From Lobosporangium transversale (lineage: Eukaryota), in assembly GCF_002105155.1 (NCBI RefSeq), contig NW_019029003.1, positions 248,001 through 312,000 of the forward strand: a DNA stretch of 64,000 nt, given 5' to 3'. Under the pieces are notes generated by a model, which searched no databases, had not been told where the DNA came from, and worked only from the letters and a program-made list of their open reading frames with translations. Position 1 is the stretch's first letter. Every line of letters begins with the position of its first letter. Shown one piece after another: positions 1 through 64,000 of the stretch. Made by a program: the position numbers and the translations under genes.

Positions 1-93
1 ATTCATTCCAAGGATCCTCTCACCTTTTCATCCGCTCAGGGTCTAGGTATAGATAGCCACCAACATGGAGCTCCTTTATTAGTTGATTATAAT

Positions 94-2935
94 ATGATGG
101 CTCAACAGCGTCAACCAAATTGTCATGGCAATCAAAAATATCAGCAACTGCCATCGCTAAGGGCATTCTCAGAGCTCTCATCACATATTCAGCAGGATCA
201 CGTCCATGAACTAAATAGCAGTATTTATGATCGTGGTCATACTTTGTGTTACAGCGATACGTGTAAGCCGATAATGAATAGACACAAGTCTGGAGAAAAT
301 AAGCGATATACTTCTGAAAGTACTACTCATCCTAATAATGTGCAGGATGATATAGCAGTGGACAGTTTGATTAATCACCATTGCCAGAGAGCGGATAGTT
401 TGCTCGTTCATCATGAACGTGCACTGGGGTCAAGGAAGACGCCAATCATGCAGCTTACGAGTGGAGCAGCCTATCCGAGTCCTCCAAGCCTTCCTAGTCC
501 TGAGGCAATAGTCTCTGCACAATTACCAACACCTTCTATCGCCCCTGCTGAGCCCTTAGAGCATGTTCAGGAGTCCAGCAGACCACCTATCTACCATGGA
601 ACGAACAATCACCAGCTTGAAGGCCACTATGACCAAAATTTCTGTTCCAACCCATGGACCCAATCTCCTATCGAACAGGATCAGCAGATACAACGTCTTC
701 CTTCCATATCTAGTCCTGAAGGCAGTGGGGACAGGAAGGTCGGTGCATCCCGCTTATGCCCATCTATGCTACATCTTGGTATACATTCGCCCCTGAGTTC
801 AAACCAGCCCTCACCCGTCGAACCGTTCCAACCAATACACGTCTCAGCTTTTCAACAACATCACCATCATAACCAACACCAATATGAACCTCCTCTGTCG
901 CCAAATTTACCATATAATCAAGAGACTAGTCCACTTATTTATCGCTCACGCCACCAGTATGATCCGTTTGCAGAGGCTGATGAAAACTTTACGAGGCCAT
1001 CCTCACTCTACACGCCGACTGCTCAAAGTTGTGGTCTCAAGTCAACACCTGTGTCTCTATGGAAGAAGACTGTCTGGGTAATTTTTACAGCATCAATTTT
1101 TCTGCTTCCGTACTGTGTCCTCAAGGCCTGTTTCCATCTTCAAGTATCTGCTGGAGCTTGGCAGACCTCTGTCACATATGGTATGCTCATGGCGGCGGAT
1201 TTCGTTGCGGTAATCTTGTTTTCAGCTTTAAACCGTCAAAAAACCAACCATCGTGTTAAGAATCGTGATTCCCATTGGATTGGCGTCAGCACAGGGATTC
1301 TGGCAGTCGGATACCGTGAGGATCCGATCTTGTTGGAAGGTTGTCTCAAAAGCCTGAGGGCCATGCGATATCAGCGGAATCAGCGAATATTGTTAGTGGT
1401 GGATGGAAACGAACCTCAGGACGAATACATGGCTCAGGTGTTCATGAAGGTCTTTAGAAAACAAGGCGCAGCTGTCTTTCGCCCTCAATTCCTTTGTATG
1501 GATAGGGCATCGGACGATAAAGAGCGAGGGGATTTGATTAGACAAATTGCGTACAATTCTGGTCCTGTTTGTGTGATGCAGCCTCATCGTAGCAAGCGAA
1601 GCGCAATGTATACTGGGTTTGCAGCACTTTTACAGCAGGGAGTAGACGCAGTTGTTGTGACAGATTCAGATACTTTCCTTGATCCGGCCGTCTGCAAAGG
1701 TAATTCATTAGTGAAGTCCCCCTCTCAAACAAATATCAAAGATATTCACAGGTACTAGCTTTTCAAAACAGAATTAGCATTCGCACTAGCAGAGTCCCCC
1801 ATCATTGGGGCCGCTACTGGGGACGTCCGGATCTACAATACGGGAACTTGGGTCTCATTCCTCTCCTCAGTTCGTTATTGGTTCGCGTTCAATCTGGAAC
1901 GAGGTGCTCAGTCCTACCATTCGGTCGTTAACTGCGTTTCAGGGCCTCTAGGGATCTATCGAATGTCAATCATCGCCGATGTAATGGACAAATGGGTTCA
2001 CCAATCATTCTTGGGTGTCCTCTGTACCTATGGTGACGACCGTCATCTTACCAACTTGGTACTTAGAGAGGGATACAAGGTCAAGTTCTCACATCACGCC
2101 ATCTGCTACACTGATACACCTATCCGTTTCATTGCTTGGGTGACCCAACAGACTCGTTGGTCGAAATCATTCTTCCGAGAGATCCCAATCCAGCTGGGAT
2201 GCATCCAACTGCATAGCCCTTGGATGACTTATGCACTACTGTACCAGTTGATCTACCCTATGATGATGGTTTATAGCCTAGTAAACTGCATTTACTTTGG
2301 CACAGGGTCTCAAATCTCATGGTGGATGGTCTCAATAATGTTCGTTGGAGTGATGAAGACTCTATATGCTGTCTCTGTAACAGGCGACAAAAAGTTTTTC
2401 TTTACGACTGCGTATGGGTTCCTGTACATACTCGGTTATGTGCCTGCCAAGATTTTCGCTGCATTAACGCTTTACGATAATTCTTGGGGAACTAGGTAAG
2501 AGCTTGGATAGCCAAAAAAGAAAGAAAGAAAATATTAGAGAAATTCATTCTTTTTTTTTGTATGTGCTCCCCTCTTCTAGTGCACGATTAATTCGCCACT
2601 TCACACAATTCCAAAGCTACATTGCTCCGGTCACGTGGGGGGCGATACTCTTCTTGGGCATCATCCACAATCCATCGCGTTTCCTGCAGCCAGCTCCTAC
2701 CCTTGAAAACCAAGTGGCACCGTATATTTTGACAGATAGGCTGGTGGTCCAAGTACTGATCTGTTTTGGCTTGGCTTATCTGGGATTGTACTTCTGGTTC
2801 TTTGTTCGAACAGGCATCATCCACCGTGACTACAAGCGCGACTTTTCGTACGAGGAGCTGTATGAGAACATGACCACCTATGCCTTTATAGATACTGAAG
2901 GCGGTAAACGGAAAGTAGCAAGATTTGAAGTGTAG
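94..2935 (+). CDS. Hyaluronan synthase-like (HAS/NodC/DG42 class) GT2 membrane glycosyltransferase, 3 exons
   Basis: Exons 94-1699, 1772-2495, 2581-2935 with in-phase GT-AG introns. Motifs: GYREDP, VVDGN, TDSDT, GDVRIYN, SFLSSVRYWFAFNLERGAQS, CVSGPLGIYR, YGDDRHLTN, QQTRWSKSFFRE (QxxRW), WGTSAR. N- and C-terminal hydrophobic segments, plus a ~320-aa low-complexity N-terminal extension, so the true start is uncertain. Confidence 0.9.
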
Positions 2936-2948
2936 ACTAAGCCTCCAT

Positions 2949-5900
2949 AGATTTATTAGTATCATTCATGTAAATACAGCCACGCAATATGCCCCTTGTG
3001 CTTAAGAACCATAAAGGACTCAGTTTTGTTCATACACTGTAGGTTTATTTGTTGCTTTTGCTCATGTCATTCAAGTATTTAAATTTGATAGTTCAGCCAT
3101 CGTTCCTTCAGTGTCCACCATATCTTCGTCGTCACCACCTACTTTCTGGTTTCTAGTTAGTTTCTTCGTAAGTGGATCTGCTCCTCCAGGAATAAAGTCT
3201 CCTAAAGTCAATGCGATACTCTGACCACCGGAGCCTGCTTCACACAACTCGTCAGCCAACGCTATATACCGCGCCTCTAGGGCCTTGACATCTTCGGCCT
3301 CTGCCAAAACCTTGCCTGCAAACCTTAGCACCACCTGACCCATCCATTTCTTCAAGAACAAAGCTGTCATTTTCTCAATCATCTGAGCCTCACGCTGACC
3401 TTCAATCCGAGCCTCTTCACGGACCTCATGCAATAAATATTCGGCCATGTCCAGAGCCAGAGACAGAGGCGGAGCCCAGATATAGGTGAAATCATCCGCA
3501 CCTGGCTCTCGAGCTACATTGAAGGCCGCCGCTAACTGTGTTGCTGCTTTCTCAGCCGTTAATGTAGCTCCTGGTGCTGTCAGTGCCAGTCGCATAAACT
3601 CGAGACACACAAACGGACGCATCAGCACAAACTTGGCCTTCCCAGCAAGAGTCTCAACCGCACTTGCACGGTAACCTTCAAGAAGAGCCGGCGATACACT
3701 CTTCTGTGCATTGGCTTGGACAGCTATTTGACCACCCATCAGTTCAGATATAGTCAAAAGAACAATGAGAGAGAGAGAGAGAGAGTAAAGAATGAATGTT
3801 AGATTTGCAGGCTTCTCTCCAGTTATGTGAGTCAAGAAAAGAGAAATGTAGTGGGACTGAGGGGATAAGAGGGAGAGAGGTAAAGATAGAGATAGAGATG
3901 CAGAGAGAGGGCCAAATCCTTCAAGACTAACCTTGGTCCAGCTTCTTCAAGTATTCAGAGCTGCCTACAGTTTTTTCCCAGTAAGCATCCAGCTCCTTAA
4001 GTGTCTTCGGGTTATTGTTGAGGTGCTCTACCTCCATTGCCAAATCCGAATTGCCTCGGAATGGAAACCATTGGCCACGAGCGATATTCAAAGGGAGGTC
4101 TTGTGGCTGCATGAATGGAGTCAGATCCAGAGCATCCAGGCTGCCATTCAGGAAGGCTTCGAGGATTAAGACGCTTGCTGGTGAAATGCCATAGCCGCTA
4201 CTGAACGCCTCAGATCCACTTCCCATGCCTGTAGTATTCCCTAAGGCAATGGCTTGAGGTCCAAATTCAACAAGTTCATCAAGAGGCTTGCGTGTAGATA
4301 TACTAACAGGGATTGTGCCTCTTTCGATATCGATTACAAGGAGCTCATGAAGCATTGGGCCGACTTCTTTGGGGAAAGCGGCACACATCAAAGAAGTATC
4401 AGCTAACAGCATACGGTGGACAATAGCAGTGTCTGGCCCGTTCTTTCCTGCTGTTTGCGCTCGCTGAACCAATGTTGAAAACGCTTCTTGCATAGATGTG
4501 ATTTGCTCCATCGTCAACTGGCCATTATTTGCTTCACGCACAAGAGCTAGCTCACCTAGGAGGATAGTTGAGATCATATCTCGTTTCATTGAATAGAAGC
4601 TGGTATTCTCTGCAGTCGCCAGTCGATCCATAAATGCAGTAATCTCCTTCAGCGGAAAGACCCCAATGGCATTCGTCAGAATATGCAAGGCGACAAGGTC
4701 TCCATGAACCCAGTCGGCCAATTCTTCGCTAGGCTCCATGAGAGCCTTACCAAGAGTTCTCTTGAGCTCTGCGTTGTTCCATCCCTTGTGAAGAAGCGAA
4801 TATATAACCCACGAAATGACAGTGGCTCCATCGTCTGTAGATAGGAACTTATTGCTCAAGTCAGCAATACGTATAAGCAATCGAAGGACCTCTTGGTTAA
4901 TCTGTGCTTGCGTCATATTTTCCTGAGGGTTAAACAGTGCAATCTCTCTTCCTAAGATTGTCACCCATAAAACCGATTCCATTCCTTGAGAGAGAAGGGG
5001 GCGAACTGGATCCATTTCATTGCCGATGAAGGTACCAGCCTTCTCAGCAGCGTCAAAATTATAAAGTGTAAAGTTGTTGGCCAATTGAAGGCTTTCAATT
5101 CGATCAAGCGCTAGCTTGCGGAAGCCACGTCGTCGGCTCTTGTCTAGGAATACGTCCACTTGATCCTGTATATAACCAATGAGCTCTTCCCAGCATGTGT
5201 TACTGTTGTCATTTTTGATATTGGCCTTGCTGCTATCATCACCGACCTGAGCGTTCGCTATTTTACCTGCAATTTCCACACCAATGCAGCGAGCGATACC
5301 AAGACCAAACAGCTTCCAAAGTGAATATGGGTCATCATCTAGGGACATCTTAGCCGCTTCCTGTCGCCATTCTTTAGCAAAGTGTAAAGCATACTTGAAG
5401 GTTATCCACCCACTCTCCTGAGCAAGCATTTGCAACGTCAGGACTCTGACTTCAATTAGATCTTTGTCCCTCGCACTGTCACCTTCAGGAACAGCAGCCA
5501 TAGGGATAAGGACATCACTGACATAACGGTCGATAATACGTTCAGGGACAATGTCTTTGGATAGAGCTGTTAATGTTGCGTTATAATGAGGAGTGCGGGT
5601 TACATTGCCAGAGTACACAGTAGGCACTGATCCACTGTGTTTGTATGAAGGGGACACTGCAAGAAGGACCAATGCAACCCCTGATTTTTTATGATAGGTA
5701 GACTGAGCGACAGTAGATAAAGTAGTCCAGATCCACTCTGTGGTGGCTTTATAGCGCTCCTCTCTGCCTTCTGATCCGGTAAGTAAGCGAATCAGTGATT
5801 GCAAGGTAACCACTCTGACATCTTGATGGAGGTCCCGACGTGCTAACAGATCCTCAATCAGCGAGCTGACTTTTGGATCCACCAGCAGAGACATACTCGA

Positions 5901-8900
5901 CAGTACCAAACGAATGCCTTCCTTCTGAACAGTGACCTTTTGTTGGCGCTGTCCAGAGGATGGGAAAAGCGGTATGATAAAGTCAGGGATTTGCTGAACA
6001 GGGACACACTTGAGCGCATTCTCAACTGCATGAATGGATGTACGAGCGACATGAGATTGAAGGTAGACTGGAGCCATGAGGAGCTGAAGTGTGCTTGCGG
6101 GTTCTCCCAGGGTCGGAAGGAACATCAGCAATGCCTCGACAATGCGTGATGGTAAAGATGGAGTGTTCAGAGCATTGGCAACATCTTCCACTGTTGTTGT
6201 CGGCATACTCATAAAGGCCTTAGCATGCTGAACACGGGATTGGAATGGAGCCGAGCTGTTGGTCATTCCTGACAAGTGTCTGGCCTTGAGCATCTCACTT
6301 TGCTGTGGGTTTAGCTCAAAGGGGATCTTCACAAATAAAAGGTCCCATGGATCTGGGGTCTCTATTTGATTGAATAGTCCAGGAATACTCTTGGTCATCG
6401 ACAGATGGTCATTTGTCAAAAGATCCGGCCGCTGTGCGCAAACATAATCTAGGACAGCAGGGAGGTGAATAGCTGATGGAGATTTGTTCAAGAGTCCGAC
6501 CATGAGTTGCTCGTATCGATTATGGTCACGCTTGCCGCCTGGGAACACACACTCATTCACACGTGCCTTTACTTCCCCTTCATATGCAGTTGATCCTAAT
6601 CGAAGATCGCGGTACAGTGTGTACCATGACAGATTGCCAAGATTCTTTTGAACCCACTCTTCCTGTGTATAGATCTCACGTACATGCTGGATATAGTTCG
6701 ATGAACTTGATAGGAACTCGTCGTCTTTCCAGTTTAGGACAGTATCCTTTCCGAATACTAAAGTCGGAGCACTTGCTAGGACATCCAAGGTCTCATGCAG
6801 ATACTCCACAAGCGTCGGTGAATTCTTCCATCGCCATCCTAGATCATCATGAAGGCTATAGCAAATGTTTTGCCAGAAGATCTTTTGGGACGACTTGAAC
6901 GCTTCAACAGAGTCACTTGTAATATCTGGGGCCATTAGTGCCTTCACAGTGAGCCAGCGGCTATGGTAAGCATTGATCTTGGCCTGCACATATGTCTCCT
7001 CCTGTCCTTCTTCGATAAGGTGTAGACCCCATGCACCACCCTCAGTTTTGTATGTCTCATTTTCTTTGGCAATTGCCTTTCGTCTAGCAATCTCATGTTG
7101 CTCATTGCGTTCATGGACATCCTGGCCGTAAGTAGGGTTGCTAAAGGACAGGTCAAAGTACTTAAAAGCATTTACATCGCCATGGACATTAACCACTCGT
7201 CGCCAGCGGATCTCTGTTCCCATTTGGAAGAATGGGTGAGAGTCATTGTTTGCGAAGCGCGAAAGAGCGGCATCGCCAATAGAGTCCAAAAACCTTGTAA
7301 TCTGTGAAACTGGTGTGATAGCAGCCGAATTCTAATAAAGTTGATGGTGTTAGAAAGACATATATGTCATTTCCTTGCTCAAGGATATTGCTATCTTTTC
7401 TTTCCCTTCTTTCCTGCAAAAGAAAAAGAAATATGAAATATGTGCTGTTACCTGTGCGTCCATGGCGAGGTACAATGCGGATAGCTCATTAGCTTGCTGC
7501 AGATCTGCGTCATCTAGGTATTGCCTCGGGATAATATGGTCGCGTAGGAACAGACTTGGCGCAAAAGCCATGAGGTTGGGCTGAATTTCATTGCGGATCC
7601 TTTGCGATGATAAGGTTTCCAAAAATAAAAATTAAAAAAAAACGGGTTACAGGTTAGAAAAAACCAGGAGCACATAAAGGTTTAGTTCATCATAGCTTGG
7701 AAGACTGAGACTATGTAACTCACTTGGGAATCAGCCATTTCAGTGTTATGAGCCATTGGTTCACATCTTTTGTCATACGAGTTGCTTTCATAATAGCAGT
7801 AAGCCATTTAAGACGATCCTCAAAAGACGGCTTGGTCGTTTCCTTGACAAGCTGGGCCCGTACTTCTGGGACTTGGATATCGACAAAAGATGCCCAGTTG
7901 GATAGGTTGTCACCCAAATCCACTACTTTCTCTCTCCTGTCATAGAACACAAGTGGACGGACGATCTGTTGACGGAGTTCAGCATTGGTGCAGAGAGCCT
8001 CCAACATCGGGTATACAGATACGCCTTGGTCCTTCTCGATCAAAGGCTTAAAACTGGGTAGTGCAATGATCCATTGGACTACCTCATCGCGCTGAGCTTG
8101 TGTCAAGCTTGGGCCCAGCTTGCTAAAGTGCTCGATCCATGTAGAGTCCAGCTGAATCATTGCTTTTCCTGTCCTATTCAGGCAGTTAGCGACACAAGTC
8201 TGGAACACAGCAGAGTTGTCCCAAGAGGGAACAGAACTAAAGGGTTGCACAAAGGCGTCATCAGATAGAGCATAGACGCTTTTATCTGAAGGTGCAAGGA
8301 CAGCCAAGAGATCTTCAACTATGGAGATTACAGCACTATCCTTGCGTGTCTTGGTTTTGAACATTGGCTGGAGCTGATCGAAGATAGTTTCAGCCAGTGG
8401 AGGGAAGCGCTTTATATGTGACAGTTTGTGAGCTTCCCAGTAGTTGGAGGACTGTCGAAACAATGGATTGAATATCTTCCTGCAAAGACGAACATTGACC
8501 GCATCATCATCCACATCTTGGATACGGAGAGCTTCCAAGGCAGGAGAGAAAAGCTCTGGGATGAGCTCTCGTAATGTCTGGTGGAACTTCTGAGTTGAAT
8601 CAACACGATCCTTGTGTACAGAGCAGTTGACGACACGATGCACCAGGTTGTCTACACCTTTCACCACGAACTTGAGCACATTATTCAGACGCCTCACCCG
8701 TTGGTTGCCTTGTGTTTTAGAGCGAATCTTGAACTCATCTTGTTCAAGTACTTTCAAGGCAGCGCGTACCAGCCGAGTGACAGCAGGGCCGCGGAGGCAA
8801 CTGAACAGCTGAGGGATTTGGTCCTTCTTGAGGAGTTCTCCTTGACCAACATTGATCAGATCAAGAACGTACTTTTCTAACATTGCCTCGTGACGAGGAT

Positions 8901-10168
8901 GATGGCTCCAATGGTTCTGCGCCTTTCTGGTTTCATAAAGTTCGCTGGGGATATGGGCAGAGTACACCAGATTGGAACCACGAGCTTGATACGATGTCTG
9001 TTGAAGGATACGGAATGTTCTCTCGGCATCGTATTGAACAAAGAGAAGGATGTATTCTTTGATTAATGGAGCTAGCATAGGAGTCCTGACCTCGGGCTTG
9101 GCTTCATCCCAAGGGAACAATGGCGGATAGGTCTCTTGGAGGGTCAAGATAATGTCTTTGATTGACTCGCCGGGATCACAAGCGCCTTTTACATTTTGGT
9201 TGGCAACATCAATGATCTTGCTATATGCTTTCCACACTTTCTCACGCTCATATTCTGTTGCCTTTGCAAGTGCTTGTTTGAATCGAGTCGTGATGGGCTC
9301 TTTCTTATCAGCCTTATTCGCCTGTAGTGATAGAAGACAAAGAGGCAAGCTGAATCAGTTAATCATTGACTAGTTACAATAGTGCAGTATGAACAGCCAT
9401 CTCAAGTATCTACAGCTTACATACCGCGCGTGGCTTTCTCAAGATGTCATTGGCAAGGCCCTTGCGCTTCTGCTTGACCAAAGATGCTACAAGGGCATCG
9501 CGAACAGCAGGTGCAGTATCGGTCGTAGCAGCAAGGATTTCGACGTCCGAAGCAAAAGTGGCAATGCACTGGATCAATCGCTTTTTGCCCACTTGGTATG
9601 GATGGTTCAAATCAGCCAGCAAGAAGGCAATTGCTTCCTTGCAACCCTTCTGAGCTAAGGTCATGGCAATGATTTGACCAACCTGACGTTGTACGTAGCG
9701 AGATGATGCATTGGTCTGTGGAAACTGCAGAGAGACATCGTCGGCTTCAGGAGATGGATTTCCACCGTCAGCATACAAGGTGGTTTCATCCTGCGGAGGC
9801 CGCTGGATAGGAATAGAGAGAATGGTGGGAACAGTCTTGAGGAGTTCAGGTAGGAGAGAGAGGAGTGCTTCTTTATGGGTTTTGATGAGATTCTGGATAT
9901 AGGTATTGCGATGGCGGTAGCCTACAGTGTGGATAGTCTGCATCAATTCATGTTCTGAAGCAGGCAAAGCAGGTGCCTGTGGCACGTCTTTGGCAGCAAC
10001 CATTGATGAAGGTGGATTCACGGAGAAAAAGAATTAGCTGAATGAGTGAATGAATGAATAAAGGATTCAGATGATTCTCCTTCTACGTCCTGAGCAGAAG
10101 GAAGTGAGAGAAGAAAGAAAGAAGAAAGTCCATAAGTGTTGCCAGGAAAAAACTACTGAGCCCCCAGT
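2949..10168. repeat. 7.2-kb direct segmental repeat, copy A
   Basis: Matches 42787-50012 from AGATTTA(T/C)TAGTATCATTCATG to ACTGAGCCCCCAGT. Offset is 39838, then 39844 after a net 6-bp indel. Introns are included. Confidence 0.97.
3071..10003 (-). CDS. Uncharacterised ~2125-aa, probably alpha-helical protein, copy A, 5 exons
   Basis: Exons 10003-9425, 9321-7724, 7599-7452, 7331-3932, 3723-3071 are joined by in-phase GT-AG introns. Total 6378 nt with no internal stop. No catalytic motif recognised. Confidence 0.88.
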
Positions 10169-10384
10169 AGGCTTGACATGCGGGTTATTTGCACCGCCAT
10201 TTTTATTTTTATTTTTATTTTTTTACTGCAGTTGTGACACAGAAACGCGTCAATTTACGCCCTCAAGCCAATCTATATACTAAAGTCGTAAGGGTTTGTG
10301 ACTGTGTGCTAAGTAACTTTTTGGTCACGAGACACTACACACAAAAAAACCGGCCTCACCCGTAATAAAGCTGAGTTAATAAAC

Positions 10385-11413
10385 TAGGCTCGGTGCCATC
10401 CTGTCTGCAAAGCGGCAAGCCACCAATCACCGTTCCATAAATGGAAGGCGGGCTCTCTACTTTGCAGACAGGCTGGTCTCATACAGTGGAATCTCGATAA
10501 TTGTACATTTTTGTACAAATTTCGAATTTGATATATTTCTAGGCCATTGGTTGGCTAAGAGCCTCTCAATTCAAAAATACTATTGTAAGCTGACCTCTCT
10601 ATGTCAAACATGGCAGGAGGGCAGGTAAGTGACTGGCAAGTGAGGGAGATTGTAGCTAAAGGAAGGGATTGCAACTGAGGGAAGGTGATGGCGTAAGCTT
10701 GAAAAGATCTTGTGGTATTTTTTTTTTTTTCTTTTGTCAATCATCAAACACGACACAATCATAGCATCAGCCATCAAGCAAGTCCCTCTTCTCTAGTCCG
10801 TTCTATTCACGATGTCGGCTACTCTCTCGAGCAACAGACACAGCTGCAGCTGCATTGGTCCCTCTCTACCCTTAGGGCAGGGAGAGTTTAACAGCCATCT
10901 TCGCGGTGGCAAAATCCCACCATCTTCGCCATGGTGATGATTGTTAGTGACCAGCGCTGTCTCTGCAGTTGGTTTTCTGTCTGCTTCGAGATGGAGCAAG
11001 TCTTGATCCTTTTCACTGTCGCCTCTGTCATTCTCGCTGTCAATTGCCATAATAGTAACCACCTCAACATTTTTTCAGTCTACAGCTGATATAACATTTT
11101 GCCAGTACTCGATTCTAACTTTTTTTTTTTTTTTTTTTTTTTAATAATATTAATAATCATATTATTACTATTATCAATATTATAACATACAAGACAAAAG
11201 AAGGAGGATCCGGAGCATCCGCAGCCGCACATGGACAAGAATGTTTGGCCTTTGTTGTTCACTCACCACTCACTCCCTCATACTTATTCGATATATAACA
11301 TTTAATAAATCTACAGCTCGTCACTTTATTACTTTTTCCGGGGGGCTGGGAATGTGAAAAACCAAGTCTAAAAGTACTCCTCATGGATGGCACTTTGTGT
11401 GCATTGCATTACA
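10385..11413 (+). repeat. Left terminal inverted repeat (~1029 bp)
   Basis: Reverse complement of 16601-17632, visibly differing only in poly-T/A length. Mirrored ORFs in the six-frame track agree. Confidence 0.96.
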
Positions 11414-11536
11414 TTATGCTGTCCCGAGAGCTCCGTGCTTTACCGTTCCAAAAGATAAACGCTGCACTATTTATAAAAAGAGCTGAATCACCCATTATCC
11501 AATTATCCAACACTCTCAATCAACATTTTCTTCAAC

Positions 11537-13089
11537 ATGCCTAAATTCACTACTGCCAATAAAATTACTGCCAATAAGAAAAAGAGCAACTCTTCAAAAG
11601 TGTGTTCTCTCCCTTTCAATTAGATTGCCAAGTGCTGAAATAGCATTCCAAAAACATTGAACTGCCAACTAATATGCAACTAACATGCAACTAATAGGGA
11701 CTCTCTATTGTTACGAATCTCGTCGGCCGAGGAACAACATCTTGCCGCCTTTCCCATGAACACTTGATTATTAATAACGTAGATGTTTCGTTGAAGGCAA
11801 TGGAGGCGCGGGAAATATTTGTGAAGAAAGAAGCGACTTTGAAAAAAGCTGATGAGTTATTGTATGTCACTGTGTTCGCAACTGTGTTCGCAACTGTGTT
11901 CGTAGAGCGTGGAATGCGGAGTTGATACTTATATTAAAAACTCCCTTGCCGTAATATCTCTAGAACTCTCAACTTTATCTTTTCGAAATCAATTCTTAAA
12001 TCGCTGGTTAGTGACCAGGTTCTTGGAGAGATATTTGGGACCAGGAAAGTAACCAGGATACCCGAGGAACATTGCAGTTTCCTTAAAGGATGAACCCGAA
12101 CTGCGGGTACCCAGGATTATCAGCATTTCCAGGATAAGCTTTCCAAGGCACCAAATGCTGTCAGAAATTCGCTCACGTTCAAGGTAATCCAGAATATGAC
12201 CTGTACCGATCGAATATGGGGGACCAAGAAAGGCCAATCGCTCAATGAAGCGACATACCAGCATTTCTTCGTTACTCCTGTAATTGAGACGCTCCTGCAT
12301 GGATTGGGAGCAACAATTGCCATGTAATCACGAATTCATTTATAAGTATCTGCCAACCGGCAAAGTTTCCCCTAAAATCGTTTAACGCTCGATTTATGTC
12401 TTAACATCTGCTAGAGATTCTCGCCTCGAGGAGATGCCATCCCTGGATGCCAGTCTGGAAGAATTCCGACCCGACATCATCGCACGGGTAGATGACTTTC
12501 CAGTTCTCCTCGTGGAAGTGAAAAAACCTGGGATCAAGGCTGGGAAACTCCTATCGTTTGATTATCTCAAGCTGCTCTCCATGATGAAGCTGTCTTTAAA
12601 CAAGATGGTCTGGGGTAACATCAATAACCCAGTGGTTGTTGGTGTGCTTGTCCAAAGTAGGTTTCAAATATCTGTATTTTACGTATGCACATATATATGT
12701 TTTTTAACACTATAAAGCCAATGCGTTTTAGGTACAGCAATGAGATTTTACATGATGGAGTTGAGGTCCGAGGCACTATACATCCCGAAGGAAGTTGGTC
12801 GGATGCATTTGCCCACCGATAGATCAACTTTCTCACGGATGTGTGGTGGGCTTGGGATTCTGGAAGACGTGCAGGTACCCTTGTCATGTTCGAGCTTTGA
12901 TCCACATTGCATTATAAATTAGATCTATTATTAATCAGCTCAATGTTTTCTTGTTACTCGTAGCCGCTTGTACAGCGCGTGGCAGAGGCGGTTCGTGGGC
13001 GTCAGGCTTCGCCTCCTGGGCCTTCACCCCAAGAACCCCAAGATCTGAAATATACTCGCCCTTCGTATTTCATACGTCGTCGCGAATAA
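11537..13089 (+). pseudogene. Spliced PD-(D/E)XK restriction-endonuclease-fold protein (fungal REase-like), one in-frame stop
   Basis: Six inferred exons (~11537-11599, 11698-11861, 11964-12323, 12415-12657, 12732-12874, 12964-13089). Motifs: NEATYQHFFVTPVIETLL, FRPDII, LLVEVKKPG, DYLKLLSMMK, VVGVLVQ, FYMMELRSEALY. TGA at 12091-12093 interrupts exon 3. Confidence 0.65.
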
Positions 13090-13718
13090 GGCTGAAGCAC
13101 TGGCAAATGGTTGCCCGGGTTGTTTTTTTACATTCCTTTCAGAAGTCGGAACTTTTGGCAATATTGACACCGGTCTAAAGATGCACAATAAAGCCCAATG
13201 ATACAGCTTTCAAACACCACTTGCTGAAAAAGGTTCGTGAAATTCCGATTTTTGTCACGCTCTCCATCCGCAGATAGATTTATAATAATATCATTGATGA
13301 TTGTGGATGATTGTGACTCTAAGTAGCCCCATGGAGCCACCTGGCCTCTGAAAGCGATGTGTGTTGCGTATCGAGGCAAGCACCTCAGGGGCACTTTCAT
13401 TTTTATTCATTAGGTTAGAACATGGTGTGACGGTCAGGCGAGACTTTAATAAAAAGTTCTGTCTGGCAACAATCTCTTTGGCTTCAAGACTCGAAAATAT
13501 CGGCCTTGGAACTCATGAGCCAATAATAATCATAACAATCATCTCTAATTAACCTTGATCAAAGTTTGCAGAGAGTCAACTCAGCATTTAGCGCTTAAAC
13601 ATGGCAACAGTCCTTGAATAAATACTGGCATAAAAATCCTCAATCTACAACAAAACTATTCCTGCTTCACTCATCCACTCATAATCTCCCTACTTCTTAC
13701 CATTTGCATTTATTTACA

Positions 13719-16584
13719 ATGGAGTCTCAAACACCCATTCAACAGCGCTTGATATTTGTGAACTACAACGAGACGAATATGCATAGCGATCTGCTAGCTT
13801 CGCCTAGTCATAGAAAGTCTCAACAGCTTTCCACGAGTTCTCAAGAGGCTCCTTTGGACTTATGGAAGTATAGGCAGCAGATTCTTGATGCACAAAAGAA
13901 AGACTCCTCAATGCAAGGCTCATCAAAACAAAACTCGTCAGAGCAACATCCCCCATGGCTTAGTTCCGTGCTGCCTTCATCACAATCTTCAGAACAGTTT
14001 CCTGCACCGCTTCCACTAGCACAGTATCCACTCCTCCCTCCACCGCAAACTCCATATCAACTCCCTCCACCGCTCAATCTACAGCCGCCCGCACCACAAC
14101 TTCAACAGCAGCGCCCAACACCACTGAATCAACTATCTCCTGCGCCCCAACTTACACAGCGGCTTCAAACACCCCTTCTACCACCACCACCACAGTATCC
14201 GCTGCTGTCCGCGGCACAGCCCCCACAACAGTTCCGACAACAGCCTATACAAAGCCCCCAACGGTTTCAATCTGTCGGCTCTAAACATGGGCCTGCGGGA
14301 CGCATCAATAAGCCTGTGGTTTTAATGCCCAAACCATCCACTTCAAAGTACGAAATACATAGCTTTGACGTGAAGGAATATATCCTTCAAATGTGGAAGA
14401 GTCATGTAGCCAACCATCAGCTGTTTGGCGGAAAGCATTCCTTCCCAAAGCAAGGACCGTTTGAAGAGGAGCATCACCTTCGCCGACATACCATTAATCG
14501 CTTACTCGATTGGGAAAAGAAAGTCAAGCTCGAACCGCGGGCCAATTGGGGCAATAAGTTCAAAGTTGTGCGCCAGCCCTTTTATCCAGTGGAAGTAGTT
14601 CTTGTCCGAGCGCCGACTGCCTGTCAATCAACCGTTGATGAGGATAATGGCGGGCCATGTTTATGATATGCTTGTGACAAAGTTGGGTCCTTTGGAATTT
14701 GCAAAGCCCTCATTTTCATCAGGGTGGTTCGACTCATTCAAGGCCCATTGGGGTATTACATACCATAAGATGATGGGAGAAGCGGGCGGAGTTGACCTGG
14801 AAGCTATTGCGGAGGAGGTTGAAAAGATAAAGATTGCTTTGGAGGCGTATCGCATTGAAGATATCTATAATGCCGATGAGACTGGCTTGTTTCTCCAGAC
14901 ATTATCTTCATGGACTTTGGACTTTGAAAAGCTGGCAGGGATAAAGATTCCGTCTACAAGGGTTTCTATACTCCTTTGTACCAATGCTACCGGGACAGAT
15001 AAAAGAAAGCCGTTTGTCCTCAGTAAGTGTTTGAGAGTATTTTTCATATTTTTCCCCTTTCATTTTTCAAGCGTGTAAGCATTTCAAACAGTGTATGTAA
15101 TAACCAGAGTATTTCTAGGCAAATATCTTCCACGAGGCTTCCATAATGATAGCATTCTTCAGGAACTTATAGAGATTCATCCATGGAACGAGGCTGCTCA
15201 GGGCCATGGCAGCGATTTTGAGGATCATGACGAAAGTCTGAGCAGTACTCATACGAGAAGCCAAAAGAAGCCTCGCCATCGCCCTGACTACATGACAAGA
15301 ATCGTGTTTTTAAGTTGGCTAGAGAGGTTTCAAGAATCAATTGCTGCCCAAAATAATGAGCGAAAAGTTGCGCTACTTGTTGATAATGCAGGCTGCCATA
15401 AGCTCCTGGATGAGGACAGGCGGCGCTTCCCCAACATCGGAGTTATCTTTTTACCAAAAAACTCGACTTCTGTCACGCAGCCGCTTGATGCAGGAATCAT
15501 ATCTGTTTTTAAGCGATACTATCAGAGCAACGTAAGGAATCAGACTCTGAGCATGCGTTTGGACCCTTTCAATGTAGATGGTAGGCGGGTGAATGCCGTC
15601 TCTAACTATGATGCATGGAGAATCATTGCTGGATCATGGGACGAGGTCAAAAGTATGAGTATCAGGAACTGCTTTGGTCATGTCCCAATTTTTGGTAGGC
15701 GTCAAAAGAATGAGCTCTCAGGCAATGTCGCGCACGATCCAGATGTGCTTTGGGCCCTAGTGTGCGATAATGAAGCACAGGAAGCCGCAACCAACGACAC
15801 TGGCAACACGACAACGGACATGGGGCGCAATTACCCTCTTCTACCAAGTCCTAACCTTTCTGTGCCAAGTTCTAACATCCCTCTACCAAGTCCAAGCTCT
15901 AAGGATCCTTTTGTGTGCGCAGCTTACGGGGACCTTAATCGCACTGATCGTGAAGCGAGACTAAGGAATACGGTTGCACCATTTGCGAGGATCCTTGACG
16001 GGACACCCATCATATACCATGCCATCAATGAATTGCTGGAAGAAGAAGGCTTAGTTACTGAGAAACTTCTGTCGTACCTCGCCCCAAGACCAAGCGCCGC
16101 CGAACTTATGGATGTAGATTGGCAGGAGCATGATGATGACGATGACGAGGATCACGAAGTATATGTCAGTGATGCAGAGGAATTGGGCGAATATGTCGCG
16201 ATATCAAAAGCTAGTAGGAGAGGCTCCTATGTCAGTCGTGTCCATATCCAACCCTCAGATGACGATTCTTCTATGGATACTGATGGATCTGAAGAGCAAG
16301 TAGACTATGATGAGAGGGTCCAGAATATGTCTCCTGGTGCACGGCATGATGTTATGATGCTTGCTGCAGCAATAGCAAAAGGCGATGCTCGAAAGATCAT
16401 CCAGTTGCATGCTGACAAATTGTTTCTAACGGAGATCCCAGATTATGAAGATCCTAGTACCAAGTATGATAAGAAGCAGTTTTTGGCCGACCAAGCAGAG
16501 GCAAAAGCTAAACATCAAGAGCAACAAGAAACGTATGCGAAGATTATGGCTAAATTTCCAGATATACCCTCGTCCCAACGCTGA
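13719..16584 (+). pseudogene. pogo/Tigger-family (CENP-B HTH + DDE_1) transposase, frameshifted
   Basis: Motifs: FSSGWFDSFK..GEAGGVD, IYNADETGLF, LLCTNATGTDK, LLVDNAGCH, FLPKNSTSVTQPLDAGII (34 residues between the 2nd and 3rd Asp). Intron 15023-15118. Frame change near 14602-14620 separates the P/Q-rich N-terminus from the rest. Confidence 0.88.
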
Positions 16585-16600
16585 GAATTTTGCGCTGTAC

Positions 16601-17632
16601 TGTAATGCAATGCACACAAAGTGCCATCCATGAGGAGTACTTTTAGACTTGGTTTTTCACATTCCCAGCCCCCCGGAAAAAGTAATAAAGTGACGAGCTG
16701 TAGATTTATTAAATGTTATATATCGAATAAGTATGAGGGAGTGAGTGGTGAGTGAACAACAAAGGCCAAACATTCTTGTCCATGTGCGGCTGCGGATGCT
16801 CCGGATCCTCCTTCTTTTGTCTTGTATGTTATAATATTGATAATAGTAATAATATGATTATTAATATTATTAAAAAAAAAAAAAAAAAAAAAAAAAAGTT
16901 AGAATCGAGTACTGGCAAAATGTTATATCAGCTGTAGACTGAAAAAATGTTGAGGTGGTTACTATTATGGCAATTGACAGCGAGAATGACAGAGGCGACA
17001 GTGAAAAGGATCAAGACTTGCTCCATCTCGAAGCAGACAGAAAACCAACTGCAGAGACAGCGCTGGTCACTAACAATCATCACCATGGCGAAGATGGTGG
17101 GATTTTGCCACCGCGAAGATGGCTGTTAAACTCTCCCTGCCCTAAGGGTAGAGAGGGACCAATGCAGCTGCAGCTGTGTCTGTTGCTCGAGAGAGTAGCC
17201 GACATCGTGAATAGAACGGACTAGAGAAGAGGGACTTGCTTGATGGCTGATGCTATGATTGTGTCGTGTTTGATGATTGACAAAAGAAAAAAAAAAAAAT
17301 ACCACAAGATCTTTTCAAGCTTACGCCATCACCTTCCCTCAGTTGCAATCCCTTCCTTTAGCTACAATCTCCCTCACTTGCCAGTCACTTACCTGCCCTC
17401 CTGCCATGTTTGACATAGAGAGGTCAGCTTACAATAGTATTTTTGAATTGAGAGGCTCTTAGCCAACCAATGGCCTAGAAATATATCAAATTCGAAATTT
17501 GTACAAAAATGTACAATTATCGAGATTCCACTGTATGAGACCAGCCTGTCTGCAAAGTAGAGAGCCCGCCTTCCATTTATGGAACGGTGATTGGTGGCTT
17601 GCCGCTTTGCAGACAGGATGGCACCGAGCCTA
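16601..17632 (-). repeat. Right terminal inverted repeat (~1032 bp)
   Basis: Reverse complement of 10385-11413; begins 17 bp after the transposase stop codon. Confidence 0.96.
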
Positions 17633-19539
17633 TTAATAAACCACGTTTATACATATTTCGATGTGTGTGTTCATATTCATCTCTGCAAGTCTGTGCGTTC
17701 CAATAAACATTAGGTTACAGGAGTGTATAAAAGGCAAAAAAAAAGGTCTTCTACCTCAAACCGTCCATATCATACTTGCTTTCTTCTACACTTAACCCTC
17801 ACTTTTATTATAAAAAAGCAACACCATGAAAGAAGCTCGCAATTCTCATTGGCCCACTCCAAAGATTCATTCGACAAGGAGTCAAACTCTGAGGGCAAAA
17901 CAAAATTCTTCTTTCTTCTCCCTATGCCCCATCTCCTGCGAGAGGAAGCAAAAGAAAGCAGGAGAGCGAAGCGACCTCATTCACTATGAAGGAAATTAAG
18001 AGAGAAAAAGTGAATCCGCCACCTCGCCTCAAGCTCTTCCTTCTCATACTCAACGTATAGCCAGGAACAACATAGGAAAGAAGGCTACCATCACTTCTCT
18101 TTCGGCTTCCTTCATGGATCCTTTGCCCTCCGCGAACGCTTTTCCTTCCACATCATCCCTTATGTGCTTGAACACAGAAGCTGCCGAGTCGTTAGACTGC
18201 TCCCTTTGTCAAAAAAAGCCATCGGGCTCCAACGCCCGGTGTATGACTTGGAAACTAACCCAAGCAGACAATCGAGAGCCTTATGTGCACCTACAAGATC
18301 CATATGAGCAGGAGTGGGTGAAGCTTGGTGATTTGGATCCAGAAGAAGTTGAGCAGGCGTTTTCATTATTGGAGAAATGGGAAAACTTTAGTGACTTGAA
18401 CGTCGATGATGTCGAGAGGGCATTCGCGCCCATTGAGAAAGGTGTCTCAAGGAATTAAGTTTGCATTTTGTGAGAATTTTTTAAATAAACAACTCCGATC
18501 TACCCATGTTTCAGGCGCAGTTTTTGAAGATATACACGGCCTTACCAAATATGGAATCGGTACAGAACCCTGACATTTTAATTCACAAACGTCCTTTATT
18601 TTCAAAGCTTCCCTAGGTAGCAACGAAGGAATGTATCCTTTATCCCTCACTGTTATGAAGGGCTCAAAATGATATTATAAATTAACACGATGTTGATCAA
18701 TAAGGACAACGCATCTTATACAAAAAGGCATTGAAATATCATGTCATCTCATACAACCATGCGTGCCTGCAGAAGCTGTGGGAGTACTGAACACTTCAGA
18801 GCCTCGAACGCGGCTTGCCCAAACTATCGGTAAAATACCCAAGCTAGCACTATGCGCTGAAACCAAATCAGGATAGTGTGTTCCTGAAGAGAAAGAAAAC
18901 CTGTCTAATGAAAATGCTAATAAGCCTACTATGTCACCTAAAATACATGTATGCCCCATACCAGTCCCAGATCAGCAAAAAGGCCATGCGCATGTGGGAG
19001 CATTTTGCACTCAAGGAGTACACACACATCATGCCCTCGCAATCCACTAATTATTCAAACTACTCTGCCTGAAAACAGGTAAATGGATAAATGGAAGCTG
19101 TTCACAAACTGATATGGATATGAGACTGTCACTGTTGGGTGTTGACTATGCACATTTTTTGGTGAAATATTACATCTTGAATAGGGCTGTCATACCTGAG
19201 GGCCAAGCTTTAGAAGCTTTGAATGTCCGCGAAACCATGCAACGCCGGGATCGAGCTTCGCGACAAGAGGCAGAAATTGAGGCAGACGTTCGGTAAACCT
19301 TTTAAGAGATTAAGGCTATTACTGATAAGGTGCAAAAAAAAAAAAAAAAAAAAAAAATTAATGCGTCAATTACTGCATAAATGCATAAATGCATATTTTA
19401 ATATCTTTATGCCGATATAGAGCTGGTGCCAGAGTCAATCCAGGGAGCATTGCCCGTGTCACGATAGAAGAATTTCGTGAAGAGATCGTAGCTGGCGACA
19501 GGCATCAGTTCTATATCTCACAGGCATTCGATCGGCGAG

Positions 19540-21295
19540 ATGGTCCAGTGCAGACACTGTAAGGCGTTCGTTTGGCTTGAAGAGCGCCTAAAAGCTTCTA
19601 CCATCCATTCGCCGGTTTTCTCGCTCTGTTGTGGACAAGGAAAAATTAGGCTGCCCGAACTTCGTCCAATTCCCCAGCTAATCGATCTTATCAGTGGTAA
19701 TTCTGAAGAAAGCTGTGACTTTCGGACTCATATAAGGCAATACAATTCTTCACTCTCTTATGTCTCATTGGGTGCCAACTACGATCGTGAACTTGCCAAC
19801 GCCAGGGATGGCTGTACACATTCCGAATCAACGGGGCAGTGGTACACAGGATCGGGTCTCTACTGCCTCCAGATGATCAATCAGCCAAGTTCGCTCAAAT
19901 TTACTTCCTCGATCCTGTGGCTACCAAAGGCGAGGATACAAGGCGATTGTTTTTCATTGATGGGTCAGGAGGGACAGGAAAGTCTTTTCTCTTCAATACA
20001 GCAATTGATTACATCCGTGGCACCCTTAAAAAGGAAGTCATCGTGGTAGCTTCCTCAGCAATAGCTGCACTGATTTTGAATTCGGGAAGCACTGCGCACT
20101 CTGTTTTTAAAATACCGATCCCAATCTATTCGAATTCGACTTGCAACCTCAAGCATGGGCAAAGTATCGCAAACAGGATTATAAATACAGATGTGATTTT
20201 TTGGGATGAAGGTCCTATGCAACACCGCCATGTTTTTGAAGCTGTTGATAGGACTATAAAGGACCTCACAAAGATCAATGAGCCATTTGGCGGGAAAATT
20301 GTTGTGTTTGGAGGAGACTTCCTGTTGTGAAAAATGGGTCAAGAGGGGACATTGTACATGCTTGCTTAAAAAGATCAGCGCTTTGGGAGCATGTAACAAT
20401 GCTCAGGCTCACTATGAACATGAGGGTATTACGAGGCTCCTCAGATCCAGAGGCTCAAGCTTTCGTCGACTATTTGCTTCAAGTAGGAAGCGGTACAGAG
20501 GGCACGATACAGATTGGGCTTGAAAACGATTACATCAAGCTGCCTGAGCAGTGTATCTTCAGAACTACAGGCCTTGATTCCGAGGAGAAGCAGCTCATTG
20601 CGAGCATATATCCGCAGTTGGGAACTTATCCTAATTTCTCTCTGAGCTACTGGGAAAGTCGTGCCATTTTATCTGCGCTTAATGAGGATGTCGACAAACT
20701 GAATGCTTTAGCAACAGAAATGTTTCCAGGTGATGACCCAAGAGTCTACTATGGACAGGATTCTATCCCCGATGCTGAGGACCCAACAGCAGCTACTTAT
20801 ACTACGGAATCCCTTAATTCCCTAAACCCTCCTGGAATGCCCTCTAACATTCTGAAGCTAAAGGTCAGGCAGCCCGTCGTCCTCTTGAGGAATATGAGTC
20901 CAATGGAGGGTCTCTGTAACGGTACGCGCCTCATTGTGCGTAAACTTGGGAACAAAGTCATCGAAGCTGAAATAATGGCGGGAAAATTTAAGAGCATACG
21001 CCACTACATCCCACGGCTCAATATCGGTGCAACTGATGATGGATCATCTCCCGTCATATTTCAGCGGCGCCAGTTTCCCCTAAGACCTGCCTTCGCCAAG
21101 GCTCAGGGGCAGACTCTTCAGAATGTTGGCGTATACCTTCCACGACCCGTTTTTGGCCATGGTCATGGGCAGCTTTATGTGGCTCTCTCACGCTGCTCAG
21201 ACCCCAAGCAGCTGAAGATTCGCATCAAAAATGATTCAAATAATTTTTGTACAAACACGAGGAATATTGTGTACCATGAGGTCTTTGGTCTCTAA
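19540..21295 (+). pseudogene. Helitron RepHel remnant (N-terminal Cys region fused to PIF1 helicase; Rep/HUH domain deleted)
   Basis: CRHCKAFVWLEER..CCGQGKI..FRTHIRQYNSSLS and FAQIYFLDP are joined directly to FFIDGSGGTGKS (Walker A). Then WDEGPM, FGGKIVVFGGDF, LTMNMR, GLCNGTRL, RRQFPLRPAFA-KAQGQT, HGQLYVALSR. Frameshifts and small deletions present. Confidence 0.92.
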
Positions 21296-21734
21296 ATTTA
21301 TTCTACCACGTTTTACAAAATGACACACAAAAAAAAATTCACACACCACACACACTCATTCGCTCTCACACACGTACATTCATACATTATGTCTTCTACC
21401 TCCACCATCACCAAGACTTCTCAAGGTCGTCAGACGGTCTCTATAAAAGCACCTCTATTGACCCCAAATACCAGTGAAGTAAGTTTCTATTAAACTTTGA
21501 GTCTTGGATATCAACAGAGGATCAGAGCTATAATTGACTAACACTAAGGAGAATTTGGTATCGTTCTTTTAGACAATACTTTCGCCCTCCTCCTCAATCG
21601 ACCTATTCCCTCCTGCTTCTCAGGTAAAGGCAGCCTCTATCATAGTCATATGGTTGTACGTGAAGACTAGACAAAATAATAATTTTTTTTTTTTTTTTTT
21701 TCAATCAGTCATGTGATGATGATAGCCTTGATAC

Positions 21735-22098
21735 TGTTGCAAAATTTAGGGGCAGATGTGGTAGGAGATTTAGGTCGTTTTGGTGGATTATGAAGCCGGT
21801 CACTTCCAGCTGCAGATAGATAAATAATTCTAACACAATAAAAGAACACACACACTACTCAAAGACTGGACGAGAACAGTCAGTACTCAAATGGCTCTTG
21901 TGTAAAAATAAGGAACCTTTAATGATCTATGGCTACTAACGACGAACGTTGTGAGGGCTCTTTACCTGGACGAGAACAGTCAGTACTCAAATGGCTCTTG
22001 TGTAAAAATAAGGAACAAGGAGCCAGATTTTCCTGAGCTGTTGCTCGTTAAATAGTTGGTGGCGAACCCTCTACACGTGACTAAAACTAAAACCAACA
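21735..22098 (-). repeat. 3' LTR (364 bp)
   Basis: Direct repeat of 28316-28679; contains an internal 51-bp duplication (21866-21916 and 21966-22016). Confidence 0.96.
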
Positions 22099-22362
22099 CC
22101 CCCACCAGCTGCGAAGTTCGGCTCCGCCAAGCCGCAGCTCAAAAAGAAAGAAACTCATTGTGCTGTTTGCGCTTCTACCACCTTGACTCTTGCTACCCCG
22201 CATTTTGGTCATTGCATCATTGTTCTTGTCACCCTTTGGTTCGCCTTGGCATCGACCAAGGAAAATTTTCTTTCTTCGGCCAATCATTTTGATCCGTGAT
22301 CACGCCATTACTTCCACATGATGATGTTGCCATGGACATAAATGTTGGTTCATTCCTCCATT

Positions 22363-22397
<35 letters not shown>

Positions 22398-22461
22398 CTT
22401 TTTTTTTTTTTCATTCGCAACTCCTTCCTCCTTGCCCTGCTTGAACTACTTCATCGTCATC

Positions 22462-23177
22462 ATGGCCCGCACTGTTATTAAGAAAGACGAGGTTCCTCCT
22501 TGCCCAAGACCAACCACTTCCACCAAGACAATGCTTCCCTCTTCAGACAAGAGCTTAAGTCTGTCTTTGGGCACGTCTCCAGAGTCGCGTCCTGCTGTCA
22601 CTTCTCACTCTCCTATCACTCCTTCGACCCCTACCACTCCTCCTGCTTCTGCTTCTTCTTCTACTCCTGCCGTTGTTCCTGCTCCTGCCGTCGTTGTCAC
22701 TCCCCCTTCTTCTGCTTCTCCTGAGGTGGTTGCCCTTACTGACCACGAGGTTGGCCCTTCCTCTGTTTCGCCATTTGCAGCGGAGAAGTCTTCTCCAGAA
22801 TCTCCTCAGTCCCAGACAGTTCCCCCCCCGCTCGAGAGCTAAATAAGCGGTCAGCTGAGGCCTTTCAAGACATAGACGAGCCAATTGAGAAACGCGTACG
22901 GGCGAAGTATCTTCTTCACGGCGAGGTGGCATTCTCCAGAGGCTTGGCTGACCAGTCGCGTCTTCGCGAGAGGCTTCGTTCACGGAAGGTGCAACTTGCG
23001 CCTGAGGAGCGTCACGAGATTGAGCTTGACCTGTCCTTGGCGACAAGGGATGTGGAGATTGGATTGGAGTGCCTTCGTTTGCTGTGTCCTCCCGCCCCCG
23101 ACCCAGACTTGGCTGGTGTAATTGATCTGGCGCGAGAGGTTGTTCGGTGTCGGCGTAGTGGGGATTCTTCTCAGTAG
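22462..23177 (+). CDS. Putative antisense ORF of the LTR element (~238 aa if the C8 run at 22822-22829 is read as C9)
   Basis: MARTVIKK.. S/P/T-rich ORF runs to 22842. A second open frame from 22830 (ARELNKRSAEAFQD..EERHEIELDL) runs to 23177. One extra C joins them. Confidence 0.4.
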
Positions 23178-26100
23178 CTCTCTGTAGGTTCTCAATAAAA
23201 TCATCTTCCCATAATCGTTGCCTTTGAGTTGCGAGCTTGAGGAAGTCTCCATTAATTGTTTCTACCCCATCCTTTGTGCCATAATGCGTTCGACCCGTCT
23301 TGATCCCATATGATCCCTTTTCATTCGCCCAGACTACTTCAAATGGACCTAACCAACGCGGCTCCAGCTTGCGTCCAAAGCCTGTGACGAAATCCAAATT
23401 GAACATGTAAACCCTTGATCCTACTTCGAACGATTGTGGGCGAACACGTCGATCATAGTAACGTTTCATCCTGTCATTGGCATTAAGCTTGCATGAGTAT
23501 GCATACTCACGGATTCCCTCTCTTCTTACGATAAATCTCGCCATGCTTTCTTCTAGGACTACATCGTTCTCTTCCGGTGCCTCTGCTGAAACGAGGAACT
23601 TGTCGTCCGCGAACAGTCGCCGTAACGCTGACTGTCCTGTGTAGCCCATAAGTGCTTCCATTGGCGACACTCCTGTGCTCCTAACGACTCGACAATTCAC
23701 GTCGAATACTGCTTTCGGTAGGAATGCATCCCAATCCTTAGATCCAGCTGGCAGTACTCTCCTCAGTCGCTCCTCGATAAGCTTATTTGTCGCCTCGACC
23801 TGTCCCTGACTTTGCGGATGCCTTGTCGAACCAGTGACGTGCTTGATCCCCCAGAGGTCACAGAAAGTCTTGAATTCGTTACGAAATGCGGGGCCTCCAT
23901 CCGATCTAATCATAACAGGGAGCCCGAACCGACAGATAATCTTCATAAATAGAACAGCTAGGACGCCTTGCGCGCCTTTGTTGGCCACTGCATGTGCTTC
24001 AGTCCACTTGGTGAAGGAATCTGTGAAGACGACTATGGTGGTCATCCCCCTAGGCGTTTCGACTAAGTTCTCAATCAAGTCAACGAAGAGAACTTCAAAT
24101 GGGAACTCGGAGACCGTAGGATGCAACCTGTTATGTTTCACTCGACTTCCAAATTGCTGGCAACGGCCGCAAGACTTGACCCAGTGGAATACATCCCGTC
24201 TCATCGTTGGCCACCAACACACGTCACGAACTGTTGCTAGGGTAGACTCTGCTCCATAGTGACCGCCCTTGTCGTGTGCCTCCTTCAGCACACCTTCGAC
24301 TTCATCCTCAACTACGCACCTCTTCTCTCTGTTGTCGGCATCTCTATACAGTAGGTCACCTTCCTTCGTCAGTCGAAACCTGTATGCCTGTCTCTTGATC
24401 CTCCTCATTTCAACTTTGTCTTCTAACTCCAGTCTCATCTCGGCTAGGTACATGTAGAAGTTCGCGTACCATTGGCTCGCCAGCCACTTTTCTCCTGTGG
24501 ATTCTGCCCTTCGGCTCAGACACTCTGGCACCTCGTCATCGATGTCATCCGTGGCTATTCCTTCCGACATAATGCGACTCATCCCGTCTGCATTGCCGTT
24601 CTTCGTACCTGGTTTGGTCTTAATGACCAGCTCGAATTCCGACAGAATCATCTGCCACCGCGCAGGTCGACCAGTCAGATCAGTCTTGGAAAACAACCAT
24701 TTGAGTGGCGCATGGTCTGTGTAAACGACAACGGACCTACCCAGGATGTAAGGCCGAAACTTCTTGACGGCTATGACAACGGCGAGGCACTCTTGCTCAA
24801 AGGTAGAGTAGTTGCGTTCGGCTCCTTGAAAGGTCTTCGAGTAAAAGTAGACCGGTCTCAACTTACCCTCCTCATCTTCTTGTTCTAGCACTGCGCCCAT
24901 AGCGTATTTGCAGGCGTCACACGAGACCACCCAATCCTTCTCGAAATCTGGAGCCTTAAGTACCGGAGCTTGAATTAACTTGGCTTTGAGACCCTTTACT
25001 GCGGCCACCTGTTCAGGACCCATGGTGAAGCTTGCACCTTTCTTGAGGAGCCTCGTCAGCGGCTCTGCAATCTGAGCGTAGCTTTCGACGAACCTTCGAT
25101 AGTAGCCCGTCAAGCCCAAGAATGCACGTACATCTTCCTTGCTACGTAATGGGGTGAAATTCTTGACCTTGTCAACTTTGTCTGGCATGACCTCAATTCC
25201 ATCTTTGCCGACCACGTGGCCAGTAAACTTCACCTTGTCATACCCGAAATGGAGCTTACTAGTCTTGTACTTGACTCCTCCTGCGCGAGCTGCCGCAAAC
25301 GTATGATCGAGGGCTCTCAAATGCTCTCCCCAGGTCATCGTGCGCACGCACACATCGTCCATGTACGCCTCAAGCACTCTTCCGATAAGGTCTGAGTACA
25401 CTTTTCTAACGAAGCGACTGAAGGTATGTGGCGCGTTCTTGAGCCCAAATGGCATTACCTTGTATGCAAACGTCCCAAAAGGCGTACGGAAGCCAAGATA
25501 CTTGACATGCTCTTTTTTGATGCCAATCACGTAATAACCTTGAAATCCGTCCAGGCTACTGTAGTACTCGAATCCGCCTAAGTTGTCAAGTATTTCCTCG
25601 ATGTTTGGCAGTGGCCAGCTCTCCCTTTCGGTAACCTTATTTAGGCCTATGTATGCGACGCACTTGCGCAAGGATCCGTCTTTCTTAGGAGCAAGACTCA
25701 GCGGCGCGCACCACTCGCTCTCCATCTCTATGATTTTTCCTGCCTTAAGCTCATCATCAACACTCTTCTTAAGGAAGTCAAGCTCCTTCGGCGAGTACCG
25801 TTTGCACCATCCTACGTACACTGGCTTGGCGCCTGGTTGAATGTTGATCTCATGTTCTAAAATAGACGTCACTTCGAGGTCCTCAAGGTTGGTAGTCAGC
25901 CTGTCCTTATTCTTTTCAAGTAACTCCACAATCTGTCCGTATTGCTCATTGGACAAATTTGGGTTGATGTCCACGTTGACTCCGTCAACCGCGAACGGCT
26001 GCCTTTTTACGCGAGCATCGTCATTCTCGCACTGTATCTTGCTAGAGAACACTCTTGCGGTCATCGCCTGCAGATCCGGGTCACCAACCTCTATTGTCTT

Positions 26101-28278
26101 CACTCTCAAGGCTCTGTACCCTGCATCAGCATCGGATTCTTCCGTCTCGTAGATTGATTCGTCATCCTCATAGTCGTCGTACTCATCATCATACTCATCG
26201 CTCTCATCAGACAAGTACGTTGATGTCGTAGGCTGAGGGGTTGAGGCGCGAACATTTAGACCGCCACCAAGGGTGATAGTCCTTCCCTCACTCTCCACGT
26301 AGTACACGATACCGTTGCTCCAATCAGCCTTGGCTTTCAGCGCCTTGAGCCAGTCATCGCCAAGGAGGAAGTCATATGTGCCCTTACAGTCGATCACTCC
26401 CATCGACATTCTCAAGGGGATCCCGGACACATAAATATCGATAGGTCTTGTGCGGCCCGCAAGCTTCTGGAAGGACCCATGGGCTAATAGCACCGCACGA
26501 GTAGCAGGCTCTAACTTCAGTCCGAGTGCGTTTGCCACATGTAGGCCCATCATAGTATGGTCATTGCCTGGATCAATAACGGCGTTGTTGAAGTCTCGTC
26601 CCAAGGCGGTGACGGTCGTGACATCACCCTTGCCACCTTGAACGTTCCTGGCCATAGCTATTGCTGACTGACTCCTCTTAGGCTTGCTTCTTCTTGGAGG
26701 GGCATGGCGGGCCCAGGCCTCGGTAACAGCTGCCTTGAGTTGCACTGCCATCTTTCCACGGTACTTGGAGTGAGTGGCCAAATCAAAATTCAATCCTTCG
26801 ACCGCATCAACGAACACTGGATCAGGAATGACGCGCTTCCTGGTACGCTTTGGCGTCGCATTTGGAGCTTCTGCAACATTATTCTCTCGCCCGTCGACCG
26901 CTCTGTCATCAAAAGTCACTGTCTGGAAGTGGGGGTCCCCAGAAGGTTGCGCACTACTAGTGGATGCCTCAGCCTCCCACTGCATTCCTCGGACAGGTGG
27001 AGTAGTGCCTCTCGTTTCCTCTCTTCGTTGAGACGATGGACCTGCAGGAGTGCCTGTCCTCTCACTGCGACGTCGCTGGGCACCTGTCGAATTTAATCGC
27101 TGTGGCTTAGTCGTGATAAATGATTGGGCGACATTAGTGGCGGAGATTTCTAAACTTTGCACTCTTAGCGAGGAGTTAGTTTGAGTGGCCAATGGGACGC
27201 TATTGGCGCCTGTGGCGGGGCTTCCTTGTTCCTTAGTGCAAACCTTCGAAGTATGGCCTCGCTCGCCACATCGGAAGCATTCCACCAATGGGCAGAACGA
27301 CAAGAGGTGCCCCTCTTGATTACATTTATGGCAGGTTCTACGGGCCATAGGGATAGCCTGCTGACTTCGAACTTCGGCGGGTTGGAGCACGGCATTAGGT
27401 CTAGCCTCCACTCTAATATGCTTGGCCAATTCAGAGGAACCAAACACTCGCCTCGCTACAGCCGGGCTCATTCTTGAGATAGTCTGAGCGATTCGCGCCT
27501 CCGGAGTTCGCTCCTCGGCAGCAAGGGTCCAGGCTCCGAACATGTCTGTTAATTCGTCTACGCTTAATTGATTAACTTTCTCTTTGTCGTCTTTGAAGTC
27601 CGCTAGGAAGCCAGAGTAGTGCGTCCTCGGCACTAGGGTCGATCCAAGCAGAACATTCGTCTCGATTGGTGCAGCATGCTCAGCGTTGCTGCGAGCTATG
27701 ACACGGCTCTCAGTGGTGTCAATGCCCCAACGATTTCCTTCAACCAATTGTGTCACTGATTCGAAGGTTTCCTTCAAGGTCGCAGGCGCTTCTTTGTTCT
27801 TGACCTTGAAAGGATGGTCTTGCCTCAAACCCTTGCAAAATCTGTACGCCAGTAGACGCTCGGTGGCTGTTGGGATCTTGTACGGCTGTGCGTCGCAACC
27901 AGACTCTGGGTCGAGGAGTTCCATGGTAAGTTTCATTCGTTGTACATAGTTGGCTGTCGTCTCATCTTCTCCTTGCTTAATAGAATGCAACTCGTCCAGG
28001 GTGACATCCTGGCTTCTAGGGGTAGAGGCCTCCATGATGAAATCGCTGACGAACTGGCTCCAGGCACCATTCGTCTTGTTTGTCATCCTCCAGCGCCTGA
28101 TCCAGCGTTGGATCTTGCCTGTCGCCTGCCTCTCGACGAACATCAACTTGTTGCTCAGGGTTTCTCCTTCGATAACACCTCCAAAATCGCTGATCCATGT
28201 CGCGGCGGTTAGACCCTCAGCCTCTGCCGACGGCCACTTCGGGATCATGGTAAGAAGAATCGATAAATTGGAAGACAT
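22555..28278 (-). CDS. Gag-Pol polyprotein in a single ORF (Gag, 2 zinc knuckles, protease, RT, RNase H, integrase)
   Basis: CHKCNQEGHLLSFC and CFRCGERGHTSKVC knuckles; AVIDPG protease; LDGFQGY, MPFGLKNAP, YMDD (RT); CDACKYAMGAVL (RNase H); HDKGGH..CGRC, FVDL, SDGG, GQVEATN (integrase). PR-RT-RH-IN order indicates Ty3/gypsy. First ATG at 28278. Confidence 0.96.
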   Translation of the reverse strand: MSSNLSILLTMIPKWPSAEAEGLTAATWISDFGGVIEGETLSNKLMFVERQATGKIQRWIRRWRMTNKTNGAWSQFVSDFIMEASTPRSQDVTLDELHSIKQGEDETTANYVQRMKLTMELLDPESGCDAQPYKIPTATERLLAYRFCKGLRQDHPFKVKNKEAPATLKETFESVTQLVEGNRWGIDTTESRVIARSNAEHAAPIETNVLLGSTLVPRTHYSGFLADFKDDKEKVNQLSVDELTDMFGAWTLAAEERTPEARIAQTISRMSPAVARRVFGSSELAKHIRVEARPNAVLQPAEVRSQQAIPMARRTCHKCNQEGHLLSFCPLVECFRCGERGHTSKVCTKEQGSPATGANSVPLATQTNSSLRVQSLEISATNVAQSFITTKPQRLNSTGAQRRRSERTGTPAGPSSQRREETRGTTPPVRGMQWEAEASTSSAQPSGDPHFQTVTFDDRAVDGRENNVAEAPNATPKRTRKRVIPDPVFVDAVEGLNFDLATHSKYRGKMAVQLKAAVTEAWARHAPPRRSKPKRSQSAIAMARNVQGGKGDVTTVTALGRDFNNAVIDPGNDHTMMGLHVANALGLKLEPATRAVLLAHGSFQKLAGRTRPIDIYVSGIPLRMSMGVIDCKGTYDFLLGDDWLKALKAKADWSNGIVYYVESEGRTITLGGGLNVRASTPQPTTSTYLSDESDEYDDEYDDYEDDESIYETEESDADAGYRALRVKTIEVGDPDLQAMTARVFSSKIQCENDDARVKRQPFAVDGVNVDINPNLSNEQYGQIVELLEKNKDRLTTNLEDLEVTSILEHEINIQPGAKPVYVGWCKRYSPKELDFLKKSVDDELKAGKIIEMESEWCAPLSLAPKKDGSLRKCVAYIGLNKVTERESWPLPNIEEILDNLGGFEYYSSLDGFQGYYVIGIKKEHVKYLGFRTPFGTFAYKVMPFGLKNAPHTFSRFVRKVYSDLIGRVLEAYMDDVCVRTMTWGEHLRALDHTFAAARAGGVKYKTSKLHFGYDKVKFTGHVVGKDGIEVMPDKVDKVKNFTPLRSKEDVRAFLGLTGYYRRFVESYAQIAEPLTRLLKKGASFTMGPEQVAAVKGLKAKLIQAPVLKAPDFEKDWVVSCDACKYAMGAVLEQEDEEGKLRPVYFYSKTFQGAERNYSTFEQECLAVVIAVKKFRPYILGRSVVVYTDHAPLKWLFSKTDLTGRPARWQMILSEFELVIKTKPGTKNGNADGMSRIMSEGIATDDIDDEVPECLSRRAESTGEKWLASQWYANFYMYLAEMRLELEDKVEMRRIKRQAYRFRLTKEGDLLYRDADNREKRCVVEDEVEGVLKEAHDKGGHYGAESTLATVRDVCWWPTMRRDVFHWVKSCGRCQQFGSRVKHNRLHPTVSEFPFEVLFVDLIENLVETPRGMTTIVVFTDSFTKWTEAHAVANKGAQGVLAVLFMKIICRFGLPVMIRSDGGPAFRNEFKTFCDLWGIKHVTGSTRHPQSQGQVEATNKLIEERLRRVLPAGSKDWDAFLPKAVFDVNCRVVRSTGVSPMEALMGYTGQSALRRLFADDKFLVSAEAPEENDVVLEESMARFIVRREGIREYAYSCKLNANDRMKRYYDRRVRPQSFEVGSRVYMFNLDFVTGFGRKLEPRWLGPFEVVWANEKGSYGIKTGRTHYGTKDGVETINGDFLKLATQRQRLWEDDFIENLQRATEKNPHYADTEQPLAPDQLHQPSLGRGREDTANEGTPIQSPHPLSPRTGQAQSRDAPQAQVAPSVNEASREDATGQPSLWRMPPRREEDTSPVRVSQLARLCLERPQLTAYLALERGGNCLGLRRFWRRLLRCKWRNRGRANLVVSKGNHLRRSRRRGSDNDGRSRNNGRSRRRSRSRRSGRGRRSDRRVRSDSRTRLWRRAQRQT

Positions 28279-28315
28279 TGTAGCTGCCACCCCCTGCGTA
28301 GATCACCAGAAATAT

Positions 28316-28679
28316 TGTTGCAAAATTTAGGGGCAGATGTGGTAGGAGATTTAGGTCGTTTTGGTGGATTATGAAGCCGGTCACTTCCAGCTGCAGATAG
28401 ATAAATAATTCTAACACAATAAAAGAACACACACACTACTCAAAGACTGGACGAGAACAGTCAGTACTCAAATGGCTCTTGTGTAAAAATAAGGAACCTT
28501 TAATGATCTATGGCTACTAACGACGAACGTTGTGAGGGCTCTTTACCTGGACGAGAACAGTCAGTACTCAAATGGCTCTTGTGTAAAAATAAGGAACAAG
28601 GAGCCAGATTTTCCTGAGCTGTTGCTCGTTAAATAGTTGGTGGCGAACCCTCTACACGTGACTAAAACTAAAACCAACA
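28316..28679 (-). repeat. 5' LTR (364 bp)
   Basis: Direct repeat of 21735-22098. Confidence 0.96.
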
Positions 28680-29285
28680 ATACAATTCCCCAATCTCAAA
28701 AGCGTTCACTTAATTGGGACGGCGACGACCAGGAACAACACGACGATCAAAGCAAGCGGTGCCGCCAGACCCCCCCCCCCCCCCCCCCCAGAAACCTATC
28801 TCCCACGCACTCTTCTTCCCCTCACCAGAGTCCTCTATAGCCATCTTCCCCTTGCCAGAGCTTCCTAAAGCCATCTTCCCCACGCCAAAAATCCCCACAT
28901 CCTCCTCGCTCTCGCTCTCGCTCTCCCCTTCACTCTCGACCGCTCTCTCCTACACGCCCCGTCCATCAATCAGATCGGGAAGACCAACTCTCTGTTCATT
29001 CGCTTTCACTTGAAGAAACAGTAAGCACGCCGAGAGGCACCGATGCTACCGCCCCGTGGACTGCCCAAAACCTTCGTTTCCATGCCGGTTTATATGATCT
29101 ATTGAAAAAGCGAGCCGACACTGAAACTCTTTTGCTTGAAGAACAACAAAATGTCAATAAAAAAAAAGACTTTAATATTTAATACCTAATAAATAAAAAA
29201 GAAACCTTTGTGTCAAAAACGTTCAATTTTGTGTTGGAACCCCAACGAGGGTAAATGAGCCTCACGAGGCAAAGCCTAGACTGGA

Positions 29286-29320
29286 GCGACCGTGAGCGAA
29301 GCCACGGGTCGCCCGTCTAG
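29286..29320 (+). other. Helitron 3' terminal hairpin and CTAG end
   Basis: GCGACCGTG-AGCGAAGC-CACGGGTCGC stem-loop with one bulge, 4 nt upstream of CTAG|T. Confidence 0.85.
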
Positions 29321-32069
29321 TTCTCTTCTATTTCCTGTGGAAAAAGGATTTAAAACCTAACCTTTTTCATCACGCTTCAAGTTTATAATTCGCAATCACA
29401 TTGACATCTGCAACATGATTCCTGAAAATACCAGAATGTAGAACAGTGTAGCTGTTTAAATGTTGGACAAGCTGTATGTCCGCTTTGTCACTGTCGTTTC
29501 TTGCCTTAATACTGTGTCTCGTTAATGCTCTACCTCGTTAATACTGTGCCTCGATAAAACTGTACTCTGGTTGAGCAATAATAAAGGAAGCGCTGTCTGC
29601 AGTACAACAGAAAGAAAGGTCTTTTCTCAGTAGCACTTAAAAAATACTACGACTTTCTGAAGTTTAATTAAAGCTTTCAAGCGAATAATCCAGTAGATGT
29701 AGATCAGTGCACAATGAAGAGGAGAGAACACTCAGATAAACATAGCATGGGCCTGCGAGCAAGAATATTAAACTAAATTGATGGCCGGAACGGAAGGACT
29801 TAATGGTATTGTGAAAAAAGCGAAGACGCCAGCAAAAAACGAAGGCTGAAGGAGAACTAATTGCACGTCTACGACGCATCTTGGAGATGGCGTTCCATAT
29901 GTCGCTTGCGCATATACTTGTGACCTTGCTCAGCTGACGAAACCGGGTTCCAGGCTTTGATATTGGTATTTGTGTTTGGCCGTAAGCCGAGAGGAGCTAC
30001 TCGGGCGCTATTGACGGCGTTACCATCCGGGTCGCAGGGTATTCAAGCTCGTTGCGTCGGCAGTAGTTGAGATAGCCATTGCTAGTCTGATACTGCTCCC
30101 CGAGTGAGCCGAGTACTTTTTGGTATTATCCACCTTGATTATTCATAGCATCAAACTTCACATAACATTTGAACAATGTACAACATTCTTTTCTCGCGCG
30201 CTAGCGAGTTCCAGCTTAAAATGATCAATAAATAGTAGGAGTTGGCCATAACACAGTGAATATTCCGGTTATCTATAGTAACCACTCTTCACTTGTTCTT
30301 CAAGGGCTATGAATCCATTGCAAGAAAAACAATTGATCACACTGACTGCCATCCCATGAGTACTTTTATTTTGGGCCCTTATCTAGAAAAAATAAGAGTC
30401 CACGAGCGCTCGCAACTTACATCTTTTTTTCCAATTCTCATGCTCACGATAGCATTAGCATCACGCTCTACAAAAGCACAAACCATTCTTTCTTTTTTAT
30501 TAAACGATAGCCACTCGAAAAGAACGGCGCGCGTGGGATGAAGAGCATGCCCACAGAGACTTCGGTTATCGGCCTCAAGCCTCAATGAAGAACTCCTAGA
30601 CAGGGACCACACATTTGACGAAGATGAATGTGGAACCAATGATAATGGCGGTTACTGTGAGTCTTCCAGATGATCATTTGTAGGTCTAAATATTAAACAG
30701 CCACTTGCTTGGCATCTGCTATTTTTGACCTTTTTACTGACCTCTTCTGCGTGTCTCAGTGCTTCGGTAGATAGAGAGCCTTACAGCCCGCTGCATTCAG
30801 TAACATGCGCAAACAAGGCAAAATTTATCACTTTGCGGCTAGAGCAGGTAAGAGCAGCTTAATGTTTACTAAGGCAGCACTGCAGACTCTTGTGGTGAAG
30901 TATACGTGAGATGTCATCAAGGTCGGATAAGGTGATCTCGAGGAATGAGTAAGTGGGATAGGAAGCAAAGATAGGGGTATAGGAATGGCTTTATTATAGA
31001 CTGAGCTTTCCTATATTCCATGACCTTGAACTGAAACACGCTCTAGACACTCTCAATACAGTTATAAAAGCCTTAAATAGCTTTGTAATATTCAGACAGT
31101 ATTTGTTGGGTTAACTTATTCGAACAACGGCAACAGAAATACATGATATATTTTCAATATCAAGGTTGCTATCTCTGGATGCTAAAAACTTGGCCATGGA
31201 AGTGTAGAGCCGTACAGCATGTAACTGCTTTTTTGAGACAGGATCAGACAAAAGCCGGTACCTCATGCTGGGCCTTGCCATAGCCATTACTAAATATCTG
31301 ATGTTATGAATAGAAGTGAGGGAGCCCCTGAAGTGCACTCCCAATGCGCTAGCATATGAAAGATTTCTAGTGTTTGGCAATGCTAACATGGCCATTGTCC
31401 CAAATGACTTCAAGAAGCAAGCCCACTATCACCGCTAGGTCTGCCTATGGTAAACGAGAGCTCCCCAAATCCCTTTCCCTCCTCTAGCAGACCAGGCAGA
31501 ACCAATCTAACGTGTTAAGTGTGCGTCATTTCGGAGTTCAAAGCCAACTTCTCAACCACGTTACCCGTTTTGTGAGACCTTGGAACCCGCGACTTGGGTC
31601 TACATTTTCCTCCTCAGTTACCTCACTAGACTGTGGACAGCGTTGAAATGAGCGCGGCACTTGCACCGCCTTCTCATTCTCGTATACTTCCTCTGTCTCC
31701 TCGAGTTCACAAAAGAGGTCGGCCTGAGTCCCAATTAAAGGCCTGTACTTCCTTGGATATTTCTACAGCCCATGCTGAGTCAATAACTGAGTGTCAGCCT
31801 TTGGGCGGTTCCAGATAAGTTTGTGACCGGCGATACAGGAGGGTAGGGAGTGGCAAAGTACGGTTGAGACGCATTACCAATAGTCGTACTTTGTTGTATC
31901 TTGCCATTCGTGGATTCTACATCTATCAATGTAGGATGCAGGGCATTGATCAAGCATTAGCACTAGATGGAGAAGACGACATGTCTCCACACTACCTTCG
32001 AAATCCAAAGCAGTAAGGGGGAATTATTTCTCGATAATATGAGGGCACCGCACCATACGAACAAGCATG

Positions 32070-32970
32070 CCTAGAAGAATTCCTTCTAAAGCTAATTACC
32101 GTCAACGGAGCAACATTCATTTTGTTTAGCTCGGAAGGCTATAGGGAAATATGTATACTATCCAGCTCGTTCTATGTAACCCTACGCATGGGTGCCATTC
32201 AAGCAAAGCTGAGCTCAAATATAATGGAATTTTATCTTCCCACCAAGGAGTACTTTCATACCAACAAGTTTCATGGTGCTATCATAGCAGATAGTTGGAC
32301 AAGCGGTGATCAAGGGATGTTCCTTAGAGTGGCATTTCATTCTCTAATGCATGACTAGCTGGCTTCACTGGTCATTGGTGTGGAGCAAATTGAAGGCCCT
32401 CAAGCGGCAGTCCTAGTGGAAAAGCTTGTCAAGAAAAACACTGGCTAGACTTTGTTAGTCTATTGTGTATTTGAGAATTGCATTTGCCATTTGAGCTTCG
32501 TTCTACAGTGGATGTAACCAATAGATGGGATTTACACGAGGACCTGTTCTGCGTAACAGCACTTTATAGGACGCAAACGGACTTAACCTGGCTCTCCAGT
32601 TCTTCCTATATGAGACAGCCGTGTATCAGCAAGGTATTGAACCGAAGTCCTGGAGCACATTCCGTGATAGAAAGATGCCACAACATCTCGATAGTCATCA
32701 GAAACAGTAACGCTGCTATGGATATCATCAATATTAAGCAGGACAGTTGCTGCTACCTTTCATCACTCCGAAACAGATTAACTGATAAAAACATGAATTT
32801 TTCTGTAGGCAAAGGCCTATGAAGTACGTTCACGCAGCTTCAGCATTAAGTCTGGTTTGTGTTGTTTCTGCATCAGATTAATACCTATTTCCTTTCCGGT
32901 AAGTGTGGGAAAGCAAAGTGCGAATGTTATATTTTGAACATGTACTTTTGCTTCAGGATATTGGAAGGAA
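32070..32970 (+). pseudogene. hAT-like transposase remnant
   Basis: GAIIADSWTSGDQGMFLRVAFH resembles the hAT first catalytic DxWT motif. Followed by LVIGVEQIEGPQAA and VIERCHNISIVIRNS. Multiple stops and frameshifts; boundaries approximate. Confidence 0.55.
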
Positions 32971-33030
32971 AATTAACTCACAATTCGTCTTTTTTTTTTT
33001 TTTATTTTTTTTATTTTTTTATTTTTTTTT

Positions 33031-33157
33031 TTTATTTTCAATTTTATTTTCAATTTTATTTTCAATTTTATTTTCAATTTTATTTTCAATTTTATTTTCA
33101 ATTTTATTTTCAATTTTATTTTCAATTTTATTTTCAATTTTATTTTCAATTTTATTT
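33031..33157. repeat. Tandem repeat (TTTATTTTCAAT) x10
   Basis: Ten 12-bp units following a T-rich tract. Confidence 0.95.
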
Positions 33158-33363
33158 TAATGACACATCTTTTAATATAGTCCATGCCATTAAAAAACGG
33201 GATAGGCCATCTAGACCAAGGATTATTGTAAAAGAACAAGAAATACATAAGTGCTTAGAAATAAGTAAATTAACCAAAGAAAGTATTGTCAAGCCAATAC
33301 TTACAACTTTTCAAGACAGAGGTCTTTTAGAACCAAGTCATATTTGTAGTAGATCAAATCCTA

Positions 33364-36300
33364 TTATTGCTGCCGGCTTGATGTCTTTCCTCCTCTTGGG
33401 AGCAACAAAGGCCCTTTCGATGGTCTTGATCCCTCTATTCCTCCTCCTTCATGTGAATATTTCCTTTTTCTGGTCCCACTACTACTACAACCACCGCTAC
33501 CATCGCTACCACCATCGCTGCCACTACTGCTAGAAGCTTGATCTTGAATTCCTCCATATATTTTGCAGCTCGTTTTTGCAGCCTCACCTGTGACCCACAG
33601 ACCCTTGGAATATTTTCAGCACCAGCAGCAACCCGATCAAAGTATGTTTTACAATTCCGACAGTACTTGTGTCGATAAGGAGCATTCTCCAGTAAAGTAT
33701 CACATTGAGGTGACGGACATTTGGCAGATCTGTAGTATTTGTAACAGCCTAAAATGGAGTAATCTGGAGACTTTGCCTATTCGATCCCGATTGAATACTC
33801 CATATTAAAAAAGACCCATAATTAAATGTCATTGAACATGAGATTCACCTTTTCAACAAGCTTCTTCGTCAATTTCCAATGCTTCGATACTCGCACTCGA
33901 TTAATCTTGAATGATCCAAGTCTAATACAGATCACCGCAATCATATTGGCGCCTCTTGCATTACTTCCACCTACAAGCTTCAGAATTGCCTTGATCACAT
34001 AATCAACGCATCCATCCTGTGCTGTTCTACTGTCCCAGATGCTGCCTAAGTGCATATGAGCATCAATGCCTACATACGTATATAAAGAGGCTGTTTATAA
34101 TCCTTGGCGCTACAGTCTTGGTATATACTACAGCCCATTTAGTATTCTTAATACAGCATGAAAAACCATCCTTGATCCCTGATCTAATCATTGATAAAGA
34201 AAAGATAAAGGCTCTTAGAAAAGAAGGCTATTTCCTATTTAGGGCTAAGAAAAGCTTTGACACAAATAAGAATACCGCCAAGGATAGTTATTGTCCTATG
34301 CCAGAAATGAAAGTGTTTCCAAATATATCGTACAATATCGAAAATCATGGCCTTTTGCTGAACGGCAGATGAGTATTTTCGATGAAACCATAGAATAATG
34401 GTTCACTGACGATGTCATCGCCTTGATCCTAGTGGGCAACGCCCATAATAATATGCTTACGCTCACCGCTAAAAAGGATGAACGGGGTAACGAACCCTAT
34501 GGCGTGTATGCCCTGATCTACGAGCACTAAACAAATATCTTCCGAATGACAGTTATCCTTTACCCTTGATACCTGGTACCATTGCGCGTTTAGCAGGCCA
34601 TTTGATATTTACCACGATTGATCTATCGTAGGCTTACCATCGATTACTTGTCAATACTGACGATCAGCCTCTAGCTGCCTTCATGCACAGAGGAGTACAA
34701 TAAATGTTTAAAAAAGCATCGTTTGGTCTGAAACCCTTGTCTTGTCTTTTCTAGAGGGTCATGTCGCGAATTCTAGGGCCATTTGCCGATAATTTCATTG
34801 ATGATACTGTAGTGTCCTCGACATGCCGAACATGTGCGCATTTGATTGACCGGCTGTACGAAGCCAACTTAATTATAAATCACAACAAGTATCATTCCTA
34901 CAGTACGCAAATTATTGGTTTGCACGGCAGAAGCCCTGATCCTACTAAATTTATAAATACACGTGAGTGAGAAGAGCAAACAATTTTATCTCGGCGCGTT
35001 CAATTTCTACCGAGAGAACATTCCCCTCTTCAGTGAAGTTTCGGCACCATTAGACGCACTTCGCGACCGCACTGACCCTTTTGTATTAAATGGCAAGCAG
35101 CGACAGGCTTTTCAGTCTTTAAAAGAGCTGCTTACTCATACACCGGTAATTATTTCTGGACCTTAGTAAACCCTTCTGCGTGGTAACAGACGCATCCGAT
35201 GTTGGCGTTGGAGCAGTCTTGTACCAGGAATCTCAAAATTAATTATGTACCCTTTATGTGACGCTCTTTCCAAGAGCGAGAGCGGAAATATAGCGCCACT
35301 AGAAAGGAACTATTGGGAATAGTATTTGTGGGGCAGGCATTTTCACCGATATACACATCACCATGCATTGATGTATATCCATTCACAATTAAACTTGAAT
35401 GCAACAATGATCAATTGGCAAGAAACTATTGTTCTTTTACGGCCCATTAGAGGCCTGGAATACTGAATATCTTGCCCAATGCATTGCCACGATTATTCCC
35501 ACCTGCTGTCCTGTTCAAACAGAAAGCTACAAAAGGATAGGACATAGCTATAGCATATATGCATATCTTACAGAATAAAGAGGCCTCAAGGACAAATTGC
35601 TCATGGAAAAGAGAAATAATATATCGCATAATGTACATGCAATGAGCCACATTGGCATAGATTCCATGATAAAATCCATCCATAATCGAGATAAAACCTG
35701 GCTAAAGCTTGCTGAGGATTGCTCGAACTTCATTAAAAGATGTCGTGAATGCTAACGAATGAATATTTCTAGAAAAGGGTATCATCTTAAAACGATCCAT
35801 GCTCAGCTACCAGGAGAACACATGGCAATTGATCTTGCAGGTCCATTCGTTGAGCCTGAGGATAAAATTTTTTACTTGTCCTCGTAAATGTCTGCACAGG
35901 ATTTGTTTTGCTGGATGTAATCCCTGACAAAGCAGCTTACACCGCAGCGAAAACACTATTCAAGTGTCATGCAGTATTTGTCCAAATAGAAAGGCTATGA
36001 GCTATGAGCATTCCGATAACAAAAAAGAACATTTTATTGAGAGACAATGCATAAGCGAGTATTGGGTAGACTTCTATGCCAAGTGCAAGCCTTCTATCGA
36101 TAAACCAACTAATCCTTCCATGCGACGTACTCGTACGCGCAAACAACGATAATCATGTACAGAATAGCATACGACGACAACACCTAACATCAATAGAATA
36201 AACACGATAAGTATAATAGCCATCAATAATAATAAAGCAAACGAATCTTTATCGCGGAACTCTATGCGTTGCGCATGTATTCCTGCAGGAGTTCGTTGGT

Positions 36301-38308
36301 TTTCTGCGTACTCTCCGAAGAAAGCTCTATTGCTTCAGACACCATCTTCAAAGTATTGGCATTCTTGGCTGCAGTTTCTGCTTGCAGTTTAACTATATCT
36401 AACAGTATTTGAGTATTCGAAGGTTGAATGGCTTGTGAGCCTCTACTTCTTTTTTGGTTTGATGTATCATAGGCAAGAAGAGTAAGGGTAAGGCCATTTG
36501 TGAGGAATGATGTTCGTAGTTTCCTCCTAGGGCCAGTATCATCAGATTGCAGTCCAACGTCCTTGTATCCTTTCAAGGAAAACAGCTCTTGCAACAATAT
36601 CCCTTTGTCATTAAGAAGCTTGTCCTCTGCAACCCCCTTGGTACTCATATTTAATTCCAACAATTGGACTATTTCCTCTCGAACTGTAGGGTTAGACCAT
36701 AATATATCCAGGAGGCAGGCTTCCGTTAAGCAGAGAGACCGAGGCGAGAAAGCGGATGTAGGGAAATCCAGATATTTTTTGGCAGTAGCATTTTGCTCAA
36801 AAAAGAATTGGATGGAACTTCTTCCATCGTCTGGAATATCTATGTCAAACTAAATATTATATTGAAGAAATGATTAGGAACATTTCTATGAACGTATTAT
36901 AAGATAACTTCAAAATATGATATTTACCTGCGCATTCCGATAGTGAGACCTTAGCGCTGTTTGAACAGGGACCATGACCATCCGAGACGACTTGCCGATC
37001 ACCAAATCGGGATAGATCTGGTTTAAAGGACCAAGTCCTGTTTTTGCATAGAAGTATTCGTATACTTTGAGCTGGGACGGCTTGACTACATTCCCTTCGC
37101 CTTTTTTCTTCACATCCTAGATAATGGATTCATCAGTCCGTGATACAACAACGCAGCAAGGCCGTAAATAAAGTCCTTGCTATCAAGAACTTCATCTAGG
37201 GGTTGTGGGAGATCAGCTGGATTGGATGGCCCAGTGGTAAGAAGGCTATCGATCCAAAAGGCGCAGGCCCAGAAAGCTCGAATCCGTGCCTCATTCAACA
37301 TTTTGATAAATGGTTGAATGAGCCCTTGAATTGTAGCAGCAAGTTGCTCGGAATTGAGATTGGGATCGGAAGTAGAGTTCAACTTGGCAACTATATACAT
37401 CTTTAACGTGCCCAGAGTTAATGCAACAGTGGATCCTCGGTAGTAGTATCCTTCACTTTCCTGGTTTTATCAGTCTTTCTGATATACTTGGCCTTCCCTT
37501 TGTTCTTCTTTTTTTTCTTCTTTTCCTCCTTAACCTCCTCTTCTTTCTCATCCTCTTTCTTTTCCTTTTTTTTCTTGGGCTTTCTTTGATGGTCGGAGCT
37601 GACGGGACAGTTATGTTATTTACAGTTGGTTAGGTCATATTTTTTGGGGAAGAGTTCTCTTTTCTCAGTAGGGAAAACGGGTAGGTAGTGATCCGGCTTT
37701 GCGCGTTTAGGTTTAAAGAATCTAGTTACGAAGCAATAATGTCAAGTAGATGGCTTTTTTTTTTGTATATGCCTTGAAAAATGTTCGTTTGTAGGAGCTT
37801 ACCTGGGTTGAGGTTGGTACTTAGCGGATATCGCTGCCAAGGTCCTGTCATGGTAATGAAGGAACCTTTCAGCGGTTGGTTGTTTCAAAGCCTGCGTTTG
37901 AATCCCACCGAAGAAAATATTGATTGAATGGACAAATTGGCCTTCTGACTTGGTCTTCATGTTGGCTATGAGTGTATCGAGCTTTGCATCGGCTATTGTA
38001 CGCTTAACGTCTCGGGCTCTATAAGCGCGGACTTTTTCATTGGAGCGAGGCTCATCAATGTGTATCGCCACTATGGTAAGAGGACCAAAGATCTTTAGAA
38101 TGATATTAGCCATAGCATGGTCACAGACAGTGAAAGAACTCGGCTGGTTGAGTTTCCTTAGGATGATATTGTGTATATCGCAGTGGAAAGTGCCAAGCAG
38201 ATCCAACTCAAAAGATGAATCGGGTTCGGCAGCAAGCTCATGTACATCAATCTCCTTTGGTAGCAGATCTCTCCTTGAAAGGTATGAATAGAGACCTTCT
38301 ATACCCAC
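33364..38308 (-). pseudogene. Decayed Fanzor1/TnpB-like RuvC-zinc-finger gene with XPG/PIN-like N-terminus, interrupted by a gypsy relic
   Basis: N-terminus (V/M)GIEGLYSYL..ELDLLGTF..IHIDEPRSNEK. Middle: ALTLGTL, LTEACLLDILW, RTSFLTNGLTLTLLAYD. C-terminus: WDSRTAQ..LKLVGGS..VICIRLGSF, intron 33777-33848, then GCYKYYRSAKCPSPQC..KYCRNCKTYFDRVAAGAENI, read as a degenerate E-Y-x-TS-x-CP..C..CxxC..RD-xxx-A-x-NI. RuvC-I segment not found. Confidence 0.72.
34150..35990 (+). pseudogene. Degenerate Ty3/gypsy pol fragment (RT, RNase H, integrase start)
   Basis: FTTIDLS*AYHR, SFGLKP, NFIDD, FYLGAFNFYR, VTDASDVGVGAVLYQ, YSATRKELLGIVF, HMAIDLAGPF. Many stops and frameshifts; no LTR pair seen; boundaries approximate. 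Confidence 0.85.
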
Positions 38309-38911
38309 CTTGAGAAAGTATACTATAAAACAGTGCAAGCAATGTTAGTTTATGCAACGATAGATTGAAGTCGAAGTTGTTTGAGCAGATATGGTTTACT
38401 TTTAAGTAAAGATTGTAATCTGTGAGAGTGTGAGGATGTAGGAGTATGAGGTGAGAGGATAGGAGGGTGAGAGATAAATGTCGTTGTATCAGCGTGAAAT
38501 GAGAGAGAGAAAAGAAGAAAGAGAGAGGGGCAGGGTGTATTTGTAGGTGTATGAAAGAGAGCAAAACAAAAGGCTGAGCAGCAATGCAATTCGGATCGCA
38601 TTAAAAAAAAAACAACGGAGAAACAATTATTTGACTACCAACAAGTTGCAAGGTGCGCAAAGAAGTGGAAAAAAGATGTGCACTGGAGACAGAAAAAAAA
38701 ATCGCTTCCTTCCTTATTCCTTCGCCGATTCCTTCTTTCTTAACGATCTCTATATCCTTTTCCCCTCGTTCAGGGATGTTAATAGCCTCTCACTCTTCAA
38801 TTCTTCAATAACATTTACTCATTGTTTCTCAATCAAAACATCCTTAACATTTCAACATTACATTTGCAATCTAAACTTAAAAGATTCAATTCTTTCACAC
38901 GAAACATGAAC

Positions 38912-41900
38912 ATGGTAAAACCATATCCGCCAAAGCAGAGATGAATTATTTGTGGGGATGATGACGAAGAAGAGGCAGCCATCGCGAATTCTCAACCTCT
39001 ATCCTTGCCAAAACAGACGCGACTTGATCGCGAGAAAGAGAGCGATAAATGGACTGCTATTGTAAAGTTTCCGCCTTCATTGCCAGAGTTAGAGTCACCC
39101 CCTATTACAACCAGAACAGGCTCTGCCGGTACCAAAAAAACGTGGTCGCCTCCGAAAGATAGAATCAACACATGCACCACGTCGACAAAGCCATACCACT
39201 CCGCCAGTAGCCCTAGAAAGACAACCTAAAAAGTTACTCTTATTACAAGGTTTGCCACAGGAACCGCCTAATTCAAAGGAGTCATTGTGCACGTGTCTCA
39301 ACTATCCAACCTCTATCCATGCCACAGCCACCACTGCTACAGGAGGTAGACGACATTGTTGGCTCATCTTCTGAGAACGTCGTCAACAGAGAGCTAGACG
39401 ATCCAATCGATCAGGAGAAAGATGACATTGTCGAGTCGGAGCCTGGCTTCTATTCTATTATTATTTTAATACTCTAACCCTGTTCCGTAATTTTACTTTT
39501 TTTTTTTTTTTTTTTTTTTTTCTGCTAGATATTCTGCAACAAGCATTTCAAGCCTGAAGATGAACGTGATGATCCTGAGGAGGCAAATACACCGCTTGAG
39601 TTTTTATTCATAGAAAAGTCCTTAGTCGCTCCAGAGCATTCGGTTCCTTTCATGAAAGAGGAATGTGATAGAAAGTTGACGAAACATGTCGTGGAAGGGC
39701 AAACTGTCTGAGCTCAAATTGACATTACAAATAAGGCGGAGAAGGACGATAAAAGTACTTCATCATTGAGAGACGGTAAGCTAGTGGTTTACTTTTGAAG
39801 CGCTCAAACTACACACCTAGACACTTAGGACTTGGTGCATATTGGTGCTCACATCCACGCTTTTTATTTCATTTTATTTGTTTTGGTGAAGTCCTCGCCA
39901 CTGAGGCCTTAGACCTAGAAGGACGCAGGGTTATTGAGGTGCCTGTATCTAATTCTCTGCCTCAAGCTGCCTTGGATACGATCACAGACCTTTAGAGAGT
40001 CCAAGCTAGCAAAGGATGGATTACCTGTTGCTCCCCGCGTGAAAACATGGATATAGCGATTATGCTAAAAAATTATAGATTTAGCCTTGTATATGATCAG
40101 TTACAGCCAGATCTCACCCGGCGAGTGGACTGTCCATTGAGAAATGCCTATAGTCCCAAACAATTTGTCCAAATGCTGATGACACTCTGGCGCGATCCAA
40201 TCGGACTTAATAGAAGAAGCGCCAATATTAGGGATCACTTCTCTATGGCAATTCATCATCAAATGATGCTTCGTGATGAAGACATCCGTCACCTTCGGTT
40301 CTCTGAGTGTTTCCACAAAACACTTGATGGTCCTCAGACGGCTTACCGAAAGATATCCAGCTTGATATTTCGTATACAGCAAGGAGAAGCTAATAAGAGC
40401 GGTGCAAGCTGGTACTCTTGTGCTGTCCGACATGTTGATGTTTGACAGTGCGGTTTCTCAGCATTTGCGTTTTACATGTTTTATCTTTGGCAGTCGAAGT
40501 TCAGGTTGGACAAAGCAATGCTTCCAAACTTTGACGATCCAGATTGGACCCAGTTCCACGTCCTTGCAAGCCGTACCGATCCAAAGTATGGGGTTTCCTC
40601 TAGTACTCAGATAGGTGCTGTCAAGCGGTTGTACGATAAGGTTGGCTTTACATCAACCAAAAAACTCATAGCGGGCGGCATGCCGGATCAATGCATGCGC
40701 AGGCGCATGGCGCATCTTACAAGGGCACCTATGCAGGTGGAAGGGCTTCGAGGCAAAATCAAGTGGATATAAGCTATTTGGCAAAAATCCCAGTTAGATG
40801 TGCTTTAGTTATGGCTGGCCTTAAAGACAAAGACAACACTCTAACGCGCAACAAAGTAAGCCCTTCGATCGAACTACAGCGTAACAAAGTAAGCCCTTCG
40901 GTCGAACTACAGTGCCTTATCTTCCCATGGATCGAGAAGGCCTATGGCAAACCCGGAACAGAATCCTGGAAATTTTGGCAAAGGGAATGTGAGGATGAAA
41001 TGGCAGAAGTTGATGAGAACGAGGTGAAAGCTGTAGAGAGGATGAGCATCCCTCTGGAGGAAGAGGCTATAGCTTCAAGTGGAAAACGAAAGAAGAAAAA
41101 GGCGGAAGCTACAGTGGGTCAGCAACGGGGAAACAAAGTCGCTCTTCCGAACACTGAAATCCCAGACTCTTTGGAGCCAGTTGACGAACAAGAGCAACAG
41201 CAAGAGAAAGAGCCTGCATCTGCCTCAGCTACTGACACCCGTTGCATGTATAGTACCAAGGACGTTTATAAGCGCTTATTCCTCAAGCTATTAGTCCGTT
41301 GCCGAAGGATAATATCGCAGGATGCAGCTGCGCTATTGTATTATGGTCAAAAAAAACTGCCTCCTCAAAAGCGAAGTATTTCAGACTCGATTCTTTGGGG
41401 ATTTTGCCAAAGAAGTAGTTGAGGTTCTTAAAAAGAAAGAGGAGGTTGATCCTCTGCAGCAATGTGAAGCAGCCATGTCAATAATTGCAAGTGAACTTCG
41501 ATCCATAAAAGAGACGACATTTGCTGACGAGCTGCTATCACCAAGGGAATCCATAGATAATTTTGGCGATCAACTGCAGGAAAGAAATACATGACCTTTG
41601 TAAAACTTTATCAAAAAACGCACAGCAAGGATCATATGAATCCAGGAGTCCCAATTGCCGCACACTATCCCCCTCATCCTCAGCAACAACTTAGTGTCCA
41701 ACCATATATCCAACCATCGTTTCAATCACCTCTCCAACTGCCTCCTCATCCATTATATTATCAGCCAGCAACGTATTCATATCCGTATCAAATGCCAATA
41801 CCTGGATCTTCTTCATCGTATCTGAGGCCATCTCTAAGCTCCAGGAACTCTATCAGATCCTACTTCATGGTAGAGCCAAAGTCAAGGAAGCCAAGGACGC

Positions 41901-42090
41901 GGGAGAGGAAGAGTGCAATGCCAACTACCTTTGGAGCAACAGCAGAAGCAGCAACCAAGAAAGCTACCTCTACCCCCGCTACCAAACCTACAGCACCGCT
42001 TTCGACTGGATTGACAGGTAACTTATTTCTGTTGTATGAATGAATGGTTTGGTATAATAGGGAAGCGATTACCGACCCGTTGCGATTGGC
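38912..42090 (+). pseudogene. Crypton-type (NDC10-II-like) tyrosine recombinase, decayed
   Basis: HHQMMLRDEDIR (catalytic Arg region); QGEANKSG..RHVDV*QCGFSAFAFY (stop 40443-40445); KTHSGRHAG (HxxR, in a shifted frame near 40660-40690); SYLAKIP..MAG (candidate Tyr); PSVELQCLIFPWIE; FLKLLVRCRRIISQDAA. Ends approximate. Confidence 0.78.
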
Positions 42091-42786
42091 AACCATTTCA
42101 TATGATGCTTTTACTCTTTTTTTTTTTTTATTTAACGGAGATCCATGAATTAAAATAAATATATTTTCCTTTCGTCCTCGTTACCTGTAATGACTTTGGC
42201 ATATTTCACAGTCAAAGGTGAGACTGAGTAGAAGTAGAGCGCGTTGTGTATGTGTTTAAAACACATACATAAAAAAAAGGATAGAAGAATGAAAAGTAAA
42301 AGACAATAAAAAATAAAAATAAAAAGTAAGAGTTAATAGACAATAGGCATAAGGAATAAGAGTGAGAATGAACAGGCCAGGGATGTGTTTGACAGGGAGT
42401 CTGATTAATGTCATTTCAATTGAATTAACCATGAAATTGTTTAATTTTCGCTGCGCGATCCTTCCAAGAAAGCGATTTCCGGTGATAGTTGTAAAATACA
42501 ATCATCTTATTGGCTCTAGTTTTATAATAGGGATTATCTTGAATGGACATTAAACGCATGTATTCAGGCCCCGTGGCTTTTTTTGTAAAGCCTACTAAGC
42601 ACACAGCCACGAATCCTTACGACGCGTTAGGCTCGTCACCAGTCTGTATGGCTTATGTGCATTACACTAACCCTCACTGATAGGCTGGATCCAAACTCCA
42701 AAAGGACCTTTGCTGAGTCCAGGATGAAGAGAGACAAGCCGACAGTAGCAATAGGATTTAATTTACTAGAAATATGAAACCACTCG

Positions 42787-45700
42787 AGATTTACTAGTAT
42801 CATTCATGTAAATACAGCCACGCAATATGCCCCTTGTGCTTAAGAACCATAAAGGACTCAGTTTTGTTCATACACTGTAGGTTTATTTGTTGCTTTTGCT
42901 CATGTCATTCAAGTATTTAAATTTCATAGTTCAGCCGTCGTTCCTTCAGTGTCCATCATATTTTCGTCGTCACCACCTACTTTCTGGTTTCTAGTTAGTT
43001 TCTTCGTAAGTGGATCTGCTCCTCCAGGAATAAAGTCTCCTAAAGTCAATGCGATACTCTGACCACCGGAGCCTGCTTCACACAACTCGTCAGCCAACGC
43101 TATATACCGCGCCTCTAGGGCCTTGACATCTTCGGCCTCTGCCAAAACCTTGCCTGCAAACCTTAGCACCACCTGACCCATCCATTTCTTCAAGAACAAA
43201 GCTGTCATTTTCTCAATCATCTGAGCCTCACGCTGACCTTCAATCCGAGCCTCTTCACGGACCTCATGCAATAAATATTCGGCCATGTCCAGAGCCAGAG
43301 ACAGAGGCGGAGCCCAGATATAGGTGAAATCATCCGCACCTGGCTCTCGAGCTACATTGAAGGCCGCCGCTAACTGTGTTGCTGCTTTCTCAGCCGTTAA
43401 TGTAGCTCCTGGTGCTGTCAGTGCCAGTCGCATAAACTCGAGACACACAAACGGACGCATCAGCACAAACTTGGCCTTCCCAGCAAGAGTCTCAACCGCA
43501 CTTGCACGGTAACCTTCAAGAAGAGCCGGCGATACACTCTTCTGTGCATTGGCTTGGACAGCTATTTGACCACCCATCAGTTCAGATATAGTCAAAAGAA
43601 CAATGAGAGAGAGAGAGAGAGAGTAAAGAATGAATGTTAGATTTGCAGGCTTCTCTCCAGTTATGTGAGTCAAGAAAAGAGAAATGTAGTGGGACTGAGG
43701 GGATAAGAGGGAGAGAGGTAAAGATAGAGATAGAGATGCAGAGAGAGGGCCAAATCCTTCAAGACTAACCTTGGTCCAGCTTCTTCAAGTATTCAGAGCT
43801 GCCTACAGTTTTTTCCCAGTAAGCATCCAGCTCCTTAAGTGTCTTCGGGTTATTGTTGAGGTGCTCTACCTCCATTGCCAAATCCGAATTGCCTCGGAAT
43901 GGAAACCATTGGCCACGAGCGATATTCAAAGGGAGGTCTTGTGGCTGCATGAATGGAGTCAGATCCAGAGCATCCAGGCTGCCATTCAGGAAGGCTTCGA
44001 GGATTAAGACGCTTGCTGGTGAAATGCCATAGCCGCTACTGAACGCCTCAGATCCACTTCCCATGCCTGTAGTATTCCCTAAGGCAATGGCTTGAGGTCC
44101 AAATTCAACAAGTTCATCAAGAGGCTTGCGTGTAGATATACTAACAGGGATTGTGCCTCTTTCGATATCGATTACAAGGAGCTCATGAAGCATTGGGCCG
44201 ACTTCTTTGGGGAAAGCGGCACACATCAAAGAAGTATCAGCTAACAGCATACGGTGGACAATAGCAGTGTCTGGCCCGTTCTTTCCTGCTGTTTGCGCTC
44301 GCTGAACCAATGTTGAAAACGCTTCTTGCATAGATGTGATTTGCTCCATCGTCAACTGGCCATTATTTGCTTCACGCACAAGAGCTAGCTCACCTAGGAG
44401 GATAGTTGAGATCATATCTCGTTTCATTGAATAGAAGCTGGTATTCTCTGCAGTCGCCAGTCGATCCATAAATGCAGTAATCTCCTTCAGCGGAAAGACC
44501 CCAATGGCATTCGTCAGAATATGCAAGGCGACAAGGTCTCCATGAACCCAGTCGGCCAATTCTTCGCTAGGCTCCATGAGAGCCTTACCAAGAGTTCTCT
44601 TGAGCTCTGCGTTACTCCACCCCTTGGGAAGGAGCGACAATGTAATCCACGAAAGGATAATAGCTTCATTATTTATAGATAGGAACCTATTGCTCAAGTT
44701 GGCCATACGTATAAGCAATCGAAGGACCTCTTGGTTAATCTGTGCTTGCGTCATATTTTCCTGAGGGTTAAACAGTGCAATCTCTCTTCCCAAGATTGTC
44801 ACCCATAAAACCGATTCCATTCCTTGAGAGAGAAGGGGGCGAACTGGATCCATTTCATCGCCGGTGAAGGCACCAGCCTTCTTAGCAGCATCAGAATTAT
44901 AAAGTGTAAAGTTGGCGCTCAAATGAAGGCTTTCAATCCGATCGAGCACTAGGTTGCGGAAGCCACGTCGTCGGCTCTTGTCTAGGAATACGTCCACTTG
45001 ATCCTGTATATAACCAATGAGCTCTTCCCAGCATTTGTTACCGTTGTTATTTTTGATATTGGCCTTGCTGCTATCGTCACCGACTTGAGCGTTCGCTAAT
45101 TTACCTGCAATCTCCACGCTACTGCAGCGAGCGATACCAAGAGCAAATAGCCTCCAAAGTGAATATGGGTCATCATCTAGGGGTACCTTGGCCGCTTCTT
45201 GCCGCCATTCTTTAGCAAAGTGTAAAGCATACTTGAAGGTTATCCACCCACTCTCCTGAGCAAGCATTTGCAACGTCAGGACTCTGACTTCAATTAGATC
45301 TTTGTCCCTTGCACTGTCGCCTTCAGGAACAGCAGTCATAGGGATAAGGATATCGCTGACATAACGATCGATAATACGTTCAGGGACGGTTTCCTTGGAC
45401 AAAGCCCCCAATGCTGTGTTAATACAAGGAGTACGGTGAATACAGCCAGAGTCCACAAAAGGGACAGGTAATGGTTTGCTGTAGTTGTATGAAGGGGACA
45501 CTGCAAGAAGGACCAATGCAACCCCTGATTTTTTATGATAGGTAGACTGAGCGACAGTAGATAAAGTAGTCCAGATCCACTCTGTGGTGGCTTTATAGCG
45601 CTCCTCTCTGCCTTCTGATCCGGTAAGTAAGCGAATCAGTGATTGCAAGGTAACCACTCTGACATCTTGATGGAGGTCCCGACGTGCTAACAGATCCTCA

Positions 45701-48700
45701 ATCAGCGAGCTGACTTTTGGATCCACCAGCAGAGACATACTCGACAGTACCAAACGAATGCCTTCCTTCTGAACAGTGACCTTTTGTTGGCGCTGTCCAG
45801 AGGATGGGAAAAGCGGTATGATAAAGTCAGGGATTTGCTGAACAGGGACACACTTGAGCGCATTCTCAACTGCATGAATGGATGTACGAGCGACATGAGA
45901 TTGAAGGTAGACTGGAGCCATGAGGAGCTGAAGTGTGCTTGCGGGTTCTCCCAGGGTCGGAAGGAACATCAGCAATGCCTCGACAATGCGTGATGGTAAA
46001 GATGGAGTGGTCAGAGCATTGGCAACATCTTCCACTGTTGTTGTCGACATACTCATAAAGGCCTTAGCATGCTGAACACGGGATTGGAATGGAGTCGAGC
46101 TGTTGGTCATTCCTGACAAGTGTCTGGCCTTGAGCATCTCACTTTGCTGTGGGTTTAGCTCAAAGGGGATCTTCACAAATAAAAGGTCCCATGGATCTGG
46201 GGTCTCTATTTGATTGAATAGTCCAGGAATACTCTTGGTCATCGACAGATGGTCATTTGTCAAAAGATCCGGCCGCTGTGCGCAAACATAATCTAGGACA
46301 GCAGGGAGGTGAATAGCTGATGGAGATTTGTTCAAGAGTCCGACCATGAGTTGCTCGTATCGATTATGGTCACGCTTGCCGCCTGGGAACACACACTCAT
46401 TCACACGTGCCTTTACTTCCCCTTCATATGCAGTTGATCCTAATCGAAGATCGCGGTACAGTGTGTACCATGACAGATTGCCAAGATTCTTTTGAACCCA
46501 CTCTTCCTGTGTATAGATCTCACGTACATGCTGGATATAGTTCGATGAACTTGATAGGAACTCGTCGTCTTTCCAGTTTAGGACAGTATCCTTTCCGAAT
46601 ACTAAAGTCGGAGCACTTGCTAGGACATCCAAGGTCTCATGCAGATACTCCACAAGCGTCGGTGAATTCTTCCATCGCCATCCTAGATCATCATGAAGGC
46701 TATAGCAAATGTTTTGCCAGAAGATCTTTTGGGACGACTTGAACGCTTCAACAGAGTCACTTGTAATATCTGGGGCCATTAGTGCCTTCACAGTGAGCCA
46801 GCGGCTATGGTAAGCATTGATCTTGGCCTGCACATATGTCTCCTCCTGTCCTTCTTCGATAAGGTGTAGACCCCATGCACCACCCTCAGTTTTGTATGTC
46901 TCATTTTCTTTGGCAATTGCCTTTCGTCTAGCAATCTCATGTTGCTCATTGCGTTCATGGACATCCTGGCCGTAAGTAGGGTTGCTAAAGGACAGGTCAA
47001 AGTACTTAAAAGCATTTACATCGCCATGGACATTAACCACTCGTCGCCAGCGGATCTCTGTTCCCATTTGGAAGAATGGGTGAGAGTCATTGTTTGCGAA
47101 GCGCGAAAGAGCGGCATCGCCAATAGAGTCCAAAAACCTTGTAATCTGTGAAACTGGTGTGATAGCAGCCGAATTCTAATAAAGTTGATGGTGTTAGAAA
47201 GACATATATGTCATTTCCTTGCTCAAGGATATTGCTATCTTTTCTTTCCCTTCTTTCCTGCAAAAGAAAAAGAAATATGAAATATGTGCTGTTACCTGTG
47301 CGTCCATGGCGAGGTACAATGCGGATAGCTCATTAGCTTGCTGCAGATCTGCGTCATCTAGGTATTGCCTCGGGATAATATGGTCGCGTAGGAACAGACT
47401 TGGCGCAAAAGCCATGAGGTTGGGCTGAATTTCATTGCGGATCCTTTGCGATGATAAGGTTTCCAAAAATAAAAATTAAAAAAAAACGGGTTACAGGTTA
47501 GAAAAAACCAGGAGCACATAAAGGTTTAGTTCATCATAGCTTGGAAGACTGAGACTATGTAACTCACTTGGGAATCAGCCATTTCAGTGTTATGAGCCAT
47601 TGGTTCACATCTTTTGTCATACGAGTTGCTTTCATAATAGCAGTAAGCCATTTAAGACGATCCTCAAAAGACGGCTTGGTCGTTTCCTTGACAAGCTGGG
47701 CCCGTACTTCTGGGACTTGGATATCGACAAAAGATGCCCAGTTGGATAGGTTGTCACCCAAATCCACTACTTTCTCTCTCCTGTCATAGAACACAAGTGG
47801 ACGGACGATCTGTTGACGGAGTTCAGCATTGGTGCAGAGAGCCTCCAACATCGGGTATACAGATACGCCTTGGTCCTTCTCGATCAAAGGCTTAAAACTG
47901 GGTAGTGCAATGATCCATTGGACTACCTCATCGCGCTGAGCTTGTGTCAAGCTTGGGCCCAGCTTGCTAAAGTGCTCGATCCATGTAGAGTCCAGCTGAA
48001 TCATTGCTTTTCCTGTCCTATTCAGGCAGTTAGCGACACAAGTCTGGAACACAGCAGAGTTGTCCCAAGAGGGAACAGAACTAAAGGGTTGCACAAAGGC
48101 GTCATCAGATAGAGCATAGACGCTTTTATCTGAAGGTGCAAGGACAGCCAAGAGATCTTCAACTATGGAGATTACAGCACTATCCTTGCGTGTCTTGGTT
48201 TTGAACATTGGCTGGAGCTGATCGAAGATAGTTTCAGCCAGTGGAGGGAAGCGCTTTATATGTGACAGTTTGTGAGCTTCCCAGTAGTTGGAGGACTGTC
48301 GAAACAATGGATTGAATATCTTCCTGCAAAGACGAACATTGACCGCATCATCATCCACATCTTGGATACGGAGAGCTTCCAAGGCAGGAGAGAAAAGCTC
48401 TGGGATGAGCTCTCGTAATGTCTGGTGGAACTTCTGAGTTGAATCAACACGATCCTTGTGTACAGAGCAGTTGACGACACGATGCACCAGGTTGTCTACA
48501 CCTTTCACCACGAACTTGAGCACATTATTCAGACGCCTCACCCGTTGGTTGCCTTGTGTTTTAGAGCGAATCTTGAACTCATCTTGTTCAAGTACTTTCA
48601 AGGCAGCGCGTACCAGCCGAGTGACAGCAGGGCCGCGGAGGCAACTGAACAGCTGAGGGATTTGGTCCTTCTTGAGGAGTTCTCCTTGACCAACATTGAT

Positions 48701-50012
48701 CAGATCAAGAACGTACTTTTCTAACATTGCCTCGTGACGAGGATGATGGCTCCAATGGTTCTGCGCCTTTCTGGTTTCATAAAGTTCGCTGGGGATATGG
48801 GCAGAGTACACCAGATTGGAACCACGAGCTTGATACGATGTCTGTTGAAGGATACGGAATGTTCTCTCGGCATCGTATTGAACAAAGAGAAGGATGTATT
48901 CTTTGATTAATGGAGCTAGCATAGGAGTCCTGACCTCGGGCTTGGCTTCATCCCAAGGGAACAATGGCGGATAGGTCTCTTGGAGGGTCAAGATAATGTC
49001 TTTGATTGACTCGCCGGGATCACAAGCGCCTTTTACATTTTGGTTGGCAACATCAATGATCTTGCTATATGCTTTCCACACTTTCTCACGCTCATATTCT
49101 GTTGCCTTTGCAAGTGCTTGTTTGAATCGAGTCGTGATGGGCTCTTTCTTATCAGCCTTATTCGCCTGTAGTGATAGAAGACAAAGAGGCAAGCTGAATC
49201 AGTTAATCATTGACTAGTTACAATAGTGCAGTATGAACAGCCATCTCAAGTATCTACAGCTTACATACCGCGCGTGGCTTTCTCAAGATGTCATTGGCAA
49301 GGCCCTTGCGCTTCTGCTTGACCAAAGATGCTACAAGGGCATCGCGAACAGCAGGTGCAGTATCGGTCGTAGCAGCAAGGATTTCGACGTCCGAAGCAAA
49401 AGTGGCAATGCACTGGATCAATCGCTTTTTGCCCACTTGGTATGGATGGTTCAAATCAGCCAGCAAGAAGGCAATTGCTTCCTTGCAACCCTTCTGAGCT
49501 AAGGTCATGGCAATGATTTGACCAACCTGACGTTGTACGTAGCGAGATGATGCATTGGTCTGTGGAAACTGCAGAGAGACATCGTCGGCTTCAGGAGATG
49601 GATTTCCACCGTCAGCATACAAGGTGGTTTCATCCTGCGGAGGCCGCTGGATAGGAATAGAGAGAATGGTGGGAACAGTCTTGAGGAGTTCAGGTAGGAG
49701 AGAGAGGAGTGCTTCTTTATGGGTTTTGATGAGATTCTGGATATAGGTATTGCGATGGCGGTAGCCTACAGTGTGGATAGTCTGCATCAATTCATGTTCT
49801 GAAGCAGGCAAAGCAGGTGCCTGTGGCACGTCTTTGGCAGCAACCATTGATGAAGGTGGATTCACGGAGAAAAAGAATTAGCTGAATGAGTGAATGAATG
49901 AATAAAGGATTCAGATGATTCTCCTTCTACGTCCTGAGCAGAAGGAAGTGAGAGAAGAAAGAAAGAAGAAAGCCCATAAGTGTTGCCAGGAAAAAACTAC
50001 TGAGCCCCCAGT
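42787..50012. repeat. 7.2-kb direct segmental repeat, copy B
   Basis: Matches 2949-10168. Confidence 0.97.
42924..49847 (-). CDS. Uncharacterised ~2120-aa protein, copy B, 5 exons
   Basis: Same exon structure as 3071-10003 (49847-49269, 49165-47568, 47443-47296, 47175-43770, 43561-42924). Two extra residues in exon 4; stop codon 5 codons earlier. Confidence 0.88.
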
Positions 50013-50307
50013 CAAATGCGAAAGGCCGGACTTTTACACGCAGCGCCATTGATCCTCCAACTTTTTTTTTATTCTTAGATAGGAGCTATGGTTACCGTGT
50101 ATCAATACAATCGCAGAAGAAGTAAAATTGCAGAGTTACGGTAGCCCAAGGATTTGAGCGTCTGAAAACGCGTCTGGTTTGTGCGCGACACGACGCGTGC
50201 TCCCCTCCTCTCTCTATTTCTTGAGGTAAACGGATTTAAGCCTCCTCGCTCAATTTCATTTCATCACATTTCAATTTTTACAACATATTCACATTGACAT
50301 TCACAAC

Positions 50308-51014
50308 ATGCTTCCCGAAAACGCCATCGGGTTTATCCTTGGTAAGAGAAAACAGAACAGGGCTGTTCTGCACATGTTCATATGTTGAATATCTGATTAT
50401 ACTACGACTTTTAGGTAAAAATAAAAGAAAAAAGCGAAGTTCGATCCTAATGAAATATGATACCACCTTAGTGGCACTCTGCTGGGGGTTCACCAACCCA
50501 TTCATCAAGAACGGCTCAAAGGGTCTAGAGACTATTAAGCGAAATTCATGGATATCTCAGGCTGCAGCGGAGTATTGGTACCTCTTTACCCGCTGGCAGG
50601 TAAATTGGAATGCTTACTCCTTCCTTGTACATTTTTTAAATGATTAGGTCTGCTCCTTTAATGACATTCGTTTTTTTATATGATAGTATGTAGTCCCGTT
50701 GGTGCTAAACCTTTGCGGTTCAGTTGTCTACTACCACACACTGGGTAAAGCTGATTTGTCCTTGGCCGTACCCATTACTAACTCGCTTACATTCATCTTT
50801 ACAACTCTGGCTGGCATCCTCTTGGGAGAGAGCATAGGATCGCCTCGTAAGTCCGTCACTGCTCTTGATGAAGCCTGGACTATTTTTAATGCTTCTTTCT
50901 CTACTAATGTAAAATCCCCTTTCGATCCTATTGATCTGTTGGTAATCAGGTTCGTGGCTGGGGATGGCGATGGTAGTCCTTGGTGTAGGTCTCTGCGTTC
51001 AGAGTAAGGCATGA
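50308..51014 (+). CDS. TMEM234: TMEM234-like small membrane protein (drug/metabolite transporter fold), 4 exons
   Basis: Exons 50308-50341, 50472-50599, 50687-50846, 50950-51014. Motifs VALCWGFTNPFIK, LNLCGSVVYY, DLSLAVPITNSLTF. Confidence 0.88.
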
Positions 51015-51206
51015 ATCCATAGAAATATCAAATAGACATGAAATAGTGCCAGATTGTTCGAAGTGTGCCCAAGTTACCAAGTATACATTTCATCTGTGGC
51101 TTTGGTCTCATTCTACTATAAGAGCAACTACAAAATGAATCACTAAAAAAAAAAAGCATCTCTCGTTGTACAACTAAAGGATAAAAAATAAAAAGAATAA
51201 GACGCC

Positions 51207-52345
51207 ATGTCGACTGTAGTGTTGGAAACATCAATGGTAAAACAGGATGATGACAAAAAAAATAAGAAAAGCGGAATTAGTAGTGTCGCCAATGCAGGGT
51301 TGTAACTGTAAGGATTGGCATTCTGACATTTTTCTTGGAATCCTATGTAGGGAGAGATTACCATCGAACTCTATACAGAACACGCGCCAAAGACTTGTAA
51401 AAACTTTTATGAACTCGTAAGTGGATATTGGGCTCTCAACAAAATGCTCCTGAGATAATGTCATTAATGAGCGACTTCATACTATTTACGAAGCAATTGA
51501 CGTGAAAGGTCCAATCACTACAACATGAAATTAGGCAAGGAAGGGCTACTATAACGATGTTATTGTAGGTATCGGCAATGCCAACCATAGTCGATCTTAT
51601 GGCTTTTTTTATTTCAGTCATTGCATTAATTCAACTTGATTGAAGCCTATAACCTGATCTACCAAGATATCAGAGTGAATGAACGAATAATAATTTTCAT
51701 TTGACATTCACTTTCGTTTTCAAGTTCCATCGTATTATTCCTGATTTTATGATCCAAGGCGGGGATCCAACGGGAACCGGAAGAGGCGGCTCGTCTATTT
51801 ACGGGTATGATCCATTACCTTTGCTCACTATTCTGATTCTCATAAAATGGCTGATGTGGTCTGTTACTATTGCTATAGCATTACGTGTTTGCTAATTGCT
51901 AATAGTCTTTCTTGATTCAATAGTGATAAATTTGCTGATGAATTCCATCCTGCTCTTAAGCATACAGGCGCAGGCATTTTAAGTATGGCCAATTCTGGAC
52001 CCAACACTAATGGATCGCAGGTAAAGTTATAATCAACAAAATTGAGAATTCAAAGATGATTTTTCAAATTTGCAGGATAAATTATTATTATCAACATTTT
52101 ATTTTTATTTTTATTTTTATTTTTTTCTCTCTATTAATACCACTAACATTGATACATCAACATGAATTTTTGTTGGATAGTTTTTCATCACGCTGGCTCC
52201 AACACCATGGCTAGATAATAAACATACGATTTTTGGACGTGTTTCTGCGGGCCTCAGGGTGGTCAACAGGATGGGTCTAGTTGCAACCGATTCAAACGAT
52301 AGACCCAAAGAGCTGGTCAAGATCATTCGTGCCCGGGCAGAGTAA
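51207..52345 (+). CDS. PPIL1: Cyclophilin-type peptidyl-prolyl isomerase, PPIL1-like, 6 exons
   Basis: Spliced translation: [111 protein letters not shown].. Confidence 0.92.
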
Positions 52346-53467
52346 TAAAAAAAAAGGATCGAAAGACTGATGGGCAGAAATCGAGATCAGGAGAGAGAGA
52401 TAGAGAGATGCACTTGTAATTATAATATCAAATAGAAGAATCAAGGACATGAGCTCGGAACTAATGAAGTAAAGCAAAAGGACAAACAATAGAGGTATCT
52501 TCTACAGCGCTGTCGTCTGTATGTAATATAGGCTTGGCAGGTTTTCTATTCCAGCAGAGTATTCTGAATAACCAAAGCAGATTAACGTGATAGTCTGCGT
52601 GGAAAGACTCTTATGCAACCTTTTGAGTGTGCACATGTCAAGACCTTGTCAAATTCTATTCTAGGAACTCGATATGATTGATGAGCAATTAAAAAAAAGG
52701 AACGCATTGACGAGTGGTCAGGGTTTCTATCTTCTTTTACTGCATGTTCTTGTTTATAAACGAATAATCCGTGAGATGCAATGGATTTAAAGAGCGACTG
52801 GGAGCTCTTCCAACTCGATCATAGATCTACTGTGAAAATCGGGCACCATTTTCATGTGCGAAACAGGGCGGTCTTTTTAAAGCAGGTCCCTTTGTTCTTT
52901 TTGGTAGTCCAAGGTATATAATTGGCATTCCGCTAACACTTCATAAAGAACCTGAAGAGATGTCGCCATTTTACTCACTTTCCATGTTCACAAAGTCCAT
53001 CCTTTACATTTCTTTTCTTTCCTTTCACCATCAATCCACCTTTTGCATATCATATCCAACCCATCAAATGCTTCGACAAATTAAAACTAAAAATTATTAA
53101 ATTCATACATCCACCGAATTGTCTCACGCAAATTTCAGACCCGATTACTTTTTTTATATTTATATATTTTTTTGTTTACTGGAATAGTGAATCATCTTTC
53201 ATTCCTTCCTTTCCGTCATATCCAATATCTTGTCCACTTCATTCTCCTTGCTGGCACATCCAAATCAAGCAAAAAAAACCAACTGGACTGCTCTTTGAAA
53301 AAGGAGCAGCTAATTGAGGACGTTCACCACTTAATTCCCTCTTTAGCTTTAATTCTTAGAGACAGGAACCAGCTGCCAGTTTTATTCAGCAGGTGTGAAG
53401 TCTGCGAGTGTGAGTTCAAGTCTGTGTGCACCTAGTGGAGACTAAAAAAAAAAAAAGTCGTCCTACT

Positions 53468-56400
53468 ATGCCCAAGAAGAATACTGTTTTGGGAGCCTCC
53501 TCGAGAGCGAGTGAAGAACAACATTCAGACTCTGAATCAGGAGACGATCATGACCATGACGACTATGGCCACGACCATGACAGTGACCATGTCCAGGGGC
53601 AAGAACAGAGTCAAGGACAAGAACAAAAACACACAAAAGGGAATTCAACTGCAGATGAAACTACACCAGTCAAGAGAAAACGATTGACTCAAGCCTGCGA
53701 TCCCTGTCGTAAAAAGAAAATCAAATGCGGTATGTAACAAAGAGACGCATGGCAAGTTGCCATTGCATGACACGATGAAATGTGTGTATACGTCCGTTTG
53801 AAATGACAATTGAGAATTGGTCAGCGACATTGTACAAAAAAGGATAGAAACAACAACTGTCCTTACTGTGCACGCGCACTCCCCGTCTGGAAAGGTTCCA
53901 AGTGAAATGAAATCCAAACAACAAAGTAGCAACAATGAGTTGTTATTGGGCAATGCAATATTGAAAAAAAGAGAGAGAGCTATCTAGACAATTATGCGCA
54001 ATTCATCTTTAGCGACTAACCTCTGCATTGTTTGTTGTTTGTGTTGTTTGTTGTTGCATGCGCGCTTTTTTGTGTTTGCTCTTTTTTTTTTTTTTTTTTT
54101 TTTTGGTTTTTCCTCCATGTTCTTTTTTAGATGGTGTCAAGCCAAGCTGTGCCAACTGTACCAAGCTCAATGCTAATTGCACCTATCTACCCAGCATGAA
54201 GAAACGAGGCCCAAGACAGGGATACATTGAATTGTTGGAAAAGAGACTGGACAAGATGGAGAAGCTGCTACAACATGGCCCCTCAGCAATTGATCCTGAA
54301 CTTTTGGACTCAAAGTCAATCTTCAACTCGCGTCTTCGTCCAGGCAGTAATAGTAGACGGTCTGCTTCTCCTGAAGCATCCGAGAGCGGTGATCAGGGCG
54401 AGCCAAAAGTATGGATAGATCCAGATGAGCGCTATTTTGGGACGACATCTGGCTATAAATCACAATATACAGAATATGGGAAACAGAGCAGTTCAGTTAT
54501 GGATGTCGTTGGAGCTAAATACAACTCTGGACAAACGCAGCCTCGCGAGGGTCGACCCAAGAACCCGATCTATGGTATCAAGGACGAGATTCCAAGGAAG
54601 GACATTTTAGATCATCTTGTCAGCCTTTTCTTTGACTCTATCTACTTTCAGCTACCTATTATCCATCCTGGGACATTCATGAAGCAGTACAAAGAAGGAA
54701 AAGTTTCACCCGGTCTACTCAATGCCATGTGTGCTGCCGTTGCCCGCTTTTCCACACATCCGGATGTTGTCACCACACCAGCATTTTTAGCAGGAGAGCC
54801 CTTTGCTACCAACGTCCGCGGTATGCTAGTTGAATCGATCGACACTCCTACAGTCTCAAATGTTCAAGCATTGTTGTTCTTATCTATGTATGAGTATGGG
54901 GCCGCTAGAGGCCCAAGAGCATGGATGTTCGGAGGTATGGCTGTCCGAATGGCCCAGGAACTGGGTTTAAACCGGGAAGACAGCAGCCCCGTGTTCCACC
55001 TTAAGGGGGATTGGGTCATGCGAGAGACGCGGCGGAGGACATTTTGGGCGTGTTTTATGTTAGATATCTTGGCATCATCATCCTCAGGAAGGCCACGGAT
55101 GATGGATGAACGAGACTGTGAAGTATTATTGCCGAGCGAGGATCATGATTGGTGCGATGAACGGCCAGTCGTCACAGAAATGCTCGATGATGGAGAGGAC
55201 TCTTCTTCAGGGACCGAGCAAGAGCCAACTTCAGAATCTCAGAAACCAGATGAGAGTGTACCCGGACTACAGTCTACTGTCTCAACAACAGAAACAAGCT
55301 CAGCTGAACATACCGCACCCAATAGTTTAGAATCGGGAACATCAAAGTCGACTGATAGCATATCAACATCATCAAAATCCAAGCGACAAGGCGGTGGACA
55401 TGTTCTCAGCTCATTTGCGTACTTAATCCGCATTGTAGCTGTGCTCGGCAAGGTCTCCCAGTATGTGAACCGGCCGCGATCCAAAAAGGCCATCCCTCCG
55501 AGTCAACGCGGATCAGAATTCTCGGTGATTGATGCAGCATTGACTGCCTGGCACAAATCTATTCCGTCTCATCTCACCGATTCATTCGAGAACGGAAGGC
55601 TGGTCAAGCACAAAGGCGAGGGCTGCATTATCGTCTTTATGCATATCATCTATCACACAGCCGTTGTGCTTCTTCACAGACCCATCTTGGCAGCAGATAA
55701 GGCAGCATTCCCCCATGACCCCAAGTTCGTTGAGAACTCTGTTTCACGGTGTGCTGATGCTGCGAGCAAGGTCTCTGATGTACTTGAGCTTGTACAATCG
55801 TATAATTGTCCGCCTAGGATCTTTATCTCAGCCTTTTTTGCTTATCCAGTGTTCACGACAGCTACAATGTGAGTATTCTACACATACGAGACTCGACTTT
55901 CTTTTTTTATCTTTTCTTTTTTTTTTTTTTAAGCGTTGTTGAAGAAAAACTCAAACGGGGAGCGATCCATGATTTATTCTCTTATCTTCTCCGTTCGTAG
56001 TCACATTACGAACGCGTTTGCATCCGATGCAACAGTTGCCTCTCGAGCAAGGCGCAGCCTCAGCACCCATGTCAAAATCCTTCAAACCATGAAATCGTAC
56101 TGGGCAATGGCAGACAAGTTCTTTTATATCATTCGTGACCTTTACTCTATCCAATCCAAAATTAGCTCTTCAGCGTCAAGGAAATCAATACTGCAGACTG
56201 CAACACAAGAAGGCTCGGGTCAAGGTGATAACCCCTTTGCTAGAAGAGAGCCGTCAGAATCCTTTGATACCCAATCCGGATACAATCGAGGGGCTGGAGG
56301 CATAGAAGATTCAACTAACGGCTCGGAACCGAGCGGAAAACTGGCGTCGATTAGCTCTTTCCTTAAGAGCGACTCCGGTTTGATTGCGCTTTGGAGGCGC

Positions 56401-58008
56401 GCGACGGAGATGCAGGTCCTAGATGAGGCAAAACAGGAGCAGCATCGTCTATCTATGTCAGAGGAAGCGCCTCGGCAAAACAAAGGACTTGAGGGGAAGA
56501 GGGAGCTGCATCCAGAGGATAAGGCGCTCCGGGAACATCGCGAAAGGATGAATGCCCTAGAAATACAGCAGATCAACCAAGAATTTGATAGAAGATGGAG
56601 ATCCAGGGTGGATGTACCCACTTTATCTGCGGGCTCTGATATATCGGGCAACGTTACTGTCGAGGGAGTGGATGAGGTGACACAACAGTCCACACCAACT
56701 TTGTTAACTGAAGTTGAGAAGCGGCATAGAGAAGAATCAATTAACCCTAGGAGTGCGAAACAAGCTAGAACCAGTAAAACAGCTAAAGAGCCCAAGCCTA
56801 CTTTTAAAGGAGCAGCTACATCGTCTTCGGTTATGGATACTCAGGAGAGTGCAGACGAGGCTCGATCAATAAATACTCGAAACGCTATGTCGAGCTTTGA
56901 AGCGCCTGGTGACGAAACTCTTGGAACAGCGTCATCGACCTATCAACATACAGTCATACAGCAACCCCAGCAGCTGAAGCTACAAGAGTCGTATATCCTT
57001 CAGCCAATGCGGATTCAACCAGCCTCTGGACCTCCAAAGTCAACAGTAACTGGACCGGCTGTTTCATCAGGGAACGTGAGTCGTCAGTTAATGGACATCT
57101 ATGCGCAGCAACAGCATGAAGTACTTGCACAGTCCATTGATATGGCTCAAAACAGTAACATACAGCGACAACAGCAGCAACTACGACTGCAACAGGGACA
57201 ATCCGCACAATCGCCCTCCCTTGCATTTGGACCGGCTGGTGGATTCACTTCAGCTTCGTTCTTTTCATCTTCGTCATTACCAAATCAGTCAGGATTCTCT
57301 TCACAAGGCCTATCATCGACCATGACGCCGTTTGATTTGCCATTGGTATATGGCACCAATTATGATGGCAGCCAGACACGGCGAATCCAAACAGAGTCAT
57401 TAGGATCGATATTTGACTTTGCACTACCTCAAGGGGATATTTCCTTTTTATCCAACTCGTTTCAGGTATCGCCAACGATGATGCAGGAAGGCATGGGATT
57501 AGGGAACAATAGCGTTGGGATATCCTCGGGAACAGGTGGATCAGGACTGATGAATGATGACTTGAATACAGTAGCTGCCACGGGCACCAGTCCTGTTACT
57601 TCAAGTACTGGTTCGGCTTCTACTCCCTTGAATAGATCCCTAGAGCCCCTTAGCCCCAACTCAGATCCAAGTCAGCTGTTTAACATATCTCCTCAGCTCC
57701 ATAACTTCCTCATGCCGGACGATCCTTATCATGCCATTAATAATAATAGTAACAGCAATAATGATAACCAAAGAGGCCAAGCAGGACAGAGTTATAACCA
57801 CATGGGTATGCAAGCAACGCCAACGAACCTGATCCGATACCTGCAGCTCCACCATCAACAAGAGCTGCGGCAACAGGAACTCCAACAACAAAATACACAG
57901 CCGTTATTGAACCAACAGAACTCACTGATCTTTGACGACTACTTTCCATGGAACGCATTCTCGACTATTTCACAGCCACCTCCAACTCCACCTACAGCAC
58001 GGCAATAG
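53468..58008 (+). CDS. Zn(II)2Cys6 transcription factor with fungal-specific TF middle domain, 3 exons
   Basis: ACDPCRKKKIKC/DGVKPSCANCTKLNANC is split by intron 53730-54130. Also LPIIHPGTF, AVRMAQELGLNRE, ETRRRTFW and a Q-rich C-terminus. Second intron ~55870-56000. Confidence 0.93.
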
Positions 58009-58563
58009 TGTTTTTTATATTGTAGCTGCTAGGTCATCTTGTTTATTGATTAATTGATTGATTGATTTATTTTTATTAATTTGTAGAAAAAGTAGTGTAT
58101 GAGGCGGCGATTGCGTGCGCTTTCAATTATATTGTATAGATAAAAGTAAATTATTCTTATGTTTCTGCTTTCTTATGATTTTCATATGTGAATAGAAAAG
58201 AGAATAGGCATGGATTGGAACAGATAGAGGCAGAGAAAGGAAGACGAAGAGAAGAGAAGAGGAAAGACAAGAATGAGGCAAGTTCATTGATTAGCTGCTT
58301 GTGCCTTGGGTGTGCCTGGGTGTGTCCGTGGGAATGTTTTGCTTTATTTGGATTGCTCATTGCTTTGCCTTGTTATTCAATTAAAGTCACTTCCTCTCCT
58401 TTCTATCACATCTCTTTCTCTTCCTCTCTCTCTCTTCTACGCTTTAGTTTCCTCTTTTCCTCTTTCCTCTTTTCCTCTTCCCCTCTTTATACTACCGTGT
58501 CATTTTCATTTTGTCACTCCTCTCTTCTTTCCTTTCCTCCTTCCTTCCTTCCTTCCTTCCTTC

Positions 58564-58594
<31 letters not shown>

Positions 58595-58660
58595 TTTTTA
58601 TACTTTTTCTCCCTTCACTCTTCCACCGAATTAGAGCTGTTATTTGTTATTCTTTAAGCC

Positions 58661-61600
58661 ATGTCTAACTTCCTGACTCCTGGTTTTGTCCCTGGACGTA
58701 ATAGTCTGTCTCACACAATCAAGGACACATCTGGATATATCGAGAATGCATTCCTTGGCAAGGAGGAGCAGATGGTCCAAGTTACCGAGTATTTGAGTGA
58801 AAAAGCCTTTATTCCCGCTGCTCTTGCTCAAAATGAAGTATCATGGTTCTATGGGTAAGCATTTACAGCCATTAAAAAATAAATAATGAGAATGAAATGA
58901 AGCTTCTGCATCCATGATGAGAAAAAAAAAAAAAAAATTGCAAAACATAAAATTTCGAGTGATTCATTTTACGAATTAATTTGCTAACGTTTATTATTTT
59001 TATTATCTTTATAAAATAGTAACCTTGGTATTGACGACATGTACTTTGCATCAGAGTCAATCGAATCCATCGCCAACCATATCTTGGCTCTATATGGCGC
59101 CAAAATCTTTGCCTATACCAAGAACGACAATGGCCTTGACATCAACCTTGAGCGTGAAACTGAGGAAGGCGCTGTTTACATCCACACATCTAGCCCTGGT
59201 GTTTCACAACTCTATGGCCCTCAACATGAAAAACGGTAAAAATCAATCTTTGAATCGCATGCTATCCATGGTTATTTATCATTCCCTTTTTTTTTCTTTT
59301 TAAATCAAAGGGATCTTGCTTGGTTCTTTAATGCTTTTTGAGAAATGGCAGATGGTGGAAGTATTAAGGTGAATAAGGTTCACCTGGGCCAAGAATTGGT
59401 TTTTGAATAGTTTATCTTATTTCAGGAATGGGAAGAGAGGAGAGACATGATTGAATGTTTAGCACCCATTGGAGTCCTTGACTCCAACTAGTTTTAGTCT
59501 TTTCCCGCTTTGATTCCTTTGACGACTGAATGTCGTATCTATGCGTCATGGAAGCAATTGATCCCGTCCTTTCTTTCAGAAAAAAAAAAAAAAAAAAAAA
59601 CCCCCCTACTACAAACCCAACGAGAACGAGAGATAGAAAAGAGAGAATAAGCACATGATTATTATCAATTAACCTTTGGAATGTTGGAATCTCATGTATC
59701 ATATCCAAATAATCTCTCAAGCATTCCAAATAAAAGATAGTTGGACTCATTGGAGGAACAGGAAATAGAGATCAGTGCGGATTAATATGTCCTTGCAACC
59801 AGCATCGGGTGTTGAATATTGAGTCTTTGGCTAAGGTTCATTTTCGTGCTTAGTGGATTGCTTACTTAAGAGTGAACATCAAACATATTTGCTTTTTTAC
59901 AGAATTGATTCAAAGTACCTCGATGTCAGCAACGTTGAGAATGCGTACCGTCTCGAATCTTATCGATCCAAGGGAACAGTATCATCTTCATCATCAACTC
60001 AACTTCGCACTTACTTCGTGCGTAAGTGCACATTCGTGAACCCATCCCCGACAAAGGAACAGGAAACCGACATCCGCGAGACCGCTGACAAGTCTTTCCT
60101 TGAGAAGGCGACCGAGAATACTCTTGAGATCTATTCTAACATCATGAAATTGGCGCTTAGCAGGACAGGCCCTGTCATTGAGATGTTTGAGGTCGAAGGT
60201 TCGCGTGAGCGCCGTCTCGTTATTGCCTACAAACAACAGACAACGCAATCGTTTTTCTCTGCCATTTCAGATCTTTACCATTTTTACGAATTGTACTCGA
60301 CTCGCAAGTACGTGGAGCAATTCTCCAATGGCATCACGATCGTCTCTCTGTATCTAAACCAGATCCCAAAGTCAACTGCGCCTCCTATTGAGCACTCAAT
60401 CCACCAAATCATCAAAGAGGCCTCACTGATCTACTGCTTGCCCACAACCCCTCTTCAGACCTTCTTCCAGACCGGCAAGCTCTCTGTTCAGGAGTCGATC
60501 TACGGCTATATCGGCTGGATCTTTGCTCAGCATTTTTTGAACCGTCTTGGAAACGAGTATACATCTCTGGTCAATATTTTAGATCCCCATAATTCCATTC
60601 ATCAGGGTGTGCTTTCCAAGATGAAGAAACGCCTCCGCACGGACACATTCACCCGCGATTATATTCTGGAGATCATCAAAACATACCCAGAACTCATCAA
60701 GCTGCTCTACATCAACTTTGCAATGATTCACTATGTAAATCCTGCAATCAATTCACTCAAGCCCACGTTGTCGTACCAACGTCTCAGGACTGACAACATC
60801 TTGACAGAAGAACAACTCTACGAAAAGATCAAACGTACCACTTCCAACTCACACGAGTTAATGGTCTTTGAGTCTTTTTTGATCTTCAACAAGCATGTCC
60901 TCAAAACCAACTTTTATCAACCCACAAAGGTTGCTCTCTCCTTCCGCATGGATCCTTCGTTCTTACCTGAGATTGAGTACCCAACTAAGCTCTTTGGGAT
61001 GTTTTTAGTCATTGGATCCGAGTTCCGTGGCTTCCACTTGCGCTTCCGAGATGTCGCCCGTGGAGGAATCCGAATCATCCGTTCGCGTAATCGAGAGGCC
61101 TATTCTATCAACTTGCGTTCGCTCTTTGATGAGAACTACGCGTTAGCAGCCACACAGCAGCGCAAGAACAAAGATATCCCTGAAGGCGGTTCCAAGGGCA
61201 CAATTTTACTAGATGTTAACCAGCAGGACAAGCCTCTTGTGGCGTTTGAAAAGTATGTGGATGCTATTCTAGACCTGCTAATTGCTGGTCAAACTCCTGG
61301 TATCAAGGAACGCATTGTAGATCTATACAAGAAACCCGAGATCTTATTCTTCGGGCCAGACGAAGGCACAGCAGATTACATGGACTGGGCGTCTGCTCAT
61401 GCTCGTGAGCGTGGAGCGAGTTTCTGGAAGGCCTTCACCACAGGCAAGTCCCAGTCTCTAGGAGGCATTCCTCACGATACTTATGGTATGACTACACGCT
61501 CAGTCCATCAGTATGTTCTTGGTATCTATCGCAAACTGGGGCTTAAGGAAGAAAACTGCACTAAATTGCAGACAGGAGGTCCTGATGGAGACTTGGGTTC

Positions 61601-62561
61601 GAACGAGATCAAAATCTCCAAGGACAAGACATGTGGTATTGTCGATGGCTCAGGTGTTCTGTATGACCCAGAGGGTATTAATCGAACAGAGTTGAACCGT
61701 TTGGCTCAAAGTCGTCTCATGATTTCAAACTTTGATGTCTCGAAACTCTCGCCAAAAGGATTCCGAGTGTTGGTGGATGAGGTTAATGTTAAATTGCCAT
61801 ATGGAGAAGTCGTTGATGATGGTCTATCTTTCCGCAACAACTTCCATTTAAACCCGATGGTGGGCTGTCAAGTCTTTGTACCCTGTGGTGGTCGCCCAGA
61901 ATCCGTGGATCTCCAGAATGTGGGTCGTTTGCTTGATCACGAGAACCACCCTCGATTCAAGTATATTGTTGAGGGTGCTAACTTGTTCTTTACACAAGAG
62001 GCTCGTCTTCGTCTGGAGCGTGCAGGCGCGATCGTGTTCAAAGATGCATCAGCTAACAAGGGAGGAGTCACCTCATCCTCTTTAGAAGTCCTTGCTGCAT
62101 TGGCGTTTACGGATGAAGAGTTTGCAGAACACATGCAAGTGACTGAGAGCCATATCCCAGCGTTCTATCAGGATTATGTTAAAGAAGTACAAGCGATCAT
62201 TGAGCGCAATGCGCAACTAGAGTTTGAGGCCTTGTGGAGAGAGCATCAGCGGACTAGGACACCACGATCGATCCTATCGGACGAGCTGTCATTGGCAATT
62301 GTGAAGCTGAATGAGGACTTACAGCACACGTCGTTGTGGGACAATGTGCCATTGCGCAAGGTCGTGTTGGAGGAGGCTTTCCCCAACCTATTGCTGAAGC
62401 AATTGGGATTGGATACTTTAATGAAGCGTGTACCTGAGAACTATGTCCGAGCGATTTTTGGATCATATCTAGCCTCACGTTTTGTGTACAGATATGGCAC
62501 CGAGCCCAGCCAATTTGCCTTCTTTGAATTCATGACACCATACTTCTCCAAGGTGCAATAA
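58661..62561 (+). CDS. GDH2: NAD-specific glutamate dehydrogenase (large fungal type), 3 exons
   Basis: Exons ~58661-58854, 59020-59235, 59903-62561. Motifs FRGFHLRFRDVARGGIR, KNKDIPEGGSKG, FGPDEGTA, TGGPDGDLGSNE, VEGANLF, DASANKGGVTSSS. Confidence 0.96.
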
Positions 62562-62857
62562 GCGATGACAAGTATAAAGCTGTAGAAAGAATGGAAGAAC
62601 AATGTTAAAAATAAAAAATAAAAAAAATGCGTGTATTACTCGGGTGATGTTTGCGAAAGAAACAGGGGTAAGAAATATACAAATATTGCTCATCTATTTG
62701 ACAATATGCCAACGGTTCAGAGACCTTGCACATGCAAACAAGTCATAATTGTTCACGCGGGCGAAGCCCATTTCTCTTAATCTCCATTTGCCTTTTTTTT
62801 TTTTTTTTTTTTTTGCCATTCATTGCATTTCATTCCAATACCATCGCAAACAACTCC

Positions 62858-64000
62858 ATGCGTTCGCTCGTATTTACTCTTGCACTCTCAGTTTCTGTTG
62901 CGCTCGTTGATGTCGCAATAACGGTCTTGGCTGCTCCCACTCCTACTTCTGATAGTCCTATAAAGAAATCTGGACCTCGTCCTGTGGTGTTTTACCATGG
63001 CATGGGTGACTCTGCACACTCCAAGGGCATGCTCCAACTGTTTGACTCTATCCGTGCACTCGCTCCTGAAATCTTTATCCACAGTGTATCTCTTGCTTCA
63101 TCCGAGGCAGATGACCAACGTGCAGGCTTCTTTGGCAATGTGAATCTTCAGATAGAACAAGTCTGTCGACAACTCAAAGATCTTCCAGACCTCAAAGATG
63201 GGTTTAATGCTGTCGGGTTTTCTCAAGGAGGACAATTTTTACGTGCCTATATTCAACGTTGTAATGATCCTCCGGTCCATAACTTGATCACAGTAGGGTC
63301 ACAACATGGCGGGGTCGTTGATATCCCTGGATGTCTTTCTCCAGATCCCTCTTGTCGTCTGATGCGTTCCATTGCCAGAGGTGGTGTCTATAACGGATAC
63401 GTAAGAGAACGTATCGTCCAGGCACAATATTTCAAGGTGACACTCTATACTCTTTGTACCTTATTAAAAAAAAAAAAAAAAAAAAAAAAAGGTTCAAAGT
63501 ACTGATTCGATATTTCATAATACATCTTTAGGACCCACACAATCTGCAAACCTACCTTGAAAGAAACATCTTCCTTCCAGACATCAATAACGAATTAGAA
63601 TCCAAGAATGCTACCTACAAAAATAAACTCACCAGTATCAACAAATTGGTTATGTTTATGTTCCTCCAGGACATTACTGTCAAACCCAAAGAGACCGCTG
63701 TGAGTCGACCTTTTTTTTTTTTTTTTTTTTTTTTTTTTCCTTCCAATCAATGCGTTTTACATTTCTCTCTTTACATATCTTTTTTTTTTTTTTTTTTTTT
63801 TAATATCATCGTGGCAGTAACAGACTTATTGACCCTTTCTCCTATTTATTATTGTTATTAGTGGTTTGGTTTCCAAGACGAAAATGGCGAGATTATAGAC
63901 CTAAAAGATCAAGATCAATATAAACAAGACTGGTTAGGTCTCAAGACCATGGACCGAGCCGGAAAACTTGTGTTCGACGTCATGGAAGGCGAACATGTAG
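62858..64000 (+). CDS. PPT1: Palmitoyl-protein thioesterase 1-like, runs off the window end
   Basis: Signal-peptide-like N-terminus. PVVFYHGMGDS, GFNAVGFSQGGQFLR (nucleophile elbow), GSQHGG, VQAQYFK/DP, FLPDINNE, TVKPKETA/WFGF. Introns near 63438-63531 and 63700-63861. Confidence 0.92.

Follow-up and report, generated by a model that had tools for sequence, protein, structure and literature searches.

A decayed Crypton-like recombinase gene and a PIN-Fanzor gene in head-to-head arrangement in Lobosporangium transversale

This analysis followed up a pair of divergent, decayed genes in a 64-kb stretch of Lobosporangium transversale DNA (the window, meaning the whole stretch analysed). A PIN-Fanzor gene on the minus strand lies head-to-head with a Crypton-like tyrosine recombinase (YR) gene on the plus strand. 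The region is probably what is left of a single Crypton-like DNA transposon, now dead, which carried a mobile PIN-Fanzor module and was later broken by a gypsy insertion. The evidence directly supports the identities of the two genes, the fusion of PIN and Fanzor in intact relatives, the splicing of the PIN exon, and the reappearance of the head-to-head arrangement in a distant family. The window copy itself is a dead relic, and the interest rests in the family to which it belongs. An association of Crypton and Fanzor is already on record in the available portions of PMC3627910, PMC10530073, PMC10711439 and PMC13565253, as in the element MCi-2A and in Repbase; it is the PIN fusion and the conserved YR/PIN layout that were not found described in the papers searched.

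The minus-strand PIN-Fanzor gene and its family

On the minus strand, a PIN nuclease of the FEN1/EXO1 type is joined in one gene to a Fanzor1 body. The preliminary description had placed a Fanzor-like gene on this strand from about 38308, and the PIN exon does begin at 38308, with Fanzor pieces extending down to 33435. It had also called both genes heavily decayed, and stops, frameshifts and deletions are indeed present in PIN-Fanzor and YR alike. Exon 1 (37803..38308) specifies the FEN1/XPG-type PIN nuclease and is 80% identical over aligned columns to protein P0001, which matches XPG/FEN1 structures (weakly by sequence, best E 5e-4) and the XPG_I and XPG_N clusters of the Atlas (at 0.95). 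P0001 keeps seven acidic residues, D36, D85, E171, D173, D190, D192 and D243, as do the young PIN copies, and the arch K and R are present alongside them; we take all of these to correspond to residues in the human FEN1 numbering. In the window, the start codon has decayed to GTG (other copies have T at 38308 on the plus strand, giving ATG), and an internal deletion of 172 aa relative to P0001, near 37955, has removed five of the seven acidic residues.

Exon 1 is followed by a GT..AG intron (37722..37802) and then by exon 2 (36928..37721), comprising a basic linker and the start of the Fanzor body, where the profile match is weak at 37661-37209 (E 6e-4) and strong from 36993. A stop at 37616-37618 interrupts exon 2, as do frameshifts near 37431 and near 37115, and other copies differ at all three sites. 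A second GT..AG intron is predicted at 36850..36927 from its splice sites; a contig of sequencing run X5 stops at its donor, position 36928, and no joint was among those listed. Exon 3 (36406..36849) specifies the Fanzor REC/WED region with a TNG motif (35% identity to P0140, E 4e-12; profile E 1.4e-22). The remaining Fanzor piece (33435..34040) holds RuvC-II, the zinc finger and RuvC-III, is 38% identical to P0140 (E 8e-25), and includes an intron predicted from splice sites at 33777-33848; P0140 and P0029 align to window pieces 36819-36376 and 34037-33558. The two parts are separated by a decayed Ty3/gypsy pol relic on the plus strand together with other DNA (34040..36405), a later insertion or replacement identified from Pfam matches (RT_RNaseH, E 4e-7; Integrase_H2C2, E 1.5e-5), from single-copy contig depth, and from other copies that join directly across it (34035-36408 and 34040-36416). 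This 2.4-kb stretch stands where the RuvC-I segment should be, and with that segment missing, the catalytic E reading K and the catalytic D reading V, the RuvC D-E-D triad is not kept. No tblastn match linked the relic to the intact gypsy element of the window (21731-28679). Beyond the last Fanzor piece lies a 3' trailer (33160..33434, minus strand) that is common to multi-copy contigs in all four runs and is covered by deep X5 contigs; a guide (omega) RNA would be expected here, as would one end of the element.

Splicing was seen in run X5, which was read as RNA-like, a guess as to its kind that rests on a splice joint and on the lack of cover over 34133-35737. In one X5 contig, otherwise identical to the window, 81 nt bounded by CT..AC are spliced out between 37721 and 37803; another X5 contig, deeper and divergent, has an intact PIN with the intron removed at the same position. 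In divergent copies the stop site differs, and insertions of 22 nt and 10 nt occur at the two frameshifts, so that by arithmetic a single frame runs from PIN to the WED exon. Run X5 also holds contigs identical to the window YR.

Relatives of the gene form a large Mortierellaceae family, with 515 representatives at E 1e-3 or better in a full HMMER search. The P0001 cluster comprises 13 proteins, of which the other 12 are 97-100% identical to P0001; 12 proteins of the cluster come from one assembly, where they stand for 14 loci, and 12 of the 13 members are 341 aa long and end at the intron donor. Among the best 150 of the 515 representatives, 16 are at least 700 aa long, named members coming from Linnemannia, Dissophora, Entomortierella, Actinomortierella, Mortierella and Benniella. 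Among the matches listed, PIN runs on into the Fanzor body in all 16 (13 of which helped build the Fanzor-body profile, while three did not), and the RuvC D/E/D residues are kept in five, with the zinc finger following the E after about six residues. The Cas12f1-like_TNB domain scored above cut-off in four of five relatives scanned. A structure model of one relative, P0074, from a 16-row alignment, was weak overall (pLDDT 61, pTM 0.39), though far better over PIN than over Fanzor; it matched EXO1 and FEN1 at E about 1e-9, and SpuFz (PDB 8gkh/9cey) at E 1.5e-6 over 734 columns, with a TM of 0.31 by target and an rmsd of 23. The Atlas clusters nearest to the P0001 PIN head were giant-virus XPG-like and Pox G5 proteins, which is a lead only, and viral contigs searched with P0001, A5 and A6 gave no relative.

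The tyrosine recombinase, the spacer and the element ends

On the plus strand, the preliminary description had noted a Crypton/NDC10-like recombinase near 38912. ATG codons are present at 38906 and 38912, and the decayed NDC10_II/Crypton-like YR gene occupies 38906..42043, with a core at 39891-41350 matching P0202 (E 2e-50) and P0182 (E 3e-48). The motifs LRDEDIR (LRxEDxR), HSGR and SYL survive in its broken frames. NDC10_II itself scored E 0.0024 on one window fragment, and 6e-18 and 7e-17 on the relatives P0202 and P0182, the latter lying near the NDC10_II and phage-integrase clusters of the Atlas. The GCR1_C domain gave no match in three window fragments or in P0182, P0196 and P0202, and the YR is therefore filed as Crypton-like rather than as CryptonF; GCR1_C may lie in an unannotated last exon. 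The YR-like proteins first found in Linnemannia lack the H and Y, as read by eye, and look domesticated.

The divergent spacer between the PIN start and the YR ATG (38309..38905) measures about 600 bp, the length previously given for it, and is likely to be a bidirectional promoter. Multi-copy homology on the PIN side reaches about 38593 within the spacer, and in one contig about 38676, while homology to a second YR copy begins at 38879, leaving about 200 unique bases between the two zones. No PIN piece was found within 1530 nt upstream of that second YR copy among the matches listed.

The contigs revealed no termini, empty site or circle junction. Repeats of at least 7 nt linking three candidate end zones, whether direct or inverted, were no longer than those of controls; the direct repeats of CryptonF are 4-6 bp. 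Beyond the YR, a multi-copy segment (42600..42786) is possibly the other element end, or else an unrelated repeat: the bin 42479-42780 showed about 11-12x single-copy depth in three DNA runs, a single-copy contig ends at 42627, and no contig was seen linking the segment to the element. A family of derivatives with internal deletions would be expected to have a far end that is multi-copy in this way. The predicted fold of 42560-42800 is not unusual (z -1.2), nor did the trailer give a guide RNA signal, either from its fold (z 0.35) or from a comparison of eight trailers from distant families, which do not align.

Several features surround these zones. Directly past the Fanzor trailer, at 32990-33158, a T-rich tract and a (TTTTATTTTCAA)n array may mark or hide the element end. 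A 7.2-kb direct duplication (2949-10168 and 42787-50012, 98.5% identical) starts right after the multi-copy segment and holds a large gene, with no Pfam match in the two ORFs scanned; examination of the duplication at 2949/42787 revealed no empty site. The window is rich in transposons, including a pogo-like element. At 10365-17650 there is an element with terminal inverted repeats of about 1055 bp (99%) and a DDE_1 transposase (15079-16584). The intact Ty3/gypsy at 21731-28679 has 368-bp LTRs that are 99.7% identical and a 1915-aa open frame, and a PIF1 helicase fragment at 20282-21295 is probably a Helitron remnant.

Recurrence of the divergent layout

Scanning metagenomes with PIN patterns turned up 26 loci, and in two of these, L006 and L021, a YR match was found on the opposite strand upstream of PIN (L006, YR minus 1741-216 and PIN plus 5094; L021, YR minus 1124-416 and PIN plus 3557). 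Recurrence of this layout had been put forward earlier as the check on the pairing, and the two genes do co-occur. The L006 YR keeps R, HxxR, W and Y; in L021 only the first R was found. Across YR, spacer and PIN the two loci are colinear, with 82-87% identity. They are copies of one family and represent one lineage; both contig names begin with the same prefix, and the loci might be orthologous. Their PINs are 24-30% identical to the L. transversale family, and since that of L006 is only 24% identical to the window PIN, this is not the same insertion. The L006 sequence runs into the linker of the fusion before the contig ends, short of the Fanzor body, and the L021 PIN is truncated, so we infer the Fanzor half of both from family membership. 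The YR-PIN spacers of these loci are 2-3 kb long, which exceeds both the roughly 600 bp of the window and the 1530 nt available upstream of the second YR copy, and include a conserved stretch (L006:2350-3500 and L021:1780-2870) with open frames on both strands that is absent from the window spacer and gave no Pfam or stored-protein match.

Altogether three YR matches were found, one in the window and two among the 26 loci, each of them head-to-head with a PIN gene; neither the loci (139 kb) nor the window gave any other. The pairing exceeds chance, on a background (the rest of the window and what remains of 123 kb of family loci once 33.7 kb of upstream 5-kb zones are taken away) too small for a firm probability. 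With L025 set aside as a distant outlier, five family loci extend at least 2.4 kb upstream, which is how far from PIN the YR core appeared in L006 and L021; these two carry YR and the other three do not. At L010, which belongs to another branch, a MULE transposase (185-2960; FAR1, MULE and SWIM pieces) lies head-to-head about 220 bp from the PIN gene, and weak MULE remnants occur at L007:206-367 (E 3e-5) and L011:100-216 (E 0.005); the window has no MULE match. At L009 and L017, PIN is head-to-head with host genes (Rad4/XPC-like and DEAD-box helicase, respectively), with no transposase upstream. A single two-gene element, as the preliminary description proposed, is supported in part: the layout recurs, but the pairing is not fixed, given the MULE at L010, the host genes at L009 and L017, and the copies in L. 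transversale that do not carry this YR.

A tree reconstruction (a quick method without bootstrap, covering 24 of the 26 loci, as L024 and L026 were too short, and with P0001 standing in for the omitted window copy) placed the YR-linked PINs (P0001, L006, L021) in one 23-row clade with an SH-aLRT of 96, and the three long-upstream loci without YR outside it. The clustering was as low in 11 of 500 shuffles, a figure inflated by near-copies. P0167 was carried in the tree as an outgroup because of its 'Rad2' name, yet is a family member.

Within L. transversale, summed contig depth, which is not a copy number, was 8-40x single copy on most PIN-Fanzor bins versus 1-2x on the YR, and most PIN-Fanzor copies are without this YR at 80% identity or above. 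The PIN-Fanzor bin 33491-33811 is also near 2x, probably because the likeness of the young family falls below 80% at this place, and a more diverged YR is therefore possible. Word-limited searches recovered no YR protein of L. transversale (0 of 3; 0 of 24). The two window genes have diverged from other copies about equally, PIN by 44 differences over 361 nt and YR by 62, with gaps besides, over 556 nt.

Competing explanations, working model and known systems

The PIN-Fanzor gene behaves as a passenger module, spreading without this YR and riding beside MULE transposases in another branch. Explanations other than a single Crypton-like transposon are less likely. A non-autonomous PIN-Fanzor element and a Crypton could be chance neighbours in a transposon-rich stretch, perhaps with a shared target preference, with L006/L021 a second accident that was later duplicated. 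The very different contig depths of the two genes, the gap between the end of multi-copy homology (38593-38676) and the start of YR homology (38879), the neighbouring pogo-like element, gypsy and Helitron-like helicase remnant, and the repetition of the layout in only one independent lineage would all suit such a history. It is nevertheless unlikely, because the same orientation and YR subfamily recur in a lineage with 24-30% PIN identity, the YR-linked PINs cluster in one clade, the two genes show similar divergence, and about 145 kb of other sequence contains no background YR. It is improbable that the YR was itself the passenger of a composite element mobilized in trans by another enzyme such as a MULE, a situation left open for MCi-2A and shown for MarCry-1_FO. 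The MULE at L010 and the weak remnants at L007 and L011 point in that direction, as do the spread of the young family without this YR and the truncated Crypton gene and 11-12 bp target site duplications (TSDs) of MCi-2A, as given in the accessible text of PMC3627910; against it, the window has neither a MULE match nor terminal inverted repeats above chance, and the YR catalytic motifs are retained.

The fusion has a rival of its own, that PIN and Fanzor are separate proteins in L. transversale, as the annotation of young copies as 341-aa PIN-only genes would have it, with PIN serving the YR in junction or flap processing. Those annotations account for 12 of 13 cluster members, ending at the intron donor, and no single X5 contig spans the whole gene from PIN to RuvC. 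This explanation has very little probability, however, as X5 contigs lack the intron in the divergent multi-copy form as well as in the window copy, the differences at the stop and frameshifts by arithmetic give one frame, and all 16 of the long relatives listed, 13 of them profile-building, continue into the Fanzor body.

If the region is a single Crypton-like transposon with a PIN-Fanzor module, the YR would excise the element and leave no scar, and the Fanzor half, guided by RNA from the 3' end of the element and its flank, would cut the regenerated empty site. The PIN half would then chew back the 5' ends at the cut, and repair would copy the element back from the sister chromatid or from another nucleus (restorative homing). 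That PIN acts in 5' resection is suggested by the FEN1/EXO1 fold and the conserved acidic residues; flap or R-loop processing and guide trimming are alternative roles. By analogy, and tentatively, this Mortierellaceae transposon clade could be a eukaryotic counterpart of IS607, combining scarless YR excision with a guided nuclease whose own FEN1/EXO1-type 5' nuclease resects the cut and forces homologous copy-back. If so, a guided enzyme that both cuts and resects would exist in nature, and several genomes would carry young, intact copies of it. The reason for which eukaryotic transposons retain Fanzor is an open question, and Crypton transposition has never been shown experimentally, according to the available part of PMC13565253, where it is also argued that scarless excision favours Fanzor retention. 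A YR/Fanzor layout that recurs, and whose members include young, multi-copy ones, allows both matters to be tested in a single system, and a second conserved nuclease on the chain of a guided nuclease bears on how guided breaks might be steered into homologous repair.

In the accessible text of PMC3627910, the Fanzor1 element MCi-2A of Mucor circinelloides is likewise fungal, has a Crypton YR gene and a large, spliced Fanzor1 (1375 aa), has no terminal inverted repeats, and has a Fanzor module common to copies with variable other ends. It differs in its C-terminally truncated YR, in its 11-12 bp TSDs, and in the first ~630 residues of its Fanzor, which, read by eye, have no PIN motif at the start. 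The portions available of PMC10432273, PMC10711439 and PMC10530073 allow a comparison with Fanzor1 and SpuFz, which PIN-Fanzor resembles in the fold match of P0074, the E just before the zinc finger and the Cas12f1-like_TNB domain; it differs in having a FEN1/EXO1-type head of about 330 aa, in its length (1050-1360 aa versus about 600-800 aa), and in reading TNG where TDG is described. Like CryptonF, as far as PMC3212892 could be consulted, the candidate element of the window has a fungal host, an NDC10_II-like YR with R, HxxR and Y, no terminal inverted repeats above chance and ends that are hard to see, but GCR1_C was not found in the window or three long relatives, and the second gene is PIN-Fanzor. 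The pairing of a scarless recombinase with an RNA-guided RuvC nuclease in the working model is that of IS607/IS605 TnpA-TnpB restorative homing (PMC13565253, in part), except that here the recombinase is of the tyrosine type rather than serine or HUH, the genes are eukaryotic and spliced, there is an extra 5' nuclease domain, and the activity is a prediction. The PIN head shares with FEN1, EXO1 and XPG the fold match, the seven acidic residues and the arch K and R, but is multi-copy, transposon-borne and fused to Fanzor.

The main texts of the Fanzor papers, as far as available, do not mention a PIN-Fanzor fusion or a PIN, XPG or FEN1 head, which Repbase or subscription and preprint-supplement sources may describe. 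Searches for Fanzor with PIN domain, XPG, flap endonuclease or Mortierella, and for Crypton with Mortierella or FEN-family, gave no relevant title among the matches listed. Table S2 of PMC10711439, in the part available, includes Mortierella and Linnemannia proteins, one of them visibly starting with a PIN motif that goes unremarked. Among the relatives recovered here, P0166, encoded on a 4013-nt contig, is a PIN-Fanzor of 1131 aa on a long branch, with all three RuvC motifs present.

Follow-up and report, generated by a model that had tools for sequence, protein, structure and literature searches.

The window analysed here is a 64,000-nt stretch of Lobosporangium transversale (NW_019029003.1 of assembly GCF_002105155.1, positions 248,001-312,000). 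Its minus strand carries the remnant of a gene that, judged by its relatives, joined a flap-endonuclease-type head to a Fanzor, and a broken Crypton-like gene stands beside it:

37803..38308, minus strand: exon 1, remnant of a FEN1/XPG-type (PIN) nuclease head, assigned by comparison with relatives; GTG replaces ATG
37722..37802, minus strand: intron 1, 81 nt, GTAAGC..CTAG, phase 2; place and phase matched in 11/11 metagenome copies
36928..37721, minus strand: exon 2, coding for a Lys/Glu-rich linker and the first part of the Fanzor body; 76% and 75% to pieces of P0049
36850..36927, minus strand: intron 2, 78 nt, phase 0; NAQ/FDID junction continuous in P0092 and XP_021884711
36410..36849, minus strand: exon 3, 5' part, Fanzor body with SFLTNGLTL; 94% to P0049 over 96 aa, 66% to P0092 over 146 aa
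34100..36400 (ends approximate), plus strand: decayed Ty3/gypsy pol relic in place of the lost acidic linker and RuvC-I
33849..34052, minus strand: exon 3, 3' part, RuvC region beyond the gap (WDSRTAQ..KLVEK); 69-72% to P0049, P0102 and P0108
33777..33848, minus strand: intron 3, 72 nt, phase 0; place and phase matched in 11/11 metagenome copies
33364..33776, minus strand: exon 4, RuvC-II, C4 zinc finger, RuvC-III and S/G-rich basic tail; family-profile E 1.7e-14
33338..33433, minus strand: 3' end of the fusion gene (final 70 nt of the ORF and a further 26 nt); an inverted copy lies at 42686-42777
33211..33304, minus strand: candidate 94-nt GT-AG intron in the 3' UTR, by sequence only
39996..41419 (may span 38890-42040), plus strand: broken gene of Crypton-like tyrosine-recombinase type, arranged head-to-head with the fusion gene
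42686..42777, plus strand: inverted partial copy of the fusion-gene 3' end, either the far end of an element or the remnant of another copy

An earlier, sequence-only reading had assembled these minus-strand pieces into one gene. All of its quoted peptides were found in place, and the single gene is borne out by three canonical GT-AG introns, from which we infer splicing, and by collinearity with intact proteins. The pieces are collinear with P0015, P0016 and P0017 and with L. transversale paralogues, and the counterpart of exon 2 is uninterrupted in XP_021884711. A family-profile search of the window gave six matches in domain order at this locus (E 2e-11 to 1.5e-19), which are not due to chance, since the best match elsewhere in the window has an E of 0.82. 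In Pfam, no XPG/PIN or TnpB model reached E<=1 in the seven fusion-gene pieces of the window scanned alone, and the domain assignment of the window gene is drawn from its relatives. The window head is sister to P0001 (support 99) in a quick, midpoint-rooted PIN-head tree in which the window row is 39% filled and which is read for this relation only. After the stop codon, the window copy and loci L012 and L024 alike have a TT/GTAAGT donor.

The window copy is, by its codons, a dead pseudogene. Its start codon is GTG (38308-38306) where paralogues have Met, and an in-frame deletion of about 167 codons at 37946/37945 has removed the EAD, DSD and NDY motifs of the FEN core. Window residues 1-121 match P0001 at 96 of 121 positions, and residue 121 joins directly to the equivalent of P0001 289-331 (34 of the next 43 residues identical), in agreement with the PIN-core deletion proposed earlier. 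The head retains the equivalents of D36, D85, K92 and R99 (two acids plus the K and R). The Fanzor part retains its zinc finger, and all three RuvC acids are lost or changed. Both substitutions previously called are present, with K for E in RuvC-II (AAA at 33740-33738, where paralogues read GCHEYYTSAKCP) and V for D in RuvC-III (GTT at 33632-33630, where relatives read RD); the T of the RuvC-II TS motif is also replaced by R (AGA at 33731-33729). A RuvC-I-region profile run against the whole window matched only in its last third (positions 131-183), and the gap holds the gypsy relic (Pfam RT_RNaseH_2, 2e-7; Integrase_H2C2, 1.5e-5), as the claim of RuvC-I loss at a gypsy insertion had it. The S/G-rich RKRK tail, noted earlier in a shifted frame, is real; it is in frame in paralogues P0049 and P0102, and in the window copy it follows a frameshift near 33555 in exon 4. 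That frameshift had gone unremarked, as had a stop in exon 2 (37618-37616) and two frameshifts in the same exon, one near 37430 and one near 37115. This copy matters only as a pointer to its intact relatives.

Intact relatives occur in the Mortierellaceae. They are 1,100-1,300 aa long, begin with a FEN1/EXO1/XPG-type nuclease and end with a Fanzor1, every long fusion protein being a gene prediction. As the sequence-only reading had supposed, homologues hold both parts in one predicted protein with all catalytic residues (P0017, P0018, P0021, P0054 and others), and intact copies exist elsewhere: of 30 long relatives, 12 have the full set of seven FEN acids together with the RuvC D-E-D. KAF9383209.1 and KAG0303305.1 are among the intact members. 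In alignment A4 (the earlier A3 minus about 20 rows, including misplaced middle-exon fragments and scattered partial rows, plus six long proteins), the seven FEN acids are conserved in 40/40, 45/46, 44/47, 47/48 (D or E), 48/50, 48/49 and 48/48 rows, and the helical gateway K and R in 44/44 rows each. We take these positions to be equivalent to those of FEN1, and the motifs are visible in FEN1/EXO1 profile alignments. The RuvC acids are kept in 68/70 (D), 61/62 (E) and 61/63 (D) rows, the RuvC-II count being inflated because loci were picked on their RuvC-II motif. Catalytic residues are kept among copies just 20-40% identical. The RuvC-I motif reads DLG in 38/71 family rows and DPG in 19/71. 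The closest relatives of the window copy (P0049, P0092, P0015 and P0017) have DPG, and the window copy has lost the region. E-x-x-TS-x-x-C is found in P0017, P0054, P0049, P0102 and P0025, with K for E in the window copy.

Profile and structure comparisons support both assignments. Pfam Cas12f1-like_TNB scored above cut-off in P0017 (6e-8), P0018, P0054, P0025 and P0172, and the heads fell below the curated Pfam cut-offs (XPG_I 13-14 bits vs 24.9; XPG_I_2 18.6 vs 24.2). Against the PDB, the family profile matched FEN1 (5.6e-4), EXO1 and Cas12f/TnpB chains (6e-3). P0001 matched XPG by phmmer (E 4.9e-4); its Atlas clusters were XPG_I/XPG_N (0.95), and the nearest clusters were mostly Nucleocytoviricota XPG_I/XPG_N proteins. 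In addition, both folds were matched by Foldseek on the confident model of P0054 (mean pLDDT 81), a relative rather than the window copy. Its matches were FEN1 (2.1e-10) and EXO1 (6.1e-10) over 350-380 columns, with TM about 0.6 by target, and SpuFz (4.8e-9, 786 columns), PpFz and GtFz (E 4.8e-9 to 2.8e-7, 779-876 columns), with TM by target of 0.35-0.50 and rmsd of about 20 Å. A long helix at 90-122 and a helical module beyond residue 230 correspond to a helical arch and an H2TH/H3TH-like module, and the Fanzor motif comprises D847, TS 1064-1065, four Cys and RD 1096-1097. The model confirms that both nuclease folds are present in one predicted protein, and sequence comparison confirms that the window holds a broken copy of a multi-copy gene whose intact relatives combine a flap nuclease with a predicted RNA-guided Fanzor.

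The fusion recurs across copies. An unbiased RuvC-II motif scan of metagenome loci found a FEN head on the same strand in 18 of the 20 with at least 3.8 kb upstream (11/13 after clustering), the head being absent from L036 and L046; L057, a false motif match with no RuvC hit, was excluded from locus counts. L. transversale carries at least 12 near-identical heads, with 12 PIN models 96-100% identical on at least 11 contigs. Viral contigs held no relative by profile or by motif, so the fusion did not show up among them; fold matches in BFVD were flap endonucleases and Fanzor-like proteins that stand each on their own (TM by query <=0.29). Groups to be considered for the fusion are the Mortierellaceae, smut fungi and possibly Salpingoeca.

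Members of the family are known already. P0017, P0054 and XP_021884711 (L. transversale) appear as FZ1 in the supplementary tree table of Saito et al. (2023, PMC10432273), and the FEN head is unremarked in the accessible part of its text; the sequence-only reading had missed this prior listing of the proteins. The family shares with Fanzor1 (SpuFz1 of Spizellomyces punctatus, PDB 8gkh/9cey; PpFz, 9cf0; GtFz, 9cer) a predicted fold over about 780 columns and the order D..E(alt)-TS-C4 finger-RD. P0054 satisfies the C-terminal motif D-x(125-275)-[TS][TS]-x-x-C4 finger-x(5-50)-RD (Bao and Jurka 2013, PMC3627910), and Fanzors have a rearranged RuvC-II glutamate (Ealt) just upstream of the zinc finger (Yoon et al.), which the relatives with E-x-x-TS-x-x-C also show. 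The family differs in being about twice as long, the added length coming from a FEN-type head of 330 aa, from a basic linker and from an acidic insert; Fanzor1 is given as 400-700 aa in the accessible text of Saito et al. (2023, PMC10432273). It also has 3-4 introns and a RuvC-I that is more often DLG than DPG, the motif described as near exclusive in Fanzors (Yoon et al.). The head shares its fold, seven acids, gateway K/R and a G-x-D-Y-like H2TH motif with FEN1, EXO1 and XPG, including giant-virus flap endonucleases and poxvirus G5, and differs in lying below the Pfam XPG cut-offs, in its fusion to a Fanzor and in being multi-copy. The FEN-like PIN group has a PIN core, helical arch and H2TH/H3TH module (Matelska et al. 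2017, PMC5499597), and the accessible part of that classification does not mention a FEN-Fanzor fusion. Mucorales elements that are MuDR-type (ROr-4, PBl-3, MCi-4) or Crypton-linked (MCi-2A) likewise have a Fanzor1, either enclosed by MuDR-like TIRs or next to a partial Crypton gene, with long proteins of 1,245 and 1,375 aa (Bao and Jurka 2013, PMC3627910). In the accessible sequences, the N-terminal parts of MCi-2 and MCi-4 show no FEN motifs by eye.

In a larger sister clade, some copies are carried by elements with short TIRs and stand head-to-head with a gene for a MULE-like transposase, a setting that the sequence-only reading had missed. The TIRs are 25-29 bp and the right ends abut differing flanks. 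The transposase gene scored below cut-off for Pfam MULE on single exons (E 6e-4 and 1e-3) and above cut-off for SWIM in 3/4 pieces. This partner is present in 5 of 11 head-bearing clusters and absent from three with at least 900 nt upstream; the other three had <560 nt. L001/L026 and L032 carry the transposase head-to-head with the fusion gene, whereas the Mucorales MuDR-type elements encode none. The 9-bp target-site duplication expected of MULEs was seen in none of six contigs with both ends, where short-read assemblies likely mix flanks. A conserved segment of 110-170 nt runs from the stop to the right end, at the right end only, which together with the short TIRs recalls Fanzor1; its 3' hairpin shows compensatory changes (4/6 pairs covarying in 19 chosen sequences), and three loci tested gave no Rfam match. 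We consider this segment a candidate omega-RNA. It belongs to the sister clade and not to the window copy, because the 3' non-coding DNA of the latter matches 0/66 loci and folds no better than shuffles (z 0.71, -0.12, 0.29); the window copy also has no MULE match. A role of the FEN head as the transposase was set aside, since several elements carry their own MULE-like gene and we know of no FEN-type transposase.

On balance, we lean towards a reading in which the intact relatives of this dead Fanzor1 copy aid their transposon by a guided cut and end trimming that lead to copy-back. The element would leave its donor site, and the Fanzor, with a guide carried by an omega-RNA made of the 3' segment and its flank, would cut the empty excision site; guide and target are modelled on known Fanzors and TnpB. 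The tethered 5' nuclease would then resect or de-flap the break, and the trimmed ends would favour homologous copying over end joining and so restore the element, two steps proposed without direct precedent. What the analysis shows is the domain order, both folds, the two catalytic sets of the relatives and a copy number that is high and recent; in the larger sister clade it also shows the TIRs, variable flanks, head-to-head MULE-like gene and conserved 3' non-coding segment. Cutting of donor joints by TnpB favours retention (Meers et al., bioRxiv 10.1101/2023.03.14.532601), and the same role for Fanzor is raised as a possibility by Saito et al. (PMC10432273), as far as the accessible parts of both go. 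IS200/IS605 TnpB shares this proposed role of guided cutting at the empty donor site, demonstrated there and conjectural here; it is bacterial and has no second nuclease domain. A broader proposal, which we hold more tentatively and at somewhat under even chances, is that these are widespread, recently active fungal dual-nuclease OMEGA effectors on MuDR-like, possibly Crypton-like elements, whose cutting and homologous-copy repair would amount to a natural eukaryotic programmable homing drive.

The fusion could also be real with the FEN domain acting on a substrate other than the guided break, trimming transposition flaps or gaps or processing the omega-RNA 5' end from mRNA, which we consider unlikely though the best of the alternatives. 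FEN-like members that cut RNA exist, such as herpesvirus vhs and XRN (accessible text of Matelska et al., PMC5499597), vhs- and XRN-named viral proteins are among the fold matches, and the head is retained next to differing transposases or none. However, DNA-bound FEN1 and EXO1 head the fold matches, and the gateway K/R pair does not vary. Hosts already own FEN1 and EXO1; it is therefore the tethering to a Fanzor that needs explaining.

It is less probable still that the nucleases are separate proteins of adjacent genes, or that an unspliced message yields mainly a free 341-aa flap nuclease with the fusion minor or mis-predicted. RefSeq does split the L. transversale copies into consecutive accessions, XP_021884712 (341-aa PIN) and XP_021884711 (834-aa Fanzor, with its own start), and all 12 full-length PIN models of this species end in QPQPR, with a complete domain and a stop at the donor. 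However, that stop is the GTAAG donor itself: the 341-aa model ends by reading into the intron, and P0049, from the same species, splices that end to the Fanzor, P0002 likewise bridging the junction. The junction intron has the same place and phase in 11/11 other copies; by spliced alignment the metagenome copies share three introns in place and phase (11/11) and 10/11 are stop-free, the script being free in intron placement and the intron near position 600-640 not fixed. Furthermore, two-domain proteins of 1,004-1,302 aa are recorded in ENA, JGI and Logan assemblies on contigs just 3.9-5.5 kb long, which leave little or no intron room. Separate genes, which the sequence-only reading had named as grounds against itself, are found in one annotation only, whereas intact homologues and P0049 join both parts. 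Co-option by the host, with the family turned into a guided nuclease for defence or genome maintenance that is no longer selfish, is very improbable: catalytic residues are kept among diverged copies, but many near-identical copies are dispersed, others have decayed like that of the window, and TIRs with variable flanks and a transposase partner are present.

We found no discussion of a natural two-nuclease FEN-Fanzor design in the searchable literature. Engineered nuclease-exonuclease fusions exist, and the natural fusion of a Fanzor to a FEN1/EXO1-type nuclease parallels them. The second active site offers a built-in handle on break repair, and if the dual-nuclease homing reading is true, editors that favour homology-directed repair or long deletions could be built on the family as it stands. 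What Fanzors do biologically is given as unknown in the accessible text of Saito et al. (PMC10432273). Culturable soil fungi contain the family as intact elements in many copies that appear to be autonomous, with transposase, Fanzor, defined ends and candidate omega-RNA, which makes the retention or homing idea directly testable.

At the window locus, the Crypton-like gene was recognised by what we take to be its recombinase motifs, and one of five pieces scanned matched Pfam NDC10_II below cut-off (E 0.0024). The inverted 95-bp pair encloses both this gene and the fusion gene, with no clean duplication at its flanks and a local alignment score of 86, where 200 shuffles gave at most 45. Cryptons are not described with inverted ends, whereas this pair flanks a Crypton-like gene. 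The pair may represent the TIRs of a single 9.4-kb element, and the neighbouring Crypton-like gene is a candidate for having moved the window copy.

The fusion family is a real variant of Fanzor1. Its mobile, multi-copy elements carry one predicted ORF that joins a FEN-type (PIN) head to a C-terminal Fanzor part, and both nuclease domains have their active sites intact. The peptides, codon changes and GT-AG introns that the sequence-only reading had placed in one minus-strand gene were each located in the window.

Features of the window gene
38308-33364, minus strand, fusion gene of four exons
37802-37722, minus strand, intron 1
36927-36850, minus strand, intron 2
33848-33777, minus strand, intron 3

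Because the gene's pieces alone (seven scanned) gave no relevant Pfam match, its PIN/Fanzor reading rests on relatives. A four-sequence family profile gave six matches in the window (E 2e-11 to 1.5e-19), all within the fusion-gene region, the best match elsewhere being only E 0.82, and the pieces are 71-94% identical to P0049, an L. transversale homolog. This copy cannot encode either nuclease. It has GTG in place of the start codon, an in-frame deletion of ~167 codons of the FEN core, one stop, three frameshifts, the substitutions E>K, T>R and D>V, and a gypsy relic in place of the acidic linker and RuvC-I. The earlier diagnosis of a dead copy, made from the deleted PIN core, the loss of RuvC-I at the gypsy relic, E>K and D>V, stands. 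The window copy is dead, yet the family is intact, mobile and open to testing.

The intact paralogues suspected earlier exist as predicted proteins. P0017 of Podila verticillata and P0018 of Mortierella alpina, 1,260 and 1,135 aa long respectively, are single predicted proteins with a PIN-like head and Pfam Cas12f1-like_TNB above cut-off and, with other longer relatives of the L. transversale PIN model P0001, are collinear with the window gene. With a threshold of E<=0.001 the four-sequence profile matched 1,670 cluster representatives; among the matches listed (150 of 1,670), both parts occur in 32/32 proteins of at least 950 aa, and the use of a two-domain query biases this count. Named hosts among 20 relatives are Mortierellaceae (Lobosporangium, Entomortierella, Dissophora, Mortierella, Linnemannia, Actinomortierella and Haplosporangium). 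Both-domain proteins of 1,004-1,302 aa lie on assembly contigs of just 3.9-5.5 kb, which is consistent with single open frames. P0069, P0081, P0098, P0104 and P0127, which also have both domains, group with good support on a branch of their own; the three whose records were consulted are from environmental assemblies, on contigs of 4-5.5 kb. The choanoflagellate Salpingoeca rosetta has a Fanzor HMM match in Table S2 of Yoon et al. (XP_004989849.1, 1,534 aa) with EAD-, DSD- and GCD-like motifs, seen by eye, in its first 400 residues, from which the pairing may extend beyond fungi.

A sequence search with P0001 returned XPG and FEN1 chains (best E 4.9e-4), its Atlas matches were XPG_I/XPG_N clusters at 0.95, mostly from giant viruses, and a seven-sequence family profile matched FEN1, EXO1 and Cas12f/TnpB chains. 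The structure model of the homolog P0054 (alignment of 119 rows; mean pLDDT 81) matched FEN1 (2.1e-10), EXO1 (6.1e-10) and the Fanzor1 structures SpuFz, PpFz and GtFz (4.8e-9 to 2.8e-7, ~780-880 columns), the Fanzor1 matches with rmsd near 20 A, so that the model's domain arrangement differs from theirs. Across alignment rows, conservation is 94-100% for the seven catalytic FEN acids and for the gateway Lys/Arg, and 97-98% for the RuvC acids; all ten acids are present in 12/30 long proteins of the alignment, and most of the remaining ones have a gap at one end. The RuvC-I motif is DPG in the window copy's nearest relatives versus DLG in the larger clade.

Metagenome contigs were scanned by the RuvC-II motif alone, with no head in the query, giving 66 loci in 44 clusters, with Fanzor matches in 65 loci. 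Using a head profile built without these loci, a head was found on the same strand, ~3.3-3.9 kb upstream, in 18 of the 20 loci having at least 3.8 kb of upstream DNA (11/13 clusters), and was not found in the other two (L036, L046). By spliced alignment, each of 11 copies has a phase-1 intron at 264-267, a phase-2 intron at 332-347 and a phase-0 intron at 1048, while a middle intron could not be placed, and 10 of the 11 are stop-free; window introns 1 and 3 agree in position and phase with those at 332-347 and 1048. The FEN head of locus L012 clusters with the larger clade in a quick tree while its RuvC end resembles the window subfamily, a hint of module swapping.

In this larger, sister clade, loci L001, L013 and L026 contain a 7.46-kb unit between 25-bp TIRs, where the fusion gene stands head-to-head with a gene that matches MULE (at E 6e-4, short of the cut-off) and SWIM; the right end is common to four contigs, which then diverge. 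L008, L040 and L062 contain a 5.57-kb unit with TIRs of 28-29 bp and only the 3' half of the MULE/SWIM gene. The MULE-like partner occurs in 5/11 head-bearing clusters, and no target-site duplication was seen in the six contigs with both ends. In L014 (1-1745) and L050 (1-1132) other open frames lie upstream in place of the MULE-like gene; in L050 this DNA also includes, on the same strand, a stretch that resembles a Cys/His finger. The interval between the stop and the right end contains a conserved segment of 110-170 nt. It shows a TGACGT motif in 42 of the 57 loci whose downstream DNA is long enough (redundant loci counted), and was absent from the left ends inspected. Its 6-bp hairpin has compensatory changes at four pairs plus G-U pairs among 19 chosen sequences, and is 95.7% paired, a level reached by 0 of 500 shuffles, a control that ignores kinship. 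The segment has no Rfam match in the three loci searched and occupies the same place as the SpuFz1 omega-RNA (Saito et al., PMC10432273).

TnpB cuts the donor joint, which favours element retention (Meers et al., bioRxiv 10.1101/2023.03.14.532601), and a retention role for Fanzor was raised by Saito et al., who call its role unknown (PMC10432273). By analogy, the Fanzor part may retain the element through TnpB-like donor-joint cutting. We lean slightly toward a mechanism in which the tethered FEN1/EXO1-type domain would trim 5' ends at the guided break, and this trimming would channel repair into copying the element by homology. The FEN domain could instead act on transposition intermediates or RNA, which we consider a distinctly less probable role. 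That the two nucleases are separate proteins in the window copy's subfamily appears unlikely. The proposed single gene is one predicted ORF in intact relatives; in the L. transversale annotation the models part at intron 1. Exon 1 of the window gene matches P0001, a 341-aa 'PIN domain-like' model whose cluster has 13 members; 12 are of 341 aa, 96-100% identical, and lie on at least 11 contigs, which points to recent spread. All 12 end in QPQPR, whose position in the window is the splice donor AG/GTAAGC, where read-through yields Arg-stop. P0049 starts in the end of that PIN exon, continues through linker, RuvC-I GIDPG and RuvC-II GCHEYYTSAKCP, and carries the window gene's S/G-rich tail. XP_021884711.1 (834 aa, L. 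transversale), tabulated as FZ1 in the supplementary tree table of Saito et al. (PMC10432273), closely matches the window gene's middle over 400 residues compared, and the PIN models include the accession directly after it, XP_021884712.1. Since the PIN models end at the splice donor, P0049 bridges the junction and the accessions are consecutive, the annotation has likely split such fusion genes in two at intron 1. Host domestication of this mobile, multi-copy family is the least probable explanation, and we give it very little weight.

No account of a FEN-Fanzor fusion was found in the literature searched, as judged from listings and abstract openings, with subscription papers (e.g. the 2024 Fanzor structure paper) outside the search. 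In Saito 2023 (PMC10432273), the main text contains none of 'XPG', 'fused' and 'fusion', and the readable supplement files that were searched contain none of 'XPG', 'FEN1' and 'flap'. Table S2 of Yoon 2023 has many PIN-headed Mortierellaceae rows; 'XPG' is absent from the searched portions and supplements. The searched portions and supplement of Jiang 2023, whose picture fig. S1B (extra domains) may bear on novelty, yielded no fusion, and those of Bao and Jurka 2013 (PMC3627910), Altae-Tran 2023 and Matelska 2017 (PMC5499597) do not describe one. Database auto-names among relatives include one 'Rad2 nuclease' and one '5'-3' exonuclease'.

The window copy belongs to a different subfamily from the TIR/MULE-partnered sister clade; neither a 3' segment of that clade's type nor a MULE match was found for it. 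A broken Crypton-like gene stands head-to-head with it (NDC10_II match at E 0.0024, below cut-off), and beyond that gene the fusion gene's 3' end is repeated inverted (95 bp, 42686-42777). Bao and Jurka described in Mucor a Fanzor1 element accompanied by part of a Crypton gene (PMC3627910), and Jiang et al. 2023 list Crypton among Fanzor-linked transposons; a single locus cannot establish linkage of the Crypton-like gene to the fusion gene. A 7.2-kb segment occurs twice in the same orientation (2949-10168 and 42787-50012, 98.5% identity), the second copy beginning 10 nt past the inverted fragment. An apparently intact Ty3/gypsy element at 21731-28679 has 368-bp repeats (99.7% identity) and a 1,915-aa minus-strand open frame (22555-28302). 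Inverted repeats at 10365-11416 and 16598-17650 (1.05 kb, 99%), unusually long TIRs for such an element, enclose a gene at 13599-16584 that we take by eye to be DDE-transposase-like, of Tc1/pogo look. Fragments at 19492-21295 resemble, again by eye, a Helitron Rep/PIF1 helicase. Just downstream of the fusion gene, at 33031-33158, ~11 tandem copies of a 12-bp unit are followed by an A-rich tract. A GT-AG intron-like segment lies in the 3' untranslated region at 33211-33304 and likewise past the stop in L012 and L024, that is, in all three copies having the window-type RuvC end; if the omega-RNA spans this segment, the guide scaffold could be spliced.
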